A DNA stretch of 64,000 nucleotides from a virus, in IMG/VR virus record IMGVR_UViG_3300045988_125846, positions 1 through 64,000 of that record. One strand, 5' to 3'. Shown here one piece after another: positions 1-64,000 of the stretch; position 1 is the stretch's first letter, and every line of letters begins with the position of its first letter. The notes under the pieces are model-generated. The model saw only the letters and a program-made list of their open reading frames with translations. It searched no databases and was not told the origin of the DNA. The translations under genes were made by a program, and so were the position numbers.

Positions 1-135
1 AATGATTTCATCGGTATTGATAAACTCATACGGTGTCTGCTGGTAAACGTAATAAGATACTCATAAAGTCAAAAAACGAATGTTGCAAATGTTGATTTTA
101 AGCCATTTTACAAGATTTGTCTCCACAAGCACCAA

Positions 136-1449
136 TTATACCACCATTGAATCTCCACGGAAAGAAACAATTTTGTTATTTGAAGCCATATTTTCGAACT
201 GTTTTTCTGCTAATTCATCACCATGTTCTGAAATTCGATCAAGCTCATTAGACACTTTATCCATCTCTGTCTCCATCTGTTTTGGCATAACTGATGTATA
301 CAAATCCATTGTCATTTGCAGAGATGCGTGTCCTAGATATGCTTGGACTGTTTTTGGTGCAACACCAGCTTCAAAACAACGTGTCGCAAATGTGTGTCTA
401 AAACAATGTGCAGAGAATGGTTCTATTTCATCCAGATAATCTTTTGTAAGATTTACCTCTTCTATAATTTTGTTAATTGCTTGACATACAACTTGCGAAT
501 TTAATGGTGTGTTGAATTTTGATGTAAATAACAAATCAGCATATTTATCGTCAACTTTCTTTGTAATTGGTTGCTTAGTAGCAACAACAGACTTTTGAAT
601 AAATTGTTTCTTTAATGCTATTTCACACTGCCTGTTGATTGGTATATCTCTTAAGCTAGTTCTTGTCTTTGGCTTTTCAAAATGATATTCCTTTTGACTG
701 TCGCTTTCATATTTCTGATATACGAGAGTTCTAGTTACATGAATTACTCTACTATCCCAGTCAACATCTGTCCATCTTAAAGCAGCAAGTTCTCCAATCC
801 TCATTCCCGTTGATACTGCCGTAACAAACAGATTGTCATAAAATGTTCCCTTACAACAATCAAAGAATACCGTTTGTTCATCCTGCGACAAAACTCTTAC
901 GTCCCTTTCTTCGTCTCTTTTTAATGATATTCCTTTTGCTGGATTCTTTCGCACATATTCGTTAATCATAGCTTTGTTAAAAATATCAACAAGAAGAATT
1001 TTTACCTTGTTGCACGTTTCGTATTGATACCCACTACTCTTTAATTCTTTGATAAGTTGTTTGATTTGATATTGAGTAATACTTCCTAATTGAAAATTCC
1101 CAAGACTCGGAGATATATGCTTATAATATACATTATTATAATGTCTTTTTGTGTTTTCACGAATAATATCAAACTTGTAAACGTTCATCCATTTCTTATA
1201 CCATTCGTCAAGTGTTATATTGTCTTTTACGTTTATTTGCTTGTCATTTTCGTAAATCGCTTCATTATATCTCTTTTTAACATCTTTTAGATCTCTGCCT
1301 GAAATTGATACCCTTTTACCAAATCTATCTATATATCTTGCTTCATACCTCCCATTCTTTTTCTGTATTATTCCTTGTCCCAATTCTTTTCCTTTAAGAT
1401 CTTTGCCCAATCGTATTTCCTCCTTGTATATGGCAAAGAACTTTTGCAT
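136..1449 (-). CDS. int: tyrosine recombinase / phage integrase
   Basis: 437-aa ORF. Arg box GMRIGELAALRWTDVD and C-terminal catalytic region HCFRHTFATRCFEAG...LGHASLQMTMDLYTSV (H-x-x-R ... H ... Y). Confidence 0.9.
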   Translation of the reverse strand: MQKFFAIYKEEIRLGKDLKGKELGQGIIQKKNGRYEARYIDRFGKRVSISGRDLKDVKKRYNEAIYENDKQINVKDNITLDEWYKKWMNVYKFDIIRENTKRHYNNVYYKHISPSLGNFQLGSITQYQIKQLIKELKSSGYQYETCNKVKILLVDIFNKAMINEYVRKNPAKGISLKRDEERDVRVLSQDEQTVFFDCCKGTFYDNLFVTAVSTGMRIGELAALRWTDVDWDSRVIHVTRTLVYQKYESDSQKEYHFEKPKTRTSLRDIPINRQCEIALKKQFIQKSVVATKQPITKKVDDKYADLLFTSKFNTPLNSQVVCQAINKIIEEVNLTKDYLDEIEPFSAHCFRHTFATRCFEAGVAPKTVQAYLGHASLQMTMDLYTSVMPKQMETEMDKVSNELDRISEHGDELAEKQFENMASNNKIVSFRGDSMVV

Positions 1450-1486
1450 GACTGTATTATATCACACAAAAGTTCTTTTTACCAAA

Positions 1487-1693
1487 TTAAATAAAATGCT
1501 TTCCAGCTAAATATTTCTCAAATTCAACCCTTTTTACTAGATGTTTGTTTCCTACTTTTAATAGGAAGGGACATGCTTTTTCGGAAAGCAATTTTCTAAT
1601 TGTTGTTTCTCCAATATTAGAGTATGTAGATGCTTCTGGAATCGTAAGATTTATTTTATCTTTAATTTCAACCGCCTGTTTTATGTATATCAC
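1487..1693 (-). CDS. excisionase-like HTH DNA-binding protein
   Basis: LTIPEASTYSNIGETTIRKLL...KVGNKHLVKRVEFEKYL resembles excisionase/MerR-type HTH. The track ORF (1487-1813) overlaps the dut 3' end. GTG at 1693, just after the dut stop, gives 68 aa. Adjacent to int. Confidence 0.55.
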   Translation of the reverse strand: MIYIKQAVEIKDKINLTIPEASTYSNIGETTIRKLLSEKACPFLLKVGNKHLVKRVEFEKYLAGKHFI

Positions 1694-1697
1694 CTCT

Positions 1698-2135
1698 TTA
1701 CTTTCGTCCTGTAGAACCAAAACCACCTCTGTTTGTTTCGTCCAAGTGTTCCACTTCCTCAAACTCAATCTCTGGCTGAATTTTATTGATACGGAATTGG
1801 CAGATTCTATCATTCTTATTAATTACTGTGTCTTCTATAGCAATTACAGGAAGTTTCCATTCATCTGCATCTCCCGAATATGAATTATCAATGACAGCGA
1901 AACAATTCGTCTGTAAGATCTTGAAATTCTTATATGTACTGCTACGAGGCACAATATTGGCTTCATATCCGTCTGGTAGTTTCATTCCAACTCCTAATGG
2001 GATCAGACGAAATTCACCTTTCTTCAGGTGGACAGTTTCGGCTGAACGAAGGTCAATCCAGTTAGATTTACCACCACCAATGTATGTAAGTTTCTCAATA
2101 TCCTTGTCAAAATATTTAATCTTAATTTTCTCCAT
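1698..2135 (-). CDS. dut: dUTP pyrophosphatase (trimeric dUTPase)
   Basis: 145 aa. Motifs [25 protein letters not shown] and C-terminal NRGGFGSTG. Confidence 0.9.
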
Positions 2136-2150
2136 TTATTTTGTTCTCCT

Positions 2151-2570
2151 TTATATATCTTTTGAATCTCTGTTGTTTGCTCTTTTAATATCAAATCCTT
2201 CTGGATAACGTGCCTTTAATTTGTCAATGTTCATTTCTGCAATTTCATTCATATCCCATCCAAAAGATTCACACATCATAGCAATATACCACATAATATC
2301 GCCTAACTCTTTCTTTGCATGGGTTTCATCAAGTGTTTTCTCGTGAAATATATGCTTTTTAATCATATCGTTAAACTCGCCAACTTCGCCAGACAATCCA
2401 AGACAAGAATTGAATACGCCGCCAAAATCAATATGACGTTCATCTTCTGCGATTAAATTTTGCTGTAGTAGATATTTCATATCACATGTTAGCATATTCC
2501 CAAGTAATCTTTCTGTTGCCTTGTGTGGATTTGTTCGCATTGCTAATTCTTGATATTCGTTTATTTCCAT
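2151..2570 (-). CDS. mazG: MazG-like nucleoside triphosphate pyrophosphohydrolase
   Basis: 139 aa all-alpha NTP-PPase pattern LGLSGEVGEFNDMIKKH ... ELGDIMWYIAMMCE. Confidence 0.8.
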   Translation of the reverse strand: MEINEYQELAMRTNPHKATERLLGNMLTCDMKYLLQQNLIAEDERHIDFGGVFNSCLGLSGEVGEFNDMIKKHIFHEKTLDETHAKKELGDIMWYIAMMCESFGWDMNEIAEMNIDKLKARYPEGFDIKRANNRDSKDI

Positions 2571-2720
2571 TTATTTATTCTCCTTGTCTTTGAAAATTTT
2601 GTTCATATCTTGAATATAGTTAAACATATCTTTTATTATTGGATATATAGCTATAAATACAATAATTGCGCCAAATATGATTCCAAGAAGAAATAACAGA
2701 AATCCAATAATGCTATTCAT
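2571..2720 (-). CDS. small membrane protein (49 aa)
   Basis: Hand-found ORF MNSIIGFLLFLLGIIFGAIIVFIAIYPIIKDM... Its ATG overlaps the stop of the upstream gene (AAATGAATAG) and it ends at the mazG start. One hydrophobic helix. Confidence 0.4.
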   Translation of the reverse strand: MNSIIGFLLFLLGIIFGAIIVFIAIYPIIKDMFNYIQDMNKIFKDKENK

Positions 2721-2904
2721 TTACAACACCTTTAATCTCATCAACATAAGCATCGAACCCATTGTCGCAATCTCTTGTTGTAACCATTACCATTCCGCTT
2801 TGAACAAATACTGCTTCTACAGTACATTTAACAAGAATTTTATCGCCTTTCTTTAATTTGTATAAATCTTCCATTTCCATATTTGTATTATCTCCTTTAA
2901 TCAC
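2713..2904 (-). CDS. hypothetical protein
   Basis: Track ORF, 63 aa. Co-directional and overlaps the nrdG end. No motif recognised. Confidence 0.45.
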   Translation of the reverse strand: MIKGDNTNMEMEDLYKLKKGDKILVKCTVEAVFVQSGMVMVTTRDCDNGFDAYVDEIKGVVNE

Positions 2905-3553
2905 AATATAAAACTACTTTGTTCTGAGCAAGAGATTGCTTTACATCAATAACGTGCTGATTCTTACTGCCACGATAAGCAAGTGTGAGATCTTTCTGCT
3001 CATCTATATATTCTCCGTCAACCACGATATTACATAGTGAAATTATCTGCTTGCGTTTTTCCATCAATCCATCATTATAAGATTCTTCAATATAATCAAA
3101 ATCATCTGTTTCTACAGGTTGATAATTCATTATGTAATTCCATCGAAAACCTGTATATAACCAGATAGTTTTCTCAGGAAAAGAAATACGGATTTCCTTG
3201 GAATTCTTATCTTCTAAAACCCTTGATTTTCCTATGTTTTCTGAATTGTGATTTTGAGAAATTGGATATTTTTCTCGAATTTTCTTGATTAAAGACAAAA
3301 CATCATCTAAATTTTGTTCTGCAAGTGGTTCACCACCTAATATGGAAATTCGCTTAATATACGGTCTATCAATGAGTTCCATAAATTTATTTTTTATTTT
3401 TTCTGTCCACTCTTTCCCACCATTAAAATCCCATGTTTCAGAATTGAAGCAGTTTTTACAGTGTGGATTTCTGTCACATCCTTGAACAAACAGGGCGACT
3501 CCAATATTCGCCCCGTTGCTAATATCAAGGTTACGTATACTCGCATACCTCAT
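2897..3553 (-). CDS. nrdG: anaerobic ribonucleotide reductase activating protein (radical SAM)
   Basis: GVALFVQGCDRNPHCKNCFNSETW Cys cluster, GGEPL motif, located immediately downstream of nrdD. Confidence 0.85.
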   Translation of the reverse strand: MRYASIRNLDISNGANIGVALFVQGCDRNPHCKNCFNSETWDFNGGKEWTEKIKNKFMELIDRPYIKRISILGGEPLAEQNLDDVLSLIKKIREKYPISQNHNSENIGKSRVLEDKNSKEIRISFPEKTIWLYTGFRWNYIMNYQPVETDDFDYIEESYNDGLMEKRKQIISLCNIVVDGEYIDEQKDLTLAYRGSKNQHVIDVKQSLAQNKVVLYCD

Positions 3554-3555
3554 AT

Positions 3556-5808
3556 TTAATCCTCCGTATATTCCATGTCGTCCAAATGATAAACACGATC
3601 ATGGATATCACCATATCTACCCTGATTACCACCATTTTTTGCAGTGCCAATATAACCACAAACTCTAAATGCAATATCCATTGTTGTATTGTCAGTATTC
3701 CCACAGTTAGGACATTCCCATTTAAGTCTATTGTTTTCATCTGATACAAGAGGAATATCACCATCAAAGCCACATTTTTCACAATAACAACTCTTTGTGT
3801 TAATCTCTGCATACATGATGTTGTTGTAAATAAACTTAATAACTTCTAATATAGCAGGAATATTATGGCTCATACTTGGCACTTCGATATATGAAATTGC
3901 TCCTCCTGGACTTAATTTCTGGAATTTTGATTCGATTCTTAATTTTTCAAATGCCGTGATATGTTCAAAGACAGGAATGTGATATGAATTAGTAATATAA
4001 TTTCTATCGAAACCATCTAATTTTTCAAAAATATCGTTACCGAAACGAGATTTTAGGCACTTTGCAAATTTGTAAGTTGTGGACTCTAATGGTGTTCCGT
4101 ACAAACTATAGTCAATGTTTTCAGCTTTTTTCCACTGATTACATTTATCATTTAACGCCTGCATAACCTTTAATCCAAATTCTTCGCCAATTCCTTCATC
4201 AGAATGAGAATGACCAGTCATAAATTTTACACATTCATAAAGACCAGCATAACCAAGTGATATTGTAGAATAACCATCATAAAGAAGTCTGTCAATTTTT
4301 TCATGTTTCTTTAATCTAGCATATGCTCCATGTTGCCATAAAATAGGTGCTACATCAGAAGATGTGCCAAGTAATCTTTCGTGTCTTGCCCTAAGTGCTT
4401 TATGACATAACTCAGTTCTTTCTTCAAAGATTTCCCAAAACTTATCAAAATCTCCGTCAGATGAGAAGGCAATATCTGGAAGAGAAATTGTTACAACACC
4501 CTGATTGAATCGTCCATAATATTTATGTTTATTCGGATCAAAGTTCTTTGCATTTGCAATATTTCCTACCTTATCTGAGAATCTGTCAACAGTGAGAAAA
4601 CTTCGGCAGCCCATACAAGTATAAACATCACCCTTTAATTCGAGCATCATTTTTTCGGATATATAATCAGGGACAAGTCTCTTAGATGTACATTCAGCAG
4701 CTAATTCTGTGAGATACCAATATTTAGAATCTTCTGTAATATTATCTTCTTCTAATACATAAATAAGCTTTGGAAATGCAGGAGCAATGTAAACACCATC
4801 TTCATTTTTTACACCCTGAATTCTCTGATGAAGCATTTCTTCAATCAACATTGCTAGGTCAGCTTTCTCCTGTTCGTTCTTTGCTTCGTTGAGATACATA
4901 AAAATCGTGATGAAAGGTGCTTGCCCATTTGTTGTCATAAGTGTGACCAACTGATACTGAATTGTTTGAACGCCATTTTCAATTTCTTCTTTTAATCGTT
5001 TATCCGTAATGTGAGTAACTTCTGCATAATGTTCATTATATTCGCTAATTAATCCGTTATCATATAATTCTTCTGTCACTTTTTTTCTAATTGATTTTCT
5101 ACTCACATCAACAAATGGAGCAAGATGTGCTAGGGAAATACTCTGCCCTCCATATTGGTTACTAGCAATCTGTGCAATTGCTTGTGTTTCAATATTACAA
5201 GCAGTTGAAAAGCTATGCGGTGTTTCAATAAGAGTTTCACTAATAACTGTATTGTTTTGAAGCATATCTTCTGAATTGACCAACCCACAGTTGTGCATAT
5301 GCTGCAAGAAATAATCAGCATCATGAAAATGAATTACTCCTTCAGTATTAGCTTGAATTATTTCAGGAGATAATAAATATCTTTTTGTCATATCTGTGCT
5401 AACAGATCCAGCAATATAATCTCTTTTGGTAGGATTTAACACTGGATTTTTGTTTGCATTTTCATCCTTCCAATATTCGTCTTTATCTTCTACAAGGTCA
5501 TGAATTTCTATGTCTGTTGTATTTTCATTTTCTCTTTGAAACTCACGAATACTTCTATATCCTTCATAAGCTTTTGCAGTAAGTCTCTGCTTCTTAGTAA
5601 TCAATTTATCATAAACCATTGATTCAATATCAGAGATGCTTACTTCGTCTTTATCCTTGCATTCATTTTCAATCTCGTCTGCAATATCTTCTGCAATCTT
5701 TGGCTTTACAATACCTGAACCATTTTTCATTGCTTTAAGAATTGCCGTTGAGATTTTTGATTTGTCAAAATTAACTTCGGAACAGTCTCTTTTAATTACT
5801 TTTGTCAA
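3556..5808 (-). CDS. nrdD: anaerobic (class III) ribonucleoside-triphosphate reductase
   Basis: 750 aa. N-terminal ATP-cone (VIKRDCSEVNFDKSKI), C-terminal Zn ribbon CEKCG...CPNCG and glycyl-radical motif FRVCGYIG. TTG start with SD AAAGGAGA. Confidence 0.95.
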   Translation of the reverse strand: MTKVIKRDCSEVNFDKSKISTAILKAMKNGSGIVKPKIAEDIADEIENECKDKDEVSISDIESMVYDKLITKKQRLTAKAYEGYRSIREFQRENENTTDIEIHDLVEDKDEYWKDENANKNPVLNPTKRDYIAGSVSTDMTKRYLLSPEIIQANTEGVIHFHDADYFLQHMHNCGLVNSEDMLQNNTVISETLIETPHSFSTACNIETQAIAQIASNQYGGQSISLAHLAPFVDVSRKSIRKKVTEELYDNGLISEYNEHYAEVTHITDKRLKEEIENGVQTIQYQLVTLMTTNGQAPFITIFMYLNEAKNEQEKADLAMLIEEMLHQRIQGVKNEDGVYIAPAFPKLIYVLEEDNITEDSKYWYLTELAAECTSKRLVPDYISEKMMLELKGDVYTCMGCRSFLTVDRFSDKVGNIANAKNFDPNKHKYYGRFNQGVVTISLPDIAFSSDGDFDKFWEIFEERTELCHKALRARHERLLGTSSDVAPILWQHGAYARLKKHEKIDRLLYDGYSTISLGYAGLYECVKFMTGHSHSDEGIGEEFGLKVMQALNDKCNQWKKAENIDYSLYGTPLESTTYKFAKCLKSRFGNDIFEKLDGFDRNYITNSYHIPVFEHITAFEKLRIESKFQKLSPGGAISYIEVPSMSHNIPAILEVIKFIYNNIMYAEINTKSCYCEKCGFDGDIPLVSDENNRLKWECPNCGNTDNTTMDIAFRVCGYIGTAKNGGNQGRYGDIHDRVYHLDDMEYTED

Positions 5809-5823
5809 TACTTTGTCTCCTTT

Positions 5824-5928
5824 CTAAATTGCTGTTATGATTGCATAACCAAGTACACATACTGCAATCGCTGCTACAGCTTTCCAATCAATTTCAAATT
5901 CTATACAATCTATAAAATTGAATTTCAT
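5824..5928 (-). CDS. small membrane protein (34 aa)
   Basis: Hand-found ORF MKFNFIDCIEFEIDWKAVAAIAVCVLGYAIITAI with SD AAAGGAGA upstream. Confidence 0.35.
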   Translation of the reverse strand: MKFNFIDCIEFEIDWKAVAAIAVCVLGYAIITAI

Positions 5929-5947
5929 TTTATCTCCTTTCTCGATT

Positions 5948-5971
5948 CCATAAGAAATCAACCTTTCTTTG
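5948..5971 (-). repeat. intergenic IR element (AAGAAAC-N-GTTTCTT family)
   Basis: Plus strand: ccataagaaatcaacctttctttg. Confidence 0.5.
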
Positions 5972-6027
5972 CAATTCTGTATTAAATAACATCAAGTTAT
6001 TGGTTAACTTTTTGATTTATTTTATTT

Positions 6028-6192
6028 TTACATATCCTTAATTCTAACCTTTAATTCTTCAAGTTTCTTATATTTATCAGAATCATATTTAGTATGATCT
6101 TTGATAATCATATGTGTCTGTTCATTACAAATTAATTCGATAATTATTTTCTTTTCGTCTTTTGTTAAACCACATTCATATTCAAATGCCAT
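6028..6192 (-). CDS. hypothetical protein (54 aa)
   Basis: Hand-found ORF MAFEYECGLTKDEKKIIIELICNEQTHMIIKDH... with SD GAGGAGGAA upstream. Fills the gap between neighbours. Confidence 0.4.
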   Translation of the reverse strand: MAFEYECGLTKDEKKIIIELICNEQTHMIIKDHTKYDSDKYKKLEELKVRIKDM

Positions 6193-6194
6193 AT

Positions 6195-6383
6195 TTATTC
6201 CTCCTCACAAACTAGAACAGTATGCATCACAGAATCATCTAAATTAGCATGGGTTCTTTTCTGTTTAACCTTCTTAACATAATATTCTCTGTCGCCAACC
6301 TGTACTGTTACGAAGTTGTCTTTGTTGTATAGCTCGTTTGCAAGTGCTCTACAAGTAACATATCCACTATATATTTGAATCAC
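6195..6383 (-). CDS. hypothetical protein
   Basis: Track ORF, 62 aa, co-directional. No motif recognised. Confidence 0.45.
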   Translation of the reverse strand: MIQIYSGYVTCRALANELYNKDNFVTVQVGDREYYVKKVKQKRTHANLDDSVMHTVLVCEEE

Positions 6384-6394
6384 TTCCTTCCTAT

Positions 6395-6849
6395 TTAAAT
6401 ATAACGTTCCATATAAAAGTCTCTAATATATGTAATCAGTTCATTTCGATTCATCTGCACTGTAGACAAACAGTTCTCGATCCAAGGATGAATGTCATCG
6501 TTTACAATTCCACATTCGGTATATGCGATTACTGGAATGTTCAATCTATTAGCCTCATATACTTCGATTGCCGTACCGATGCTATCAGATGCATCATCAA
6601 TATTTACAATCAAAACATCACTCTGTCTTACCATGTTAAGATCAAACTGCATTACTTCTTTTTCAAGATGTCTCTCCATGTCGTCAAAATCAAAGTATCG
6701 GCAGGATTGATAACTTGTACGTTCGAACCACAAGAACGTGCGTATGCAATCAAATCTTCTGTAATAGATTTTCGCCAACCATTGTATTCTTCTTTGTCTA
6801 ACCCGCTCATTTTACCAGCTAAATAAATAGTAAGTTTATCATTTCCCAT
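6395..6849 (-). pseudogene. nucleoside 2-deoxyribosyltransferase-like protein, interrupted by a -1 frameshift
   Basis: Track ORFs 6652-6849 (MGNDKLTIYLAGKMSG...) and 6395-6778 (...SDVLIVNIDDASDSIGTAIEVYEANRLNIPVIAY) are the two halves of one domain. They join by a -1 shift near 6695-6700 (..VINPAD|YFDFDD..). Confidence 0.6.
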
Positions 6850-7414
6850 TTGATTTCTCCTTTAAGATTTTCTTATACCAATAATCAACATTCTCAACTA
6901 CACTTTCTATATCATCAGATAAGTTGTTATATACAATTCTATCAGCCAACATTTCAGCACCATTAAAATCTTTAATATCAGCTTTCATACGTCTTTCAAC
7001 TTCTTTTTGGTTATCGCCACGAATAGACAATCTCTGTTTAATCGTGTTTAAATTACTATATAAGTAGATGACAACCATAGGGATCTCTATTGCTTGCAAA
7101 TCTCTCACACCGTCAGGCGTAAGAATCATTACGGTATCATCGTCTGCGTCATAACAATCCGTTAATGCAGTGCCATAATACCAAACACCTTGCTCAGTAT
7201 CATATTTCTTCCACTCTGCAAAAAATCCTTCTTCAATTTTCTGTTCGAAATCTTCTTTGGAAATAAAACGATATGTAATGTCCTGTTTTTCGTTTTTTCG
7301 TGGTGGTCGAGATGTAAATGTTACCAGACTTTTATAACCACATTCTTTTACTAATTTATCTCGCACAAATGTTTTACCACTTGCGCTTTTACCAATTAAA
7401 CAGAGTATAATCAA
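6839..7414 (-). CDS. gmk: guanylate kinase-like nucleoside monophosphate kinase
   Basis: P-loop GKSASGKT plus guanylate-kinase-type signature TSRPPRKNEKQDITYRFISKEDFEQKIEEGFFAEW. TTG start. Confidence 0.7.
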   Translation of the reverse strand: MIILCLIGKSASGKTFVRDKLVKECGYKSLVTFTSRPPRKNEKQDITYRFISKEDFEQKIEEGFFAEWKKYDTEQGVWYYGTALTDCYDADDDTVMILTPDGVRDLQAIEIPMVVIYLYSNLNTIKQRLSIRGDNQKEVERRMKADIKDFNGAEMLADRIVYNNLSDDIESVVENVDYWYKKILKEKSNGK

Positions 7415-7542
7415 TCACCTTCTTCCAAGATATTTGTAATTCTACCATCTTCAATTAGCGTTGTTTTGCCATATTTGAATAAATTCATGCAATCTTCTAA
7501 TGTAATTTCATCTAATTCTAATACCTGTGAATAATTAGTCAT
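7411..7542 (-). CDS. hypothetical protein (43 aa)
   Basis: Hand-found ORF MTNYSQVLELDEITLEDCMNLFKYGKTTLIEDGRITNILEEGD. Overlaps both neighbours by a few nt. Confidence 0.35.
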   Translation of the reverse strand: MTNYSQVLELDEITLEDCMNLFKYGKTTLIEDGRITNILEEGD

Positions 7543-7786
7543 TCTTTTTTACCTCGTATTTCTTACAAATTTCAGCAAATTCACTTATCTCATTTTCATC
7601 ATCAGAGTAAATGGTCATCTCTAATGGCTTACAATGAGATATATTTAGTAATCCTAACATAGATTTTGCGTCAACGACATGTACTCCATATCTTGCGTCA
7701 ACTTCACTATTCATCCTGTTAATTGCAACCACAAAGTCTTTTGCATCGTTAATACTTTCCAAATCCAATTTATACGTTCTTTCCAT
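7535..7786 (-). CDS. HPr/Crh-like domain protein (His15 position not His, Ser46-like region kept)
   Basis: ATG at 7786 has SD GAGAGGTGA about 8 nt upstream (track start 7828). ...VDAKSMLGLLNIS...EMTIYSDDENEISEFAEI aligns by eye with the HPr/Crh region VN(L/A)KSIMG(V/L)MSL...ADE. ESINDAKD occupies the place of GIHARPA. Confidence 0.5.
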   Translation of the reverse strand: MERTYKLDLESINDAKDFVVAINRMNSEVDARYGVHVVDAKSMLGLLNISHCKPLEMTIYSDDENEISEFAEICKKYEVKKND

Positions 7787-7827
7787 TTTCTTTTTCACCT
7801 CTCTAAAACAAACCCCACTAATAAACA

Positions 7828-8619
7828 TTAGATCACCTTTTCATATACTTTAATTTGCCTTACAGTGGATTCCCATTCTGGACAGCAACTAGATATATCG
7901 CCATCTCGTTTAGCATTTCTGTTCAATGCTTGTCTGTCTACAATAAATTCACTTAAACAATTTGTAGATATTGTAACGATATTCGCAGAATCGGTGTGTT
8001 TATTTGCCTTCTGATCTGACATAATACAAGGAATCACTTCATCATTTGCCAATATCAAATCAAAATACTGTCCAATTTCACATCCAAAATGTGAACCAAG
8101 AGCTACACAATATCTCCCATTTACCATGCGAATACCATAATCACCTGTATAAGCAATTTGTTGAAGTTTGTACTGCTTACTCCCTCTACTGGTAATTGCT
8201 GTGTATGGCATCCAAGTTTTATTTTTAACACATGGAACATTGTAAATCATGTAATTGATTGGTTTATCAGATACATAGTCTTTATGGATATAACCAATTT
8301 TGTTATCAAGATCGACAGTATACCAAACATCATTCGCAAGTTTATTTTCAATGATAATAACTTTTTCATTAAACGAAACTTGTTTAATAACTTCTGAGTT
8401 CTTACTTGGCTGCTCTCGGATGTTTACATATGTGCTAGTTACATATTTTTCCTTGTACTTAATTTTCTCTTTTGATTGAGATAACAAGTTTAATTGATTG
8501 CTGAACCCTGCCGTAAGACAGGGTGCAACCGTTATGCAAGGTTTTTCATTACAAACCTCTGCTTGTGCTGTTGGAACAGAAGTTGTAAGAACTACAAGAA
8601 CAACCATTCCAAATGTCAT
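7828..8619 (-). CDS. secreted SH3b-domain protein
   Basis: Signal-like N-terminus MTFGMVVLVVLTTSVPTAQA. SH3b-like YVNIREQPSKNSEVIKQVSFNEKVIIIE...WYTVDLDNKIGYIHKDYV. C-terminal Cys-containing domain is unassigned. A strong SD is spaced for an in-frame ATT at about 8634. Confidence 0.6.
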   Translation of the reverse strand: MTFGMVVLVVLTTSVPTAQAEVCNEKPCITVAPCLTAGFSNQLNLLSQSKEKIKYKEKYVTSTYVNIREQPSKNSEVIKQVSFNEKVIIIENKLANDVWYTVDLDNKIGYIHKDYVSDKPINYMIYNVPCVKNKTWMPYTAITSRGSKQYKLQQIAYTGDYGIRMVNGRYCVALGSHFGCEIGQYFDLILANDEVIPCIMSDQKANKHTDSANIVTISTNCLSEFIVDRQALNRNAKRDGDISSCCPEWESTVRQIKVYEKVI

Positions 8620-8673
8620 TTTTCGTAATAAAATACATTTCCTCCTTTGTGCTATTAATATGTTACATTTGTA

Positions 8674-8683
8674 TATTCTCTGT
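8674..8683 (-). promoter_or_regulatory. gene-boundary motif ACAGAGAATA (minus strand)
   Basis: Plus strand tattctctgt, between the ligase stop and the SH3 gene. Confidence 0.4.
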
Positions 8684-8709
8684 TTGAATTGGGAATATTT
8701 AGCGAATTG

Positions 8710-9987
8710 TTAATTATAAGAAGGTTCAGATTTGTCATTTCTCACGATTTCAAAAATAGGGAACTGAACCGAAATTCCACCATTTTTATTCTTTGTTTCA
8801 CCTTTGAATTTAATCTGCACAATTTTACCAATAATCTCATTAGGATTGTTCCAATAGTAATTTCTCTGCTCATCAGTAAATCCAGATCCTACACCGAGTT
8901 CATATCCTTTGTAATCACATTTAATTAGTCCAAGAGTTCCTTTATATTTACCATCACCCTCAGCAATATCAGTGCAACGAATATCGGCATGTTTAAATGA
9001 CTTCACTTTAAGAATTCCATTATTACGTTTATTTTTCCATTTGGTATCCTTATTGAGCATCAGCCCTTCCCAACCATCTTTGTCAGCTTTATCAAGCAAT
9101 GGTTGAATAACTGATTTATCACTTCCTTCATATATAATAGAAACAACTTCAAGATTATCTGTATTTAAGCGAGAAATCGCTGTTGTTAGTGGATTTAAAA
9201 TTTGTTCTCTACGAGCTTTATATTTTAATTTACTTTCGCCATTTTCAAATTCTTCGTTTGGGATACATTCATAGATTACAAATTTAATGCAAGATTTATC
9301 AGAATCGTCAGAATTGATAATACCAGTTCCAATTTGGAAATTGTCATTATCAGAAAGATTATCATAATTTTTACGAATCAATTCACCATTAAACATATAA
9401 TTTTCATGGTTTGGCAATCGTTCAATATCTTTAATGATATGGTCAAGACCTGTAAATGGTTTACCCTGCCGACTAATTAACTGTCCTTTATAATATGCGC
9501 AGTTATTACCATTAAGTTTTTGGGATAAAGCAAACCATTCACCGTCTTTTGGCTCATTTTTCTCAGAAATTGGATATGCTTGCTGTACGTTCCATGATGG
9601 AATCAAACCATGAATCACACTATTTACAACTTTTTTATCACAACCAAGACGAAATTTCTTTGTAACCATCTGTTTGTAAAAATCTTGATATTCTTCTGGT
9701 TGGTTTTCGATAAATCCTTGTATAGTTCCAATATCCATATCACTACCTGAATTAAAATCTGATAAGTATTTTATAACTTCTTTGAAAGAGTTCAATTCTG
9801 TTCCTGACATACCAACAAATTTGTTTAATTTCTTATCACTGATACCAGTCACCACATTTGAATCAAGCAGAAAAACCAAACACTTTTTAAATAACTCATT
9901 ATCCTTGTTGGCTTCAATAATTGTTTTCTTACCATTTGTACTGCTTGTATTTTGTATCTGTTTGAAAATTTTAATTACTTCTTCCAT
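8710..9987 (-). CDS. ATP-dependent DNA ligase
   Basis: Nucleotidyltransferase motifs SQKLNGNNC (KxDG-type adenylation Lys), FNGELI, EGLMLNK, GILKVK. Confidence 0.85.
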   Translation of the reverse strand: MEEVIKIFKQIQNTSSTNGKKTIIEANKDNELFKKCLVFLLDSNVVTGISDKKLNKFVGMSGTELNSFKEVIKYLSDFNSGSDMDIGTIQGFIENQPEEYQDFYKQMVTKKFRLGCDKKVVNSVIHGLIPSWNVQQAYPISEKNEPKDGEWFALSQKLNGNNCAYYKGQLISRQGKPFTGLDHIIKDIERLPNHENYMFNGELIRKNYDNLSDNDNFQIGTGIINSDDSDKSCIKFVIYECIPNEEFENGESKLKYKARREQILNPLTTAISRLNTDNLEVVSIIYEGSDKSVIQPLLDKADKDGWEGLMLNKDTKWKNKRNNGILKVKSFKHADIRCTDIAEGDGKYKGTLGLIKCDYKGYELGVGSGFTDEQRNYYWNNPNEIIGKIVQIKFKGETKNKNGGISVQFPIFEIVRNDKSEPSYN

Positions 9988-9999
9988 TTATCCCCTCCT

Positions 10000-10203
10000 T
10001 CACGGCTTTAAAATCATTACAAAAATAATAAGTATTAAAATTGTTGCAATGTAAATAGCAATATTAGCAGCAACTTCTAAAGTAAAGAAGTTCATCAATA
10101 TAACACCAGTTATTGCAAGAAAACCTGTCCATAATGAAATAGCTATGAATGAAAGACAAATAACACATAATAAAACTTTGAATATTTTCGTAAATTTATT
10201 CAT
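10000..10203 (-). CDS. small membrane protein
   Basis: Track ORF, 67 aa. Two hydrophobic helices (LLCVICLSFIAISLW..., IAIYIATILILIIFV). Confidence 0.5.
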   Translation of the reverse strand: MNKFTKIFKVLLCVICLSFIAISLWTGFLAITGVILMNFFTLEVAANIAIYIATILILIIFVMILKP

Positions 10204-10453
10204 CGGAATTCTCCTTTTTTAACAAACTCCATCCTTGATACCACATTGATTTAGAATTAGCATGTTGTTTGAATAATTCTATTAATTCATCTGATTCAGG
10301 AAAGAACGGATCTCTTTTTAATGTACTATTGATATACCCAAGAGCATTTAACAAGAATTGCCCTGGTCGCATATCTGGAAATGACCTCTTATGTATCTCA
10401 CATAACTGCGAGTAAAATGAGTCTAATTTTTCTGAATTTCTAATATTAATCAC
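10196..10453 (-). CDS. hypothetical protein
   Basis: Track ORF, 85 aa. The annotated GTG abuts the SD AGGAGG; an in-frame ATT lies 8 nt after the SD. Confidence 0.5.
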   Translation of the reverse strand: MINIRNSEKLDSFYSQLCEIHKRSFPDMRPGQFLLNALGYINSTLKRDPFFPESDELIELFKQHANSKSMWYQGWSLLKKENSDE

Positions 10454-10473
10454 CTCCTATGAAATGAACATTT

Positions 10474-11274
10474 CTAATTTTCTAATTCATCAATGAAAAT
10501 CAATTCCTGTGCATAAGGTAGCGATCTAGCCCAAGAAATAAAATTAGAAACGTTCGGATTATCTATACCACTCCACTCATTGAGTTTATGGAATCTTCTT
10601 TGTCCTTTACTGCACATAGCAAGTAGATTTTCATACGTTATTGTTGCTGTGCGTTTCTGTAACCAACTTTCAGGAAGCCAACGAATAAGTTCTTTCCAGT
10701 ATCTTTTATCCTTTGTATCAAGATATTTCTTCCTCAATCCCTCTAATAATGGAATCCATTGACAAAAAATCATAGACTCACAATCATCTGCACTTAAACC
10801 ATCTTCACCAAGAAAATCTGAATGAAAATTGCAATATTCTTCATAATCATCCATTTCAAAACAATCTAATGTAATAGGTGTTGTTGCTAACTTGTGCATA
10901 GTAGAAGTTGAGTTAGCCGTAGTCCCAACTTTATAAGTATCGAATTCCTTCCACCAATATAGGGGAGCTGTAATATCAACTGATACGAAAATTTGTCTCA
11001 TAAATTTCCTATGTTCACTACCTGCTTTAATAAGGGACTGAGCAAGTTTCATATCTGCTTCGCCAATAATATCAACATAATATCCATTATCGTTTTTATG
11101 ATGTACATGTGCAGCTGGATATGCTCTCAATAAATACTCAGATGTTACATCTCCTCTGGTAATATCATAATAGTCATTAAACTTACTATCACTCTTATCC
11201 CAACTGTTCTTGGGATTCCTCATCCCCCTGAATGCGTGTTCAAATCCCCAAACTTCTGTATTCTCAAATTTCAT
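10474..11274 (-). CDS. ThyX-like (Thy1-fold) protein, divergent signature
   Basis: WGFEHAFRGMRNPKNSWDKSDS and ...HRKFMRQIFVSVDITAPLYWWKEFDTYKVGTTANSTSTMH align by eye with the ThyX core. TYK stands where the canonical R-H-R would be. Confidence 0.6.
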   Translation of the reverse strand: MKFENTEVWGFEHAFRGMRNPKNSWDKSDSKFNDYYDITRGDVTSEYLLRAYPAAHVHHKNDNGYYVDIIGEADMKLAQSLIKAGSEHRKFMRQIFVSVDITAPLYWWKEFDTYKVGTTANSTSTMHKLATTPITLDCFEMDDYEEYCNFHSDFLGEDGLSADDCESMIFCQWIPLLEGLRKKYLDTKDKRYWKELIRWLPESWLQKRTATITYENLLAMCSKGQRRFHKLNEWSGIDNPNVSNFISWARSLPYAQELIFIDELEN

Positions 11275-11298
11275 CTTATTCCTCCTTATTTTTGACTT

Positions 11299-11322
11299 CC
11301 AATGAAAGTTTAGTTTACTGTG
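11299..11322 (-). repeat. intergenic IR element
   Basis: Plus strand: ccaatgaaagtttagtttactgtg. Confidence 0.45.
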
Positions 11323-11325
11323 AAT

Positions 11326-11589
11326 TTATTTAAATAACATCTTCAATCTCTCAATAAATGATTTATCTGATTTCACTTTTACAATCCTAACCCCGTAAAC
11401 AGATTTTTCATTTAACTGTTCTAAAATTTTGTTGAGTGTATCTGTATCTTTGACTCTAATTGTAATAAGTGTATAAATTGAAAACTTTTTCTGTTCTGTT
11501 TTAATAACTTCTACATTGTTTCTAGCTAATACTCCAAAAATATTCTTATCGTCAGACATACAATCTGTATACTGTAAAATTACTTTCAT
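11326..11589 (-). CDS. hypothetical protein
   Basis: Track ORF, 87 aa, co-directional. No motif recognised. Confidence 0.5.
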   Translation of the reverse strand: MKVILQYTDCMSDDKNIFGVLARNNVEVIKTEQKKFSIYTLITIRVKDTDTLNKILEQLNEKSVYGVRIVKVKSDKSFIERLKMLFK

Positions 11590-11629
11590 TCTCTACCTCC
11601 TAATCTACACATGAAATAATGGCTTCTTG

Positions 11630-11905
11630 TTATTTGCATTTATCTAATTTTTCTTCCAACTCTTCTATTTTATCTTCTAAAATCTCAATTCGATTTTTAA
11701 GAGTATCATTTTTATCTTCTAATGAAGTAATATCACCATCTTTTTCCTCTAATTGCCATTCTAAATCCCGATATTCTTTGTCTGTATGTTCAGGAATCAT
11801 CTTATCCATTTCATAAGCCAAATCTTCATTAAAATATTCTCTGATTATTTTAGAAACATCTTCCAAATCTCTAACTTCTTCCCAGTTGTCATTTATTAAT
11901 ACCAC
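11630..11905 (-). CDS. hypothetical coiled-coil protein
   Basis: Track ORF, 91 aa. Glu/Lys-rich heptad-like C-terminus (LKNRIEILEDKIEELEEKL). Confidence 0.5.
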   Translation of the reverse strand: MVLINDNWEEVRDLEDVSKIIREYFNEDLAYEMDKMIPEHTDKEYRDLEWQLEEKDGDITSLEDKNDTLKNRIEILEDKIEELEEKLDKCK

Positions 11906-11923
11906 TTAATCACTTCCAATCTT

Positions 11924-11944
11924 CCAAAGAAACTGTTTCTTCTT
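11924..11944 (-). repeat. intergenic IR element
   Basis: Plus strand: ccaaagaaactgtttcttctt. Confidence 0.5.
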
Positions 11945-11947
11945 AAT

Positions 11948-12109
11948 CTATCTCTCATCAACTAATTCTTCTAACACTCCACCAACTTCAGCAACAATAA
12001 TTCCTACTGCTAATGGAATAATCGAACCATTCACTAATGTTACAATTCCACCAATTACTCTGATTACTGATTTTCCTAAACTAATAAATAAATGTCCTTT
12101 ACTGTTCAT
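11948..12109 (-). CDS. small membrane protein (53 aa)
   Basis: Hand-found ORF MNSKGHLFISLGKSVIRVIGGIVTLVNGSIIPLAVGIIVAEVGG... Its ATG overlaps the stop of the upstream gene. Confidence 0.4.
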   Translation of the reverse strand: MNSKGHLFISLGKSVIRVIGGIVTLVNGSIIPLAVGIIVAEVGGVLEELVDER

Positions 12110-12635
12110 TTCTAATTTCCTCCATAATTTCTTCTACTATGTATTCACAATTTGATTCTGTAGAAGCAATCTCTTCATATTTAATATTGTACTGGCTTAA
12201 CTTATCAATAATTTCTTTTCTCACTTCTTTTGCTTCGTCTTCATTTTGGAATCTTCCTTCGTTCTCATAAGAGTGGTGTCTTGTGAGCAAATAATTTCTA
12301 TTATTGTATGAATTAAACACATTCAGTACAGTCTTATTAAAGTCTTCTCCCAACACTTCATCAGTGTTATATACAGCACATAAGATTAATGGTGAATCAA
12401 CAACCATAACCTGCACTTTATTCTTAACTCTACCCATCTTGAATGATTGTTTGCCAAATAAATATTCCTGGTGTTTAAATACTTCACCATTATTTTCATA
12501 TACCTTATCCTTGGCAAACTCCGAAACATATTCAGCGTTGATACCGTGTCTTTTTAATTGTGCTGTAATATCCATTGCACAGGTACTCTTACCTACTGAT
12601 GGTTCACCAAATAAATTTACAACAATTGTGTCCAT
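12099..12635 (-). CDS. P-loop NTPase (AAA_28-like / nucleotide-kinase-like)
   Basis: Walker A GEPSVGKST near the N-terminus; Walker B-like VMVVDSP. Confidence 0.6.
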   Translation of the reverse strand: MDTIVVNLFGEPSVGKSTCAMDITAQLKRHGINAEYVSEFAKDKVYENNGEVFKHQEYLFGKQSFKMGRVKNKVQVMVVDSPLILCAVYNTDEVLGEDFNKTVLNVFNSYNNRNYLLTRHHSYENEGRFQNEDEAKEVRKEIIDKLSQYNIKYEEIASTESNCEYIVEEIMEEIRNEQ

Positions 12636-12657
12636 TTTTTTGTTCTCCCTTTTTTTG

Positions 12658-13092
12658 TTACTTTAATAACATGTAAATCGCCCACGGATAATAGATATAA
12701 TCTAACACCACATTAAACAAAAATTGGAATCTGTGGAACTTAAAATCTTCAATATTGTAACTAAAAGCTGTTTTTACTTCTGACAAGCTTACACCCAATG
12801 ACCATAAACAAGTAAATACCTGTAGGGCAGACATTACAATAAATTCAGTTGTTCCAATTTTGTTTCCTAATACTATATAAAAGATGATTAAGAATAGCTC
12901 CATGAAAAATACAATCAATATTGCACCACCTTGCATTGCATCGCTTAATGGTTTTCCATTATTATTCTCTTTACTTTTTGCGATCTGTTTAACCATTCTC
13001 TTTCGCCATAGTGTTTTACTTAATGCACTTGGCGTACCTTTAATTCTAAAAAACATCAAAATAAATAAAATTGTTAAAGCTAAAATCTTCAT
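12658..13092 (-). CDS. integral membrane protein
   Basis: Track ORF, 144 aa with several hydrophobic helices. SD AAGGAGAA upstream of the ATG. Confidence 0.55.
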   Translation of the reverse strand: MKILALTILFILMFFRIKGTPSALSKTLWRKRMVKQIAKSKENNNGKPLSDAMQGGAILIVFFMELFLIIFYIVLGNKIGTTEFIVMSALQVFTCLWSLGVSLSEVKTAFSYNIEDFKFHRFQFLFNVVLDYIYYPWAIYMLLK

Positions 13093-13107
13093 GCTATATT
13101 ATTCTCC

Positions 13108-13305
13108 TTACTTGTATCCTAAAACACTTCTTCGCATTTTATCAATTTTGTCAATTTTTCTTCCTTGACGATTAATAAATTTAGCAAGTTTCTTTACTTC
13201 TGAATTGCATTTAATATCTTCTTTAGAAAATTCCATTCTAAAAGCGTCTACACAATCTCTCTGATACATAATTAAATCTACCATTTTATTCTCCCACTCT
13301 TCCAT
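13108..13305 (-). CDS. hypothetical protein
   Basis: Track ORF, 65 aa, co-directional. Confidence 0.45.
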   Translation of the reverse strand: MEEWENKMVDLIMYQRDCVDAFRMEFSKEDIKCNSEVKKLAKFINRQGRKIDKIDKMRRSVLGYK

Positions 13306-13505
13306 GTTTTCTTTCTTGCCTTGTTGTCAATAATGGCGATAATCACCAATACAATAACTGTAAGCAAAATATCAATCCATAATGGACACAATACCCATAA
13401 CCACGACCAATTAATAACGCCTACTAATTTGAGTACAACAAATACAATTGTTAATACTCCGCAAATTCCAATACCTGAACTACTACTATTTCTGTTTGAA
13501 CTCAT
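13278..13505 (-). CDS. small membrane protein
   Basis: ATG at 13505 preceded by AAGGAGGTAAAA (track start GTG 13526 lies inside an intergenic IR element). Two hydrophobic helices. Confidence 0.5.
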   Translation of the reverse strand: MSSNRNSSSSGIGICGVLTIVFVVLKLVGVINWSWLWVLCPLWIDILLTVIVLVIIAIIDNKARKKTWKSGRIKW

Positions 13506-13523
13506 TTTTACCTCCTTAATTTT

Positions 13524-13545
13524 CACAAGAAACTGTCGTTTCCAC
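13524..13545 (-). repeat. intergenic IR element
   Basis: Plus strand: cacaagaaactgtcgtttccac. Confidence 0.5.
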
Positions 13546-13547
13546 TC

Positions 13548-13739
13548 TTATCCTTCAATTTGATATTTGAATGATAGAGGGCAACCATACTCAATTTCTC
13601 CACCCATACATCCACAATCATTTTCGTTCCCTGTAATTAAACTGCATCCATATTCTCTGTAACCAGTATCGCTCTCCCAATATGTTACTTCGCAATATTC
13701 ACATTTCTCATAATCATTTTCATAAATTTCTTCTTCCAT
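13548..13739 (-). CDS. Cys-rich hypothetical protein
   Basis: Track ORF, 63 aa. CEYCE...CGCMGG...GC pattern. Confidence 0.45.
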   Translation of the reverse strand: MEEEIYENDYEKCEYCEVTYWESDTGYREYGCSLITGNENDCGCMGGEIEYGCPLSFKYQIEG

Positions 13740-13742
13740 ATC

Positions 13743-14330
13743 TTATACCTGCTTATCTGCAATGCACTTAATGTTATTTTCAATCTGTCTATATGTCTCA
13801 TTTGCACCGAGAATATTAAGTACAGCAGTTGACAGCATACTCTTGGTAGAATTATCAAAAGTTTCTTTCATGGTTTTATTTACCTGCTTGCGAATATCAT
13901 CCATAAATTTATCTAAATCCTTCTTAATCATTTCATCAAAATCAAACTGGCGATTGATATATTCTTCAAATGATACCTGTTCGAAATCATCTGAATATGA
14001 ACTTGTGTGTCCTTTCTTCTTTACTCTTAACTTTCCAGAATTAAGTCTATCCTTTAATTCATTTTTAATATATTGTTCAACGGTATATTCATGTTCTTCT
14101 GTATCGTCCCAATAATTTCCACCAACCTTGATTTTTGTATTTGCTATGTATTCATCAACAAAACGCTGAAAATTTTCAGATACCTCATCTGCAATTACTT
14201 TCTTAGAAAGATCGTCTGCTACCCTTCTAACAGTTCCTTCAATCTGTTCTTTAACAATGTTCTCAATGTTTTTCTCCATTGTTGTCTGAACAAGTGTTTC
14301 TAAGTTTTCCATATCAATCGTTACTTTCAT
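13743..14330 (-). CDS. hypothetical protein
   Basis: Track ORF, 195 aa, co-directional. No motif recognised. Confidence 0.55.
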   Translation of the reverse strand: MKVTIDMENLETLVQTTMEKNIENIVKEQIEGTVRRVADDLSKKVIADEVSENFQRFVDEYIANTKIKVGGNYWDDTEEHEYTVEQYIKNELKDRLNSGKLRVKKKGHTSSYSDDFEQVSFEEYINRQFDFDEMIKKDLDKFMDDIRKQVNKTMKETFDNSTKSMLSTAVLNILGANETYRQIENNIKCIADKQV

Positions 14331-14348
14331 ATTTTTACCTCCTTATAT

Positions 14349-14735
14349 TTAATTCTCTGTTTCAAATCCAACTTGTATATATCTATCTAATTCAGATTTA
14401 GCATTTTCATTCAATAATTGTTTTTCATCAACCAATATAATTGTTCCTGGCTGTACTCTCCCTTTCAACTGGCTTGGTGTAAGTACAATTGGATTGAATT
14501 TTAAGTGCATTTTATATGCATAATCTGCCATGCTTCCCATCGGTTCAATAACAGGAATTTTATATTTACCACTAATCTTCATCAGATTATATGTTTTGCC
14601 GATCTCTCTACTATTAAAACCATATAATTGTTTAATGTGTGTTTGTCGTTTCTTTACATAATATTTCAGCTCATGATATAATGCTTTTGATCTTAATAAA
14701 TATGACCAGTGTTCTAATCGTTCATAAAATTTCAT
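14349..14735 (-). CDS. hypothetical protein
   Basis: The track ORF extends to 14876, but that N-terminal part covers the palindromic operator pair. ATG at 14735 (MKFYERLEHW) follows AAAGGAGA. Confidence 0.5.
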   Translation of the reverse strand: MKFYERLEHWSYLLRSKALYHELKYYVKKRQTHIKQLYGFNSREIGKTYNLMKISGKYKIPVIEPMGSMADYAYKMHLKFNPIVLTPSQLKGRVQPGTIILVDEKQLLNENAKSELDRYIQVGFETEN

Positions 14736-14763
14736 ATATGTAGTATCATCTCCTTTGTTATGT

Positions 14764-14807
14764 ACTATATATAGTAGTTGCATGTTTATCCAACCACTAT
14801 ATATTGT
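14764..14807 (-). promoter_or_regulatory. bipartite palindromic operator / promoter region (copy 1)
   Basis: ACTATATATAGT at 14764-14775 and ACTATATATTGT at 14796-14807 (plus-strand reading), starts 32 nt apart. TTGGAT-N18-TATAGT promoter-like spacing on the minus strand. Confidence 0.6.
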
Positions 14808-14893
14808 GTTGATAACGGCATGAAATCCGTCTTTCCTTGGCTTTTTGAGTCTCTGAAACGCCCTATTTATGGGCATTCCAGAAATCCAAATTA

Positions 14894-17152
14894 CTATTCT
14901 ACTGTATTATTCTCTGTTTCTAACATCATCCAAGTATTTCTATTGTTATGACTTGTTCTAATACACTGTAAAAATGCTTCTGGTTCAGCTAATAACAAAC
15001 ATCTCTTCTTTGCTCTAGTCAACAATGTGTAAAGCATACAGTTATCAAGAAGCTGATGATGTGTATTATCAATAATACCAATTACTGTCTTTCGACCAGC
15101 ACCCTGTAATTTATGTACTGTCATAGCATAAGCAAGATCCAAAGCAGCTAACTCTTTCTTTGTGTATTCAATAATTTTGTCTTTTCCAAAAATATCAGTG
15201 TAAGTTACTTCACAACACTCTTCTTTTTTCTTACCATCATATCTTTCACTGATTTTTGTCACATAACCAATCTCGCCATTAAATACATTTTTGTCATAAT
15301 CATTAACTGTTTGCATGACTTTTGCACCAAGTTTGAAAGTTGTATCAAAACCTTCAATACTCTCTAAAACATCACCAAGTAATTCATTTTGAATAACCTT
15401 GTTAATTTCATTGGTGCTATTTAAACAATCTTTTCTACGAGGTACTGCAATAACCACATTGTCGATTCCATCTGATCCAACAGATTTGATGAATGTCTTA
15501 ATAGCAATATTAAATAATGACTGTCGATTTGTACGGAACATGTAATACATATCCTGTAACTCACCATGAATAATTCGTGGTTGTAACTTCTCAGATATAG
15601 GATTTATATTCTCACGAATCTTATTTGCATCAACAAGAATACCTGATTTTTCTGCCTGTCTCATAGGTTTTACTAACTTGCTTACAACTGAATCATCAAA
15701 TATTTCAATCAAATCTGAGAACACATTACCAAATCCGATAGGTGGTAACTGCTTATGATCTCCTGAAATAATAATTCTTGTATTATCTCCAATTGCTTCA
15801 AGCCAATGTAAAAACAAACTGGCATTAACCATACTTCCCTCATCGAGAAATGCAACATCTGTAATTAAATGATTGTCTTTATTGTATGTAAAATCATTTA
15901 AGCCTTGACACCCAAGTGTTCTATGAATAGTCATTGCAGGAAATTCTGTTGCTTCTGTAATCCTTTGGGCTGCCATTGCTGATAGTGCTGAAGCTGTCAT
16001 CATATAATTATTCTCCATATAAGCTTTAACAATTGCTCGCATTATTGACGTTTTACCAGTTCCTGCTTTTCCAGTTATCAGACTAACAGTTCTATGTAAG
16101 CTCTTATAAATCGTGTCTAACTGCTCTACTACATAATCAAATCCTTGTTCTTCTTCCGCATGTTTAATTGCTTTATCAATCGCTTCATCAGAGATATTGA
16201 TTGTTGTTTTAATTTGAGATTTATTCAGAATCAAATGATAAATCTGCATCTCAATATCGTAATAATATTTCAGACCAATTCGACCATTATCAATATGAAG
16301 AAAGTCATTATTTTCTAATAACCAATCAACCTTATTACAACACTCGTATATGTTATTACTTATAGCTGCCCTTAAAATCTTCTCAGAACACCATGTATGA
16401 CCTTTACTTTCTCCTAAGTCTTTGAAATAGTATTGGATAAAAGCTACAAGTCTTTGTGTAGAATCAATCAGTTCAGGTTTTAACTTCAGTGCTAAATCAT
16501 CGACACGTTTGAATCCCAAATTGTCCACACGGGTTAAAACCCATGGATTTTTTTCAATTTCTCTCTTTAATAATACTGGGTTAGGTTCATCAGATAGGAG
16601 TTTTTTAATCATTGTATATGTAACTCCCAATGGTTTGAGAAGCATAAGAATATCAGAAATCAAATAATTATTGATTATTTTTTCTTTAACTTTATTCCAT
16701 GTAATTTCTCTTACGCCTTTGATTTTGGAATAGTCTATCTCTTTCAACGTACCATTTGCAACATCATTTACTAAATTATGGTATTCGTTAATAAGATTTT
16801 CTGCCATCCATTCTGGAATTATAGTTTTAAGAAATAATAATTGCATTTCTTTTGTTTGTGGAACTAAGGCATATATTGACAATGGCTTATATTGATGACC
16901 ATATTGTTTATTATACTCATACTTTGCTTTGATCTGATATTCTCCACCTATAGACAACTGTTGCATCTTACCAACAATGTTACAAAATTTCTTTTTTTCT
17001 CCTGAATTATCAAACTTATTTGCTTCACCATTGGTGTAAAATGGTATATCATCTTCTGTATATGCAATATAACTTCCCCAAGTTGTATCATCGCTGTAAT
17101 ATTTTTCATATGTTACAACAATTTTAAATTCGTAAATATTATCATCAGACAA
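14894..17152 (-). CDS. RecD-like SF1 DNA helicase
   Basis: Walker A ITGKAGTGKTS, Walker B AFLDEGSM, GDHKQLPPIG, C-terminal YAMTVHKLQGAGRKTV. Confidence 0.85.
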   Translation of the reverse strand: MSDDNIYEFKIVVTYEKYYSDDTTWGSYIAYTEDDIPFYTNGEANKFDNSGEKKKFCNIVGKMQQLSIGGEYQIKAKYEYNKQYGHQYKPLSIYALVPQTKEMQLLFLKTIIPEWMAENLINEYHNLVNDVANGTLKEIDYSKIKGVREITWNKVKEKIINNYLISDILMLLKPLGVTYTMIKKLLSDEPNPVLLKREIEKNPWVLTRVDNLGFKRVDDLALKLKPELIDSTQRLVAFIQYYFKDLGESKGHTWCSEKILRAAISNNIYECCNKVDWLLENNDFLHIDNGRIGLKYYYDIEMQIYHLILNKSQIKTTINISDEAIDKAIKHAEEEQGFDYVVEQLDTIYKSLHRTVSLITGKAGTGKTSIMRAIVKAYMENNYMMTASALSAMAAQRITEATEFPAMTIHRTLGCQGLNDFTYNKDNHLITDVAFLDEGSMVNASLFLHWLEAIGDNTRIIISGDHKQLPPIGFGNVFSDLIEIFDDSVVSKLVKPMRQAEKSGILVDANKIRENINPISEKLQPRIIHGELQDMYYMFRTNRQSLFNIAIKTFIKSVGSDGIDNVVIAVPRRKDCLNSTNEINKVIQNELLGDVLESIEGFDTTFKLGAKVMQTVNDYDKNVFNGEIGYVTKISERYDGKKKEECCEVTYTDIFGKDKIIEYTKKELAALDLAYAMTVHKLQGAGRKTVIGIIDNTHHQLLDNCMLYTLLTRAKKRCLLLAEPEAFLQCIRTSHNNRNTWMMLETENNTVE

Positions 17153-18091
17153 TTAACTTACCTCTCTTTCTTTTTCTATATCCTCTACATATAAGAAAAT
17201 GTATCCTTGACACGTTTTATTAACTCTTGTGCAACATTTTGATATAGCACTCCTTGAACAGCCTATTATTTCTGCTGCTTCTGTTACCGATTTATATCTT
17301 GCAATTTCTTTATATTTCAAATCATATTGGATAACCTCTTTATAATGAGCCTCCTGTACTGCTCGTATCATAGATTCTGAATTTTTCTTCCCATATCTAC
17401 CATGTTTTTCTTTTGGTATTTTCTTATGAGCCTCTGACATTTTCTTTTTAGATTCGTTTGTGTGGTGTTTCCCATAAAAAGGATTATCCTCACTCAAATA
17501 TCTTTCTTTTGCTAAATTACTTAATACTTTTTTTGTTTCATCTGTATGATGTTTTCCGTAAAATGGATTCAACTCTCCAAGCACTCTATAATGTGCATCT
17601 TCAAGTTCCTTTTTACTTTTTGGTCTTCCAGTATTTGCAATTGCTATCTTCTGTTTTGTTTCTTCTGTATGATGCCTGCCTTGAAATGGATGTCCATATT
17701 TTTTCCAATGATCTTTTAGTTTTTTTTTCGTTTCCTCTGATGCTTTTCTACCTAATGCTTTTTGTCTTATTTTCTCTTTCGATTCTTCGCTTAATGTTGA
17801 ATTTTCACCACCTGAACGAATATTATATCCATATTTGCTATTTGTACTTTTATATTTTTTAATTAATTCTTCCTCTACTATATTAGCCATTTCTAAAGAC
17901 AATCCATCTATTAATACAACATGTTTGAAGTTGTTCCAACCATACTTATTAATAGCATTATTGAATGCAACACACGACTTATATCCCCACCCGCTATCCC
18001 AACGATCCTTTACATCTTCTTGACCTGTTTGACCTATATAAATCTTGCCATTAATTTTATTTATATGAACATATATTTTATAATTTTTCAT
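17153..18091 (-). mobile_element. free-standing GIY-YIG homing endonuclease gene with NUMOD3 repeats
   Basis: KIYVHINKINGKIYIGQTG...KYGWNNF (GIY-YIG). Repeated HPFQGRHHTEETKQKI / NPFYGKHHTDETKKVL / NPFYGKHHTNESKKKM. C-terminal HTH IGCSRSAISKCC. ATG at 18091 with SD GGTGA (track start 18118). Confidence 0.85.
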
Positions 18092-18130
18092 GTAAAAATC
18101 ACCATCCAATATTCTCAAAGAGTATATGAA

Positions 18131-18158
18131 GAACCAGTAATAAGCTGGTTCTTTTTTT
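18131..18158. terminator. GC-containing hairpin between dnaE and the GIY-YIG gene (T-run on the plus strand)
   Basis: gaaccag-taataag-ctggttc followed by ttttttt on the plus strand. On the minus strand the hairpin is followed only by TTCATAT. Confidence 0.45.
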
Positions 18159-21100
18159 AGACTGATACTCCTTTCTTTCTCACATACTCAAGCCATTTGC
18201 TATATGGCTTTAATTTTTCTACAATTACCTTTTCTTCGCTATCTTTCTTACAAAGAATTGCTACTTGCTGTCCTTTTTTTACTAAATCTTCATATTCCTT
18301 TAATTGACTATGCCATACAATTCCTTCAACAAGTCCAAAACTTGAATAGATATTTATATATGCGAACTGCTTACCATTCTTATCTTTTTTCTTTTGAACC
18401 TTTGCTATAATTCCAACTAAAGTACATTTCTCACCATCAGGTACATCCTCAAATGGTGTCAAGAATGTATAAGCTGCATCAAATGGATTATCATTGATAA
18501 ATACTTGTAATGTTTGGAATTCCCAAAACTGTTCGTCTTCAAGATATTTTTTGTTATCATCTATGTACTTTTGGAATCTTACCTTCTGATTTTCTTCAAA
18601 CTGTATCTTTTTCAATCTGTTATATTCAGTAAGTAGTGCTTCCTTGTCATATACAATTCGTTTTCCAGATGAAGGAATTACGTACTTCTTTAAGTCAATA
18701 TTCCAATCTTCTTCGAGTTTCTTATAGATAGGCAATGATTGAACTTCTGAGAATTTTAATGGTTGATACTCTGATTTAAGATATGATATAAGTTTTTCAC
18801 GCTTATTTTTACAAGGAATTGCACCAGATTTTATCAGTGCAATAACAGATGACTTACCTAAAGAAAGTCTCTGTATCAAATCATTAAACGATTTGTATAT
18901 ACCATTATTCTCTCTTTCTTCGATAATTTGCTTAGATAGTGATTCACCAATTCCACCAATAGCAGATAAACCAAAAAGAACCTTATCTTTATCAACTGTG
19001 AAATTCATTCCAGAATGATTGATATTCGGTGGCATAATATCCACATTAAAATACCTTGCATCAAGAATATACTTATTAATTGCACCTGCTTTATCTTTAT
19101 TCTGATTGAATAATGCTTTGAAAAAGTAAGTTGGGTAATGAGCTTTGAACCAAGCTGTCTCGAAACAAAGAACTGCGTAACTGTATGAATGCGATTTATT
19201 GAATAGATAACCGCCTTTTTGTGATAGTTCATTCGCAATTTTATCAGCAATTTCTTTAGAATATCCGTTTGCTACAATTTCACCACGAAGAATTTCTGAC
19301 TCTTTCTGTACTAATTCAACTATCTTTTTTCCAATCGCCTTACGGAATAAGTCAGCACCACCGTATGTTCTTCCACCAAACTTTTTAACAATATCAAGAA
19401 GCTGTTCCTGATAAATCATACAGTAATTTGTGTCTTTTAAAATTTCATCCATATCTGGATGAATTGATGGTGGTCTACTTCCACCTGTTGCCATTTCAAC
19501 ATACTCGTCAAGTGCTCCCATACTATCAGGTCTATATAATGCCAAGATGACAGATATAACCTCAAAGTCTAGTTGTTCAAGCTTTGGTTTTAATCGAATA
19601 AGCAAATCTTTCATTCCTGCTGATTCAACCTGGAATACACCATTAGTCTTACCACTTGCTAATAATTCATATGTAGGTCTGTCATTCTCAAATTCTGGAT
19701 TATTGATATCATAATCCCAAGGATCTAAGTGTAAATCATCCTTAATTTCCTTCACAAGATTAAGTGTTGCTACTCCAAGAAGGTCAAACTTTACAATTCC
19801 AATGTCTTCTACATAATGTTTATCAACTTGAATTACATGCTCGCCCTTAGTTCCTATTTTCATTGGCATATAGTCATTAATTGTTGTATCAACGATTCCA
19901 ACACCACCAGCATGAATAGAAACTGTTTTAACACGACCACTTAAATGCTTTGCAATATCAAACAAATCAGCATACTGTGGATTGTCTGCGAGTAAATTTG
20001 GATTTGCTTTCATACAGTCATCCCATTTATCGAATGTAAATTTCTGTGAAAGTTTTTGCATCTGATTATATGGAAATCCAAGTATCTTACCAACGTCAGT
20101 AATTGCAACTGTTGGAGTAATATACGAGTAGTTAATAATCTGGCATACTCTTTCTTCTCCATATTTGTCTACAAGGTAATCAATAATTGCATCTCTATTA
20201 CCAACGTCTGTATCAATATCAGGTAGTCCTACTCGTTCAGGATTTAAGAATCTCTCAAAAATGAGTCCATATTTAATTGGATCAATATCCGTGATATGAC
20301 AACAATAGCAAACTAAAGAACCTGCTGCACTTCCTCTTCCCTTACCAACTTCAATTCCAAGTTTCTCAGCAGCCTTAATAAAGTCCCATACGAACAAGAA
20401 ATAACCATCGAACCCCATCGAATGAATAATACCCATCTCGTAGTTCAATCTAGTTCTTCTTACTTGCTGTTCATCTTCGCTAAGATTATCATATCCTCTA
20501 TCTTTCCAACCTTGTCTCACTAAATGCCATAAAAATTCATTATTATCTCTATATCCATCAGGCAATGGGAATGTAGGTAACTGTGGCTTCTGAAATGGCA
20601 TATCTACATTTTTAATTAAATCTGCTACCTTATTAGTATTCTCTAATCCAAGACATACGTTTTCATATCCAATCTGACTATCCATAATTTCATGGATTTC
20701 ATCTTCAGATTGCATATAGCAACCTTCATATATCTCACTATTTTCGATAGCATTTTTGTCGTTGTTACTACTTTTTCTACCAATCTGAATAAGTTTGTCC
20801 TGATAATACAAATCTTCTTTTTTAGGTGCATGACTATCTGTTGTAATTATAAATGGGGTATTTGTTCTTTTTGAAAGCTCTAAGATTTTTTGGTTATATA
20901 AACACTGATCCTGATGAGAATGTGACTGCATCTCAAGAAAGAAATGGGGAAAAGCTTCTTTATACTCATTGATATATTCAATACACTTTTCGAAATCTGA
21001 TTCTCTTGCTAACTTACTTGCTAAACAAGCAGAAGAAATAACAAAATTCTCAGCATAAGGCTTTATGTCTTCTATTGTGCATCGTGGTTTAAAATAAAAC

Positions 21101-21426
21101 CCTTCAAAGTTACTTTTTGTAATAACCTTGTTTAAGTCTTTTCTACCCTGCTCATTTCTTACCAAACAAATCAAATGGAAATATTTATTGTCTTTGTCAT
21201 TAACAGTAATATCTTCACATTCATATAACTCACATCCATATATCATTTTAATATCTGGATAGTCTTTTTTAATAAGATTAAAATAAATATGGGAATATAC
21301 ATTTCCGTGTTCTGTTATAGCAAATGCCTTTAACCCTATTTCTTTTGCTCTGTCCAACATTTCTTTTGGACTACCATATCCATCAAGTAATGAATAATAT
21401 GTATGGTTATGTAATGAACTATACAT
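18157..21426 (-). CDS. dnaE: DNA polymerase III alpha subunit (DnaE-type, PHP domain)
   Basis: 1089 aa. PHP motif HNHTYYSLLDGYG; polIII core GRGSAAGSLVCYCCHITDIDPI, LPDIDTD, HAGGVGI. Confidence 0.9.
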   Translation of the reverse strand: MYSSLHNHTYYSLLDGYGSPKEMLDRAKEIGLKAFAITEHGNVYSHIYFNLIKKDYPDIKMIYGCELYECEDITVNDKDNKYFHLICLVRNEQGRKDLNKVITKSNFEGFYFKPRCTIEDIKPYAENFVISSACLASKLARESDFEKCIEYINEYKEAFPHFFLEMQSHSHQDQCLYNQKILELSKRTNTPFIITTDSHAPKKEDLYYQDKLIQIGRKSSNNDKNAIENSEIYEGCYMQSEDEIHEIMDSQIGYENVCLGLENTNKVADLIKNVDMPFQKPQLPTFPLPDGYRDNNEFLWHLVRQGWKDRGYDNLSEDEQQVRRTRLNYEMGIIHSMGFDGYFLFVWDFIKAAEKLGIEVGKGRGSAAGSLVCYCCHITDIDPIKYGLIFERFLNPERVGLPDIDTDVGNRDAIIDYLVDKYGEERVCQIINYSYITPTVAITDVGKILGFPYNQMQKLSQKFTFDKWDDCMKANPNLLADNPQYADLFDIAKHLSGRVKTVSIHAGGVGIVDTTINDYMPMKIGTKGEHVIQVDKHYVEDIGIVKFDLLGVATLNLVKEIKDDLHLDPWDYDINNPEFENDRPTYELLASGKTNGVFQVESAGMKDLLIRLKPKLEQLDFEVISVILALYRPDSMGALDEYVEMATGGSRPPSIHPDMDEILKDTNYCMIYQEQLLDIVKKFGGRTYGGADLFRKAIGKKIVELVQKESEILRGEIVANGYSKEIADKIANELSQKGGYLFNKSHSYSYAVLCFETAWFKAHYPTYFFKALFNQNKDKAGAINKYILDARYFNVDIMPPNINHSGMNFTVDKDKVLFGLSAIGGIGESLSKQIIEERENNGIYKSFNDLIQRLSLGKSSVIALIKSGAIPCKNKREKLISYLKSEYQPLKFSEVQSLPIYKKLEEDWNIDLKKYVIPSSGKRIVYDKEALLTEYNRLKKIQFEENQKVRFQKYIDDNKKYLEDEQFWEFQTLQVFINDNPFDAAYTFLTPFEDVPDGEKCTLVGIIAKVQKKKDKNGKQFAYINIYSSFGLVEGIVWHSQLKEYEDLVKKGQQVAILCKKDSEEKVIVEKLKPYSKWLEYVRKKGVSV

Positions 21427-21436
21427 AACTCACCTC

Positions 21437-23212
21437 CTACCAATCATCGTCTTCATCGTTACTATTTGTACTAATAACAGCTACATCCTCAATAATAATC
21501 TGTGGTGTTCTAATACCGTTATATTCATTTATTGAAGGTTTTCCGACAATATTAAATGTAATACTATCATTATCATCCCATGCGTTTTGAAGAAAATCAT
21601 ATAGCCGATTACCTTCTTTACATTTGAATTGAATGTACTTAATATCATTCACCATAAAACTGATAGTATCTTCATTTTTACCGAATACTTCAAAACAATC
21701 TCTTGTTAATGATATATTCTCTATTGCAAGCATAGGTTCATCAATTCCTTGACAAATAATATCTTCAAACTGTGATAACTTAATAATTAAAGGGATTGTG
21801 ACATGATTAATGTCTAAGATAAAATCCACACGATATGTAGAATCATATTCGGTATCTTTAAGAATACTGTTCATCGTATTGATTGCTTTTTCTTTATCAT
21901 CAACTGGTAAATCTACAATACCAAAGGCATTTGCATGACCTTTGCCATTAACAAATTCTGTTGAATTAACAATATCTTTAAAACTATCAATTGGACTATT
22001 ATCAATATTTCTTGCACTACCGCCAAATACAGTTGTCTTTGTCTTTTTATCAAAATGTTTCTTTAGCAGAATACAAGGTTTATTATATTGCTCTGCAATT
22101 TTAATTGCTACAACACCAGTTAATCCACTATCAAGTAAGTTAGATACATCAACCATAATAACTTTATCATCAATTGGAAGATTATCTACAACTTCTGAAA
22201 TGGCTTTTACGCCTTTTTCTTTCATTTTATCTTGTCGTGATTTTGCATTTTTACAAAGTCTAGCAGCTCTATCATAAATGCTTTCCTGAATTGTTTCTGC
22301 TGGTTTATCCTTTGTGGCTCTTTTTTTATATTCAAAGAACTCATCTTTTTCAATAAAAGCTCTAAATAACAATTCCTTTTCATCATTTGAACCAATACGA
22401 ATCATTCCATTTAAAACTGGTGTTATGTACCACTGTATATTATGAATATTAACCTTGCCATTCATACTGTAATCCTGGACTTTTATAAGTGCTTGTAAAC
22501 ATTTATTCTTAATGTTCAGTAATCCAATATTTGTAATGTATCTTGTTTCAAACGACCTCATATCCATTACATCACTAATATTTGCTAATGCACATAAATC
22601 TAAATAATCATCGGCAAACTCATTCCATGTCTCTGTATCTAATGCTTGTAAAAACTTATATACAATACCTGCACCACAAAAATCCTTGTTAGAATAATCT
22701 ACACTCATCTGATTATTAACAATTAAAGCATATGGATTATCTTCTTCTGATTCATGGTGATCAAGAATTAAAATATCAATTCCACGACCAACAAGTTCCT
22801 TGCACTGTGATGTATCATTTGTTCCAGCATCAGGAATAATCAATAACTTTGTATTTTCCGATACTGTAATATCATCGTCTAATCCATGTGATTTTGCTCT
22901 TGTATGTAATATGTAATTGACGGGATATTTATTGTCCATTTGTTTGATATATAAATACATCATAGCTGCTGAACAAAATCCGTCTGGATCTTCGTCAACC
23001 AATATTTCAATCTTATTTTTTTTATTAAAATGGTTCATAAATAGCTCAACTGCACTGTTTATGTTATCCAATTTATCATACGGAATTACAACACTATCAT
23101 CTAAATTCAGATATTTATTATAGTCTTCAATTCCTCTATTTTTTAAAATTTCCTTTATTACATTGGAAGTGTTATTATCGCTATTGTCATATAATTTATA
23201 TTTCAAGTACAC
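21437..23212 (-). CDS. RecJ-like DHH-family phosphoesterase / ssDNA exonuclease
   Basis: DHH motifs VDEDPDG, IIPDAGTND, ILDHHE. DHHA1-like GGSARN...GHANAFG. Confidence 0.8.
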   Translation of the reverse strand: MYLKYKLYDNSDNNTSNVIKEILKNRGIEDYNKYLNLDDSVVIPYDKLDNINSAVELFMNHFNKKNKIEILVDEDPDGFCSAAMMYLYIKQMDNKYPVNYILHTRAKSHGLDDDITVSENTKLLIIPDAGTNDTSQCKELVGRGIDILILDHHESEEDNPYALIVNNQMSVDYSNKDFCGAGIVYKFLQALDTETWNEFADDYLDLCALANISDVMDMRSFETRYITNIGLLNIKNKCLQALIKVQDYSMNGKVNIHNIQWYITPVLNGMIRIGSNDEKELLFRAFIEKDEFFEYKKRATKDKPAETIQESIYDRAARLCKNAKSRQDKMKEKGVKAISEVVDNLPIDDKVIMVDVSNLLDSGLTGVVAIKIAEQYNKPCILLKKHFDKKTKTTVFGGSARNIDNSPIDSFKDIVNSTEFVNGKGHANAFGIVDLPVDDKEKAINTMNSILKDTEYDSTYRVDFILDINHVTIPLIIKLSQFEDIICQGIDEPMLAIENISLTRDCFEVFGKNEDTISFMVNDIKYIQFKCKEGNRLYDFLQNAWDDNDSITFNIVGKPSINEYNGIRTPQIIIEDVAVISTNSNDEDDDW

Positions 23213-23218
23213 ACCTTC

Positions 23219-24259
23219 CTATCTTAATCTATATATATTATTCTCTACCAAATGCTTCCAATTTGTAGGATTATCTGTGGGGGATTCTTTTTCTTGAAGA
23301 ATATTATCTTCATCAAACATATAATAAAGAGGAACACCATCTGGAAATCTTTCAGCTAATATTTCCAATTCTTCTTTGGTTACATCTTTATCAAAGCAAA
23401 AAATAATATCTACTCCAAGTCGTACCAACATATCAATCTGATATTGGGATAATTCTTTTCCACCTGTTCCACCAGCATTTTGATAACCGTAACTCCATGC
23501 TTGTTGTACAAATTTCTCTGCTTCACCTACATAAATACGTCCTGTTCTTTTTATATATGGAAGAGTCTTATATAACCCATATAGAATTTTCGACTTTGCA
23601 CATGGCTCTAAATAAATATATTTATTCATTCCATCAGGTACTTTTCTATCAAAATATCTTGCTTTTACACCGACTAAATCTCCTAATTCAGAACGAATGG
23701 GAATTGTGTATCGGTTTGTTTCTTCATCAAAACCTATTTCAAACTCTCTTTGTGTTTCATAATCTATATGGTCTTCGTAGAATAAATCGTTTACATAAGG
23801 CTTATAATACGAAAGTATTTTCTCCGAAATAGGTTGTAATGGTTTTTCTTTCTCTTCTGATATATTAGAATCCATATCTTCTAACATTTTCAGTATTTTA
23901 AAACTATCAGGAATATCCTCTTCAAAATCATGATAATAAGACATTCCTATTTCTGAGCATATTTCCTTTAATCCTTCTGGAAATGTAAGATTTTTTATAT
24001 AACAAACGAGGTCAAAAATATCTGTCTGTCTACTACCTTTTATCATTTGACGAGTTTTATTGAGACAAATAAGTGATTCGTTATTATATAAAATAATTGC
24101 TCCCTTATTATCTCCATCAGGATTACCAGCAGTCCAATATGCTCCAACTGAATGATATTTGATATGGTGGCAACCAACGGATTCTAATATCTGTTCACAA
24201 TAATTATTTTCATATATATAATTCTTCAACTCTTTTACATCCAAGCTGCCACCCTCCAA
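23219..24259 (-). CDS. DNA primase (Toprim domain)
   Basis: Toprim signature YVGEAEKF...DIIFCFDKD. Located between the DnaB-like and RecJ-like genes. Confidence 0.7.
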   Translation of the reverse strand: MEGGSLDVKELKNYIYENNYCEQILESVGCHHIKYHSVGAYWTAGNPDGDNKGAIILYNNESLICLNKTRQMIKGSRQTDIFDLVCYIKNLTFPEGLKEICSEIGMSYYHDFEEDIPDSFKILKMLEDMDSNISEEKEKPLQPISEKILSYYKPYVNDLFYEDHIDYETQREFEIGFDEETNRYTIPIRSELGDLVGVKARYFDRKVPDGMNKYIYLEPCAKSKILYGLYKTLPYIKRTGRIYVGEAEKFVQQAWSYGYQNAGGTGGKELSQYQIDMLVRLGVDIIFCFDKDVTKEELEILAERFPDGVPLYYMFDEDNILQEKESPTDNPTNWKHLVENNIYRLR

Positions 24260-25813
24260 TTAGTCACTATTTTTTGGTTTTTTAATGATATAACCTATAT
24301 TTCTCCAAATATTTAAGTTCAAATCAATCTCAAATAACATAATCTTGTCCTTACTACCTGCTCTGTTTTTATCTGGTTTGATACAAAAATATTGTTTACT
24401 TAAATCCAAATCCTCCGTCACTGGTTCACCCCAAGAATCACATTCTAAAACAACTTGATACTTATGGTATTCTTCCTTATTTAACTTTTTACCAATATTC
24501 AGAATATCAGCTACATGCTTTATCTGTTTTGCATTGGCAATGTTATTACTACTCAAACTAAAAATATCCGTAAATACCGTATCATCGCTTAACTGGAATA
24601 CTGCATATCCACTCATACGAAGTTCTTTTGTTAATTCTTTCAATTTAGTTGCAAACTGTTTAATCTGTGACCAATCATCAGTGTTATAACCTTTTAATGT
24701 GTCATAACCATAATATTTAATGTTTTGAACCATCTTTGCTTTACGCAATTCAAATTCAATTCTCTCAGGACTATAATCATCTCCAACATCTTTGAACATA
24801 ACTTTGCCCTTACGATCACTACTATCAATCCAATCTGTAACTTTTTTTACATTCCAATATTCCTCTGACGTATCTTTTATTCTCTTTATGTAATCTTCAT
24901 TACTTTCAAGATAAACACCATTATCATCAATTTTTCTTCTGATAATGTCACCATTTTTATCATGGTACACGCCTAACACAATTTCTTTTTCGGGTTTCGT
25001 TAAATGGACTCCATGCAGATCTTGGAACTCTTTGTTATTGATAACAGTTGTAATCAAACAGCTACGAAGATCCTCCTCATCCATCTCATTACTCATAAGG
25101 AAAAAATTCTCATTCTGTACGAGTGCAACATAAGCTGCTAATAATACAAGTTTTCTTGTTTTACCCTCATTAGAAAGAAATCCTTCAAATAATACCTTTG
25201 TCTCTCTAAGTCCAAGAAAATATTCATTATACATATACCAAGGGAAAGGTAAGCCGAAATTTGGCTTTTCAAGATATTTGTCAATCTGAGATGAGTTTTT
25301 GTCAGTAAGTTCTACTGCTTCTTCACCAGCATTTATTACTGTATTTATCTTATCTGCTTTTGTGCGAATAATTCTGTAAATGTCATTTGGTGACATTTTA
25401 TCGAAATTTCTATGAGATAATATTTTTTCAACTGGGAATCCATTTCTTCCATATTCTCTAACCAATGAATATTTTTTAACAGTATCAAAATAATTTTTCA
25501 CATCATTTTCGTCTGCTAAAGTCATATATCTTTGAAGAGTTTTCCATCCCTTATACTGTTTGTATAATTTAAGTCGCTCCTCATTCTGACTCATAAATAC
25601 ATTCATCTTTATCTCATCAACTGTTTGAGAAAATGTAAGATAATATGTTTCAAAACTATCATAAAAAAACTTCGTTGCAGGATCAGAGAAATCATATTTA
25701 CTTCTCATAAAATTGCTATAATTTACAATCAAATCGGGAGACTTTAGCAATGCACCCACAAAACATATTTCTGATTGTATATTACAATCCTTTAATTCAT
25801 GCTCATTGTCCAA
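24260..25813 (-). CDS. DnaB-like replicative helicase
   Basis: N-terminal DnaB-like SEICFVGALLKSPDLI. C-terminal RecA-like part with degenerate Walker A (SNEGKT) and KNRAG-type motif (PDKNRAGSKDK). Confidence 0.7.
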   Translation of the reverse strand: MDNEHELKDCNIQSEICFVGALLKSPDLIVNYSNFMRSKYDFSDPATKFFYDSFETYYLTFSQTVDEIKMNVFMSQNEERLKLYKQYKGWKTLQRYMTLADENDVKNYFDTVKKYSLVREYGRNGFPVEKILSHRNFDKMSPNDIYRIIRTKADKINTVINAGEEAVELTDKNSSQIDKYLEKPNFGLPFPWYMYNEYFLGLRETKVLFEGFLSNEGKTRKLVLLAAYVALVQNENFFLMSNEMDEEDLRSCLITTVINNKEFQDLHGVHLTKPEKEIVLGVYHDKNGDIIRRKIDDNGVYLESNEDYIKRIKDTSEEYWNVKKVTDWIDSSDRKGKVMFKDVGDDYSPERIEFELRKAKMVQNIKYYGYDTLKGYNTDDWSQIKQFATKLKELTKELRMSGYAVFQLSDDTVFTDIFSLSSNNIANAKQIKHVADILNIGKKLNKEEYHKYQVVLECDSWGEPVTEDLDLSKQYFCIKPDKNRAGSKDKIMLFEIDLNLNIWRNIGYIIKKPKNSD

Positions 25814-25823
25814 TATTTATCTC

Positions 25824-26519
25824 CTATCCAAAAATATCATCCACCAAGTCTGAAATATCATCTGTGTTATCATTAGTTTCTTCCTTAGATATATTTGTAT
25901 AACCAATTGATTGACTAACAATATTCTGTGATTTTTCTGTTTCTTTCTCAGCTTCAAGTATTTTTTGTTTTTCTTTCCACCTTAAATAACTATCATATTT
26001 ATTTACCAAAATAGATAAATCATATGTTAATCGTACTTCTGGTTGCATATGAATACCTTTTACTTCATTTTTCTTAGCAATACCATTAAGCATATCAATT
26101 TTTCTTTTCCACATATCAAGTAGGTCTGAAGGTGGAATACCTGCTGTCATTCCCTTAAATGTACCAGCATAGATATTACTTAACTTCTGCCATACGGTAG
26201 TAGGGATAATTGTCAAATCATATGCTTCTTTAATAAACTCAAATATCTCGTCTTGTTCTATTGCTACTGCGAGATGCGAATATGTATCTTTTTTTATAGA
26301 ATCAATGTGGTCATATACCCAAGTCCATTTTGCTGATACGTCTGCTCTTTTATTAGCAATACGCTTCTGACATATATTGATAAAGCAACTACTATGATAT
26401 GTTTTTTTATCATAGTAGATTGCATCGTCAATATTATTCTTGTTTATATAAAGGTTTTCTCCGCAACAACCACATTTTCTTTTAACGCCATTTTTATTGT
26501 TACCTGTGTATCTTGCCAT
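25824..26519 (-). CDS. hypothetical protein with N-terminal Zn-finger-like motif
   Basis: ATG at 26519 (MARYTGNNKN..., SD AAGGTAGGA); track start is 26552. CGCCGENL...H..C pattern. Confidence 0.5.
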   Translation of the reverse strand: MARYTGNNKNGVKRKCGCCGENLYINKNNIDDAIYYDKKTYHSSCFINICQKRIANKRADVSAKWTWVYDHIDSIKKDTYSHLAVAIEQDEIFEFIKEAYDLTIIPTTVWQKLSNIYAGTFKGMTAGIPPSDLLDMWKRKIDMLNGIAKKNEVKGIHMQPEVRLTYDLSILVNKYDSYLRWKEKQKILEAEKETEKSQNIVSQSIGYTNISKEETNDNTDDISDLVDDIFG

Positions 26520-26544
26520 AATCCTACCTTTACATAAGCCAAAT

Positions 26545-27699
26545 TTAATCAAACATTGCTAATACTTTATTAAGAATCTCAACATCAGTTACATTCTTGT
26601 ATGCTGTAGGAAGTCCTGCTGCTTCAAGCTTTTCCTTCATGGCTTTCTTCTCAATTGGTGGAAGTGCATTTCTTTTAGCAATGATTTCTTTCTTAATCGC
26701 TTCAATATCTGCATGTCCATCATTAGATGTAGTATCCTCTTCAGTTGGTTCGCCAACCTGACCAAGAATTTCCTTTCTATAAATATCCTGCTCAATATCA
26801 ACAGCTTTTGTTAAATCATTCTTGAGAACGAATTTTGATTTTCCTGCTGTTTTATCAATAACTGCCTGCCAGTCAACCAATGTTGGATCTTCGATAGTTA
26901 CATAATCATCATGTACATGGGTTCTATCCTTTTCAATCCATGCACAAACTGTTCCGTCTTCATTTCTAAACATACGAATCTCAGTCTTAACATTGTGATC
27001 CATTCCTTTAAATCCATCTGGAATCTTTCTTCCAGTAACCACACTCTGAGTTGTTCCATCAGGTAACTTAATTGTTTCCTTCTCATCTGTTTCTCTTGCA
27101 GTTACAATATAATGAACACCAGATGACATTAAATCAAGAATTAAATCCTGACCTTTAAAATTAACAGTCTGGTAATCCTTTAATTCCATTCCAGCCCCTT
27201 CAATTTTTACGAGCCTAGCATCTCCTACAAGTCCATCTTTATCAGCTTTAACCTTATTTCTCTTTTTAGAGAACTCTACTAATCCCTGTTTTGTTGTTAA
27301 ATTAAGAATTGTAGTACCATCAACAACAATTGCATCTGCTCTAAATGGTTCTCCATCCGCATCTACAACAACATCATCTGTTTCATTGCCATCATCGTCT
27401 AACTCATAGAAATCTTCATTATTCTTTACCTTTGCAATATACTGTCTTACTTCTCCAAGAGACTGTGTATAAACAATATAAATATTTTCAAGATTTACAC
27501 CATTTGCTTCTAAATCGCCAAGGTAATCATCAATTGAACCAGACTCAGGATCAAGATATAAAACTCTGAAAGGCTTTCCATCAGGACGCTTAAAATACGC
27601 AAGTTGCATTGCCATAGTTGATTTACCTGTAAATGGTTTACCATATAAAATCATTCCTAATTTACTTTCTGTTACTGATGCTTTTCTTGCTTTTGCCAT
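26545..27699 (-). CDS. RecA-fold AAA ATPase (Sak4/AAA_24-like)
   Basis: Walker A GKPFTGKST. Phage replication/recombination context. SD GGAGGAA upstream. Confidence 0.6.
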   Translation of the reverse strand: MAKARKASVTESKLGMILYGKPFTGKSTMAMQLAYFKRPDGKPFRVLYLDPESGSIDDYLGDLEANGVNLENIYIVYTQSLGEVRQYIAKVKNNEDFYELDDDGNETDDVVVDADGEPFRADAIVVDGTTILNLTTKQGLVEFSKKRNKVKADKDGLVGDARLVKIEGAGMELKDYQTVNFKGQDLILDLMSSGVHYIVTARETDEKETIKLPDGTTQSVVTGRKIPDGFKGMDHNVKTEIRMFRNEDGTVCAWIEKDRTHVHDDYVTIEDPTLVDWQAVIDKTAGKSKFVLKNDLTKAVDIEQDIYRKEILGQVGEPTEEDTTSNDGHADIEAIKKEIIAKRNALPPIEKKAMKEKLEAAGLPTAYKNVTDVEILNKVLAMFD

Positions 27700-27766
27700 T
27701 AAATAATTCCTCCGTAATTCTATAATATTGATTTATTGGAACGCCATTTCTGACGTTCCATTTATT

Positions 27767-27776
27767 TATTCTCTGT
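27767..27776 (-). promoter_or_regulatory. gene-boundary motif ACAGAGAATA
   Basis: Plus strand tattctctgt, 8 nt after the SSB-like stop. Confidence 0.4.
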
Positions 27777-27784
27777 TATGAGAA

Positions 27785-28861
27785 TTAATCCCACGCTTCA
27801 TCGTCTCCATCATCGAGATCTGTTTCATCTCCCCAATCGTCATTAGAGTCAGAACCAAAACTCTCCTCTGCCTTATTTGCATTCTTAATCTTTGCAATAG
27901 CCTCTGTTACATTCTCCTCTGTGTAAAGTTCCTTATCAATTGAAGAACCCTTTGCTCCTGTGATAATAAACTCTCTCTTTGTAGGTGCAGATACTTTCTC
28001 AATACTGTCTTCTTCACCCCAATTGTCATCATCATCTGTTGTAACTGTCTCTGTCTGAGTAGAGGAAATCATATGTCCACTTACCCTGATTGCGTTATAA
28101 GGACTAAGTGACTTCTTAAACTTATTAGCAAGTGCCTTGTCCTCAATAATGAACTGAACATCCTCGATATTGCTGTATGTAACAATCTTCGCAAGGACAA
28201 TGAATCTACCTGTTGCCTTATCGTTATCATCCTTTTCCTGCTCGATTCCCATAAAAATAATTACCTGGTTGAAATCATTCTGTTTCTCAAACTTCTCATC
28301 ATCAAAGTTTACTTCTGAGCAAAGTGAAATCTGATTTGGAACAAGTTTTGTAGATGTTCTCTTGTTACCCTTATCATCTGTAAAACTGCTATAATCAAGA
28401 TTACCTCTGATAAATACAGAAGATCCATCCTTCAGATTTTCCTTAACTTCCTTACAAGCATCAAAATCTGTAAGAACCTTCTTGTCATTAACTGTCTTTC
28501 CTTCTGAGTCAACCTTCTTCTTTACACCGATATTTTTTCCAATTAAGCGGAAGCCCTCACGGTTATAGGAAAATCTATCAGCCCAAGGTACTTTAACTAC
28601 CTCTGCTTTTTCTCCCTTTTTCTCAGCTTTCTTATAAAAATATACATTCTCCTGTTCCATGCCCTGAAGATTGACATATAATGTTTCACCATCAAGATAG
28701 CTTGTACCAAAGTTAAGCATTCTCATAGGCTTTCCGCTCTTTGTCTTAATCTCCTTGAAAGCTGTGTCCTTTTCCATACCAGATACAATTCCCTTTAACT
28801 GGAACGCACCCTTTGTCTCAGGTAAATCAAATAATCTTCCTTTTTTCTTTGTTTCTGCCAT
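27785..28861 (-). CDS. putative ssDNA-binding protein
   Basis: 358 aa in the replication module. Strongly acidic C-terminal tail DDWGDETDLDDGDDEAWD as in SSB interaction tails. The fold cannot be verified by eye. Confidence 0.5.
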   Translation of the reverse strand: MAETKKKGRLFDLPETKGAFQLKGIVSGMEKDTAFKEIKTKSGKPMRMLNFGTSYLDGETLYVNLQGMEQENVYFYKKAEKKGEKAEVVKVPWADRFSYNREGFRLIGKNIGVKKKVDSEGKTVNDKKVLTDFDACKEVKENLKDGSSVFIRGNLDYSSFTDDKGNKRTSTKLVPNQISLCSEVNFDDEKFEKQNDFNQVIIFMGIEQEKDDNDKATGRFIVLAKIVTYSNIEDVQFIIEDKALANKFKKSLSPYNAIRVSGHMISSTQTETVTTDDDDNWGEEDSIEKVSAPTKREFIITGAKGSSIDKELYTEENVTEAIAKIKNANKAEESFGSDSNDDWGDETDLDDGDDEAWD

Positions 28862-29025
28862 TTTAAAAATGTCCTCCTTATATGTAATAAAATTTAATAA
28901 ATAACTTATATATAAACGCCCTTCTCAGGACGGAACATGGAAGTAAATCTATATGAAAATTTATCCATAAACAGTGATTTTTGAGTGCAAAAACCCAAGG
29001 GTATGCTGCTAACCACCCATATTTT

Positions 29026-29035
29026 TATTCTCTGT
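29026..29035 (-). promoter_or_regulatory. gene-boundary motif ACAGAGAATA
   Basis: Plus strand tattctctgt, at the head of the long SSB leader. Confidence 0.4.
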
Positions 29036-29068
29036 TCAGTTATTTGTTTTTGGAATTGTTTGACTTGA

Positions 29069-29380
29069 TTAAGTCGGATCAACTATTCGATATGCCAATC
29101 TTTTATCTGTAAATATTTCTTCTCCATTATCCGTTAATCTTGTGATATTACAAGACAAATGCATTTCATCATATTCCAGATTTGAAATTTTGCAATTAGA
29201 TTGTATGCTGTTTCCTTTCATAACTTTTGACTTGAAGAAAACTGCTTTACCATCATAATTCTTATGTGCTTTACAATATTCATCCCAACTGTCTGCCTCA
29301 ACCACTCTTGATTGATGATCTCTGATGATATTATTTTCATCAATGATTAGATTTGTTTCAATTACTTTTATGTATATCAC
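29069..29380 (-). CDS. hypothetical protein (paralogue of 30076-30360)
   Basis: IKVIETNLIIDENNIIRDHQSRVVE...KRLAYRIV shares a clear pattern with the ORF at 30076. Confidence 0.5.
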   Translation of the reverse strand: MIYIKVIETNLIIDENNIIRDHQSRVVEADSWDEYCKAHKNYDGKAVFFKSKVMKGNSIQSNCKISNLEYDEMHLSCNITRLTDNGEEIFTDKRLAYRIVDPT

Positions 29381-29391
29381 CTCTATTCATA

Positions 29392-29401
29392 TATTCTCTA
29401 T
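29392..29401 (-). promoter_or_regulatory. gene-boundary motif ATAGAGAATA
   Basis: Plus strand tattctctat. Confidence 0.4.
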
Positions 29402-29409
29402 TAGTGACA

Positions 29410-29670
29410 CTATTCTACACTTAAATCTTTTAAAACTGCTTTCAAATTCTCATCATTAGAAAGAACAACATCATAATTAAATGGAAACTGTCTCTTAATT
29501 CCAACTACATCTTCATCCTTGGAATAAACCACTTCTGTGACACCAACCATACACATTTCCATACAACTTTCTGCTAACTTATTCGCTGTATCTTCATCTG
29601 GTTTAAACCAATAATCTTCATGACCATTTGCTTTATTAACTCTTAATAATGTAAAATTATCTTTGTTCAT
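29410..29670 (-). CDS. hypothetical protein
   Basis: ATG at 29670 preceded by AGGAGGTGAGAAA (track start 29694). Confidence 0.5.
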   Translation of the reverse strand: MNKDNFTLLRVNKANGHEDYWFKPDEDTANKLAESCMEMCMVGVTEVVYSKDEDVVGIKRQFPFNYDVVLSNDENLKAVLKDLSVE

Positions 29671-29707
29671 TTTCTCACCTCCTAAAATTTTCAAATGAAA
29701 CAGTGAT

Positions 29708-29998
29708 TTATTTATATGGTAATGTTTCTAGCCATTGGTTAATATCTTCTATACCCATTTCTTCTGTTGTAGCTGCGTTTGGATAATAAAATGTAATGCT
29801 ATCTCTACTTAACCCTTCATCAAGCAACTGTTTCAATACAGACAATGTATTTTCTACACCAAGATGATAAGCTTGTTTCTGATCTTCATTATCAAATGAT
29901 TTGTCTACACTTTCATTTGCTGAATCTATAACCATTTTCACTTCATTCGGAATATTGCATCCCCAAAACTGTATATCATCTTCAAATTCTGCAAACAT
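29708..29998 (-). CDS. hypothetical protein
   Basis: Track ORF, 96 aa. SD AAAGGAGGAAAA upstream. Confidence 0.5.
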   Translation of the reverse strand: MFAEFEDDIQFWGCNIPNEVKMVIDSANESVDKSFDNEDQKQAYHLGVENTLSVLKQLLDEGLSRDSITFYYPNAATTEEMGIEDINQWLETLPYK

Positions 29999-30019
29999 AA
30001 TTTTCCTCCTTTATAGGTT

Positions 30020-30029
30020 TATTCTCTAT
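30020..30029 (-). promoter_or_regulatory. gene-boundary motif ATAGAGAATA
   Basis: Plus strand tattctctat. Confidence 0.4.
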
Positions 30030-30075
30030 TCGATTTTCATTTTTATTGGAAATTGTGACTCGAATGAATCATAGA

Positions 30076-30360
30076 TCATAAAACAATTCTATATGCAAGT
30101 TTCTTCGTAATAAAACCCGATGGATGTAAAACCATACAAGATAGATGAATGTCATCATATATCAAATCTGTCATTGTACAATTCGATAAGATACTGTAAC
30201 CACGCATAGCTTTTGACTTAAAATAAACAGCTTCGCCATTGTATTCCTCAAATGCTTTGCAATATGTCTCCCAATCTTCAACTTCAACAATTCGTGACTG
30301 ATGATCTCTTATGATATTATCTTTATCAATACTCAAATTTGTTTCAATTACTTGAATCAC
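30076..30360 (-). CDS. hypothetical protein (paralogue of 29069-29380)
   Basis: GTG at 30360 lies 8 nt after AGGAGG (track start 30369). IQVIETNLSIDKDNIIRDHQSRIVE...KKLAYRIV. Confidence 0.5.
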   Translation of the reverse strand: MIQVIETNLSIDKDNIIRDHQSRIVEVEDWETYCKAFEEYNGEAVYFKSKAMRGYSILSNCTMTDLIYDDIHLSCMVLHPSGFITKKLAYRIVL

Positions 30361-30383
30361 ATTTCTCACCTCCTACAACTATA

Positions 30384-30393
30384 TATTCTCTGT
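30384..30393 (-). promoter_or_regulatory. gene-boundary motif ACAGAGAATA
   Basis: Plus strand tattctctgt. Confidence 0.4.
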
Positions 30394-30399
30394 TCTATT

Positions 30400-30792
30400 T
30401 CAATTCGGTCTTTTGTCCTTATCCATTACATCTTTCATAAAATATGGCTTAGTAACAATATCAAAAATTATGTAGTATAGATGGTTGCAGAAAGCAAAGA
30501 ATTTTATATTTTTGCAATCCAAATCATCACCACCAAGATCTTCTGCTATATTTTCAAGAATAAAAGTAACAATAGCATTTCTGTTAATAGGAACATTATG
30601 ATGAATATGAGATTTTACTAAATAGATTAATCTATCTTCTATCTCTTCAAGTTCCCATTTGTATACATTCATGTATAACTCATCATATTCGTCTTTTGAT
30701 TCACCAAAAACTGCCTCAAACATAAAGTTCTGAAAATCTTCCTGACGAAATGCTTCTCTAATTTTATTCTCTGTCTCTTTTTCAAATCTCAT
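30400..30792 (-). CDS. hypothetical protein
   Basis: Track ORF, 130 aa, co-directional. Confidence 0.5.
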   Translation of the reverse strand: MRFEKETENKIREAFRQEDFQNFMFEAVFGESKDEYDELYMNVYKWELEEIEDRLIYLVKSHIHHNVPINRNAIVTFILENIAEDLGGDDLDCKNIKFFAFCNHLYYIIFDIVTKPYFMKDVMDKDKRPN

Positions 30793-30812
30793 ATTCTTTA
30801 CCTCTAATCATG

Positions 30813-30822
30813 TATTCTCTGT
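30813..30822 (-). promoter_or_regulatory. gene-boundary motif ACAGAGAATA
   Basis: Plus strand tattctctgt. Confidence 0.4.
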
Positions 30823-30993
30823 TTACTGCAACATTTCTGGATAAAAGTCATAAAGATAATCACAAAAATCTCCATCGTATTGCGAACCTGTTCGTTCCCT
30901 CCAAGAATTTTGCCATTCTTTACCTCTCTCAGTCTGAATAAACTGTTTATATTTAGGTCTTAAAGCTTCTCTATCTTTACAAATGTCACTCAT
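30823..30993 (-). CDS. hypothetical protein (56 aa)
   Basis: ATG at 30993 preceded by AAAGGAGAA. The track start 31023 lies inside an intergenic IR element. Confidence 0.4.
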   Translation of the reverse strand: MSDICKDREALRPKYKQFIQTERGKEWQNSWRERTGSQYDGDFCDYLYDFYPEMLQ

Positions 30994-31017
30994 TCTATAA
31001 TTCTCCTTTAAAAATTG

Positions 31018-31043
31018 CCTCAAGAAATGTCAGTTTCCTTCGG
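31018..31043 (-). repeat. intergenic IR element
   Basis: Plus strand: cctcaagaaatgtcagtttccttcgg. Confidence 0.5.
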
Positions 31044-31045
31044 CT

Positions 31046-31267
31046 CTATTTCTTCACTGTTACATTGAAAACTGACCTTAAAATACAGATAATCAACCAA
31101 ACACCAGTTGCAATAGACCATTTAAATGTCAAACCAAAGCACATTGTAATAAGCTTGATTATTCCACATGTAACAATCCAACTAAGTCCATAGCATACAG
31201 CTAAAATTGTAATGACAATAACTGCTGTTGCTCCACCTTTTGTTAATTTTTCCTTCAAATTACTCAT
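31046..31267 (-). CDS. small membrane protein
   Basis: Track ORF, 73 aa with two hydrophobic helices. SD AGGAGAA upstream. Confidence 0.5.
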   Translation of the reverse strand: MSNLKEKLTKGGATAVIVITILAVCYGLSWIVTCGIIKLITMCFGLTFKWSIATGVWLIICILRSVFNVTVKK

Positions 31268-31287
31268 ATGTATATTCTCCTTTATTT

Positions 31288-32145
31288 TTACTCTTCACCA
31301 ACAAATACCAATCTATCAATATATTCTCTGCCTTCGCCCTTGAAAATAGGAATATCTGTATCAATAACCCATTCTGTTCTATATTCAATAGCTCTGACTT
31401 CACCATTATATCCAGTTGATTTATTTTCAATTTTCTTTTTTACACAACAGCTTCCTCTCTTCTGATAAGTCGGTAAATCATTCCAGTTAATACCTTTCTG
31501 TATCATAAGCATATCCTGAATATCATTACATGACTTATTCTGCAATTCCTTGTGTGAGAAATTGGCTTGACCAACCATCTGAATTGAATTACGAGAAGCG
31601 TCAAGTTGTCGCCAATATACGAGATTTGTTACTTCTTCTTTTGGGATATTAAAGCAACGGGCATCGAACATTGCACCTTTGTTAATAGCTTTTTTATAAA
31701 TTTCCCATAACTTTCTATTTTCTTCAGTATCAATGCCATTATCGTTATATGCTAACTCTAAATCAAATTCCTTTACATATTTAGAAAAAATATTATTAAA
31801 CGCCATTGTTGCCATACTTGCAGCAATACTACAAATCTTTTGTACTTCATAATCAAACCATGCTGAAGATGTAAGCTTCTTATAATCAACAAGAATCAAT
31901 GTAATCTCATCTGACTGTGTGTAACCAAGAACACAGCCCTGAATATTCTCACATAAGTATTTCATTGTTTCCTGCATAGACTTAATTAACACTTCATCAA
32001 ACGGCTTATGGAATCCTCTTGTAAATGTGTGAAACGCCTTTCCGTCAATTCTGATAGCAACTGGGCATCTTCTCATTAATTTTGTCTTAGGAATCTACTC
32101 ATAAAATGTCTTCATCCTAACGCCTAAATCATCATGTACTGGCAT
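31288..32145 (-). CDS. Thg1-like protein (tRNA-His guanylyltransferase family, 3'-5' polymerase) with in-frame TAG at codon 17
   Basis: MPVHDDLGVRMKTFYE-TAG-IPKTKLMRRCPVAIRIDGKAFHTFTRGFHKPFD plus GYTQSDEITL match the Thg1/TLP palm (RxDGxxFxxFT, SDE). A strong SD (AGAGAGG) precedes ATG 32145; the internal ATG 32076 has none. Confidence 0.75.
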
Positions 32146-32178
32146 ATATGTACCTCTCTTTCATTATGTTATGCTCTC

Positions 32179-33072
32179 TTAACCATTCTTTGAAACATCC
32201 TCTAAAACAGGCTTTTCGTTGATAATCTCATGTAAGACCACAATAACAAGACCGTCATGGAATTCAACTTCATATTTGTCATAGATATTAGTATCAATAA
32301 GTAAATGAACATCAATATCATTCTCAAATCCAATATCTTCAACTTTATGTTCACCTTTGATATTCAAATAAGTTTCCTTGGTTCTATTGACAAACTCTGT
32401 CTCATATTTAATATTCTCCTTTGGAATACCAATCGCATTATAAATATACATCTTATCTGTTCCTACCTGTGCAACTCTAAAAGCTGCTGTGTAAATATTA
32501 AACATATTTTTATTCTCCTTCTTAAATAAACCCAATTCTTTGCTGACTGTTATTGTTTTTCTTAATGCTTCGTCATATCGTCTCATTTCTAAGGAATCCA
32601 TTTTGCTATGGTAATAGACAGGTGCCTTTATAAATTGAGCTAATTCTGATTCCTTAATATCTTCGCATTTAATATCTACAACAAATACTCTTTCTTCAAC
32701 ATTGCCAAAATTTTCTATTCGTTTATCTTCGATATCGTATGTAATAGTTGTTAAATATGGCATAATTGAATAATTAGCAACATCTCTATCTATTTCACCA
32801 TCAATTACTACACCATTAAATTTATGTCCTCGCACATAATCACTAACTTGAAGAACCGTAATACAACTTCCGTTCTCCCACCAAAATCTTGTCTCATGAC
32901 TACTGACTCTGTGCTGAACTTGTACAGAAGATGACAATAAATTGGAAATACATTTCGCTGCAATCTCACGTTGAATTTGTGTTCTTACGAATACTCCACA
33001 TTTATATCTCTCATATTGTTCACAGAACCTAATCTGCTTTTCTAATGCTTGTACTAAATTCGTATATATCAA
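32179..33072 (-). CDS. hypothetical protein
   Basis: Track ORF, 297 aa, co-directional. No motif recognised. Confidence 0.55.
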   Translation of the reverse strand: MIYTNLVQALEKQIRFCEQYERYKCGVFVRTQIQREIAAKCISNLLSSSVQVQHRVSSHETRFWWENGSCITVLQVSDYVRGHKFNGVVIDGEIDRDVANYSIMPYLTTITYDIEDKRIENFGNVEERVFVVDIKCEDIKESELAQFIKAPVYYHSKMDSLEMRRYDEALRKTITVSKELGLFKKENKNMFNIYTAAFRVAQVGTDKMYIYNAIGIPKENIKYETEFVNRTKETYLNIKGEHKVEDIGFENDIDVHLLIDTNIYDKYEVEFHDGLVIVVLHEIINEKPVLEDVSKNG

Positions 33073-33091
33073 TCCTCCTTATGTATATTCT

Positions 33092-33117
33092 CCAAAAGAA
33101 ATCGAAAATTACTGTGC
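33092..33117 (-). repeat. intergenic IR element
   Basis: Plus strand: ccaaaagaaatcgaaaattactgtgc. Confidence 0.4.
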
Positions 33118-33142
33118 TTTTTCACTCACAGAAAGCCTTATT

Positions 33143-33796
33143 TTATAGGTTTTTTGAAAAGTCAACATAAATGATTTCATGCTCACCTTTGATTTTTGAC
33201 TCAATTTCTTCAAATGAATATTCATATTTATTACCAACAACAATAATGTCAGCTTCAATGGTGTCTAACTCTTCATGAGCGTCTGTCTCATATACTGTTT
33301 TTGCTCGATCTGAATTAGCAATAATTCCTGCAATATAGCTCTTACCTAATCCACTATCACCTTTGAAAATCCAAACAGGTCTTTTATCCATTGCACGATT
33401 TGTTTCTGTAAATAATTCTTCCGTAATTCCAGCATCGCCATTTGGATACCAGTAGTCATCGCCATCGCCATCTACATGAAAAATATCATTCTCGGCATTA
33501 TAGATAGTATCTTCAAAGTCTCCTTCTTTTGTTCCAATTTCAAAAGATAAATCTTTGATTGGTTTATGTGTTGAGCCAATAAACGAATCTACAAGTTTGA
33601 CTTCGCAATGTCCCCATGATGCACTACACCAACCACTAGGACAATCACCGTATTCAGTCCAAAGCGATACTTCATATTTTAAATTATTCTCCGAAATACA
33701 ATTTAAGATATATTTAGAATTGTCTTCAAAATCATCATCTCTATTGTTGTATGTACGAATATGTTCTATTCTTAATGAATGTACTTTTAATTTCAT
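33143..33796 (-). CDS. P-loop protein of unknown function
   Basis: Walker A GDSGLGKSY in the C-terminal half. ATG at 33796 follows AGAGAGGTAGAT. The track extension to 33883 covers the operator pair. Confidence 0.55.
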   Translation of the reverse strand: MKLKVHSLRIEHIRTYNNRDDDFEDNSKYILNCISENNLKYEVSLWTEYGDCPSGWCSASWGHCEVKLVDSFIGSTHKPIKDLSFEIGTKEGDFEDTIYNAENDIFHVDGDGDDYWYPNGDAGITEELFTETNRAMDKRPVWIFKGDSGLGKSYIAGIIANSDRAKTVYETDAHEELDTIEADIIVVGNKYEYSFEEIESKIKGEHEIIYVDFSKNL

Positions 33797-33817
33797 ATCT
33801 ACCTCTCTTTCTAATCT

Positions 33818-33842
33818 CCAAGGAAACCGATATTTCTTGTCC
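33818..33842 (-). repeat. intergenic IR element
   Basis: Plus strand: ccaaggaaaccgatatttcttgtcc. Confidence 0.5.
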
Positions 33843-33850
33843 TTTTTATC

Positions 33851-33893
33851 ACTATATATAGTAGTTTTAATTTGCCTAACCACTATATATAGT
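33851..33893 (-). promoter_or_regulatory. bipartite palindromic operator / promoter region (copy 2)
   Basis: Perfect ACTATATATAGT at 33851-33862 and 33882-33893, starts 31 nt apart. Upstream of ATG 33796. Confidence 0.65.
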
Positions 33894-33926
33894 ATGTGTT
33901 TTTATGAAATATACTACCTATTGTAT

Positions 33927-33936
33927 TATTCTCTCT
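33927..33936 (-). promoter_or_regulatory. gene-boundary motif AGAGAGAATA
   Basis: Plus strand tattctctct. Confidence 0.35.
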
Positions 33937-33937
33937 T

Positions 33938-34345
33938 TTATTTCAATAAAGCAGCAATCTCATCAATTTCCAGCTCTGTTTTCTTATCATCAGAAAGCAA
34001 CTTGTCCAACTTGCTCTCCATTTTCTTCAAATCAGACTCTTCTTTCTTCAGACCAGATACCTCTAACTTACTCTTAATATCTTTAATCCATGCTGTCACA
34101 CTGTATCCTGAAATTTCAAAATCAGCCATATTAAGATCCTTGGCAGACATTAAATATGAATTCAATCTAATCAAAAGTAACAACAACGCATCATCTGAAC
34201 ACACGTTGAGATTAATTGTCATCCCATCCATATTAAGAACACAATTTGTTTCAGGAATAAATCTGATTTTCTTCTCAGAAATTGATTTCTTTTTTGTCTC
34301 AATCTGTTTCTTTAATTCTAAAATTCTGTCATCGTTTTTACTCAT
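33938..34345 (-). CDS. hypothetical coiled-coil protein
   Basis: Track ORF, 135 aa, Lys/Glu-rich. Confidence 0.5.
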   Translation of the reverse strand: MSKNDDRILELKKQIETKKKSISEKKIRFIPETNCVLNMDGMTINLNVCSDDALLLLLIRLNSYLMSAKDLNMADFEISGYSVTAWIKDIKSKLEVSGLKKEESDLKKMESKLDKLLSDDKKTELEIDEIAALLK

Positions 34346-35535
34346 TTAATTTCATACTCCTTTTTATATTCTCTACCATTTGCTAAATATTTTTGAATAT
34401 ACATCGGCTTCATCACTTCAAAAATCTTTTCTAACGTAACTGGAATCATATGTTTTTCTTCTATGTCTTTATATGGATAACGGTTTGATTTAACCATTTT
34501 AGATGTAGTCGGAAAAATATCGGTTACTTCAACATATTCTGTATAAGAACCCCAATAAGTATTATTTGATATGTTCTCCTTTTGACGAACAATAAATAGA
34601 TCTTTACCTTTTTCTATTGGCTGAACATCAAACTCATATTTACAACCATTGTAATATTCGCTTATAAAATTCCCTCTTCTCCAATAGTCTGTGTTTGGCG
34701 TTTTCTTAAATTCATCAAAGGTGAAATATTTATATTCATTTTTTGAACTGTCGTATGGAGAATACTCACAGTTTATTTCTAAATTATTGTAGATATTTGC
34801 ATATTTTTCACTGCATTTGTTATCAATACATTTGATAAGTTTATTCTTTGGTAAAGATTTATAATGTTCAAAAATACCATTATGCCAAAACCAAAAATGT
34901 TTACCTTTATTTGTTCCCTCCCAATAGTCAAAAGCTTCAAATTTACCCATATAAATCCAGTTCTCATCATCTTTTGTAAGATATGTAGCACCGATAATTA
35001 AATCTTTTGCTTTAATGGTTTCATTGTTATGAATAATTTTATTAAACTCACTAATTTGCTTATAGTCAGGTGACTCGACTGGCATAAGAACTAAATCCTT
35101 ACCATCCCATCCATATATAAATTCTCCTTCAAGTCCCTTACCCTTGATACAATTCGCATTTTCGAGAATGTATAACAAATTTTCAATAGTAATTTCAAAT
35201 TCAAATCCTCTTGGATCATATACTCTACAATAAGCATGTCTGTGATCCCAACCTGTAGAATAATCACCTGCTTTTTTATTAAGTACAAATCCTTCAGTTG
35301 GAACATTATCATATTCATCATTTGGAATATTCTTATCTCGCCAACCATTCCACGAAGTCTCTTTTCGCAACTTACCCTTCTCATCATAGTAGATTATATA
35401 AGCAAGTTTTCCTGTGTATGTTCCTGAACGATTCTGATAACCAACATTAATCGTTTTTGGAATAAAAATACTACTGTTCAATCTATTGCTTTCTCCTTTC
35501 TTTTCGTAAACCTTATGTATATAAGCTATTAACAT
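34342..35535 (-). CDS. hypothetical protein
   Basis: Track ORF, 397 aa, aromatic-rich. No motif recognised. Confidence 0.6.
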   Translation of the reverse strand: MLIAYIHKVYEKKGESNRLNSSIFIPKTINVGYQNRSGTYTGKLAYIIYYDEKGKLRKETSWNGWRDKNIPNDEYDNVPTEGFVLNKKAGDYSTGWDHRHAYCRVYDPRGFEFEITIENLLYILENANCIKGKGLEGEFIYGWDGKDLVLMPVESPDYKQISEFNKIIHNNETIKAKDLIIGATYLTKDDENWIYMGKFEAFDYWEGTNKGKHFWFWHNGIFEHYKSLPKNKLIKCIDNKCSEKYANIYNNLEINCEYSPYDSSKNEYKYFTFDEFKKTPNTDYWRRGNFISEYYNGCKYEFDVQPIEKGKDLFIVRQKENISNNTYWGSYTEYVEVTDIFPTTSKMVKSNRYPYKDIEEKHMIPVTLEKIFEVMKPMYIQKYLANGREYKKEYEIK

Positions 35536-35584
35536 ATAGTAACTATCTGATTGATTACTCTTTCAGAATACTTTCTATATATTG

Positions 35585-36004
35585 TTATTCATCAGCCTTC
35601 TCATTCTCACCTTTCTGTAATAATGTAACACTAATTTTTACGATAATATCTGTTCCTGATAAATAGCATCCAGATAAATACACAATCGGCATATTGGCAT
35701 CATCATAAGATCTGTTGTATAATTCTTCTTTTATAATATTCTCCATAAAATCATACACTATTTTATATGTACAGTTATTTGTTGGAAGAGTATATCTTTT
35801 TCTATTTTTCCATAAATCTATTCTCTCTTTTGTATACGGATTGTATGCTTCATCAGAATCGCCTAACCACGCATATCTACATTCCAAGTGTGCAATTAAA
35901 TTCTTATCAATTTCTTCCAAGGCATTTTGAATTGCTTCCTGTACAACATATTCAATCAAATTGGCTCTTGAACCTTTATCGAAAATTATATTCCTGCTAT
36001 CCAT
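35585..36004 (-). CDS. hypothetical protein
   Basis: Track ORF, 139 aa. SD AAAGGAGA upstream. Confidence 0.5.
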   Translation of the reverse strand: MDSRNIIFDKGSRANLIEYVVQEAIQNALEEIDKNLIAHLECRYAWLGDSDEAYNPYTKERIDLWKNRKRYTLPTNNCTYKIVYDFMENIIKEELYNRSYDDANMPIVYLSGCYLSGTDIIVKISVTLLQKGENEKADE

Positions 36005-36023
36005 TTAATCTCCTTTCAAATTT

Positions 36024-36049
36024 CCACAAGAAACGAATCTTTCTTGTCC
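36024..36049 (-). repeat. intergenic IR element
   Basis: Plus strand: ccacaagaaacgaatctttcttgtcc. Confidence 0.55.
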
Positions 36050-37141
36050 TCAGTTCACATCATTATGTGTTTCGCCATCTGAGTAATAAATGTTCCAATC
36101 CTTGAATAACTCAATCAACTTATCGTTATCCCAATCATATTCATTACAATGCGTAATGGCGATTGATTTTTTATCTCCGAAATCTTTTACATCATTAGAA
36201 CATCTACTATATAATTCTCCTAAATCCAATGTTCCATATCTCAATGTATCCTGGAATGGGTTTGGTATATTTGTTTTGTCAAACATATATTCATTGATAA
36301 ATCTCTTATTACATTCAGATGGAAATTTACCAGCACCATGTCTTGTTAAATAAGTACGAGATACATAACAAGTTTCAATATTTATCTCATCATTCCATTC
36401 AACATTTTCAATTATTCTCTTGGGATTTTTAATACCTGTATTAGACGGTGTTAAATGTGGAAAATATTCTGTGTTGTTCTGATCAAGCAATAAACCTTGT
36501 GCAGCTTCAAATACAATATTGTCAAACTGATTTAAGAAATAATTATCTGATATAGCCAATGAGTGATTATTCATAAAATCCCAATCATCTAAAAAGTGTT
36601 CAAATATACCATTATCAAAGAATATTCTTGACCATTCATCTGTTAATATGATATTCTCTCTTTCAAATTGTTCTAAGTAATATTCCCTGATATGATAATC
36701 CACATCAGTTATGCCAACTTTATATCTTTTAATCGTTTCAAAGATTCCTAAGCCACAACTACCGTGTTTATTTTTTCCACGATTTTCTTCAATAATCTGA
36801 TTTGCCATCATATCAAAAGGTGTTGTCAGCATACAATTTTGATTGATATAAACATTCGGAATATATCCTAATTTCATCAATTCATCATATTCCTGCTTAA
36901 AAATAATTGGATTAACAATAAAATCCTCAGATAAATATGTACTTGCATGATTGAATGTTCCAGATCCAAAATGATGAAAGACATGTCTGATTCCATCAGG
37001 CGTTGTTACGGTATGTCCTCTCTGAGCACCACCATTTGAACAAACAACAATACTATTAGGTTTCTGTGAGAAATAATCTGTCATTAATCCTTTTCCACAA
37101 TCTCCAAAGTTAGCACCTATCACAATCTTAATGTCTTTCAT
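36050..37141 (-). CDS. adenylosuccinate synthetase family protein (PurA/PurZ-like)
   Basis: 363 aa. GANFGDCGKG (cf. PurA GDEGKGK), NGGAQRGHTV (cf. GGHNAGHT), HHFGSG, GSCGLGI (cf. TTGRGIG). Confidence 0.8.
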   Translation of the reverse strand: MKDIKIVIGANFGDCGKGLMTDYFSQKPNSIVVCSNGGAQRGHTVTTPDGIRHVFHHFGSGTFNHASTYLSEDFIVNPIIFKQEYDELMKLGYIPNVYINQNCMLTTPFDMMANQIIEENRGKNKHGSCGLGIFETIKRYKVGITDVDYHIREYYLEQFERENIILTDEWSRIFFDNGIFEHFLDDWDFMNNHSLAISDNYFLNQFDNIVFEAAQGLLLDQNNTEYFPHLTPSNTGIKNPKRIIENVEWNDEINIETCYVSRTYLTRHGAGKFPSECNKRFINEYMFDKTNIPNPFQDTLRYGTLDLGELYSRCSNDVKDFGDKKSIAITHCNEYDWDNDKLIELFKDWNIYYSDGETHNDVN

Positions 37142-37158
37142 CTCTTAAATCTCCTATC

Positions 37159-38037
37159 CTACCAAGTAATTCCTTCTGAGTTAGAAGGTGTAGTAACTGT
37201 ATCTGTAACATTATTCTCTGCTTCACTAACAATAATATCTACAATCTCATTTGTAATACTATCCATAGTTACTCTTCTAAAGTGTGTATCATCAAGATAC
37301 TTCTTGTAAGACTTCTCAATTTCTTCTTCATCCCATCTGTAACCATGATTTACATCTAAATGATAAATGTTAAACTTCTGAGAAGCCTCTTCGTATAAAT
37401 CCTTAGTTTCTACGTCAGACTGAAGATTATCCCCTGTAACCTCTGATAAACCATGACCTCTACCCTTAAATGGAAGATATGGATTTAACTGCTCATCACC
37501 CATCGTAATAATAATTCCTTTTCTTCCACGATTTAGACAATCAAGCTTTGTATGGCGAGAACCGAAATACCATGCTGCTGTGTAGGATTCATAGCTGTTT
37601 CCACCACCGCCAAATTCAAAATAAATCTTGTCAAGCTGTTCAGCAATACGAATATCTGACTCAAACTGTGAAGCCTGAATTGGACAGCTATCACAAGCTA
37701 AGTCACCAATACCCATGATAAGGAATTCAACATCTGTAACCTTTTCATATAACTTAGTCATAATTACATTCAACTTCTTTGCTACCTCAACAGCAGCCTG
37801 TCCCATAGAACCAGTTACATCAAGTGCAAGAATAACTGGAATTGTGTTTGGATGTTCCTCTGTATCGCAACACTCTCTAATAACATTCTTAGGATCAAGT
37901 GCAGAATCAATATTTCTTGCCTTAAACATATCCTGATTAGAATAAGAACCTCTAATCATACCATCCGTTGAAACACTCATACCCTTTGTTGTTGAATAAC
38001 TTACATAACTATCTCTTGTCCATGAACCGCATCCCAT
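37159..38037 (-). CDS. von Willebrand factor type A (vWA) domain protein
   Basis: MIDAS-like ILALDVTGSMG, later IIITMGDEQ. Confidence 0.7.
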   Translation of the reverse strand: MGCGSWTRDSYVSYSTTKGMSVSTDGMIRGSYSNQDMFKARNIDSALDPKNVIRECCDTEEHPNTIPVILALDVTGSMGQAAVEVAKKLNVIMTKLYEKVTDVEFLIMGIGDLACDSCPIQASQFESDIRIAEQLDKIYFEFGGGGNSYESYTAAWYFGSRHTKLDCLNRGRKGIIITMGDEQLNPYLPFKGRGHGLSEVTGDNLQSDVETKDLYEEASQKFNIYHLDVNHGYRWDEEEIEKSYKKYLDDTHFRRVTMDSITNEIVDIIVSEAENNVTDTVTTPSNSEGITW

Positions 38038-38038
38038 A

Positions 38039-38656
38039 TTATGCTTCCTCCTCTTCGTCTACTTCTGTATCATCGTCATCATTACCACTCATATCAAAGT
38101 CGAACATTCCGTCAAACATGTCCCCCATATTTCCACCCATCATCATAAATGGTAACATAGAACTCATTCCACCATTTCCATTCATCATGCCAGTAGAGCC
38201 ATTGTCACCTTTCATCATCTGAGAAAGCATCATATACTTTAAGATATTGTTTGTGCCTTTCTTACCATTGATAATGTCACTACCAAACATTGAAACAATC
38301 TTGCCATAAAAATATGTATTGCCCATAAATACATGTCTTTCAGGAAGTACGGTTTCGATTGTTGAGTCCTCATAATTAATGACCGTAATCTTTGTCTTAT
38401 CAGCTTCAATAACACATCTAGGCTTGCCATTTACAAGAATAATGTCACCCTTCTCTACCTTATTAGTTGGAATAATAAAGAAGAATTCCTCTCCAATATC
38501 AAATACAAAATTACTACAGTTTGTGAGCTTGCCAGTCTTGATGTTATATGTCTTGTAACCACCATTTGTCTTAACTGCAATACCACCATTCATAGAAAGT
38601 CTACACATTCCACTTCCTACTTTGCCAAACATACCATTTAAAAAATTGTTCATCAT
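38039..38656 (-). CDS. hypothetical protein with Met/Gly-rich and acidic C-terminus
   Basis: Track ORF, 205 aa. Tail ...GMMNGNGGMSSMLPFMMMGGNMGDMFDGMFDFDMSGNDDDDTEVDEEEEA. Confidence 0.5.
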   Translation of the reverse strand: MMNNFLNGMFGKVGSGMCRLSMNGGIAVKTNGGYKTYNIKTGKLTNCSNFVFDIGEEFFFIIPTNKVEKGDIILVNGKPRCVIEADKTKITVINYEDSTIETVLPERHVFMGNTYFYGKIVSMFGSDIINGKKGTNNILKYMMLSQMMKGDNGSTGMMNGNGGMSSMLPFMMMGGNMGDMFDGMFDFDMSGNDDDDTEVDEEEEA

Positions 38657-38700
38657 ATTTATTTCCTCCTATAATATAAAAATTATTGTTTACAAATATT

Positions 38701-38710
38701 TATTCTCTAT
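38701..38710 (-). promoter_or_regulatory. gene-boundary motif ATAGAGAATA
   Basis: Plus strand tattctctat. Overlaps the TAA-TAG stop of the upstream gene. Confidence 0.4.
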
Positions 38711-39456
38711 TATTCCTCTGAATATTTACTCCAATCAATCTCTACATACTGCTTATAACATGGATAATATGTAGTAGCTCCTGTCTGATCTTTACACCAG
38801 ATATCTAACAAATTTTGCAGACCACCAATATCACATTGTTCATAAGCGTCTTCATGTAACTCTTCGCAAGCATTGTCAACTACATTATCAGCATCAATAT
38901 GAATATTTTCTACACTGCATACCCATAATCTCTCAGGTTTTGTATATACTTCTTCGTCCAAATAATTCACTGCATAATCATCAAAGAAATCATCAACTGT
39001 GTCGTAATACTTGTCAAACTCTTCACAGTAAAGCATTGTGTCTACATCTTTTTCTTCAACTGGAACTGCTTTAGAAACTTTCTCATTCCACTTCTTTATT
39101 CTCTCTTCTTCGTCAGATTTCTTCTGTCCTTCGCAGTCACAATGCATATATCCTTGATTCTTATATGGTTGTCCACAATAAGGGCACAAACTTTGTACTC
39201 CATTAAAACAACTCTGGCAGAATGAAAGTGCTTGATGCTTATATGGAAAATGATATTTTCTGCCAGCTTCAGAGTTGTCACCTTCAATCCCATAAACATT
39301 ATCTGAAATTCTCATTCCAAGACCATTGCAAACAGGACAAATTCTTTCATGTTCTGTTAGATCCTTGATAAGAATTTTAGGAAAAGATTTCTGAATTGCT
39401 TCATGAAGATTTACTTCTTCTCTACGTGTTAAATTATCCATAATGTTATTCTCCAC
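38710..39456 (-). CDS. Cys-rich zinc-finger protein
   Basis: CPVCNGLG (DnaJ-type CxxCxGxG), CQSCFNG, CPYCGQ, HCDCEG. Confidence 0.55.
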   Translation of the reverse strand: MENNIMDNLTRREEVNLHEAIQKSFPKILIKDLTEHERICPVCNGLGMRISDNVYGIEGDNSEAGRKYHFPYKHQALSFCQSCFNGVQSLCPYCGQPYKNQGYMHCDCEGQKKSDEEERIKKWNEKVSKAVPVEEKDVDTMLYCEEFDKYYDTVDDFFDDYAVNYLDEEVYTKPERLWVCSVENIHIDADNVVDNACEELHEDAYEQCDIGGLQNLLDIWCKDQTGATTYYPCYKQYVEIDWSKYSEE

Positions 39457-39634
39457 TATTCCTGTTCAATCTATCAATTTTATCTTTTTCGCTATCAGCT
39501 CTATTGAATGGAATAACTCTTCCGTCCTCAATGCAAGTAATCATTACGACATTTGCTTTATTGTCTATTGCGTCAAATTGTTCTTTGTGAACTCTAACTG
39601 TTCTTATTGAACTAAAATCTACTGTAAAAGACAT
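39446..39634 (-). CDS. hypothetical protein (paralogue of 50149-50334)
   Basis: MSFTVDFSSIRTVRVHKEQFDAIDNKANVVMITCIEDGRVIPFNRADSEKDKI... is nearly identical to the ORF at 50149. Confidence 0.5.
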   Translation of the reverse strand: MSFTVDFSSIRTVRVHKEQFDAIDNKANVVMITCIEDGRVIPFNRADSEKDKIDRLNRNSGE

Positions 39635-39652
39635 ATAATACCTCCAATCTGT

Positions 39653-39676
39653 CCAAATGAAAGAAAAATTTCTTCC
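39653..39676 (-). repeat. intergenic IR element
   Basis: Plus strand: ccaaatgaaagaaaaatttcttcc. Confidence 0.45.
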
Positions 39677-40103
39677 TATCTACTTATACATCTCATAAGT
39701 TTGTCATAATGCATGTCAATACAATCTTTAAATTCTTTTGTACACATACCATCTCTATAATTCAGTTCATTATCTATAACAATATCAGAACCATAATATC
39801 CATTAGCTTACCCTTATGGATATAAATTTCATCCTTGTTGCTATCGAGGCAATAACAGATATATGGATCATATTTATATGTAGGTTCTATACCAAATAAA
39901 ATCCTAAATCCATCTTTTCGTAAACTCATGCTAAAATCAAAGCCACCAATTTCCTCAAAATCTTTTACTGATTTTAATATATCGTCAAAGAATGCTTTTA
40001 CAGCATTATTAAACTTATCATTATCTGTCCATTCATTGTTAAATATTTCAGGTGATGAATTTCCTAGTCCTGTGTGTACATTACCATTTAATCTTCGTCT
40101 CAA
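39676..40103 (-). pseudogene. hypothetical protein, apparent -1 frameshift near 39805-39810
   Basis: TTG at 40103 follows AAAGGAGAG. The track frame ends ...IYIHKGKLMDIMVLILL* at 39774. The -1 frame continues ANGYYGSDIVIDNELNYRDGMCTKEFKDCIDMHYDKLMRCISR* to 39676 and fills the otherwise empty gap. Confidence 0.4.
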
Positions 40104-40175
40104 TATATTCTCTCCTTTCAAAATCAAAATCCACCTTGAAGACCACTCCAATCAGTGTTACATCTGTTAAATTCT

Positions 40176-40511
40176 TCATGCTCTACCTTCGTAATAACCT
40201 CGTTCACGAAGTTCTTTTTCAAAATATTCTACAAATGCCCAATTACAATCTATGCCATCTCCATCCGTAGAGCATTTATTTCCACATTCTTCACAAATGT
40301 TACAATCATATCCATAAGGATAATTTTTATTAACTATTGGAGATGTTCTGATAATATCTGCAATTTGCCACAAAATATCATGATGCCACGGAGTTGTATC
40401 AAGAATAAAATATTTTGGATTTTCTATATTATCTTGCTTCAATACCTTATTTATAACTGATAGTTTATACTCTAAATTTTCTTTTTCTTTTAATAATTGT
40501 TTCCTTGTCAT
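40176..40511 (-). CDS. Cys-rich hypothetical protein
   Basis: Track ORF, 111 aa. CNICEECGNKCSTDGDGIDC. Confidence 0.5.
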   Translation of the reverse strand: MTRKQLLKEKENLEYKLSVINKVLKQDNIENPKYFILDTTPWHHDILWQIADIIRTSPIVNKNYPYGYDCNICEECGNKCSTDGDGIDCNWAFVEYFEKELRERGYYEGRA

Positions 40512-40528
40512 TGTCTCCTCTAATTATT

Positions 40529-40538
40529 TATTCTCTAC
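40529..40538 (-). promoter_or_regulatory. gene-boundary motif GTAGAGAATA
   Basis: Plus strand tattctctac. Contains the TAG stop of the PAPS-reductase-like gene. Confidence 0.4.
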
Positions 40539-41545
40539 TTTTTATTCATTTTCTTTACAAATTCACGATACTTCCTTGTATATTCGTAAGAATCTCCGAA
40601 AATATTATTAACAGCCTTATAAAGTTTTGGTTCATATTTTTGAATTACTTCTAATTCGTATTCAAAATCTCTACCAAATGGACAGCCTGCACAACCAGTT
40701 CTTTTCAGTCCGTATTCTGTATAACACTTGCTGTGTTCAATATCATAAGCATTTTCATAGTCTATTTTGTCTGAGTCTTTATACCAAAATAAAGGTCTAT
40801 AATTATCACAACCAGAATCATTTTCATCAAAACAACTTTTATATGCAGTTGCTCTTGCTCCACCTTCGGCTTTTCTTACACCTACAATATTTAGGTCAAA
40901 TGGTATTTTACCATCGCCATATACACCTTCTCTTAAAATCTTATGTGAGACATCTTTCTTCGCATATTGACAGCATTTGTTAGAAATTTTAAATGTTGGT
41001 GGGTTTTCAATCATAAATTCTTTTAGCCATTTATTATGAGTAATATTAAATTGACTACCATTACCTTTTATTTCACACCACCATTCCAATGCAGATTTGC
41101 ACTTAGGATATTTCTTATATAGCGTATCAAAATCCTCGTCTTCCCATTGGAAGTTATGTTTTTGTAATCTTTGGATAAATTCACTGACTTGCTTAGATAG
41201 AAATGGTTGTCCATATCGTTTACACGATAGTGAGATTGGCTTAATTGCTTTATATGAATTAATTGTTATATCATATTTATTTTCTAAATATTCGAGATGT
41301 TCTTTTGTTGCAGAATATTCTAATCCAGTATCAAACCAGACATACTTCACTTTATTACTTTTATCGCATCTATAAACAATATCCAACATATCATCACTAT
41401 CTGATCCGCCTGAAATAGAACATAGTATATATAAATATTTGTGGCTGTTAATTTTTGACCACGCTCTTATTAAATTGTCTCCTATTATTGAGTTTACAGG
41501 ACAATCCTGTAATAATTCTTCAATTGTATTAGCTTTCTGTACCAA
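40535..41545 (-). CDS. PAPS-reductase-like PP-loop protein (DndC/IbrA-like family)
   Basis: PP-loop SISGGSDSDDM, GVRKAEGGAR, C-terminal RTGCAGCPFG. TTG start. Confidence 0.75.
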   Translation of the reverse strand: MVQKANTIEELLQDCPVNSIIGDNLIRAWSKINSHKYLYILCSISGGSDSDDMLDIVYRCDKSNKVKYVWFDTGLEYSATKEHLEYLENKYDITINSYKAIKPISLSCKRYGQPFLSKQVSEFIQRLQKHNFQWEDEDFDTLYKKYPKCKSALEWWCEIKGNGSQFNITHNKWLKEFMIENPPTFKISNKCCQYAKKDVSHKILREGVYGDGKIPFDLNIVGVRKAEGGARATAYKSCFDENDSGCDNYRPLFWYKDSDKIDYENAYDIEHSKCYTEYGLKRTGCAGCPFGRDFEYELEVIQKYEPKLYKAVNNIFGDSYEYTRKYREFVKKMNKK

Positions 41546-41555
41546 TATGTACTTT

Positions 41556-41586
41556 CCTCACTGAAATTTATTTCATTTCAATGAGG
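41556..41586 (-). promoter_or_regulatory. SD-sequestering hairpin in front of the PAPS-reductase-like gene
   Basis: Minus strand CCTCATTGAAAT-GAAATAA-ATTTCAGTGAGG (11 of 12 pairs). The 3' arm GTGAGG is the only SD for TTG 41545. Confidence 0.5.
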
Positions 41587-41722
41587 TAAAGCCATACTTA
41601 GTGAGTGCCTTTTTACGTCACTATCACATTACTTTTTCGATTCATATAAACCAATGATCCGTTTTATGAATCATTGTGACAACCTTTGCTAATCAAAGGC
41701 ATTAAATACATATGGTGAAAAG

Positions 41723-42079
41723 CTAACCAAGTGGTAGCACAGCCTCGCAGATTCGTTCAATACTGTTGACTTCACATTTTGTCATTTTATGATTTGGATT
41801 ATCTTTGTTATAATCCTGAATAAACATATCTATCCAAAAATCTACATACTCATCATCTGACTCCGAATCCATTACAGTATATCTATCAACTGTCTTGTAA
41901 TTTCCTTTTCCTGTCACATAGGATAGATTTATCTTATAAACAGGTAATGTGATTTTTGTTTTTAAGAAATTTTTAGGATGAATATTTTTTAATTTTTGCT
42001 TCAAATCTTCATCAAAAATTTCAAATGTATCAATTCCAGTCCTCAATGAGCAATTTTCAAAAAAATCACTTGGATGCAC
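41723..42079 (-). CDS. hypothetical protein
   Basis: Track ORF, 118 aa. GTG start with SD AAAGGTGGTGA. Confidence 0.5.
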   Translation of the reverse strand: MHPSDFFENCSLRTGIDTFEIFDEDLKQKLKNIHPKNFLKTKITLPVYKINLSYVTGKGNYKTVDRYTVMDSESDDEYVDFWIDMFIQDYNKDNPNHKMTKCEVNSIERICEAVLPLG

Positions 42080-42163
42080 TACTTTTCACCACCTTTCTGA
42101 TATTTTGTTCTCTTGTTTGTTGGGATTCCAATAGCCGAATGGCTTAGATATGATTAAAAATTT

Positions 42164-42188
42164 CCGAATGAAAGATTGGTTTACTGCG
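42164..42188 (-). repeat. intergenic IR element
   Basis: Plus strand: ccgaatgaaagattggtttactgcg. Confidence 0.45.
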
Positions 42189-42194
42189 AAACCA

Positions 42195-42506
42195 TTACTT
42201 ACTCTTCTTTACGGAAGTATTATTAACTGACTTCTGAATGTTCTTCAAAAGCTGAATATTATCGTTAATCATAAGTGCTAATGCCTGATCCTCTGTAAAA
42301 CCAACACTTACATATGCATCAAACATATTCTTCTTGATTCTCGCCTGAATTGCAGGATATTCAGTATTCTCAGAATAATCCTTTGCAATAATCATAAGTT
42401 CCTTCAGAACATCATATACAGGCTCTTTATACTTTGTAATGTATGTCTTTACTACCTCTCCTAAACTTTCTGGGTTCTCTGCTAATAATCTTAAAATTGT
42501 TTCCAT
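42195..42506 (-). CDS. hypothetical protein
   Basis: Track ORF, 103 aa, co-directional. Confidence 0.5.
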   Translation of the reverse strand: METILRLLAENPESLGEVVKTYITKYKEPVYDVLKELMIIAKDYSENTEYPAIQARIKKNMFDAYVSVGFTEDQALALMINDNIQLLKNIQKSVNNTSVKKSK

Positions 42507-42534
42507 GTTTAATATTCTCCTTTATAATTTTTTG

Positions 42535-42828
42535 TTATTCTCCAAACTCACAAGTATCACATGTTGAAAAGCATTTATCATGGTCTATGCAACATTGTGC
42601 TCTGTTGTCATCTTCAAATTCTTCTTTCTTAAAATTTATACAAAATGATTCACATCTACAAGTCAACATAGACGCAATAACCATTCCGTGAATGATAGCT
42701 AATTTGCACTGATTATCGTCTCTAAATACAGTAGAATCAACCATTTTATTAAATTCTGCTGAAGCAATATAATCCAATACTTTTTGCTGCAATTCTGTTG
42801 AATCAATAAACCTCTTATAATTATTCAC
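42535..42828 (-). CDS. Cys-rich hypothetical protein
   Basis: Track ORF, 97 aa. CRCESFC...CCIDHDKCFSTCDTCEF. Confidence 0.5.
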   Translation of the reverse strand: MNNYKRFIDSTELQQKVLDYIASAEFNKMVDSTVFRDDNQCKLAIIHGMVIASMLTCRCESFCINFKKEEFEDDNRAQCCIDHDKCFSTCDTCEFGE

Positions 42829-42886
42829 TTAATTACCTCTTTTCTAAAATCCAAAGATATGTTGCATTCTTGTGAAGTTACCACAA

Positions 42887-43507
42887 CTAATTACAATATT
42901 TTTCAATACCTTGTGTCATGATATCTCTTAATTCATCTTCTTCATATGTAGAGCCAAACTGCGACCAACTACATTCTGTATCATTGTGTACTAACGCAAG
43001 TTTAAATACACTGCCACCATAATTCTTATATGCATCTAATTTGATAGCTTTAATATGATGAATTTCTAAATACCAATTATGCTCTTTATATTCAAACTGG
43101 ATATTAGTAGCTTGACCAAAATTATAATCAATGAATTTAACGTTATTCATATACTCAATATCAAGAAGTTTTTTAATATAATCAATATACCAATCATACA
43201 TTTCCTTTTCTTTATACTTCTTTCTTTTATCAAGTTTGTTACCATCAGTATCCTGATTCTTTGATAACATATTTAACCATTCTCTACACATTTTAATTGT
43301 AGACGGCTGATCGAGTAGCATATACTGAATGTTCTCTTTATAAGTGCGAAATGCCTGTTGTTCAATAAGATCATATTCATTTTTTACATCATCCAATGCT
43401 TGTTTCTTTGCTGACAATCTTCTTTCTGCTTGTGCAAACTTATTTAATGAACCCATTTCATATTCGCCATTATAGCTATATGTATCATTTTTATATACTA
43501 AAGACAT
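42887..43507 (-). CDS. hypothetical protein
   Basis: Track ORF, 206 aa, co-directional. Confidence 0.55.
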   Translation of the reverse strand: MSLVYKNDTYSYNGEYEMGSLNKFAQAERRLSAKKQALDDVKNEYDLIEQQAFRTYKENIQYMLLDQPSTIKMCREWLNMLSKNQDTDGNKLDKRKKYKEKEMYDWYIDYIKKLLDIEYMNNVKFIDYNFGQATNIQFEYKEHNWYLEIHHIKAIKLDAYKNYGGSVFKLALVHNDTECSWSQFGSTYEEDELRDIMTQGIEKYCN

Positions 43508-43553
43508 TAATTCACCTCTTTTATTTTTTCTAACTCCTATCCTCTCTTTGCGT

Positions 43554-43579
43554 CCAAAGAAAACCTGAATTTACTTACC
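43554..43579 (-). repeat. intergenic IR element
   Basis: Plus strand: ccaaagaaaacctgaatttacttacc. Confidence 0.45.
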
Positions 43580-43781
43580 AATAGTTACTAGAATTATTAT
43601 CATTATGTTCAAAATCATCTGCTGTTTCTGAACACTCTCTTGATAATTTCATTGTATCTTCATCATTCCAACCATATTCTGAATCAAGTCTATTAAGTCC
43701 TAAATGTTTCTTAATGTCATCCTGATTGGCTAAAATCTGACTCAATGCCTGAAATAACAATCTTGTTTCTTCGTCTCTCAT
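43575..43781 (-). CDS. hypothetical protein
   Basis: Track ORF, 68 aa. Confidence 0.45.
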   Translation of the reverse strand: MRDEETRLLFQALSQILANQDDIKKHLGLNRLDSEYGWNDEDTMKLSRECSETADDFEHNDNNSSNYW

Positions 43782-43790
43782 ATATCAAAC

Positions 43791-44066
43791 CTACTTTCTG
43801 TTTACCCATTCCTTAAACTCATTAAAATCATCCTTTGTAAGCACAATATCAGAATAATAGAAATCTTTATTTCTAATAATCGCCCAAATCTTCTTCAACT
43901 TCTCAAAAAATGGTCTTTGCTGTGTATAAAAATTACTGTTTGTATATGTTAAAAAAGCATATTCGCCATCTCCACAATCATGAATCTTAAAGTGGATACC
44001 TTCATCGCAGCCACATTTGCAACTTACAATCAACTCATCATCTTTGAAATTTTTAAATACTGCCAT
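43791..44066 (-). CDS. hypothetical protein
   Basis: Track ORF, 91 aa. CKCGCDEG motif. Confidence 0.5.
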   Translation of the reverse strand: MAVFKNFKDDELIVSCKCGCDEGIHFKIHDCGDGEYAFLTYTNSNFYTQQRPFFEKLKKIWAIIRNKDFYYSDIVLTKDDFNEFKEWVNRK

Positions 44067-44117
44067 CTTAATCTCCTTTACTTACAATTTCCAAGTCCAA
44101 CCTTGTAATAGTCTTTT

Positions 44118-44471
44118 TTAAATATTTCCATAACAATCTTCTCTACTTAAAATTTCCAAAATATCATCTTTCATATCAATAGTAACTTCTTTTTTAAATC
44201 TCCCTATAGTATCATATAGAGATAGATAATATTTATTTCCACGCTGCTCTAAGTCAAGATTCTCATTCTCGAATAATAATACTCGTCTCTGTTTCTGCAT
44301 TGGTTCATTCTCTACCTTCAAGTTATTTAATGCGTCTTTTGAACCTACAAAGACTGGTGATTTTAATTCTTCAAGAATACAGCTAATATCATCATCTAAA
44401 TGATTATCGTCATTCGTATGACTATCAACTGCTCTAATAACATCTTTCTCAAATAATAATCTGTTCTCCAT
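44118..44471 (-). CDS. hypothetical protein
   Basis: Track ORF, 117 aa. SD AAAGGAGAA upstream. Confidence 0.5.
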   Translation of the reverse strand: MENRLLFEKDVIRAVDSHTNDDNHLDDDISCILEELKSPVFVGSKDALNNLKVENEPMQKQRRVLLFENENLDLEQRGNKYYLSLYDTIGRFKKEVTIDMKDDILEILSREDCYGNI

Positions 44472-44486
44472 TTATTATTCTCCTTT

Positions 44487-44506
44487 CCTAAAGAAATGCT
44501 TCTTTC
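44487..44506 (-). repeat. intergenic IR element
   Basis: Plus strand: cctaaagaaatgcttctttc. Confidence 0.45.
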
Positions 44507-44783
44507 ATCTTATCGCATAACAATCACTTTTATTGTCGCAGAACTCAATTACATCGATCATAGCAACATATCTATAATAAGAATTCTTACATTTAACTTT
44601 AAAATATGTATTATCTTCACCACAAACTTCTATGACTTTTCCATGCAAAATATGTGTCATTCCTTCCTGCCAAAATGCAACCCACTTACCAATCAACATT
44701 GAATAATCTTTATATACTTTGTATCCATGATGTTTTAATAAGTCTATGGCTGCATATATCTGTTGATCTTTTGTCAACCCCAT
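44505..44783 (-). CDS. hypothetical protein
   Basis: Track ORF, 92 aa. Confidence 0.5.
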   Translation of the reverse strand: MGLTKDQQIYAAIDLLKHHGYKVYKDYSMLIGKWVAFWQEGMTHILHGKVIEVCGEDNTYFKVKCKNSYYRYVAMIDVIEFCDNKSDCYAIR

Positions 44784-44787
44784 AGTT

Positions 44788-45078
44788 TTATTCTCCCATC
44801 TGATCTACAATACTCTGTAACTTGTCAACAAAGACTTGTGCTGATTCTTTACCACCATATATATGTCTAATATCTGACGGAATAATAGTAAGTTTAGCTT
44901 CTCCAAAAATCTTATTATCTTCATATACTCTCAAAAAATCACACATAGTTCCCAAGTCAACATAATCAAAATTAGGCTGAAAACAAATCACATCACCCTT
45001 CTGTGGATGCAGTTTTCTAACCTTAATAAGTGTCTGTTTAAATGATTTCTTTCTCTGTCTCTTATTCATATTTCTCAC
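44788..45078 (-). CDS. hypothetical protein
   Basis: Track ORF, 96 aa. Confidence 0.5.
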   Translation of the reverse strand: MRNMNKRQRKKSFKQTLIKVRKLHPQKGDVICFQPNFDYVDLGTMCDFLRVYEDNKIFGEAKLTIIPSDIRHIYGGKESAQVFVDKLQSIVDQMGE

Positions 45079-45378
45079 CTACCTAAAATATTGATACATG
45101 CATTCGTTTCTATATTTTTGTATTAAACTCTGTTCGATCATCTTTTTATCAAACTCATCCAATGAATTATACATATCCATAATATGTTTGCTTGGATTAT
45201 TAAGACAGTCAGTATACTCTTTGTCGTTTTCTACTTGCAATTTTATATAATCAAATGCATCACATTGATCACCAAATCCGACATTAAGCTCATTACCATT
45301 TTCATCTTTTATAAATATTACTTCACCAGATGCATGAGTTTCTGGATTAGGACTTCTGGTTAATTTGTATCTTTTCAT
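45079..45378 (-). CDS. hypothetical protein
   Basis: Track ORF, 99 aa. Abuts the upstream gene. Confidence 0.5.
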   Translation of the reverse strand: MKRYKLTRSPNPETHASGEVIFIKDENGNELNVGFGDQCDAFDYIKLQVENDKEYTDCLNNPSKHIMDMYNSLDEFDKKMIEQSLIQKYRNECMYQYFR

Positions 45379-45382
45379 ACTG

Positions 45383-45634
45383 TTATTCTCCTTCGAATAT
45401 TACTCTTATTGGCTTTATAGTTTCGTCATTTGTTGGTATAAGAATCACTTTGTCAGCTCCAACCTGATCTTTAAATATTTTTGGAGCTTCAACAAATGTA
45501 ACTCTTTTTGATCTATCACTATCCAGCCACTCTTTAAACTTTTCAAGATTTTCTTTTTCAGAAATTGCAGCACATGGACTTACTTTATCTATTAACTCTA
45601 AAAATCTTTGTCTTTCATCTTGTGATAACTCCAT
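45383..45634 (-). CDS. hypothetical protein
   Basis: Track ORF, 83 aa. SD AGGAGAA upstream. Confidence 0.5.
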   Translation of the reverse strand: MELSQDERQRFLELIDKVSPCAAISEKENLEKFKEWLDSDRSKRVTFVEAPKIFKDQVGADKVILIPTNDETIKPIRVIFEGE

Positions 45635-45659
45635 ACTGTTATTCTCCTATTCGCTCACT

Positions 45660-46130
45660 CTAAAACACCTTCGCATCACCAACTGCCAAATCTTTTACTT
45701 CTACAAAAGAATTAAAAAGATAATCAAATTCACCATTTTTAAATTTATTTTCTAATATTTCAGAAGTAATATCATCTAACAATCCAAAGAATTTTACAGA
45801 AGGATGAAATACTGGATATATCTTTGAGCGATATTTATTAACATCGCCTCTTAACGCATGTAATCCATGTCTTCTACGCTTATTATTATTCCAATGAATA
45901 GGATTAGCATAGAAAGCATTTTTGTTTCTTTCATACTCCTCTTTTTCTTCCTTCGCCAATCTGTCAAGTTCTTTTTCTCGTTCAGTTCTTGGATGAGGTT
46001 TCATAATTTCTTTAACATTTTCTCGAATTTTATCATTCGCTTTTGCTTTTTCTGAATCGCTCATCTTATCAAAGTTCTGAGCTACATCTGATAGTGTGTT
46101 TTTCAATTTATCACCTACTTTCACAACCAC
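45660..46130 (-). CDS. hypothetical protein
   Basis: Track ORF, 156 aa. Start uncertain because the annotated GTG lies inside an IR element. Confidence 0.5.
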   Translation of the reverse strand: MVVKVGDKLKNTLSDVAQNFDKMSDSEKAKANDKIRENVKEIMKPHPRTEREKELDRLAKEEKEEYERNKNAFYANPIHWNNNKRRRHGLHALRGDVNKYRSKIYPVFHPSVKFFGLLDDITSEILENKFKNGEFDYLFNSFVEVKDLAVGDAKVF

Positions 46131-46152
46131 AAGAAACGTGGTTTTACTTGGC
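46127..46152 (-). repeat. intergenic IR element
   Basis: Plus strand: ccacaagaaacgtggttttacttggc. Confidence 0.5.
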
Positions 46153-46177
46153 TTTTCAACCTCTGAAAACCTTGATT

Positions 46178-46495
46178 TTAGGACATTTCAGATTGTGTTC
46201 TAAACCGATAACAGAGATTGCTTACAAATCCTTCTATCTCGTTATGAATATTTGCTGTATCATCTTCCATATACTCAACGTACAAATAAGACAATGTATC
46301 TTCTTTATCCAGTAAGAACTCTTCAAAGTCATCTGATATAATATTCTCTGAAAAATAATTAATAATCTCTTCTTTGATACAATACTCATATGAGTATCGT
46401 TTTAATAATTTCTCGCTTGATAAGTCGGAGTTGGTGACTAAATCACCAATCCAACTATTCATCTCTTCATTTAATCTTTGCGTTAGTTTATCCAT
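46178..46495 (-). CDS. hypothetical protein
   Basis: Track ORF, 105 aa. Confidence 0.5.
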   Translation of the reverse strand: MDKLTQRLNEEMNSWIGDLVTNSDLSSEKLLKRYSYEYCIKEEIINYFSENIISDDFEEFLLDKEDTLSYLYVEYMEDDTANIHNEIEGFVSNLCYRFRTQSEMS

Positions 46496-47103
46496 TTTAA
46501 TTTACTTTCACCTGTATAACCCTTTTCAAACTCGTACCATGCATAAGCGACTGCACTACCACCACCTGCTCTCATCTCATCAAAAAGAGCATTTTTTGCA
46601 CATAAAATACGACTACTTGAAACATAAACACATTTTGGTGGATACTTCTTAAATAATTCTTTACGAGCTTTTCCTTCAAGGAACTGAACTTTAAGAAACA
46701 TAAATACTCTGCAACCATTAGGAATTAATGTCATTGCATGTTCGATAAATTCTTTTGCATATTTGTATGGGGGATTTGTTAAGATATCGCCATTCCAAGG
46801 CTGATTATATGTAAGAAAATCAATTCCACCTTCGCCATAACCTCTATCAATTAGATCGGTGGAACGAACTTCATAGCCGAAGCTCTTTAATCTTTCAGAT
46901 AAATGTCCCTCGCCACAGGAACATTCCCAGATAGGTTTGTCAAATGTAACACCACCATCTTTTAATAAGACATCAATTGCAATAGGATCTGTCGCATAAT
47001 AATCCTCATTCTGTCTCTCCTTGTCAGTGTGATTACTTGCACCTAAAGTCTTAAAAATACTATTTTTATTACCTGTCCAATCTTTTTCTGTATTATTTTT
47101 CAA
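46483..47103 (-). CDS. DNA amino-methyltransferase (NPPY, likely N6-adenine)
   Basis: Motif I WECSCGEGHLS, motif IV ILTNPPYKY. TTG start. Confidence 0.75.
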   Translation of the reverse strand: MKNNTEKDWTGNKNSIFKTLGASNHTDKERQNEDYYATDPIAIDVLLKDGGVTFDKPIWECSCGEGHLSERLKSFGYEVRSTDLIDRGYGEGGIDFLTYNQPWNGDILTNPPYKYAKEFIEHAMTLIPNGCRVFMFLKVQFLEGKARKELFKKYPPKCVYVSSSRILCAKNALFDEMRAGGGSAVAYAWYEFEKGYTGESKLKWIN

Positions 47104-47193
47104 ATTTGTTCACCAATAGTAGCTGCGCAGCTTTACTCACATGTGAACGTTTTTCCTTTCCTTGTTTTGTAATTATATTGTTATATTCTCTTG
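47104..47193 (-). promoter_or_regulatory. methyltransferase leader (copy A, NPPY MTase)
   Basis: AGAGAATATAAC...GGAAAGGAAAAACGTTCACATGTGAGTAAAGCTGCGCAGCTACTATTGGTGAACAAATTTG. Contains the 12-nt GC-rich palindrome AGCTGCGCAGCT. Confidence 0.45.
47184..47193 (-). promoter_or_regulatory. gene-boundary motif CAAGAGAATA
   Basis: Plus strand tattctcttg. Confidence 0.35.
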
Positions 47194-47226
47194 TTTGTCC
47201 TGAATATTGTATAGTTTTCGTGACAA

Positions 47227-47248
47227 GCCAAGAAACCAAAATTTCATT
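47227..47248 (-). repeat. intergenic IR element
   Basis: Plus strand: gccaagaaaccaaaatttcatt. Confidence 0.45.
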
Positions 47249-47254
47249 ATAGCT

Positions 47255-47731
47255 TTATTTTTTCAAAAACGGATTTTCCACAATATAATGGTCAATCATA
47301 CCTCTAAACGCAAATGGAGAATCTACAACTCTATCTGAATACTTAAAATGTTTCAGAAAATCCAATACATCTCGTGTGTCTTTATGCGACAATGGAATAA
47401 ATTTCACATATTCTGGATGACCTTTAATACATACAACCGCCCACGAATGCTCATTAGAAAGAAATCCTACATCTGTTCCAACATCCATCATAGAATTCAT
47501 AAGCTGATGACAATCATCAACCATCTTAAACGACCAGCTATATTCATCCTTTGCGGCATTTAGATACCCTCTTGCCCTATTATATAAGTCTTCTGCATCT
47601 TTATAATTCTGTTCTGCCGATTCAAATTTTAATAACTCTTCTGAAAATAACCACTGTCTTAATTTATCTCGTATTTTATCTTTAATTTTCACTGCCTCAT
47701 CTCCTACAACCAAAAGAAATATCGCTTTCAA
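47255..47731 (-). CDS. hypothetical protein
   Basis: Track ORF, 158 aa. Start uncertain. Confidence 0.5.
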   Translation of the reverse strand: MKAIFLLVVGDEAVKIKDKIRDKLRQWLFSEELLKFESAEQNYKDAEDLYNRARGYLNAAKDEYSWSFKMVDDCHQLMNSMMDVGTDVGFLSNEHSWAVVCIKGHPEYVKFIPLSHKDTRDVLDFLKHFKYSDRVVDSPFAFRGMIDHYIVENPFLKK

Positions 47732-47829
47732 TTCTCATCTTCATCATCTGGCAATTCTCCATTTTCATCCCAATCAGGAACTACATCGTTCCAACAAATA
47801 TCATCCCAGTACATATCTGTGTTATCCAT
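47728..47829 (-). CDS. small acidic protein (33 aa)
   Basis: Hand-found ORF MDNTDMYWDDICWNDVVPDWDENGELPDDEDEN with SD GAGAGG upstream. Confidence 0.35.
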   Translation of the reverse strand: MDNTDMYWDDICWNDVVPDWDENGELPDDEDEN

Positions 47830-47849
47830 AATCGTTACCTCTCAGTTAC

Positions 47850-48356
47850 TTATTCTCCACTCAAAATCTCTTTAGGACAATAAATAATATTCTTACCAGC
47901 TTTCTGAGCTTTACGAATTGTTGACCATACACCACCTGATTTATCACCATCCCAAATTGCAAGTAAAATATCACAATGGTCAACCATATACTGATCTCTT
48001 ACATTATCACAGCCTTTATAAAATTCATCTGATAATTCAATCCATTCATCTGCTTCGTTTCTGAGCTTGCTATAATATTTATTTGATGAGTTATAATCCC
48101 TACAAGGTAAAATGCAATGCAATTTTAAATCTCTATTCTTTTCAAATTCTTCAGAAATACTCCTATAACTCTCTTTGATAACACAAGTATTTAGACCAAT
48201 TAAAATATCTGAGCCATTAGCCATTCCACAATAAACATCAGAAGCATCTAAAATCTGATTCATAATCCAATGTCCAATCTTGCTCCACTTAATATCTAAT
48301 TCATCTTCTGGCAATCCTAATCTCTGAGGTCTATGACCTGTTAATGCTATTTTCAT
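47850..48356 (-). CDS. YpsA/DUF1273-like SLOG-domain protein
   Basis: MKIALTGHRPQRLG, GMANGSDIL, ILPCRDY, DILLAIWDGDKSGG align by eye with the B. subtilis YpsA pattern. Confidence 0.6.
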   Translation of the reverse strand: MKIALTGHRPQRLGLPEDELDIKWSKIGHWIMNQILDASDVYCGMANGSDILIGLNTCVIKESYRSISEEFEKNRDLKLHCILPCRDYNSSNKYYSKLRNEADEWIELSDEFYKGCDNVRDQYMVDHCDILLAIWDGDKSGGVWSTIRKAQKAGKNIIYCPKEILSGE

Positions 48357-48639
48357 CGGTTTCTCCTTTCACTCTCTGATTCCATTTGTCGATTGCGGTA
48401 TACATACAAACAAGTTCTTCAGTAGGATCACAAGCGACACTAGGATTGTAACGAATAGACTTTGAAGTTGTCTTCATGTGCCCAGAAGTTCCACCTCTCG
48501 CATGGCAACAATTACACCTAACAGAATAAGTGATTCTTCCATTTCTTGTTTGTTTATCAATTTTTAACTTAGTAGCACCGCAAAATGGACATGGTCTTAA
48601 AATTTTATCTACCACATTTTCCATATAATTATTCTCCAT
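48331..48639 (-). CDS. Lar-like restriction alleviation protein
   Basis: RPCPFCGATKLKI...YSVRCNCCHARG...AIDKWNQR, the Lar-family Zn-ribbon pattern. Confidence 0.6.
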   Translation of the reverse strand: MENNYMENVVDKILRPCPFCGATKLKIDKQTRNGRITYSVRCNCCHARGGTSGHMKTTSKSIRYNPSVACDPTEELVCMYTAIDKWNQRVKGETDENSINRS

Positions 48640-48961
48640 TATTTCGACTTGCTTTCCACAAACATGTTAAAATATTATCTCGATCCTTATTCAATGAAAA
48701 ATCTAAATCATAATCTTCAAATGTAATGGTCACTTTCTTTTTTGTAATTATCTCACCTGTAATTGTTCTTTCATGCCATACATCTATATCCAACATTGGA
48801 TGTTTTATTTTTGAAAAATCAATGTCAACATTAACGTTTTTATATTCACAAGAAGAATTTTTACATGCGACACTACCAACAGCTTCAATATGTAAACTAT
48901 TCATATTTTCAAGCACAATATCACTTAATGAAATTTCTTTATTCATATTTCTCCTTTCCAA
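48629..48961 (-). CDS. hypothetical protein
   Basis: Track ORF, 110 aa. Confidence 0.5.
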   Translation of the reverse strand: MERRNMNKEISLSDIVLENMNSLHIEAVGSVACKNSSCEYKNVNVDIDFSKIKHPMLDIDVWHERTITGEIITKKKVTITFEDYDLDFSLNKDRDNILTCLWKASRNNGE

Positions 48962-49277
48962 TGAAAGACAGGATTCTTGTCAATTTTTTATTATTCTCAT
49001 ATGCTGTCATTTCTATAAACTTATCATCCAAATCAAATACGATAGATGCTTGACAATAAGTACCACCAATAATCAATTCTTTTATATTAGGATTCCATGT
49101 TTTTTCTTCGTACTTAACATGCCATTGATCTAACCAGTTCTTCCATTGAATGTAATCAGATACACATTTTTGGTTGCAAAGAACTTGCATTACATCAGAC
49201 TTTCTTACAAAACCCATTTCAGATTGTAGCTCGGATAATTCTTTTCGTAATACTGTTTTATCAATTAACTGTCCCAT
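48939..49277 (-). CDS. hypothetical protein
   Basis: Track ORF, 112 aa. Confidence 0.5.
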   Translation of the reverse strand: MGQLIDKTVLRKELSELQSEMGFVRKSDVMQVLCNQKCVSDYIQWKNWLDQWHVKYEEKTWNPNIKELIIGGTYCQASIVFDLDDKFIEMTAYENNKKLTRILSFIGKEKYE

Positions 49278-49281
49278 ATGA

Positions 49282-49644
49282 TTATTCTCCTTTTACTTTC
49301 GGATTTTTAATAACCGCAATGCTCAATTTGTCTGTATACATATTTCTACCAACTCTTGTCTCATATCCAAGTTCGTTTAATTTCTTATCAATTTCATATA
49401 ACTCATCTTCATCTGCACAATAAAGTTTGCAGCCTGCACAAATTTCTGTAACTCGAACATAATTATTATCTTTCTGAATCGGCGCAGTCATATATAGATG
49501 ATTGTCACGTAATCTATAGCATTCTTCAGCAGATACATACTGTTTTAATGCGTTTCCAATTTCAACACTATTGAGATTACATTTGTCAACTGGATCTATA
49601 ATTAAATTACATTCAGCTCTATATCCTCGTTTATAATCTGACAT
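49282..49644 (-). CDS. hypothetical protein
   Basis: Track ORF, 120 aa. Confidence 0.5.
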   Translation of the reverse strand: MSDYKRGYRAECNLIIDPVDKCNLNSVEIGNALKQYVSAEECYRLRDNHLYMTAPIQKDNNYVRVTEICAGCKLYCADEDELYEIDKKLNELGYETRVGRNMYTDKLSIAVIKNPKVKGE

Positions 49645-49656
49645 ACTGTTATTCTC

Positions 49657-49869
49657 CTAATCAATTTCTTCAAATGCAACACTATTGAATTCCACATCTG
49701 GAAACTCTTCTATATATACAATCGTGTGCCAAGAATGAACTATAATATCTTCCAATGTATATTCTTTACCAACTTCTAATAAGTGATGATTTTCACCGCC
49801 TCCACCCCATACGTCATCATCGTTTCTAACACATTTAATTTTTCTTCGTTTTGTATTATAAATATCCAT
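49657..49869 (-). CDS. hypothetical protein
   Basis: Track ORF, 70 aa. Confidence 0.45.
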   Translation of the reverse strand: MDIYNTKRRKIKCVRNDDDVWGGGGENHHLLEVGKEYTLEDIIVHSWHTIVYIEEFPDVEFNSVAFEEID

Positions 49870-50112
49870 TTAATTTCCACTCCTCTTCCAAACGCCCATA
49901 TATTCCTGTGACTCCTGTTTGAATCTTTTTAACATATCAATTAATGCATCTACTTCTGTCAAATCATCAAAAACAATCTCAACTGGATCTTTTTCTTTTA
50001 AATCCAATCTTTCTGCGTAAGGAAATGGTTTGATAAAACATTCAAATTTAATATCTCTGCCCTTATGTTTGAGTGTGATTTCATTAACATTTTCTTTGTC
50101 ACCAATCTTCAA
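49870..50112 (-). CDS. hypothetical protein
   Basis: Track ORF, 80 aa. Abuts the upstream gene. Confidence 0.45.
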   Translation of the reverse strand: MKIGDKENVNEITLKHKGRDIKFECFIKPFPYAERLDLKEKDPVEIVFDDLTEVDALIDMLKRFKQESQEYMGVWKRSGN

Positions 50113-50148
50113 TAGTTTGCCTCCTTGTGAAATGCGAGTTTCAATACT

Positions 50149-50334
50149 TCACTTTCTATTCCTCTCAAGACGCTCAATTTTATCCTTTTCACTGTCTGCT
50201 CTGTTAAATGGAATAACTCTACCATCTTCAATGCAAGTCAACATCACAACATTTGCCTTGTTGTCTATTGTATCAAATTGTTGTTTATGCACTCTTACAG
50301 TTCTAATAGAACTAAAATCTACATTAAAACTCAT
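50149..50334 (-). CDS. hypothetical protein (paralogue of 39446-39634)
   Basis: MSFNVDFSSIRTVRVHKQQFDTIDNKANVVMLTCIEDGRVIPFNRADSEKDKI... Confidence 0.5.
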   Translation of the reverse strand: MSFNVDFSSIRTVRVHKQQFDTIDNKANVVMLTCIEDGRVIPFNRADSEKDKIERLERNRK

Positions 50335-50337
50335 AAT

Positions 50338-50736
50338 TTACACCCACTCTTCCAACTTATATTCTTTTTCATTCAGCGACTTAATAGCGGCTTCTTTTGA
50401 AAAGAATACGGTCTTTCCAATACTGTTCTTCGTGAAAGTTCCACAATAACAATGTCTACCTCTCACAGAAAACGTATACCTTGCTCTAATCTGTTTCTTA
50501 TGTACATGACATTCTTTAATTGAATATATATCGTGGTAATCTCTGCTAATAACCCATACTGTCTGTCCAATTTCTACATCTGGAATAGTATTCTTCTTAT
50601 ACTCATCAAATACTTCTCTTAAAGACATTTCGTGTTTATTCCAAACTCCATCATCAATATCAAATCCGTTATCTGATAAAAACTGCAATAATTCGTCAAT
50701 GTCTACCAATTGCTTATTGATTAATTTATCAGCCAT
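50338..50736 (-). CDS. hypothetical protein
   Basis: Track ORF, 132 aa. Confidence 0.5.
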   Translation of the reverse strand: MADKLINKQLVDIDELLQFLSDNGFDIDDGVWNKHEMSLREVFDEYKKNTIPDVEIGQTVWVISRDYHDIYSIKECHVHKKQIRARYTFSVRGRHCYCGTFTKNSIGKTVFFSKEAAIKSLNEKEYKLEEWV

Positions 50737-51474
50737 TTATTCGCCTCCTCTTATCTCAAACAACTTCTCTACAGTTTTCTCACCTGTAACTCTATCTGAC
50801 TTCTGCAATACCTTTCGTTCTTTCTGCCAAATACACTTAAAATCATCAGGCATATTATATTCACTTACTAACACTATATTATTCTCTGAAAGTTTACGAA
50901 GAAAATCGTAGAATTCGTCATAGTCGATTGACTGTTTAGAATACTGTTTTGTATTACGATATGGTGGATCGAAATAAAAGAGACAATTCTTATAATCTGC
51001 AAAGTCCTTATAATCACAACATCTAAATTCAATGTCATTTAAATCAGGAATTTGTGTTCTAAAATTCTTCAATCTTTCATTGTAAATACTTCTACCGCCC
51101 TTAGAATCTCTGCCATATCCACCATCAAAATACCTACCGCCATAAGATGCACAATATCCAATAAGTGCTATATACTCTTTTGAATATTTATGTGTTCCAA
51201 GTTTTCTATCTTCTCTTACATCGGAATAATGTTCAAATGTGCATACATCTGGTGCAATAGATAAATCATTATCAGACTGAGCATATTTCAATAAAGCAAT
51301 TAGTTCTTCATTAATGTCAGCTCCTATCTTCTTATCACATTTAATCTTATCAATTAAATTCGCTCCACCCACCATAGGTTCTATGTAAGTTTTAATATTA
51401 TTGTCATCAATATACTTCTGAATAATTGGCACTAAAAATTTTGCCAATCTATTTTTACTTCCTTGATATACCAT
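50737..51474 (-). CDS. dam: Dam-like DNA N6-adenine methyltransferase (D12 class)
   Basis: YQGSKNRLAKFLVPII, EPMVGGANL, FYFDPPYRNT. Confidence 0.85.
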   Translation of the reverse strand: MVYQGSKNRLAKFLVPIIQKYIDDNNIKTYIEPMVGGANLIDKIKCDKKIGADINEELIALLKYAQSDNDLSIAPDVCTFEHYSDVREDRKLGTHKYSKEYIALIGYCASYGGRYFDGGYGRDSKGGRSIYNERLKNFRTQIPDLNDIEFRCCDYKDFADYKNCLFYFDPPYRNTKQYSKQSIDYDEFYDFLRKLSENNIVLVSEYNMPDDFKCIWQKERKVLQKSDRVTGEKTVEKLFEIRGGE

Positions 51475-51541
51475 TTTAATCTACTCAGAGCGAAATTTCT
51501 TTAAGGCTGCCACTCACTCCTTTCGTATTAATATTCTCTTA
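51475..51541 (-). promoter_or_regulatory. methyltransferase leader (copy B, Dam-like MTase)
   Basis: AAGAGAATATTAATACGAAAGGAGTGAGTGGCAGCCTTAAAGAAATTTCGCTCTGAGTAGATTAAAATG. Confidence 0.5.
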
Positions 51542-51552
51542 ACTCAAATCTT

Positions 51553-51575
51553 TCAAAGAAAGATTTCTTTCAATG
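51553..51575 (-). repeat. intergenic IR element
   Basis: Plus strand: tcaaagaaagatttctttcaatg. Confidence 0.5.
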
Positions 51576-51577
51576 TA

Positions 51578-51775
51578 TTATTTGAACTCTATCTTGTTCC
51601 TTTTTAATACTTTAACTGCCTTATCATAATCAGTTTCAGCTACTTTGATATTTTTCATCTTAGTTGGTTTTGGCTTAATCCAATGACGGCATCCAGTAAT
51701 GTTTTCGTCATACCACATCAAACCGCTTTCACAATATTTATGCCATTGGCAGTCATTATTACCACATTTACTCAT
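51578..51775 (-). CDS. Cys-rich hypothetical protein
   Basis: Track ORF, 65 aa. CGNNDCQWHKYC...GCRHW. Confidence 0.45.
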   Translation of the reverse strand: MSKCGNNDCQWHKYCESGLMWYDENITGCRHWIKPKPTKMKNIKVAETDYDKAVKVLKRNKIEFK

Positions 51776-52057
51776 TTATGTATTCTTCCAATCTAATGCC
51801 TGACCACATTGATCACAATATTTAATGTCGGTATCTTTATATCCATCATCACACAATAGTTCACCACAAGCAGGACAATACCATTCAAACGGAATTCTCT
51901 CTCCGCTATTTTTCACTTTCTTTGGAATTTGTTTTTCTATTGCTGATATTGCAAATCTAATTGCTTCTAAAACGTTGTAATCAGGGTATGGCTTCCATGA
52001 TTTTTTCAAATATTCAAAATGTATTAAAAGAAACTTTTTAGCTTTATATGATGTCAT
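51776..52057 (-). CDS. Zn-ribbon hypothetical protein
   Basis: Track ORF, 93 aa. YCPACGELLC...YCDQCGQ. Confidence 0.5.
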   Translation of the reverse strand: MTSYKAKKFLLIHFEYLKKSWKPYPDYNVLEAIRFAISAIEKQIPKKVKNSGERIPFEWYCPACGELLCDDGYKDTDIKYCDQCGQALDWKNT

Positions 52058-52914
52058 CCTATTTCTCCTTTATATTCAGCTACTCTCTTACTTCCAACCT
52101 CAAAAATATTCTTATCTTTCTCAAAACATATGTAATTTCTACCTGTATTCAAAGCTGCGGCTGCCGTTGTACAACTTCCTGCACATGAATCAAGAACTAA
52201 ATCTCCTGGGTTGGTGTAGGTCTTAATGAAATACTCACACGCTTCAACAGGCTTTTGACATTGATGTAAGCTACTTTTCTGAGTATCCCACTTAAATTGC
52301 AAAACATCTCTTGGGTATCTTTGTGTGCTACCACCACCTGAAATACCAGTTTTTGTAGCACCATAACAATTACCATCTGTTGTATGTTTCGTATAAGAAT
52401 GTACAGGTGTATGCCCTTCTGTCATTTGGGGATTGTAAGTAGGGAGTTTCTTATAGAAAATCAAGACATTTTCGTGTGCCTTCATCGGCATTTTCTTTGC
52501 GTTTAGATGACCCGTTGCTTTGGTCTTTTCGATAATCCATTCATAGCGATATAGTTTTTCATTACTACAAGCGAGTCTCTTATCAAATGGTGATTGCGCC
52601 CATAATGCTATACAACCATTATCTTTGATAATTCGATTGTAATGAGTCCATAAACCATCTTTTTTGTTCTCATAAAACCAATCTCTTGTATATTCAAGAC
52701 TACTATTTGTTACTTGAGCTAACTTAAATAAATCTGTTTCATAAAAATATTGACCTGATAACTCCACATAATCATTTAACGGCATTTCACATTCCCAAGA
52801 ATTATTAGTCGTATTATAAGGTGGATCTGTGAAGATGAAATCAATTGACTTATCATCAATCTTTTTCATACCTTCAAGGCAATCTTCATTGTATATTTTG
52901 TTAATCTCTAACAT
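52054..52914 (-). CDS. DNA methyltransferase (N4/N6, beta class)
   Basis: Motif IV FIFTDPPYNTT followed by C-terminal motif I VLDSCAGSCTTAAAAL. Confidence 0.85.
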   Translation of the reverse strand: MLEINKIYNEDCLEGMKKIDDKSIDFIFTDPPYNTTNNSWECEMPLNDYVELSGQYFYETDLFKLAQVTNSSLEYTRDWFYENKKDGLWTHYNRIIKDNGCIALWAQSPFDKRLACSNEKLYRYEWIIEKTKATGHLNAKKMPMKAHENVLIFYKKLPTYNPQMTEGHTPVHSYTKHTTDGNCYGATKTGISGGGSTQRYPRDVLQFKWDTQKSSLHQCQKPVEACEYFIKTYTNPGDLVLDSCAGSCTTAAAALNTGRNYICFEKDKNIFEVGSKRVAEYKGEIG

Positions 52915-52986
52915 TTCTTACTCAGAGCAAATCCAGATTTAATGCTGCAGCAAATCTCATGCTCCTTTCAATGTATTATTCTCTTA
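52915..52986 (-). promoter_or_regulatory. methyltransferase leader (copy C, beta-class MTase)
   Basis: AAGAGAATAATACATTGAAAGGAGCATGAGATTTGCTGCAGCATTAAATCTGGATTTGCTCTGAGTAAGAAATG. Homologous to copy B along most of its length. Confidence 0.5.
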
Positions 52987-53184
52987 TTTGTGATAGATTA
53001 CATCAATATGTTCCATGCACCATTTCCAACATGGAATTACTTTAATACCACCAGCTTCATTCCAATCTTTCTTTAACTGCATTTGTGTATCTTTATCTAA
53101 ACAAGAAACTAAATACAAAGAACACTCCATTGGTGCTGTTTTTCTGTATTCTTCACTAAAATCTTCTAAATTTAAATTCGCCAT
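52984..53184 (-). CDS. hypothetical protein
   Basis: Track ORF, 66 aa. SD AGGAGGTAAAA upstream. Confidence 0.45.
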   Translation of the reverse strand: MANLNLEDFSEEYRKTAPMECSLYLVSCLDKDTQMQLKKDWNEAGGIKVIPCWKWCMEHIDVIYHK

Positions 53185-53198
53185 TTTTACCTCCTAAC

Positions 53199-53223
53199 TC
53201 CAAAGAAACTTCGGTTTACTGCG
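53199..53223 (-). repeat. intergenic IR element
   Basis: Plus strand: tccaaagaaacttcggtttactgcg. Confidence 0.5.
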
Positions 53224-53246
53224 TTTTTTGTAATATCATTTATTTA

Positions 53247-53606
53247 CTATGGTAAGTCAACAATATTGTATCTAACAGTACCATCGTCATATTTCTTGGT
53301 TTCTAATATTCCATCAGCATATTCTCCAATTTTGTCTGAATATTTGTTATATGTATTACTACCAGAAATATTATATTCTACACCGTTATATTCAACAGTA
53401 ATTCTATAAACTGCTGGATGCGATTGTGGTAACATCGTTTTAGTCGCAGGACTATAATACATTGTTGTATAAGCAGCCATGTGATATTCATCTATTATTT
53501 TTACTTGAACTGTAGATGTTTCGGTACTAATGCATTTTGCACAGCCAGTTAATATAAATATAAATGCTAATAGTAAAGCCAAACTATATAAAATTTTCTT
53601 CTTCAT
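53247..53606 (-). CDS. lipoprotein
   Basis: Signal peptide plus lipobox MKKKILYSLALLLAFIFILTGC. Confidence 0.65.
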   Translation of the reverse strand: MKKKILYSLALLLAFIFILTGCAKCISTETSTVQVKIIDEYHMAAYTTMYYSPATKTMLPQSHPAVYRITVEYNGVEYNISGSNTYNKYSDKIGEYADGILETKKYDDGTVRYNIVDLP

Positions 53607-53611
53607 ATGAT

Positions 53612-53761
53612 TTACTCATCCTCCTTCAACACAAGAATTGCTTTATAATATTTACTATTGCATGAACTGGATTCTACTTTGTATCCATCATCCAAATAAT
53701 CATTCATAGCATTCTCAAAATCATTGCTATTTTCCATTTCTAAAATTACACATTTCTTCAT
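53612..53761 (-). CDS. hypothetical protein (49 aa)
   Basis: Hand-found ORF MKKCVILEMENSNDFENAMNDYLDDGYKVESSSCNSKYYKAILVLKEDE with SD AAAGGAGAA upstream. Confidence 0.4.
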   Translation of the reverse strand: MKKCVILEMENSNDFENAMNDYLDDGYKVESSSCNSKYYKAILVLKEDE

Positions 53762-53766
53762 ATGAT

Positions 53767-53946
53767 TTATTCTCCTTTGCTATATCCAGTCTCTTTAAGG
53801 AACTTATTAAATTCCTCTTTTGTCATATTGTTTGGATAATACATATCCATCACCATATCAAACGGCTTTAAATAATTATCTAACACATCTTCGGCATCTT
53901 CCCTTGCTTCTTGCATTTTCATATTGATATAATCTTCTCGTGTCAT
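53767..53946 (-). CDS. hypothetical protein (59 aa from ATG; frame open to 54027)
   Basis: Hand-found ORF MTREDYINMKMQEAREDAEDVLDNYLKPFDMVMDMYYPNNMTKEEFNKFLKETGYSKGE. The frame stays open upstream (IAGFVSKQPNGLYCRFSSVTDCPTAWN) to an ATA at 54027, 6 nt after GGAG. Confidence 0.4.
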   Translation of the reverse strand: MTREDYINMKMQEAREDAEDVLDNYLKPFDMVMDMYYPNNMTKEEFNKFLKETGYSKGE

Positions 53947-54028
53947 ATTCCATGCAGTAGGACAATCCGTGACAGAAGAAAATCTACAATATAATCCATT
54001 TGGTTGCTTTGATACAAATCCTGCTATA

Positions 54029-54565
54029 TTATTCTCCTAACTGTTCTAAGAACTCATTGCCACAATCACAAAATTCTCTAATCATAGACTTCATTAATCC
54101 CCATGACATACCAGAATGTCCCTGATTTTTCATAATTTCAATTCCATCTTGGATAGATTTTTCTTTAACAGTTTTGATAATATCTAAGCACTGACCAAGT
54201 TCCATTCCTCTGTATAGATCATTAAGTCGAATAGGAACACATTTATCCCACATATTCCATTTCTCTTTAGATAAAACCTTATGACCTTCTTCTATCCAAT
54301 ATTTTGATAATTCAGGAATTTTTCTTTTATGTTCTTCCTCTTCACGAATTAATCTTTGACGACTTTCTTCTTGCTCTTTATTAAATTCGTCAAAAGTTTT
54401 ACCTATACAAAGCATATAAGCATCATCTAAAGACATATCAGATGTTAGTTTATTCCCATTGAATTCACCACAATATTTATTGCCATCCTGTGCTCTTTCG
54501 TGCAATTCCTTTACAGCTCGTTCAATAGTCCAACCGCAAAGAAAATCAATCTTTCTGTATTCCAT
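54029..54565 (-). CDS. hypothetical protein
   Basis: Track ORF, 178 aa. SD AGGAGGTAAATAAT upstream. Confidence 0.5.
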   Translation of the reverse strand: MEYRKIDFLCGWTIERAVKELHERAQDGNKYCGEFNGNKLTSDMSLDDAYMLCIGKTFDEFNKEQEESRQRLIREEEEHKRKIPELSKYWIEEGHKVLSKEKWNMWDKCVPIRLNDLYRGMELGQCLDIIKTVKEKSIQDGIEIMKNQGHSGMSWGLMKSMIREFCDCGNEFLEQLGE

Positions 54566-54586
54566 ATTATTTACCTCCTGCTATAT

Positions 54587-54596
54587 TATTCTCTAT
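54587..54596 (-). promoter_or_regulatory. gene-boundary motif ATAGAGAATA
   Basis: Plus strand tattctctat. Contains the TAG stop of the 50-aa ORF. Confidence 0.4.
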
Positions 54597-54745
54597 TGTT
54601 TCTGCCACCAATGTTTCTTTTTATTTTCTTTATAAACATTACAAACATTTGGATAATTACAACTTTTGGTTTCTTCATTGTAATATTCGCAAAAATATCC
54701 ATCTTCACAACCAATATCGCATTCCATTTCAGTATATATTCTCAT
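54593..54745 (-). CDS. Cys-rich small protein (50 aa)
   Basis: Hand-found ORF MRIYTEMECDIGCEDGYFCEYYNEETKSCNYPNVCNVYKENKKKHWWQKQ with SD TAGGAGGG upstream. First gene after the 54.8-kb operator pair. Confidence 0.4.
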   Translation of the reverse strand: MRIYTEMECDIGCEDGYFCEYYNEETKSCNYPNVCNVYKENKKKHWWQKQ

Positions 54746-54761
54746 AAAACCCTCCTAAATT

Positions 54762-54785
54762 CCTCAAGAAATCTATGTTTCTTGG
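54762..54785 (-). repeat. intergenic IR element
   Basis: Plus strand: cctcaagaaatctatgtttcttgg. Confidence 0.55.
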
Positions 54786-54795
54786 TAAAAATATT

Positions 54796-54838
54796 ACTAT
54801 ATATAGTGTCTATATTTTCTATAAACACTATATATAGT
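54796..54838 (-). promoter_or_regulatory. bipartite palindromic operator / promoter region (copy 3)
   Basis: Perfect ACTATATATAGT at 54796-54807 and 54827-54838, starts 31 nt apart. Lies directly after the nadE stop. Confidence 0.65.
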
Positions 54839-54845
54839 ATTTCAT

Positions 54846-55586
54846 TTACGCCTGATACATAAAACTTGGCATTGGCTGTAATTTAAACAGATTTTTCTCA
54901 TGCATTGAATCAATCTTAGCTTTTACTTCCTCACTTGGCTCAATTCCATCTCTGATGTATGCATCTAATTCAGCATAAGTAAATCCAAGGTTATCTTCAT
55001 CTGTCTTTCCACAAAGACCGTCAGTAGGTGTCTTATCAACTAATTCTGATGGAAGTCCTAACTCACGACCAATAGCCTTAACCTCTGTTACTGTAAGCTG
55101 AGATAACGGTGCAAACGAACCAAATCCGTCACCTCCGAAGGTCGCATAACCAACCCAATCCTCGGAAAGATTACAATTACAACTTGGTATACCGTTATTA
55201 CACTGAGCATAGAAATACAATTCTGTCATTCTAACTCTTGCAGGAACATTTACTTTAGCCTGTTCTGTAACAACTACTCCATTTGATTCCATTTCAGAAA
55301 TAATAGAATCAACGGTTGAACCGATATTAATAATTTTGTATTCAATCCCAAGATGATTTGCACATAAAATACTACAGTCAATATCTGACTGTTCATACTG
55401 TGGTAGCATAATACCTTTCACTCTATCAGCTCCTAGAGCAGAGACACATAAGGCTGCGACAACAGACGAGTCTTTACCGCCAGATAAAGCAACACAACAG
55501 TTCTTATCTGGGAATTTTTCTTCAAACAAATTTTTAATCCATTCGATACAATCATTTGTTACTTTCTTAACATCAAAATTATACAT
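54846..55586 (-). CDS. nadE: NH3-dependent NAD+ synthetase
   Basis: PP-loop ALSGGKDSSVVAAL, NVPARVRM, YATFGGDG, TPTDGL...DEDNLGFTY. Confidence 0.85.
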   Translation of the reverse strand: MYNFDVKKVTNDCIEWIKNLFEEKFPDKNCCVALSGGKDSSVVAALCVSALGADRVKGIMLPQYEQSDIDCSILCANHLGIEYKIINIGSTVDSIISEMESNGVVVTEQAKVNVPARVRMTELYFYAQCNNGIPSCNCNLSEDWVGYATFGGDGFGSFAPLSQLTVTEVKAIGRELGLPSELVDKTPTDGLCGKTDEDNLGFTYAELDAYIRDGIEPSEEVKAKIDSMHEKNLFKLQPMPSFMYQA

Positions 55587-55608
55587 AGGTTCTCCTTCAT
55601 TTATAGGT

Positions 55609-56412
55609 TTAATCAGTTATTTCCACTTTATAGTTATACAATGCCCTATATACAACTATAGGAAAATTATCATATTTGTTTTTATAATAGTCTGCAATTT
55701 CTTTTATATAGTTTTCTTTCTCTTTTTTATATGCACAAAATGCTTCTTCTGGTGTGTTAAATACACCGATATGTACTTGTTGTTTTGTATTTTTCGTATT
55801 ATTATTTAATTTTGAAACTTGTGCAATAAATTTTCCAAGTCTTTTATTAAAAGATACTCCTATTGGGTATTCCCCTCTTTTTGCGTCAGTTTTCGTGAAA
55901 AGAATATTAATACGTTCAGGAACGAAGATACATGTATCTTTTGAATATACTGTATTATTTTTATATAATATGTCTTTATCCAAACACATTTTCTCTTCTC
56001 CACATTCGTAAAAATTATCATTAAACCACTTTGAAAAGTTCGACAAATAAAACCACTCATCATCTACTTCGCATTTTTTGTAAGTCGGATATCGTGATAA
56101 ATCTATTTTATTATAACAACGCTTTAACATACCAACCCAGTATAAATATTCTTTTGTAAATGAATCATCTTGTTTTATTATTTCATTTCCTACTATACCG
56201 TGATTAAATACAGTAGGTAAAAATGTATCAAATGTAGTACCTTTAATAAAATTGCTATATGCCTGATGATATACAATGTTGTTCGTATCTAAGAATTGAA
56301 TATCAATATCTGTAGCATTTTTATATTTAATTATTTTCATTCTTTCGCCCTGTTTATTAACTACTATTTCCCAAAGTCTTTCCTTTGCTTGTGATTCAGA
56401 TATTTTAAACAT
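55609..56412 (-). mobile_element. putative free-standing homing endonuclease (HNH-like core + AP2-type DNA-binding domain)
   Basis: WVGMLKRCYN...YPTYKKCEVDDEW...LDKDILYKNNTVYSKDTCIFVPERIN block, plus IGVSFNKRLGKFIAQV...VHIGVFNTPEEAFCAYKKEKENYI (AP2-like). Interrupts the NAD operon. Confidence 0.6.
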
Positions 56413-56460
56413 AGGGTTATCTGTTTTTAAATGTGTTTCTTTTATTATATATTCTCCTTC

Positions 56461-57087
56461 CTACATTCGATTCATCACATCATAAAACCGAATTAAATAC
56501 TCATATACATTTCTAGGAACTAACTCTTTTACTTTTTCAAATTCACCTTTCTCACATAAATCTCTAACCAAACTTGAAGAAGTATGATTTTCTGGTATCT
56601 GAATTTCTGTGAAATGTTCTTTGTATTCCATAAGATTTGCTTCTCTCAAAGCATTCTCAAGGTTCTGACCTTCTCTCACACATGCTACAAAATTATATTC
56701 CTCAACAAACGGTTTCCAATTATACCAAGTTGTAAGTGTTTCAATATTATCCATTCCTAAACAAATATAGTATTCGTTGAAGATATAATCTTTTTCATTC
56801 ATATCTCTTATCTGAGTAATAGTATTGTATGTCCTCTGTGGAAAGAAGCTGGTTGTTTCAACTTCGGATGCCCACATATTATTTTCATCACAATTTGGCA
56901 TTGAATTAATCAGCGATACTCGACAATATCCAGGTATTAAAGTCTTTTTCTTCGCAACATATGTATCATGTGCAGGAATAAACAATATAGCATCGGCATT
57001 AACCGCTTTTTTAGCAGTCAATGCCATATCAACATGAGCGTTTGTAATCGGATTAAAACTTCCTGGTATAAGTAAAATTTTATTCAT
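56461..57087 (-). CDS. nadD: nicotinate/nicotinamide mononucleotide adenylyltransferase
   Basis: ILLIPGSFNPITNAHVDM (GxFxPxHxxH) and C-terminal SSSLVRD (ISSTxxR-like). Confidence 0.8.
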   Translation of the reverse strand: MNKILLIPGSFNPITNAHVDMALTAKKAVNADAILFIPAHDTYVAKKKTLIPGYCRVSLINSMPNCDENNMWASEVETTSFFPQRTYNTITQIRDMNEKDYIFNEYYICLGMDNIETLTTWYNWKPFVEEYNFVACVREGQNLENALREANLMEYKEHFTEIQIPENHTSSSLVRDLCEKGEFEKVKELVPRNVYEYLIRFYDVMNRM

Positions 57088-58288
57088 GATCCATTCTCCA
57101 ATTAATACATCTCTTTAGATAATCAACATAATCAGGGTTTTTACACATGCCTTTTCCTTCTACGTCAGAAACTTTTGCAACATCCATACCGTTACATTTA
57201 GTAGTTTTCATTACAATATTTAAAGCAGGAACATCTGTATCATTACTCAAATAAGTACCAATTCCAAATGCAACATTTACTCTATCATGGAAGTGTCTGA
57301 ATAACTTATCAGCTCTTTCAAAATCAAGACTGTCACTAAACAGAAGTGTCTTTGTCTTAGGATTTATACCAAGTGACTCATAATGATTAATCATCTTTTC
57401 ACCCCATTCAATCGGATCGCCACTATCATGTCTTACACCACTGAATAATGTTGCATATGTCAACTGAAAATCTTTCAAGAAACAATCAGTTGTAATTGTA
57501 TCTGTGAGCGCAATACCATTTAACACACCATACTCTCTAACCCATGCGTCTAGGGCATACCAGTTTGAATATGCTGGATTGTGCTTGTGATTGCCCTGAC
57601 CAGAACACATAATCCATTCATGAGCCATAGTTCCAACAGGCGTGAGATTATATTTCTTTGCGAGATATACATTAGATGTACCAACAAATTTAGATGGACT
57701 GTGTAATGTATCATTCAAATGTGAAAACTTCTTAACAGCTAACTCCTGTGCTTCAGCAGAAAGTCTTCTTCTAAGACCAAATTCAGAAAATGTACCAGCA
57801 TACCAATGACCGCTTCTGAGATTTTCATACTTTTCATCTAATCTCTTTTTGAAACTATTAAGCAATTCTTCATAGTTATATGCCATTCTGAAATATACTT
57901 CGTTTACAATCGCAAGTGTAGGAATCTCATACATAGATGTATTAAGCCATGTACCAAATGTTTCGATAGAAAGACCGCAATCTGAATCTGTTGTAATCTC
58001 AAAATCCTCATATCTTGGCTGCCACAATCTCAGAAAATCAACATACGAACCCTTCATCCATTTGATATTATCAATATAAGTAAGTTCATCTTCTGTGAAT
58101 CTCAAACCACAATATAATTTAATCTGTCTGCGAATCTCTTCTACCATTTCTGGTGTAAAATGAACATCCTTATTACGACACTTAAAACTCCAAGTGGTTT
58201 TATAATCACTAAACTGATGATAAATAGCCTGTCCCATTGACAATTTGTAGGCATCTGTCTCAAATAAACTTGTAATAATCTGCTCCAT
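57080..58288 (-). CDS. pncB: nicotinate phosphoribosyltransferase
   Basis: MEQIITSLFETDAYKLSMGQ..., GTFSEFGLRRR, GTSNVYLAKKYNLTPVGTMAHEW. ATG at 58288 with SD AGAAGG (the track extension to 58381 overlaps the upstream gene). Confidence 0.85.
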   Translation of the reverse strand: MEQIITSLFETDAYKLSMGQAIYHQFSDYKTTWSFKCRNKDVHFTPEMVEEIRRQIKLYCGLRFTEDELTYIDNIKWMKGSYVDFLRLWQPRYEDFEITTDSDCGLSIETFGTWLNTSMYEIPTLAIVNEVYFRMAYNYEELLNSFKKRLDEKYENLRSGHWYAGTFSEFGLRRRLSAEAQELAVKKFSHLNDTLHSPSKFVGTSNVYLAKKYNLTPVGTMAHEWIMCSGQGNHKHNPAYSNWYALDAWVREYGVLNGIALTDTITTDCFLKDFQLTYATLFSGVRHDSGDPIEWGEKMINHYESLGINPKTKTLLFSDSLDFERADKLFRHFHDRVNVAFGIGTYLSNDTDVPALNIVMKTTKCNGMDVAKVSDVEGKGMCKNPDYVDYLKRCINWRMDHE

Positions 58289-58289
58289 A

Positions 58290-58844
58290 TTATTTACCTT
58301 CTTTCTTGATTTGATTAAATATTGTTCTAATATCATATTCTCTGTTTTCGTACTCATAAAACAGATTAATATACTTATCAATAAAAGCTATATCATTTGG
58401 ATGCATTGCAATTGGTTTACTTTTCTTAGATTTCCACCATTTTAATTCCTTCTCAAAATTAAATGATTTACCATGATATGCTCTACCTGCTCCAAGATAA
58501 TCACAAAGCATTTCTTTTTTATACTTCATTGGCATTTCAATAGGATTTCCACCATTATCAAAATTGTCTTCCCAATACTCGTAGTGGTGCTTGTTTCTTC
58601 CTTTATGGTGCATCCAAGCAGCCGACCAACCATTCTCTTTCTTACAAGCGTCTATTGGACTTGAAGTACCTTGATAATACTTAACACTCTCCCAAAATTC
58701 CGTTGGAGAAAATTTAGATAAATCATGTACTAACCCTTGAAATGGAATTCCCACTTTACAGCAATAGTAGAACACCCAACGTTTATGAGTACAGACTTTC
58801 TTAAAATGTCTAAAAGTATTAATGATATAATTCTTATACTTCAT
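58290..58844 (-). CDS. HD-motif protein of unknown function (DUF5662-like, from memory)
   Basis: FRHFKKVCTHKRW...GLVHDLSKF...WMHHKGRNKHHYEYW (H...HD...H-rich). ATG at 58844 lies 6 nt after GGAG and inside the pncA 3' end. Its stop is 1 nt from the pncB ATG. Confidence 0.55.
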   Translation of the reverse strand: MKYKNYIINTFRHFKKVCTHKRWVFYYCCKVGIPFQGLVHDLSKFSPTEFWESVKYYQGTSSPIDACKKENGWSAAWMHHKGRNKHHYEYWEDNFDNGGNPIEMPMKYKKEMLCDYLGAGRAYHGKSFNFEKELKWWKSKKSKPIAMHPNDIAFIDKYINLFYEYENREYDIRTIFNQIKKEGK

Positions 58845-59358
58845 TATTTTCTCCAATCACTTCAATCTGACAACTTTTCATAACTTCCATAGCAGCTTTA
58901 TGTTTATCAGGTGTGACACCTGCACAGCAACTAGCATCTACTGTAATATCAATCTCAGGATAATTTGCTCTAATAATAAGTGCATTTGAAATTACGCAGA
59001 TACTTGTGCATAATCCGCAGATTTCAACACTTTTAAATTTAAAATCATCCCAATGTGCCCATCCAAAAGTAATTTTGTCAATCAGAATGTCATTATCAAT
59101 ATCAAGATCTAACTTATCTGAAATCTGCCAACCAACAGTATTCTTTACACAGTGAGTAACAGGAAGATGTACACCTTCATATGTCTCTAAATAATTCTCA
59201 GAGTGTGTGTCTCTTGTAAAGATTACCTGTTTACCAGCATCCTTGTACTCCTTAATTTTCTTTGCTACATTTGATACAATCGCCTGTGCTTCCTTTGTAC
59301 CAAGCGTTCCATCAATAAAATCATTCTGCATATCTACAACAATTAATGTTTCTCTCAT
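58834..59358 (-). CDS. pncA: nicotinamidase / isochorismatase-family hydrolase
   Basis: LIVVDMQNDFIDGTLG, FTRDTH, ICGLCTSICVISNAL (Asp-Lys-Cys type). Confidence 0.8.
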   Translation of the reverse strand: MRETLIVVDMQNDFIDGTLGTKEAQAIVSNVAKKIKEYKDAGKQVIFTRDTHSENYLETYEGVHLPVTHCVKNTVGWQISDKLDLDIDNDILIDKITFGWAHWDDFKFKSVEICGLCTSICVISNALIIRANYPEIDITVDASCCAGVTPDKHKAAMEVMKSCQIEVIGENNEV

Positions 59359-59392
59359 TTTGTTACCTCTTTTCTTTGTTCTTATATGTATT

Positions 59393-59402
59393 TATTCTCT
59401 GA
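59393..59402 (-). promoter_or_regulatory. gene-boundary motif TCAGAGAATA
   Basis: Plus strand tattctctga, upstream of pncA. Confidence 0.4.
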
Positions 59403-59407
59403 AAACT

Positions 59408-59431
59408 CAGAAGAAAAAAAAATATTTCTTG
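59408..59431 (-). repeat. intergenic IR element
   Basis: Plus strand: cagaagaaaaaaaaatatttcttg. Confidence 0.4.
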
Positions 59432-59487
59432 TTACTTTTATTTGGAAAATTTGGCTGAATCGCCAAGATAGAAATTTCTATATATGA

Positions 59488-59787
59488 TTATTCTTCGTCT
59501 TGAAATGATTTAATTCGATTTTCTAAATAATCAATCTCATCATTCCAATGATCTATTAGCATATCTTCGATCTGATGCTTTGCATCTTCTATACTGTCTG
59601 CAAACAATGTTTCATATTCAACATTTAGTTCTTTTGATACATATATAAATACGTTTTCGTCTACCTCATCTTGTACAAAACCAGCTATTACATTTTCATC
59701 ATCTTCTTCATAAAATTGACTAAAATGTAATTTATAACATTCCTTACCAAATTCATTCTTTTCACCTGTTTCCCAATATTTCTTCAC
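59488..59787 (-). CDS. hypothetical acidic protein
   Basis: Track ORF, 99 aa. GTG start with SD GCGAGG. Confidence 0.5.
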   Translation of the reverse strand: MKKYWETGEKNEFGKECYKLHFSQFYEEDDENVIAGFVQDEVDENVFIYVSKELNVEYETLFADSIEDAKHQIEDMLIDHWNDEIDYLENRIKSFQDEE

Positions 59788-59846
59788 TTTATTACCTCGC
59801 TTAATTTGGCTGATCAGCCGTGAATAGAATTGTTTCTATATTAGAT

Positions 59847-59856
59847 TATTCTCTAC
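59847..59856 (-). promoter_or_regulatory. gene-boundary motif GTAGAGAATA
   Basis: Plus strand tattctctac, directly after the stop at 59857. Confidence 0.4.
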
Positions 59857-60093
59857 TTATTTGATTTCAGAACAAAGTCCTATAATGTCTTCTTGGCTTA
59901 TATATCCTATACAACCTGTGCTACCTAATTTTTTATCAAACTTATCTGATTCAAACCAAATTTTATATCTAATTCCGTCTGTTTCATCTACGAGTTCTAT
60001 ACCACGAATGAAAGCATCTACTTCTTTTCTATTATCATTTTCATAATGAATTTTTGTCCTTACTTTATCGCATAAATTATATTTATTTACCAT
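59857..60093 (-). CDS. hypothetical protein
   Basis: Track ORF, 78 aa. Confidence 0.45.
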   Translation of the reverse strand: MVNKYNLCDKVRTKIHYENDNRKEVDAFIRGIELVDETDGIRYKIWFESDKFDKKLGSTGCIGYISQEDIIGLCSEIK

Positions 60094-60103
60094 TCATCTT
60101 ACC

Positions 60104-60355
60104 TCACTCTATAATTTCAACTTTAATTCTAAATTTTGTTGTTTCTGTATGTTCATTTTCTTGATAAGGACGATTATAATCAAAATGCTGATGACGGACA
60201 GTTGCAATCAAATGAGTGTCATTACCAGAAATAAATTCCGTATCTGTCTCATAAGTATCTTCTGAACCATCACCAAGTTTAGAATCTGCACAATATATCT
60301 GATTTGCGTCTAATGCATCTTGAATAATTCTGTAAATGTCTCCTGTATTATACAT
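60104..60355 (-). CDS. hypothetical protein
   Basis: ATG at 60355 lies 5 nt after AAAGGAG (track start 60385). Confidence 0.45.
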   Translation of the reverse strand: MYNTGDIYRIIQDALDANQIYCADSKLGDGSEDTYETDTEFISGNDTHLIATVRHQHFDYNRPYQENEHTETTKFRIKVEIIE

Positions 60356-60365
60356 AGTCACTCCT

Positions 60366-61757
60366 TTAATATTTAATCCAACCATCTGTAATACCAGTCA
60401 TCCAATAAATAAGATCTTCTCTATCATTTTTTAATCTTCCATCTATTACACGAGTTAAGATTTCATTGAGCCAGTAGCCAACTTCTTTTCCACTTTTAAT
60501 GAGCATTGTATCCATTACATCCTTACCATTAACTGCTAAATCCTTTAGAGAAAAACATTCATCATCCTGTAAGACTTCTTCTAAAATATATCCAATGTTA
60601 TCAATCTTCTGTAATCTTGTTTCCTGATTAATGTCTGCTTGTGCTTTAATATCAGCTCTACGAACATTTAATAACCTTCTGAACTGTTCTTCTCCAATTT
60701 TATTAAGCCATCTCTTGACATATTTCTTTCCAACCTCAAAAGTAGCATCATGATAATAAACAAGCTGTACAACCTTTTCTCTTGTATCATTATCAAAACG
60801 AAGTCTTTTCATAATTGTATCAGTCATATCAGCACTGACTTTTCCATGTCCTTTGAAATGTCTGATACCATCTTCTCCATCCTGATAACAATGTGGTTTT
60901 CCTATGTCATGAAAGAATACCGCTAATGATGTAATTAAATCTATTGGATTTAAGTCTTCTTCACAATCACAAGAATATGCTTCTACAGCATGAATTGTAT
61001 GTTCCCATACATCATAGATGTGATATGGATTATTCTGTGGAAAATCAAACATATCTTTTATTTCAGGAATAAACAATGATAATACATCGCTATATAAAAC
61101 CATCTGTACACAGAAATCACTTGATGCAGCGATTTTACAGAACTCACTATTTATCCTTTCAACTGATATATTCTTCAAATTCTGATACACCTTATGTAAA
61201 ACATAATCTGTATTTGGTTCAAGAACAAAATCCAACTGAGAAGCAAATCTGATAGCTCGTAAAATTCTCAAAGCATCTTCATCGAATCTATCTTCTGGTT
61301 TACCAACACACTGAATTTTGTGATACTTTATATCTTCCATGCCATTAAACGGATCTACAAGACCAACTTCATCATTGTATGCCATCGCATTGATTGTAAA
61401 ATCTCTACGCTTTAAATCTTCTTCAAGACTTTTTGTAAAAGTTACTTTATCTGGTCTACGGCTATCAGAATAATTACCATCAATTCTGTATGTTGTTACT
61501 TCATATGGTTCTCCATCAATGACAATCGTTATTGTTCCATGCTGTAAGCCAGTTTCAATAATTCTTTTATCCTTGAATACTTCCATCATCTCATCAGGTG
61601 TAGCAGATGTTGTAATGTCATAATCGTGAATTGGTCTTTCCAGAATGCTATCACGAACACAGCCACCAACTAAATATGCTTCGTATCCTTTATCTTGGAG
61701 TATATGAATAATCTCATTTGCACCAGATGGGATTTTAATTTTTAATTTAGATTTCAC
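60366..61757 (-). CDS. cca: CCA-adding enzyme (tRNA nucleotidyltransferase, class II, with HD domain)
   Basis: YLVGGCVRDSIL...DYDITT, GTITIV, RRDFTINAMA, ALRILRAIRFASQL, HD domain FFHDIGKP. Confidence 0.85.
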   Translation of the reverse strand: MKSKLKIKIPSGANEIIHILQDKGYEAYLVGGCVRDSILERPIHDYDITTSATPDEMMEVFKDKRIIETGLQHGTITIVIDGEPYEVTTYRIDGNYSDSRRPDKVTFTKSLEEDLKRRDFTINAMAYNDEVGLVDPFNGMEDIKYHKIQCVGKPEDRFDEDALRILRAIRFASQLDFVLEPNTDYVLHKVYQNLKNISVERINSEFCKIAASSDFCVQMVLYSDVLSLFIPEIKDMFDFPQNNPYHIYDVWEHTIHAVEAYSCDCEEDLNPIDLITSLAVFFHDIGKPHCYQDGEDGIRHFKGHGKVSADMTDTIMKRLRFDNDTREKVVQLVYYHDATFEVGKKYVKRWLNKIGEEQFRRLLNVRRADIKAQADINQETRLQKIDNIGYILEEVLQDDECFSLKDLAVNGKDVMDTMLIKSGKEVGYWLNEILTRVIDGRLKNDREDLIYWMTGITDGWIKY

Positions 61758-62775
61758 CCTTAACCACCCTTTCGTTTACACTTGCAACAAACTCATTGAT
61801 TTTCTTGTAGTCTGGATTTTCAGGAAGATTAGTATTTTTCTTTGCATAATCCAATCTCTTCTCATAGTCATTTACCATTTCAAAGAACTCAGGAATTGGC
61901 TGATCGTTGCTGTCGAGATATTTACCATTACGAATATCCATAAGCAAATCATGTTCATCTTCTCTATATGTGATTATTCTCTCTTTCTCAAGAATATCTA
62001 AACACATCATATAAAGTCGAATAAGATGCATTGAATGTTTTGCAATTTTACCATGCTCAATAGCTTTCTCATTTCTTTTACCAATCTTTCCATACTGACG
62101 AACTGTGTTCTGAAGTTCATTCCACATAGAGCAATAATCTCTTAATGGATAATGAGTAAGGTTTACATCCATAAAAATCTCTGTGTCATATCCTTCCTGC
62201 ACAGCCTTATCAATATATAACTTCATTGAATCATCTGAATATGGTGTGTATTTCTTTGTAAAATCTGTCTGCATAAATTCAAGCGTCTTTAAAATGTGTT
62301 TCTCCAATTCTGACTGAGACATCTGATGTGCTGCTTTCTGGTTCAATCTATAGAGCTGCTGATTCGCATATCCTCCAAACGAATGACAAGCTCTCTTTGA
62401 TAAAAATAAATGTGCATTATCAATTAGTTCCTGACCAATAGATGATACATAAAAGTAATGTTCAGGTTTATTTCCAAGCATTTCTATTGTATTAGGATTC
62501 GTATTACTTAACAATGCTACTAACTTATTAAAGGCATAAATAGTTGTGTCTGTCTCATTGTTTACAAACTGCTCAAAATTCTCATTTGTGAGGATCTGCA
62601 TCTTGCTATTCAAAGCACAACCACGAATATCTAAATCACTGCCTTCATTGTTTGTTCCATATGCATGACTTCCACCAAGAGTTAAGATAATGATATTGTT
62701 ACCTAAATTCTTATCTGTTCTCAGGAAGTCATACTCTTTTGATTTTAATTTGTCCTTAATCTGTTCAATTGTCAT
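61747..62775 (-). CDS. RlaP-like Pol-beta-superfamily nucleotidyltransferase
   Basis: TLGGSHAYGTNNEGSDLDIRG (GS...D-x-D). ATG at 62775 lies 8 nt after GGAGG. Overlaps the cca start by 11 nt. Confidence 0.6.
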   Translation of the reverse strand: MTIEQIKDKLKSKEYDFLRTDKNLGNNIIILTLGGSHAYGTNNEGSDLDIRGCALNSKMQILTNENFEQFVNNETDTTIYAFNKLVALLSNTNPNTIEMLGNKPEHYFYVSSIGQELIDNAHLFLSKRACHSFGGYANQQLYRLNQKAAHQMSQSELEKHILKTLEFMQTDFTKKYTPYSDDSMKLYIDKAVQEGYDTEIFMDVNLTHYPLRDYCSMWNELQNTVRQYGKIGKRNEKAIEHGKIAKHSMHLIRLYMMCLDILEKERIITYREDEHDLLMDIRNGKYLDSNDQPIPEFFEMVNDYEKRLDYAKKNTNLPENPDYKKINEFVASVNERVVKGEI

Positions 62776-62795
62776 TGTCTTAACCTCCAAAATTT

Positions 62796-62818
62796 CGCAA
62801 GAAATGTGCGTTTCTTTC
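62796..62818 (-). repeat. intergenic IR element
   Basis: Plus strand: cgcaagaaatgtgcgtttctttc. Confidence 0.55.
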
Positions 62819-62833
62819 TAATGTAAAATATAT

Positions 62834-62877
62834 ACCATATATAGTATATATTGTTTATTTTTAATACTATATACGGT
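62834..62877 (-). promoter_or_regulatory. bipartite palindromic operator / promoter region (copy 4)
   Basis: ACCATATATAGT at 62834-62845 and ACTATATACGGT at 62866-62877, starts 32 nt apart. Preceded (in transcription order) by the hairpin at 62887-62916. Confidence 0.55.
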
Positions 62878-62886
62878 ATATTGATA

Positions 62887-62916
62887 GAGTCAGTAGGCTA
62901 TGACACCTACTAACTC
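62887..62916 (-). terminator. terminator-like hairpin after the TerD/PspA unit
   Basis: Minus strand GAGTTAGTAGG-TGTCATAG-CCTACTGACTC (11-bp stem including one G-U pair). The trailing U-tract is weak (TATCAATAT). Confidence 0.4.
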
Positions 62917-62921
62917 TTGAA

Positions 62922-63014
62922 TTATTTATTCTTCTTACGTTTTCCTACAATAAAACCTGCTCCAAAGCATACACCGAGACAGATTACGAAAACTCCAATG
63001 TTTAATACAATCAT
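62922..63014 (-). CDS. small membrane protein (30 aa)
   Basis: Hand-found ORF MIVLNIGVFVICLGVCFGAGFIVGKRKKNK. TAATG overlap with the upstream stop. Confidence 0.4.
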   Translation of the reverse strand: MIVLNIGVFVICLGVCFGAGFIVGKRKKNK

Positions 63015-63763
63015 TACTTATTACCTCTCTGTCTCTTCATATCATCAAGGATCTGGCGAGCATTGCGCTCTCTTTCAGAATTAGCAAGTCTTCTCTCATT
63101 AGCCTGTGCGCTAGAATCATATGCAATTCTACTTCCTTCTGCACGTTCTCTTGTCTTTCTTGCTCCTTCACGAACTCTTTCAAGCATTCTATCACTCTCA
63201 TTATTTGTATTAAGATTATCCATACTCTGATGAAGTTCGATAATCTGACTATCGGCTTCCATCTGAAAAAGAACCTGTTCCTTTTCCTCTTTAAGTTTCT
63301 GCAATTCTTCGGCTGCCTGATCACGAATGTCTTTTTGGTGAGCCTGTGCTTCTCTCATCTCTTCAATTGTATCTTTTAGTACATTAATCTTATTCTCCAA
63401 AGTAGACTTCTTCATTGCATACTGCATTGCTTCATTTTCTTTGTTTTCATCAAGACAAGCGTTAATCTGCTGTGTAACACGCATAATATCTTTATTTGCC
63501 TGATATAAGTCTTTTTCTGCTGTATCACGCTTTCCTGAAATTTCAGCATATGTAGCAGATGCCTTGTTATAAAAATCTTCCTTTTCTCTAATGGCTGCGT
63601 TATAATAATCTCTAGCACCTTCTGGTGTCTGTGCATCCTGACGCATTACTTCATCTGTTCTTCCTTTAAACTTTACTCGAAGCTGTTTACCAAAAGGAGT
63701 AAAGAAAAGAATCAGTGCAATTAATACAATCGCCACAATTATAATAAACATAAAATTTGTCAT
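63014..63763 (-). CDS. PspA/IM30-like coiled-coil protein with N-terminal TM helix
   Basis: N-terminal FMFIIIVAIVLIALILFF, then about 220 aa of PspA-like coiled coil (…AEKDLYQANKDIMRVTQQINACLDENKENEAMQYAMKKSTLENKINVLKDTIEEMREAQ…). Confidence 0.55.
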   Translation of the reverse strand: MTNFMFIIIVAIVLIALILFFTPFGKQLRVKFKGRTDEVMRQDAQTPEGARDYYNAAIREKEDFYNKASATYAEISGKRDTAEKDLYQANKDIMRVTQQINACLDENKENEAMQYAMKKSTLENKINVLKDTIEEMREAQAHQKDIRDQAAEELQKLKEEKEQVLFQMEADSQIIELHQSMDNLNTNNESDRMLERVREGARKTRERAEGSRIAYDSSAQANERRLANSERERNARQILDDMKRQRGNK

Positions 63764-63772
63764 ACAATCCTC

Positions 63773-64000
63773 CTACTCTGCATCAATTCCATACTGATTA
63801 CATAATGCCTTTAATCCACCATTATAGCCACTTCCTACAGCCTTAAACTTCCATTCGCCATTATGTTTATATATTTCAGATACGACTAACGCAGTCTCGG
63901 TAGAGAAGTCTTCACTTAAATCAAAACGAATAAGCTCCTCGCCTGTCTCTTCGTCTACTACACGCACATATGCATTTCCAACCATACCGAAGTTCTGAAG
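63773..64000 (-). CDS. TerD-domain protein (3' part; gene continues beyond the window edge)
   Basis: ...[64 protein letters not shown] is the C-terminal half of a TerD domain. The frame is open to position 64000. Confidence 0.75.

Follow-up and report, generated by a model that had tools for sequence, protein, structure and literature searches.

A predicted nicotinamide-to-NAD+ salvage operon in a human-gut phage

Why would a phage carry its own genes for each step leading from nicotinamide to NAD+? This question is raised by a 155.5 kb scaffold, of which the initial 64 kb (the window) was analysed here. Its minus strand encodes, in 5′ to 3′ order of the operon, PncA, a DUF5662 protein, PncB, NadD, an HNH/AP2 endonuclease and NadE (Table 1). 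All six ORFs were confirmed at these positions, every motif quoted in an earlier note on this DNA is present, and public annotation of the source scaffold sets the same gene boundaries.

Table 1. Positions in the window of the operon genes and of the elements that border or interrupt them.
Feature	Position	Strand	Description
Intergenic region 5′ of PncA, 129 nt	59359..59487	-	Shine-Dalgarno sequence AAGAGG
PncA-type nicotinamidase, 174 aa	58834..59358	-	nicotinamide + H2O -> nicotinate + NH3 (predicted); PF00857, 6.5e-28
DUF5662 protein, 184 aa	58290..58844	-	PF18907, 1.5e-32; His-rich, all-helical; lies between PncA and PncB, translationally coupled
PncB, ATP-coupled nicotinate phosphoribosyltransferase, 402 aa	57080..58288	-	nicotinate + PRPP -> NaMN (predicted)
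NadD-like nicotinate(/nicotinamide) mononucleotide adenylyltransferase, 208 aa	56461..57087	-	NaMN + ATP -> NaAD (predicted); PF01467
Mobile cassette with HNH/AP2 homing endonuclease gene	55599..56444	-	in the NadD-NadE spacer; outside the pathway
NadE, single-domain NH3-dependent NAD+ synthetase, 246 aa	54846..55586	-	NaAD + ATP + NH3 -> NAD+ (predicted)
Terminator-like hairpin	54795..54839	-	20-pair stem then T-run, immediately past the NadE stop; consensus and repeat scan only

The tight coupling of the genes that was claimed earlier can be read directly from the sequence. The DUF5662 ATG (58844) sits 11 nt within the 3′ end of PncA, the spacing from the DUF5662 stop to the PncB ATG is 1 nt, and an overlap of 8 nt (ATGAATAA) joins PncB to NadD. 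Spacers of 48 nt and 22 nt separate NadD from the HNH gene and the HNH gene from NadE, respectively, and a GGAG-type Shine-Dalgarno sequence is present at every start. Because four consecutive pathway steps are encoded in one co-directional, translationally coupled block, the arrangement is not due to chance. The hairpin past NadE probably represents the 3′ end of the transcription unit, and the intergenic region ahead of PncA is possibly a promoter region, with a promoter scan giving matches at chance level and no recognisable independent promoter.

Profile, structure and motif searches support all four enzyme assignments made in the earlier note, and the catalytic motifs are intact. The solved sequence closest to PncA is P. 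horikoshii nicotinamidase (1ILW, 1.5e-16), and an AF2 model (pLDDT 85.6) superimposes with a TM of ~0.8 on the nicotinamidases of B. subtilis, P. horikoshii, S. mutans and S. pneumoniae. Its triad (D9/K95/C121) and metal ligands (D50/H52/H69) are invariant across 20 homologues, and its score of 31.8 bits falls under the NCBIfam nicotinamidase equivalog cutoff of 174 bits. PncB exceeds the cutoffs of both NF003704 (479 bits; cutoff 379) and TIGR01514 (401 bits; cutoff 269.55), contains the Pfam domains PF04095 and PF17767, and matches 1YIR (1.7e-95) with GTMAHEW (H223) aligned.

The NadD-like protein scores 102.7 bits against TIGR00482, slightly below the cutoff of 112.45, and has S. aureus and B. 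anthracis NadD as its closest solved relatives (5e-10). It carries the motifs GSFNPITNAH (residues 9-18) and SSSLVRD (170-176) and falls in a small clade of 88 clusters that is restricted to phages, two members of which are named nicotinate(-nicotinamide) nucleotide adenylyltransferase in public sources. It may prefer NaMN over NMN. NadE is recognised by TIGR00552 (145 bits; cutoff 63.65), PF02540 (8.4e-44) and phrog_11189 ‘NAD synthetase’ (2.7e-50), matches 2E18 (6.9e-34), and has the PP-loop SGGKDS at residues 35-40. From these gene identities and intact motifs, the operon is predicted to be a deamidating four-step nicotinamide-to-NAD+ salvage set.

The fifth protein of the block, termed an HD-motif ORF in the earlier note, is not a detectable member of the HD superfamily, with Pfam HD matches in 0 of 28 family members; an HD dipeptide alone is no evidence for an HD phosphohydrolase. 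The protein belongs to the DUF5662 family, in which H13, H20, K21, H40, D41, H79, H80, H86, H87, E89, D93, E111, C114 and D115 are invariant. A confident AF2 model (pLDDT 92) has no significant structural neighbour in PDB or BFVD, and sequence searches returned no solved relative. The gene occupies the identical slot in the diverged phages L084, L222 and L312, which share the entire five-gene order, and it is missing from some operon variants.

The similarity of PncB to bacterial genes raises the possibility that this DNA belongs to the host or arose by mis-assembly, or that the genes are decaying passengers. PncB is 77-85% identical to its Lachnospiraceae counterparts, and a 3.4 kb stretch of the ‘viral’ contigs L071 and L073 is 95% identical to the Agathobacter chromosome, with no PHROG signal in the flanks of these contigs. 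However, GC content is uniform at ~32% throughout the window compared with 44% for the Agathobacter locus, and all window genes share the same strand, the operon being bordered by phage replication genes at one end and by RNA-repair genes of phage type at the other. The replication module matches PHROGs for DNA polymerase (925 bits), RecJ, DnaB, NrdD, ligase and integrase. A PncB relative is present on 164 IMG/VR contigs, and the operon block is carried by over 100 independent contigs from that collection, each 90-215 kb long. The block is also present in most of 65 related loci with full flanks (PncB 65, NadE 65, PncA 60, NadD 58, DUF5662 54).

Decay is contradicted by purifying selection on all five operon genes, with dN/dS well below 1 in each (medians of 0.18 for PncA, 0.08 for DUF5662, 0.065 for PncB and 0.07 for NadD; 0.04-0.09 among close alleles of NadE, which is a mosaic of 45-100% identity across relatives). 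A host or decaying origin of the region is thus effectively refuted, and the scaffold, the replication module and the 164 contigs uphold the phage origin assumed in the earlier note. The source is most probably a common human-gut phage that infects Lachnospiraceae.

The module itself is host-derived, given the PncB identity and the existence of a Lachnospiraceae pncA-pncB-nadE operon. Host loci have the form pncA-pncB(-nadE), and some in the genome scan have no pncA or nadE beside pncB. In Agathobacter sp. LCP21S3_B2, which shares the pathway, the pncA-pncB-nadE order and a PncB of 85% identity, the operon reads Nudix-NrtR_WHD-adenylyltransferase / pncA / pncB / nadE. A 474-aa Nudix-wHTH-adenylyltransferase fusion occupies the place of the phage NadD, and the host NadE is a glutamine-dependent protein of 628 aa with a CN_hydrolase domain that the short NH3-type phage enzyme lacks. 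Identity between phage and host falls to ~40-55% for PncA and 25-50% for NadE, and neither DUF5662 nor this NadD clade occurs in the host loci scanned, which further argues against host DNA. Sequence comparison therefore indicates a streamlined and remodelled descendant of the Lachnospiraceae operon, tightly coupled in translation, to which the phage has added DUF5662, a NadD of its own and a short NadE of the NH3 type.

What the phage gains from these genes is less certain. We give a probability of roughly 0.5 to the reading that this is a functional phage NAD+ salvage operon that keeps up the NAD+ pool, including against NADase systems. The operon would be expressed as a single unit during infection and would rebuild NAD+ from nicotinamide. 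PncA would convert nicotinamide to nicotinate and set NH3 free, PncB would form NaMN at the expense of PRPP and ATP, NadD would consume ATP to yield NaAD, and NadE would complete NAD+ with ATP and NH3, its ammonia need equalling the amount set free by PncA. Nicotinamide is the product of NADase effectors, and its earlier designation as the entry substrate is chemically correct. The likeliest selective benefit would be an NAD+ pool upheld while it is drained, including by NADase abortive-infection systems. The enzyme activities, the ammonia balance, the stage at which the genes are expressed and, most of all, any benefit against host defences are inferred.

This counter-defence reading is supported by the precedents of NARP2 and NARP3. 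NARP2 (Nampt + Nmnat) has been proven to counteract NADase defences (Osterman et al., 2024), and it is likewise phage-encoded, taking in nicotinamide, PRPP and ATP and giving out NAD+. The operon studied here may work in a similar manner through other intermediates: NARP2 takes two steps via NMN, whereas four steps via nicotinate, NaMN and NaAD, including an amidase and an amidating synthetase, are predicted here from the genes alone. There is no Nampt in the operon, its PRTase being a genuine NAPRTase, as evident by the 479 bits of PncB to NF003704 versus 67 bits to the Nampt PHROG. NARP3 (PnuC + NadR) salvages nicotinamide riboside and counters NADase defences (Yan et al., 2026; PMC13464706). 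It and NARP1 are also phage NAD+-restoring modules with different enzymes, NARP3 using imported nicotinamide riboside and NARP1 (Adps + Namat) using ADPR and nicotinamide. Neither gene pair was found within or beside the operon here, but the PnuC + NadR pair lies 4 kb upstream of the five-gene operon on the 225 kb contig L084.

The genomic neighbourhood also favours the counter-defence reading. Genes for RNA repair and DNA methylation lie on its flanks, the latter encoding DNA methyltransferases, and give the window an anti-defence flavour, and the PnuC/NadR pair of L084, together with the Nudix and Macro genes that adjoin PncB-NadE in L076-L082, suggests NAD/ADPR conflict in relatives. Several points count against it. 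Each turn of the route would use up PRPP and three ATP, in a futile cycle whenever an NADase is active, and the scanned ORFs of the window include no recognised PRPP synthetase. In addition, PncA and NadD score below NCBIfam equivalog cutoffs, and the operon duplicates the host's own set, as ordinary auxiliary metabolic genes do.

Tpt1 and sirtuins consume NAD+ and set nicotinamide free, and nicotinamide inhibits sirtuins. Beside the operon, relatives carry Tpt1 at 7 loci and SIR2 and RNA ligase at 5 loci each, and these Tpt1 and SIR2 neighbours, which also count against the counter-defence reading, combine with the near copy of a host salvage operon to make a metabolic role a serious rival. 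The operon would then be an ordinary auxiliary metabolic one with no part in immunity, providing NAD+ for the replication burst and for phage NAD+ consumers while recycling nicotinamide. The RNA-repair neighbourhood (RlaP and a CCA-adding enzyme, with a Thg1-like gene at another place in the window) fits this self-supply, which is exactly the model argued by Li et al. (2024; Microbiome, PMC11662467). However, no NAD+-consuming enzyme is present among the scanned window ORFs, the window ligase is ATP-dependent, and Tpt1 or SIR2 occurs in a minority of relatives although the operon is near-universal in the lineage. NARP2, with equal input and output, proved to be a counter-defence. We consider self-supply possible, if the less probable of the two roles.

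Working in silico only, Li et al. (2024; PMC11662467) described pncB-nadD-nadE ‘Preiss-Handler’ clusters in jumbo phages and stated both the counter-defence and the self-supply hypotheses. The suggestion that the present operon is a distinct four-step solution must therefore be qualified: its enzymes differ from those of NARP1-3, of which NARP3 is a later addition to the two routes named in the earlier note, but phage clusters of pncB-nadD-nadE were already known. The NAD-jumbo phages share the clustered genes and a gut origin, but exceed 200 kb compared with ~155 kb here, and their main clade, Kuafu, has predicted Bacteroidota hosts in place of the presumed Lachnospiraceae. PncA heads the operon here, such that entry would be at nicotinamide rather than nicotinate, and a conserved DUF5662 gene lies within the block, unlike in the NAD-jumbo clusters. 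Our analysis adds residue-level, structural, selection and host-origin evidence. In the deposited gut phage Phass-1 (OQ749652.1), an annotated nicotinamidase likewise heads a cluster with a PRTase and a NadE-like gene (nicotinamidase / Prs / NAMPT-like PRTase / hypothetical / NadE-like), for which its authors give no pathway reading. It differs by a PRPP synthetase, another PRTase family, the lack of DUF5662 and no recognisable NadD.

A benefit to the lysogen, rather than in the lytic cycle, is allowed by an integrase gene (136-1449) and by a copy of the same phage region on a 1.25 Mb contig (L088), a candidate integration. As prophage cargo, the operon would supplement the niacin/nicotinamide salvage of a Lachnospiraceae host in the gut, or supply it where it is missing, consistent with the operon's own terminator-like hairpin and with those host loci that show no pncA or nadE next to pncB. 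We regard this as unlikely, because the operon is embedded in, and co-directional with, early and replication-type phage genes, has no recognisable promoter of its own, and is hit by homing endonucleases like other conserved lytic-cycle genes.

The endonuclease gene noted earlier as inserted before NadE indeed resides on a mobile cassette. Alignment with relative L014 gives exact borders for an 846 bp insertion and reveals a duplicated Shine-Dalgarno region. The coding sequence (55609-56412, 267 aa) matches phrog_953 (5e-64) and, weakly, AP2. It is present in 12 of the 65 full-flank relatives, most being without the insertion, and of 74 loci with both NadD and NadE, 56 have a gap shorter than 50 nt between the two.

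The five genes of the NAD+ operon were found on the minus strand where the earlier note had placed them, complete with the motifs quoted there, as evident both by a check of the sequence and by the publicly available gene calls for the source scaffold (ENA ERZ28622646, QINJ12-1_SAMN00792092 scaffold_22, 155,513 bp), whose first 64 kb constitute the window with identical coordinates. The overlapping and abutting junctions claimed in that note were also seen on reading the sequence. The gene for DUF5662 starts 11 nt within the 3′ end of the PncA gene, its stop codon is separated by 1 nt from the ATG of PncB, and the PncB-NadD overlap is 8 nt. A GGAG-type ribosome-binding site is present at every start in the operon, and a 20-pair hairpin followed by a run of T nucleotides lies directly 3′ of NadE. 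Given these tight junctions and the terminal hairpin, the block looks like a single transcription unit. A promoter scan of the operon region gave matches at chance level and was uninformative.

Features of the window, with the number of related loci (65 with full flanks) in which each operon-associated gene is present
Feature	Position	Strand	Profile match	Present in related loci
Tyrosine-integrase-like gene	136-1449	-	phrog_1, 2.5e-76	
dUTPase-like gene	1698-2135	-		
MazG-like gene	2151-2570	-		
AAA_28 ORF	12099-12635			
NUMOD endonuclease	17153-18118			
Thg1-like 3′-5′ polymerase	31288-32076	-	phrog_4717, 8e-85	
PurA-like short protein (363 aa)	36050-37141	-	phrog_1211, 1.9e-64	
YpsA-type SLOG domain protein	47850-48356	-	PF06908, 2.1e-07	
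NadE	54846-55586	-		65/65
HNH/AP2 cassette	55599-56444			
HNH/AP2 homing endonuclease CDS	55609-56412			12/65
NadD	56461-57087	-		58/65
PncB	57080-58288	-		65/65
DUF5662	58290-58844	-		54/65
PncA	58834-59358	-		60/65
CCA-adding enzyme with HD domain	60366-61757	-		
RlaP nucleotidyltransferase	61747-62790	-		
PspA/IM30-like protein	63014-63763	-		
TerD gene end	63773-63985	-		

The identities proposed earlier for PncA, PncB, NadD and NadE are borne out by profile, solved-structure and motif matches, and alignment reveals that the catalytic motifs of all four proteins are intact. Together these enzymes would convert nicotinamide to nicotinate, NaMN, NaAD and finally NAD+, a predicted enzymology that we consider very probably correct. 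PncB is unambiguously predicted to be a type I, ATP-coupled nicotinate phosphoribosyltransferase. It scores 479 bits with NF003704 (cutoff 379) and 401 bits with TIGR01514 (cutoff 269.55), contains the N-terminal and catalytic NAPRTase domains (PF17767 and PF04095), matches P. aeruginosa PncB (1YIR) at 1.7e-95, and carries at residues 219-225 the phospho-histidine motif GTMAHEW, which is the same as the aligned motif of 1YIR. NadE is a single-domain protein of 246 aa that lacks a glutaminase domain, carries the PP-loop SGGKDS at residues 35-40, and scores 145 bits with TIGR00552 (cutoff 63.65). All of the solved proteins that match it best are NH3-dependent enzymes, and it is predicted to be an NH3-dependent NAD+ synthetase. 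NadD, a putative NaMN adenylyltransferase, carries both nucleotidyltransferase motifs ((H/T)xxH in GSFNPITNAH and SxxxxR in SSSLVRD) and aligns over its full length with staphylococcal and bacillary NadD (residues 1-198 with the S. aureus enzyme). It scores 102.7 bits with TIGR00482, just under the cutoff of 112.45, also gives weak matches to human NMNAT1, and falls in a small clade (88 clusters) without close cellular relatives.

PncA is the weakest call of the four because its family match is to the generic isochorismatases alone (isochorismatase-like fold; PF00857, 98.4 bits) and it falls far under the nicotinamidase equivalog NF008623 (31.8 bits versus a cutoff of 174), a model built on the longer enterobacterial nicotinamidase. 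Support for its predicted role as a nicotinamidase is nevertheless good. Among solved proteins, its sequence is closest to that of the P. horikoshii nicotinamidase 1ILW, and an AlphaFold model (pLDDT 85.6) aligns to solved nicotinamidases by Foldseek with a TM-score of ~0.8. The catalytic residues D9, K95 and C121 are invariant in 20 homologues reaching down to 64% identity. D9 and C121 pair with D10 and C133 of 1ILW, and K95 comes after the equivalent strand but within a shortened loop, and therefore the equivalence of K95 is one of position and invariance. The metal ligands D50, H52 and H69 pair with D52, H54 and H71 of 1ILW and are likewise invariant in the 20 homologues; it is this Asp-x-His...His metal site that distinguishes nicotinamidases from other members of the isochorismatase superfamily. 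In addition, many Lachnospiraceae genomes have an isochorismatase-family gene immediately upstream of pncB.

All five genes of the operon are under purifying selection. Median dN/dS values are 0.18 for PncA, 0.08 for DUF5662, 0.065 for PncB and 0.07 for NadD, and values for NadE, which come from close alleles only, range from 0.04 to 0.09.

The earlier note treated the region as phage rather than host DNA, and the composition, strand bias, gene content and relatives of the window all agree with this. GC content is uniform at ~32%, all but one of the ORFs ≥150 aa lie on the minus strand, and the window carries a phage replication module comprising a DNA polymerase (phrog_405, 925 bits), RecJ, a DnaB-like helicase, NrdD/NrdG, an ATP-dependent ligase and an integrase. 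Relatives of PncB are encoded on 164 IMG/VR contigs, mostly of 90-215 kb, and the sizes of the relatives are mostly 90-196 kb, with a few that reach 206-216 kb. It is therefore very improbable that the region is host DNA or an artefact. Two IMG/VR ‘viral’ contigs (L071, at 5758-9169, and L073) were handled separately. They have in common a 3.4 kb segment encoding a Nudix-NrtR_WHD-adenylyltransferase, PncA and PncB that is 95% identical to the chromosome of Agathobacter sp. LCP21S3_B2, and their flanks are unrelated and give no PHROG signal. These contigs are ambiguous, and might represent host genes captured very recently by a virus, or else host DNA that was binned as viral. Because only 3.4 kb is common to them and the flanks carry no viral signal, they were not counted as phage evidence. 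Their reading as a phage variant in which a Nudix-NadM fusion displaces NadD was withdrawn, as the fusion is 97% identical to an Agathobacter chromosomal protein.

Between NadD and NadE, the HNH/AP2 cassette is a clean 846-bp insertion in the spacer with a duplicated Shine-Dalgarno region, as evident by alignment with the related locus L014, and among 74 loci with both genes, 56 have <50 nt between the NadD stop and the NadE start. Other inserts of 600-1300 nt are found in relatives (L003-L082) at the PncA/DUF5662, DUF5662/PncB and NadD/NadE junctions. In addition, NadE is mosaic among otherwise near-identical operons, with protein identities of 45-100% versus 97-99% for PncB and NadD. For example, the NadE gene of the window and that of a related locus (L003, 9829-10662) share 68% nucleotide identity in the 5′ part and 92% in the 3′ part. 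This mosaicism suggests allele replacement by recombination beside the endonuclease site, and the inserts and the mosaic NadE are typical of the movement of homing endonucleases near conserved genes of phages. Elsewhere in the window, a NUMOD endonuclease gene adjoins the DNA polymerase gene.

The operon derives from a bacterial chromosome. Phage PncB is 77-85% identical to the chromosomal PncB of Agathobacter, Roseburia, Butyrivibrio, Lachnospira and Eubacterium uniforme, a similarity from which the host is assigned, as a probable member of the Lachnospiraceae. Agathobacter sp. LCP21S3_B2 carries a four-gene operon, flanked by ABC transporters, that encodes a Nudix-NrtR_WHD-adenylyltransferase fusion, PncA, PncB and a glutamine-dependent NadE of 628 aa, and pncA-pncB pairs, with or without nadE, are present in many other Lachnospiraceae. 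The identity of PncB and the existence of these host loci show that the phage module is a captured and remodelled host salvage operon. Whereas PncB is nearly unchanged, phage PncA has diverged to about 40-55% identity, a phage-specific stand-alone NadD takes the place of the host fusion protein, the short, NH3-type NadE is 25% identical to the host enzyme, and DUF5662, which the host loci lack, has been inserted. Ammonia released by PncA would stoichiometrically cover the demand of NadE, and the phage enzyme could for this reason do without a glutaminase domain.

What advantage such a module gives to the phage is less certain. We assign a probability of roughly one half to a role in counter-defence, or in NAD+ homeostasis under depletion. 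The predicted input and output are the same as those of NARP2 (Nampt and Nmnat), which is reported to defeat NADase systems. PncA heads the operon, and the product of NADases would therefore be the entry point of the route. Sister lineages carry Nudix and Macro domain proteins beside PncB-NadE, and the operon surroundings are rich in RNA-repair genes and DNA methyltransferases. Furthermore, in a different large phage represented by a related 225 kb contig (L084, 77-9049; JGI 3300029705), the NARP3 gene pair, NadR(+AAA_28) and PnuC, is located 4 kb upstream of PncA-DUF5662-PncB-NadD-NadE, an arrangement that would place two NAD+ routes in one genome. RlaP is encoded downstream of the NAD operon in this contig.

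Other observations on the relatives favor a simpler role, in which the operon only boosts NAD+ for the phage's own needs. Tpt1, an NAD+-dependent RNA 2′-phosphotransferase, is present in 7 and SIR2 in 5 of the 65 relatives with full flanks. In a close relative (L089), the variable region upstream of PncA (3934-7533) carries IS605 OrfB/TnpB-like, Tpt1 and SIR2-family genes, and an RNA ligase is encoded downstream (18775-19683). Both Tpt1 and SIR2 use NAD+ and release nicotinamide, and both adjoin the operon in some relatives. The module also duplicates the existing capacity of the host, and the same argument has been made for jumbo phages by Li et al. (PMC11662467). However, no NAD+-consuming enzyme was found among the window ORFs scanned, and we regard this supply role as possible but less likely than counter-defence.

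The operon might instead benefit a lysogen. The tyrosine-integrase-like gene lies at the scaffold end, and a copy of this phage region is found at 352-373 kb within a 1.25 Mb ENA contig (L088; ERZ28750010 contig_216), which together suggest a temperate lifestyle. Lysogenic conversion is conceivable given the integrase and the copy on the large contig, but the operon sits among lytic-type genes, and such a benefit seems quite unlikely.

Whether the operon acts in counter-defence or otherwise, its gene content distinguishes it from the described NAD+-restoring modules. Unlike NARP2, which pairs Nampt with an NMN adenylyltransferase and lacks both an amidase and NadE, the operon includes both of the latter proteins and its phosphoribosyltransferase is a NAPRTase equivalog that scores only 67 bits against the Nampt PHROG. 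Neither a Prs-like (Adps) or Namat-like protein, as in NARP1, nor the PnuC and NadR pair of NARP3 was found in the operon or the scanned window ORFs, although the latter pair is present in the relative L084. PncA, PncB, NadD and NadE are not mentioned in the 2024 NARP paper, the 2026 NARP3 paper (PMC13464706) gives only NARP1 and NARP2 as prior routes, and the searchable literature held nothing relevant on a ‘NARP4’ or on a tested phage deamidating route.

The proposal in the earlier note that the operon is a distinct deamidating solution therefore stands insofar as NARP1-3 use other enzymes, but it is not new in outline, because two kinds of cluster precede it. As far as the accessible text of Li et al. 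(2024; PMC11662467) extends, complete salvage or Preiss-Handler pathways are reported for 174 gut jumbo phages, clustered pncB-nadD-nadE is named and counter-defence is proposed, all in silico, with pncA mentioned only in passing. The window likewise has pncB, nadD and nadE clustered on a phage genome, but those ‘NAD-jumbo phages’ exceed 200 kb and its source scaffold does not. The second precedent is Phass-1 (L324; OQ749652.1, 96860-101298), a gut phage with an alternative genetic code, in which a co-directional cluster headed by an annotated nicotinamidase also encodes a ribose-phosphate pyrophosphokinase, a 532-aa ‘nicotinamide phosphoribosyltransferase’, a hypothetical protein and a NadE-like protein. 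The authors who described the phage did not read this cluster as a pathway. Phass-1 is the only deposited phage found with an analogous cluster, which is built from different genes, and our search among isolated and deposited phages returned none with the same operon and no near-DNA match. Atu_ph07 carries pncB alone. The pncB genes of ‘Acinetobacter phage MD-2021a’ (L322; CAKLQH020000008.1) and Moraxella phage Mcat17 (L323; KR093641.1) are host DNA, as evident by the accompanying housekeeping genes serB, psd and phoBR in the former and by the position of the match outside attR in the latter. Several points are nevertheless new here. PncA stands first in a unit of five translationally coupled genes, of which DUF5662 is a conserved member, and the unit belongs to an abundant, non-jumbo lineage of Lachnospiraceae phages. 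Also new are the host origin and remodelling demonstrated by comparison with bacterial loci, and the evidence from individual residues and from selection.

DUF5662 was described in the earlier note as an HD-motif protein, an assignment that does not hold. The ORF belongs to the Pfam family DUF5662 (1.5e-32), and no HD family was matched at E≤10 by any of 28 members. Its predicted structure is confident (pLDDT 92) and all-helical, and the best Foldseek match, an HD-GYP domain, is not significant (E 0.75, TM 0.3). PDB sequence and profile searches gave no match and a BFVD structure search gave nothing usable. An HD phosphohydrolase was therefore rejected, as was the macro-type ‘phage phosphatase’ of extended NARP1, which is a Macro domain protein. 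Public sources offer no name for the family and the searchable literature does not mention it, yet it is very large (at least 8,000 scored candidates) and strongly conserved, with an invariant His/Asp/Glu/Cys pattern.

The genomic context of DUF5662 cuts both ways with regard to a role in the NAD+ pathway. At least three other diverged lineages of phages (L084, L222 and L312) have it in the same position, with the gene order PncA-DUF5662-PncB-NadD-NadE. However, it is missing from some operon variants, in which PncA abuts PncB, and an NAD-specific function is weakened by many viral loci that carry DUF5662 without NAD genes, where its neighbors are RNA-ligase-like, gyrase, RNase H and FolD-like genes. 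The most far-reaching reading is that the operon constitutes a fourth, deamidating NAD+-reconstitution pathway (‘NARP4’) that shields abundant gut Lachnospiraceae phages from NADase immunity with DUF5662 as its fifth enzyme. In such a pathway, DUF5662 would act as a metalloenzyme, rich in His and of a new fold, that might use ADPR or another NADase by-product derived from it as substrate, or might clear an inhibitory intermediate, so that the route matches the rate of depletion. We consider this full scheme unlikely. Regardless, the family is large and strongly constrained with a confident but unmatched fold, and its position in the operon provides a concrete starting place for establishing function.

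NAD+ depletion is among the commonest outcomes of bacterial anti-phage immunity, and each of the phage routes that rebuild NAD+ (NARP1, 2 and 3) was a notable finding. A complete deamidating route from nicotinamide has so far been catalogued only by computer. If counter-defence is indeed its role, then any salvage chemistry available from a host can be recruited, and the NAD+ arms race would extend to strictly anaerobic gut Firmicutes, in which, to our knowledge, hardly anything has been tested. In human-gut data this lineage is very common, with single 90%-identity protein clusters that contain >1,000 member sequences, and therefore niacin and NAD turnover across the gut community may be influenced by the operon as well.

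Several other genes in the window were noted. The AAA_28 ORF was considered as a nicotinamide riboside kinase and rejected, as its PHROGs match is thymidylate-kinase-like. Just upstream of the NAD operon lie the genes for the CCA-adding enzyme and RlaP, and the Thg1-like polymerase is encoded elsewhere; in relatives, this tRNA/RNA-repair set additionally includes Tpt1 and an RNA ligase. YpsA-type SLOG proteins are predicted binders of nucleotide- or NAD-derived ligands, and a link of the family member in the window to NAD/ADPR signalling is possible. The PurA-like protein matches the PurZ-type PHROG ‘2-aminooxy adenylosuccinate synthetase’, and MazG-like and dUTPase-like genes are also present; the phage may replace adenine with 2-aminoadenine (Z-genome). 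Finally, the PspA/IM30-like gene and the TerD gene end are followed on the source scaffold past the window (L001, 1-5275) by three tandem TerD genes and a P-type cation ATPase, a stress or membrane module that is unusual for a phage.

Follow-up and report, generated by a model that had tools for sequence, protein, structure and literature searches.

Results

Two overlapping nucleotidyltransferase genes

The window analysed here, a 64-kb stretch of DNA, belongs to a large prophage (~155 kb) of gut Clostridia, of a kind that is abundant in the human gut. It carries, on the minus strand, an RlaP-type gene that overlaps the gene of a CCA-adding enzyme; the two genes, their domains, the elements upstream of them and a Thg1-like gene elsewhere in the window are listed in Table 1.

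Table 1. Features of the RlaP-CCA locus and the Thg1-like gene (positions in the window).
Feature	Position	Strand	Details
RlaP-family Pol-beta nucleotidyltransferase	61747..62775	-	342 aa; catalytic G35-S36, D47, D49, D76
Class II CCA-adding enzyme, HD domain toward C-terminus	60366..61757	-	463 aa; GTG start
Nucleotidyltransferase (NTase) head domain of CCA enzyme	61314..61679	-	residues 27-148; GGCVRD, DYD, RRDFTINA
HD phosphohydrolase domain of CCA enzyme	60735..60986	-	residues 258-341
tRNA_NucTran2_2 C-terminal (tail) domain of CCA enzyme	60402..60824	-	Pfam match
Overlap of RlaP stop and CCA GTG start	61747..61757	-	11 nt; putative translational coupling
Inverted repeat	62886..62917	-	12-nt arms around an 8-nt loop; preceded by a PspA-like gene and a small TM ORF
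Sigma-70-like promoter match	62866..62893	-	CTGACT-16-TATAGT, 9/12; -10 hexamer within palindrome 1
Operator-like palindrome 1	62864..62879	.	ATACCGTATATAGTAT on minus strand; 16 bp
Operator-like palindrome 2	62832..62847	.	ATACTATATATGGTAT on minus strand; 32 bp from palindrome 1
5'-UTR hairpin	62794..62821	-	AAGAAA-N6-TTTCTT
Thg1-like (TLP) gene	31288..32145	-	true start 32145, Shine-Dalgarno AGAGAGG; in-frame TAG 32095-32097

The RlaP ORF starts with ATG, with GGAGG upstream, and its product matches Pfam PF10127 over profile positions 11-247 of 249 (5.5e-15; 56.2 bits against a cutoff of 23) as well as phrog_388 (1.7e-51). The catalytic set (GS...DxD...D) is intact: among 64 diverse homologues G35, D47 and D76 are invariant, and S36 and D49 are kept in at least 90%. 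Judged by these matches the ORF is a member of the RlaP family, as an earlier interpretation made from the letters alone (hereafter the sequence-only reading) had proposed. The ~340-aa protein consists of an NTase domain followed by a helical C-terminal domain, and its AlphaFold model has a pLDDT of 91.7. Sequence and fold searches of PDB entries returned no RlaP structure and remote minimal NTases alone; the best folds for the model (KNTase 1KNY, E 1.5e-3, TM 0.30-0.38) show a remote likeness only.

The translation of the second ORF contains the class II CCA motifs GGCVRD, HDYDITT, RRDFTINAMA and DEDALRILRAIRF, the flexible loop TTYRIDGNYSDSRRPD, and also FFHDIGKP. It exceeds the cutoff of the NCBIfam equivalog NF009814 "CCA tRNA nucleotidyltransferase" (330.9 bits against 290), has Pfam matches to PolyA_pol (4e-39), HD (PF01966; 28.5 bits, cutoff 22) and tRNA_NucTran2_2, and finds its best PDB matches in the CCA-adding enzymes 6IBP and 1MIV. 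The HD residues H253, H283-D284, H300, H304 and H336-D337 are invariant across partners of 37-68% identity, and also in the distant and headless partners of RlaP described below. By these sequence criteria the ORF is a class II CCA-adding enzyme whose HD domain is intact, which upholds the assignment that the sequence-only reading had based on three of the motifs (GGCVRD, RRDFTINAMA and FFHDIGKP); its predicted functions are CCA addition and the removal of a 3'-phosphate or cyclic phosphate. A Shine-Dalgarno-like AAAGGGTGG lies inside the 3' end of the RlaP gene, and the two genes are probably co-translated.

The palindromes upstream of the pair have the consensus ATACTATATATAGTAT and positions of about -104 and -72 relative to the RlaP ATG, and two palindromes at these positions are kept in most relatives of 95-99% identity. 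The motif is matched 15 times in the window, where 2.1 matches would be expected; palindrome pairs recur at 54794/54825 and 33880/33911, and behind those at 54794-54840 and 33849-33926 the AAGAAA-N6-TTTCTT hairpin element is present as well. The pair of genes had been described as lying behind an operator-controlled promoter. The conserved palindromes bear out part of this description and may act as operators, whereas the sigma-70-like match can be called no more than a putative promoter, as promoter-like sites are just as numerous in the region as expected by chance. The inverted repeat is possibly a terminator or the boundary of the preceding unit; no T-run follows it.

Conservation of the RlaP-CCA pair

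The CCA gene overlaps or abuts RlaP in 61 of 78 IMG/VR loci (RlaP 69-99% identical, CCA 51-93%) and lies within 1.5 kb of it in 7 further ones. The 11-nt overlap already reported for the window is correct and has the same length in 51 IMG/VR loci; it measures 17 nt in 9. Overlap is also found in 14 of 34 loci on Clostridia genome contigs (RlaP 53-80% identical, CCA 35-71%), one of which is the [Clostridium] asparagiforme chromosome. The genes flanking the pair vary from locus to locus. RlaP-CCA is a genuine conserved unit, and so its pairing is not due to chance.

The partner itself varies. In L227, L229 and L234, the gene that overlaps RlaP encodes HD and tRNA_NucTran2_2 alone, without the NTase head (264 aa in L229); in L239, the head has no DxD motif, and the HD residues are nonetheless invariant. 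That headless or degenerate-head partners still overlap RlaP speaks for a need of RlaP for the partner as a protein. One fusion protein joins RlaP residues 1-237 to HD and tail; being a singleton on one contig, it was set aside as weak Rosetta-stone evidence. In L015, a membrane protein and a 207-aa ORF, neither with a family match, take the place of RlaP.

Of the 276 RlaP-positive records among GenBank phages, about 197 code for a CCA enzyme as well, and in most phages with both genes the two are not adjacent. Searched as nucleotides, the locus had no match among GenBank phages; the nearest cultured relatives are Clostridioides phages (~45% protein identity), which carry RlaP or CCA and not the pair.

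Neighbourhood of the pair

The phage is temperate (integrase and Xis; bacterial DNA flanks the phage in L256 and L258). In phages, the pair occupies a hypervariable accessory region shared with NAD+ reconstitution genes, KptA, Pnkp, PemK and tRNAs, which are typical conflict genes. Genes for tRNA-Gln(UUG) and tRNA-Met(CAU) with no encoded CCA lie ~9 kb upstream, and such CCA-less phage tRNA genes would alone give the CCA enzyme a mundane use. Relatives bear tRNA-Gln(UUG) and tRNA-Lys(UUU), and tRNA-Gln, tRNA-Lys and tRNA-Met genes are among the neighbours; tRNA-Gln(UUG) and tRNA-Lys(UUU) are classic targets of anticodon nucleases. The pair is also present in bacterial chromosomes or isolate genomes of Enterocloster lavalensis, Anaerocolumna jejuensis, Anaerophilus nitritogenes and [C.] asparagiforme; in the last it lies between a 5'-3' exonuclease gene and lexA. 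With such chromosomal copies, the pair may serve the ordinary upkeep of tRNA 3' ends rather than counter-defence.

Several neighbours in relatives are RNA-repair genes. A DHH/DHHA1 phosphoesterase directly follows CCA in 33 loci, a metallophosphoesterase follows RlaP in L007-L009, and RlaP is abutted by Thg1 in L240 and L019 and by KptA in L039; the unrelated Pseudaeromonas phage KLEP7 has the cluster Pth2-CCA-RlaP-metallophosphoesterase. A Pnkp-type protein (730 aa; kinase, metallophosphoesterase and Rnl1-type ligase) adjoins RlaP-CCA in L077, L010, L085, L236 and L007, once with the pair directly in front, and L039 likewise shows the RNA-ligase association of RlaP. The RlaP of the first five of these loci belongs to the same orthologue group as that of the window, and its place beside the ligase fits the classical role of fill-in before ligation.

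Ligase, kinase and Thg1-like genes

The sequence-only reading had stated that no ligase or PNK is visible in the window. An ATP-dependent DNA ligase is encoded at 8710-9987, within the replication cluster (Pfam DNA_ligase_OB_2 and DNA_ligase_A_M; phrog_114, 1e-82; PDB 6RAU, 6e-26), and the statement therefore has to be narrowed to RNA ligase and PNK. Pfam and PHROG scans of the window ORFs of at least 150 aa and five shorter ones detected no RNA ligase, PNK, RtcB or Tpt1 in the 64 kb; their ligase or kinase matches were the DNA ligase and guanylate-kinase-like and thymidylate-kinase-like nucleotide kinases only. When Pnkp, metallophosphoesterase and KptA sequences of relatives were used as tblastn queries, the window gave no hit below E 0.5. 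With 10 kb on either side of the window included, 84 kb of the ~155-kb genome were covered, and no RNA ligase or PNK was found there. The host may supply RtcB, and the ~70 kb of genome beyond these 84 kb could hold an RNA ligase. Along the 94-99% RlaP lineage, 1 of 34 long IMG/VR contigs has the family's Pnkp-ligase.

The Thg1-like gene had been read as a 3'-5' polymerase of a "two-ended" toolkit. Its family assignment holds: it matches PF04446 (3e-29; 101.8 bits, cutoff 29.2) and, strongly, the Bacillus thuringiensis TLP (BtTLP, 4KGK; 4.8e-60), with which it shares the catalytic RIDG and SDE. Its reading frame is not open: codon 17 is TAG, and the longest open frame (31288-32076, 262 aa) runs from Met24, so that, unlike in BtTLP, the conserved N-terminal DDLGxRMKxFYE motif is removed unless the stop is suppressed. 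Codon 17 is CAG (Gln) in 80 of 80 IMG/VR homologues examined. Sequencing error was rejected because at least 23 contigs, which come from several studies, carry the identical truncated ORF, and genome-wide TAG recoding because TAG ends 24 of 101 long frames in the window and splits no other gene. With a premature amber codon in this lineage, the "two-ended" toolkit has to be given up.

Discussion

Because the neighbours in relatives are RNA-repair genes, a role in RNA or tRNA repair and counter-defence is the best reading of the pair. A phage counter-measure against tRNA nucleases is what the sequence-only reading had suggested, and to this extent we agree; as an idea for RlaP, CCA-adding enzyme and Thg1, it is already in print (PMC7824862, in the part cited below). 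The sequences show the enzyme families, their intact catalytic motifs, the overlapping genes, how widely the pairing is kept and what lies around it, while the substrate, the order of steps and the counter-defence role are inferred. We see about an even chance that RlaP and the HD-containing CCA enzyme form a conserved, co-transcribed and probably co-translated module that repairs tRNA 3' ends without a ligase. The HD domain would turn a 2',3'-cyclic or 3'-phosphate end into a 3'-OH; RlaP would then put back the one or two nucleotides missing ahead of the tail (the discriminator alone or together with position 72), after which the CCA head would rebuild CCA.

The biochemistry of both families is consistent with these steps. 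RlaP activity was first reported in late 2025 by Carruthers, Fatma and Huang: the Pseudomonas enzyme adds 1-2 NMP to an RNA 3'-OH and not to 3'-phosphate ends (PMC12776372). Two of its properties count against tail repair: it has little NTP specificity, so that the correct discriminator would be restored in only a fraction of repairs, and on a tRNA mimic it acted at the anticodon-loop break in preference to the natural 3' end (PMC12776372). In the CCA enzymes of E. coli and M. tuberculosis, the HD domain is a phosphatase and has been proposed to clear 2',3'-cyclic phosphates (PMC10673834). The phage protein shares the architecture of these enzymes (E. coli Cca, Yakunin 2004; M. tuberculosis Rv3907c, PMC10673834): a class II head, a neck, an HD domain in which the H...HD...H...HD set is complete, and a tail. 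It differs in that its head and neck are closest to the Bacillus-type 6IBP and 1MIV, which are without HD, and in its putative translational coupling to a second NTase.

The repair route plausibly fits immune nucleases that take 3-5 nt off tRNA 3' ends; Cas12a3, for example, cuts off 3-5 nt, discriminator plus CCA included, e.g. ACCA (PMC12851939). A stronger version appears doubtful to us: RlaP-CCA(HD) would be a dedicated ligase-independent tail-rebuilding machine and a viral answer to tRNA 3'-tail nucleases (Cas12a3, HEPN toxins), in which RlaP, as a subunit or partner of an HD/tRNA-binding body, would put back the discriminator base, alone or with position 72, before the tail is completed by the CCA head. 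In the reading preferred above, the module, the phage's own tRNA-Gln/Met genes and an NAD+ salvage operon of the module's transcription unit would act jointly as prophage insurance against tRNA-attacking abortive-infection effectors of the host.

T4 NrdC.11 is a member of the RlaP family. Burroughs and Aravind reportedly described, in 2016 (NAR 44:8525), the RlaP nucleotidyltransferases of modular RNA-repair systems. The phage protein is like them in its HMM match above cutoff, intact Pol-beta motif, length of ~340 aa, phage-borne gene and RNA-repair neighbours in relatives; unlike them, here and in most of its clade it has a CCA-adding/HD protein and not an RNA ligase as its fixed partner, and the ligase association that gave RlaP its name is not seen within the 84 kb examined. 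Classical healing and sealing (T4 Pnkp and Rnl1; Clostridium thermocellum Pnkp/Hen1) has the same purpose of restoring tRNAs cut by defence nucleases, and relatives encode the Rnl1-type protein beside the pair; in contrast, tblastn with the relatives' queries found no homologue of its kinase, phosphatase or ligase in the window, and the proposed route would finish by polymerisation at a free 3' end with no nick sealing. The sequence-only reading had set the pair apart from the PNK-ligase system. For the 84 kb of this phage, where no PNK or RNA ligase was found, the distinction holds, but with the relatives' pair beside a Pnkp-type protein (L077, L010, L085, L039) the pair is part of a toolkit rather than an alternative system: it is an exchangeable element of the modular toolkit already known for RNA repair, and relatives add Pnkp-type, KptA, metallophosphoesterase, DHH or Thg1 proteins to it.

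It is possible, if rather unlikely in our estimate, that the two proteins have separate jobs and merely travel together, the CCA enzyme maturing and maintaining CCA-less phage and host tRNAs and RlaP filling anticodon-loop breaks before ligation by a ligase elsewhere in the genome or by host RtcB. The CCA-less phage tRNAs, the anticodon-nuclease targets among the relatives' tRNAs, the five loci with an adjoining Pnkp-type ligase and the non-adjacent genes of most GenBank phages agree with such a division of labour, as do the naming of RlaP for its ligase association and the preference of the Pseudomonas enzyme for the anticodon-loop break (PMC12776372). However, the start/stop overlap persists as CCA identity drops to 35%, partners reduced to HD and tail or bearing a degenerate head keep it, and 33 of 34 long contigs of the lineage are missing the family's Pnkp-ligase.

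The pair could also be a housekeeping operon captured from cells, where it would serve the routine control of tRNA 3' ends (e.g. after exonuclease over-trimming); the prophage would carry it for metabolism or fitness, with no specific counter-defence role. Its presence in bacterial genomes and the temperate lifestyle of the phage speak for this origin; we hold it improbable, as the phage pair lies in a hypervariable region among typical conflict genes, and as phages and RNA-repair operons are enriched in RlaP-family genes (PMC7824862; PMC12776372). An offensive RlaP that halts host translation by lengthening the 3' ends of host RNA or tRNA, with the CCA/HD partner limiting the damage, recalls MenT-type NTases, which extend CCA ends and block aminoacylation (PMC10435456, PMC11541572), and the labelling of full-length tRNAs and rRNAs in total RNA by Pseudomonas RlaP (PMC12776372), but is highly improbable: the phage itself depends on this tRNA pool, added nucleotides cannot be taken off again by a CCA-adding enzyme, the neighbours are repair genes and not toxin-antitoxin pairs, and bacterial chromosomes keep the pair stably.

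Iyer, Anantharaman, Krishnan, Burroughs and Aravind (2021) proposed, in section 3.4.9 of their jumbo-phage survey, that RlaP, CCA-adding enzyme and Thg1 restore missing RNA-end bases in phage-host conflict (PMC7824862). The same three families are concerned here; in that section, however, the distribution of RlaP is tied to RNA ligases, the CCA enzyme and Thg1 are separate items, and no overlapping RlaP-CCA(HD) pair, headless HD partners or ligase-free genomes are described. The present phage, at ~155 kb and temperate, is not a jumbo phage. Both enzyme families are thus known, and what appears to be new is their tight, widely conserved pairing without an RNA ligase.

RlaP proteins number more than 10,000, and the role proposed for the family depends on an RNA ligase; a clade with RlaP fixed to a CCA/HD protein, often in genomes where none was found, points to a second role in the repair of the tRNA 3' terminus. 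Cleavage of tRNA tails has only recently been recognised as an immune strategy, which makes the pair timely: the authors of the Cas12a3 study state that viral tRNAs offer no way around tail cleavage and that it is not known how resistance is achieved (PMC12851939). Should the tail-repair reading fail, the locus would still offer a well-documented case of the modular RNA-repair toolkit of phages, carried by prophages that abound in the human gut.

An overlapping pair conserved among relatives

Genes of the window are oriented on the minus strand throughout, and those for an RlaP nucleotidyltransferase and a CCA-adding enzyme (together, the pair; table) overlap by 11 nt, CCA starting before the RlaP stop, with a ribosome-binding sequence, AAAGGGTGG, within the RlaP 3′ end. 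The overlap, the RlaP-type assignment and the class II CCA enzyme with an HD domain had all been proposed by the sequence-only reading, and all three are borne out. The RlaP ORF scores 56 bits against Pfam PF10127 (cutoff 23) and matches phrog_388 at 1.7e-51; in an alignment of 64 homologues of 34–96% identity, G35, D47 and D76 never vary, S36 and D49 are almost invariant, and these five residues constitute the Pol-beta catalytic set. The AlphaFold model is confident (pLDDT 91.7); its fold matches in the PDB are remote minimal nucleotidyltransferases only (among them KNTase, LinB, HalB and MNT), and sequence and fold searches of our PDB copy returned no RlaP structure. The CCA ORF scores 330.9 bits against NCBIfam NF009814 (cutoff 290) and 4e-39 against PolyA_pol; over its nucleotidyltransferase (NTase) head and neck it most resembles, among solved structures, the CCA enzymes of Planococcus and Geobacillus. 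Bacillus-type CCA enzymes are without an HD domain, whereas that of the window has one (residues 258–341) with a complete metal-binding set.

Features of the window and of the scaffold beyond its end (L014)
Feature	Position	Strand	Remarks
RlaP ORF	61747-62775	-	342 aa, ATG with GGAGG before it
CCA ORF	60366-61757	-	463 aa, GTG start, class II CCA-adding enzyme
Inverted repeat	62886-62917		upstream of RlaP
Palindromes, 2 x 16 bp	62864-62879 + 62832-62847		upstream of RlaP, 32 bp apart
Palindrome architecture, three copies	62794-62879; 54750-54840; 33820-33926
NAD+ route, whole	54846-59358	-
Nicotinamidase (PncA-like)	58834-59358	-
DUF5662	58290-58856	-
NAPRTase	57080-58381	-
NadD-like adenylyltransferase	56461-57087	-
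AP2-domain protein	55609-56412	-
NAD synthase	54846-55586	-
Thg1-like gene	31288-32145	-
ATP-dependent DNA ligase	8710-9987	-	phrog_114
GIY-YIG/NUMOD protein	17153-18118	-
Integrase and Xis	136-1449	-	window start
Adenylosuccinate-synthetase homologue	36050-37141	-	363 aa
PAPS-reductase-like gene	40535-41545
PspA/TerD/ATPase genes	63014-63985; L014 5415-9991
tRNA-Gln(UUG), tRNA-Met(CAU)	L014 800-872, 1035-1110

The pairing is meaningful. Of the 78 IMG/VR loci with sufficient sequence downstream, 61 have CCA overlapping RlaP (by 11 nt in 51 and by 17 nt in 9), another 7 have it within 1.5 kb and 8 lack it; in Clostridia genome contigs the overlap is found in 14/34 loci, with CCA identity as low as 35%, and flanking genes vary freely in both sets. 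GenBank phages encode a CCA enzyme in ~197 of 276 RlaP-positive records, the two genes being mostly non-adjacent. In three loci (L227, L229 9019–9813, and L234) the gene overlapping RlaP encodes HD and the tRNA_NucTran2_2 tail only, without the NTase head; the partner on the [C.] asparagiforme chromosome (L239 9001–10374) has a degenerate DxD in its head (EVWE) with all HD residues kept; and in a singleton protein, P0164, the NTase part of RlaP is fused to HD plus tail. These arrangements point to the HD/tRNA-binding body as the constant partner of RlaP, to which the phage version has a CCA head with all its motifs joined.

Repair genes around the pair

Relatives carry other RNA-repair genes beside the pair. 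A 730-aa kinase–metallophosphoesterase–Rnl1 ligase stands directly after CCA in L077 and near the pair in L010, L085, L007 and L236; L039 has KptA directly upstream of the pair, in L007–L009 the gene after RlaP is a metallophosphoesterase, Thg1 abuts RlaP in L240 and L019, and the cluster Pth2–CCA–RlaP–metallophosphoesterase is present in a Pseudaeromonas phage that is unrelated. Directly 3′ of CCA, 33 IMG/VR loci (~40% of relatives; e.g. L015 13402–14322) encode a DHH/DHHA1 (NrnA-like) phosphoesterase of ~306 aa, a gene absent from the window. Of 34 long contigs from the RlaP lineage to which the window belongs, only 1 has the family's Pnkp-ligase. Genes for tRNA-Gln(UUG) and tRNA-Met(CAU), neither encoding CCA, are located a few kb upstream of the pair; at a similar distance, relatives (L005, L019, L021, L028, L094) have tRNA-Gln(UUG) with tRNA-Lys(UUU). 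Gln(UUG) and Lys(UUU) tRNAs are classic anticodon-nuclease targets.

The Thg1-like polymerase, on which the "two-ended" character of the earlier toolkit depended, is a real gene (3e-29 against Pfam Thg1; 4.8e-60 against BtTLP 4KGK), but from its true start at 32145, which has a strong Shine-Dalgarno, codon 17 is TAG (32095–32097), a normal stop in the window. All 80 IMG/VR homologues have Gln at this position (...MKTFYEQIPK...), relative to which the codon is a CAG-to-TAG change; the remainder of the ORF is intact, and the amber allele, seen in at least 23 contigs, is widespread. It follows that in this lineage the enzyme either is inactive or starts at Met24 and lacks the conserved N-terminal motif; reinitiation at Met24 or stop suppression is possible. 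The earlier statement that no ligase or PNK is visible likewise needs rewording: no RNA ligase, PNK, RtcB or Tpt1 of the window came up in Pfam and PHROG scans of ORFs of at least 150 aa and five shorter ones, and tblastn of relatives' repair proteins gave no match to it, but it does encode a DNA ligase, its sole ligase, in a replication cluster with Pol III alpha, RecJ, primase, DnaB, RecD2-like helicase and NrdDG.

Regulatory region and transcription unit

The palindromes upstream of RlaP are followed by a small AAGAAA-N6-TTTCTT hairpin and then the ribosome-binding site. The window holds 15 matches to their motif where 2.1 would be expected, further pairs followed by this hairpin occur at 54794–54840 and 33849–33926, and the pair at −104/−72 from RlaP is kept in most 95–99% relatives, whether or not the upstream genes differ. 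The region has a single sigma-70-like match (CTGACT-16-TATAGT, 62893–62866), with its −10 hexamer inside palindrome 1, and such matches are no more frequent there than in shuffled sequence; therefore, the palindromes are real and conserved, but the "operator-controlled promoter" described earlier is an inferred one. The full architecture, two 16-bp palindromes (ATACTATATATAGTAT) 31–32 bp apart, the hairpin and the ribosome-binding site, is present three times, each copy apparently at the start of a transcription unit; one such unit contains RlaP–CCA and another Thg1.

From RlaP–CCA the unit continues through three small ORFs to PncA, DUF5662, PncB, NadD, an AP2-domain insert and NadE, up to the next palindrome pair. 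It includes a complete Preiss-Handler NAD+ route. L004 and L015 have NAMPT, a PRPP-synthetase-like gene and NADAR in its place. None of the published NARP1, NARP2 and NARP3 (PMC13464706) equals this four-enzyme route, which may be a further phage NAD+-reconstitution pathway. The AP2-domain protein, not at that spot in L005, and the GIY-YIG/NUMOD protein between the RecD2-like helicase and Pol III alpha are probable homing endonucleases.

The phage

The window belongs to a temperate phage and covers the first 64 kb of a 155.5-kb scaffold from a human-gut metagenome (ENA ERZ28622646, scaffold_22), with near-identical contigs in many samples. A tyrosine integrase and Tn916-type Xis mark the prophage end, integrated copies (L256, L258) have NusB, Asp23, GlgC/D and XseA as bacterial flanks, and in a contig of circular form the integrase is linked to tail genes. 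Lachnospiraceae and other Clostridia are the bacteria in which relatives are integrated or with which they are binned. In L255, genes for MazG and dUTPase are close to the integrase. The 10 kb upstream of the window end hold three TerD genes, a P-type ATPase, a PemK toxin and two tRNA genes; directly upstream of the RlaP unit, a PspA/IM30-like protein, the three TerD-family genes, the P-type cation ATPase and a HAD_SAK_2 protein form a stress or membrane module, unusual for a phage. The adenylosuccinate-synthetase homologue is short, of a size typical of phage PurZ and not PurA, and with the PAPS-reductase-like gene close by may serve modified-base chemistry.

Discussion

The substrate to which CCA enzymes add their tail is a tRNA whose last nucleotide is the discriminator. 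RlaP adds 1–2 NMPs onto an RNA 3′-OH and refuses 3′-phosphate ends (PMC12776372), and CCA enzymes have phosphatase activity in their HD domains, for which clearing of 2′,3′-cyclic phosphates has been proposed (PMC10673834, citing Yakunin 2004). Combining these published activities with the anatomy of the pair, we propose that the HD domain would heal the RNA 3′ end, RlaP would restore the discriminator, alone or together with position 72, and the CCA enzyme would rebuild the tail, making a ligase unnecessary. We consider this the most economical model and give it an even chance of being correct. Against it, Pseudomonas RlaP is low in NTP specificity and favours anticodon-loop breaks (PMC12776372), and the same RlaP clade at times adjoins a ligase. 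In the main rival explanation the enzymes are independent, the CCA enzyme serving the phage's CCA-less tRNAs and RlaP filling in anticodon loops with a ligase from outside the region seen; we regard this as a minority possibility. As for the earlier proposal of a counter-measure against tRNA-clipping nucleases, the conserved pairing and the RNA-repair neighbours in relatives lend it partial support, while repair at both ends is not secured for this genome.

RlaP is a described family, and RlaP, the CCA-adding enzyme and Thg1 have already been put forward as phage RNA-end restorers (PMC7824862); the locus thus does not represent a system of a new kind. What appears new in the literature examined is the fixed, overlapping RlaP–CCA(HD) pair, the reduced version that some genomes have (RlaP plus HD-tail), and the frequent presence of the pair in genomes where an RNA ligase was not found.

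Cas12a3, described in 2026, defends by trimming 3–5 nt from tRNA tails, and viral resistance mechanisms are unknown according to its authors (PMC12851939). The additions expected of the ligase-free model, 1–2 nt by RlaP and then 3 nt by the CCA enzyme, match this damage in size. A link between the RlaP–CCA module and Cas12a3-type damage is speculation, and improbable in our estimate; the timing raises the interest of the module.
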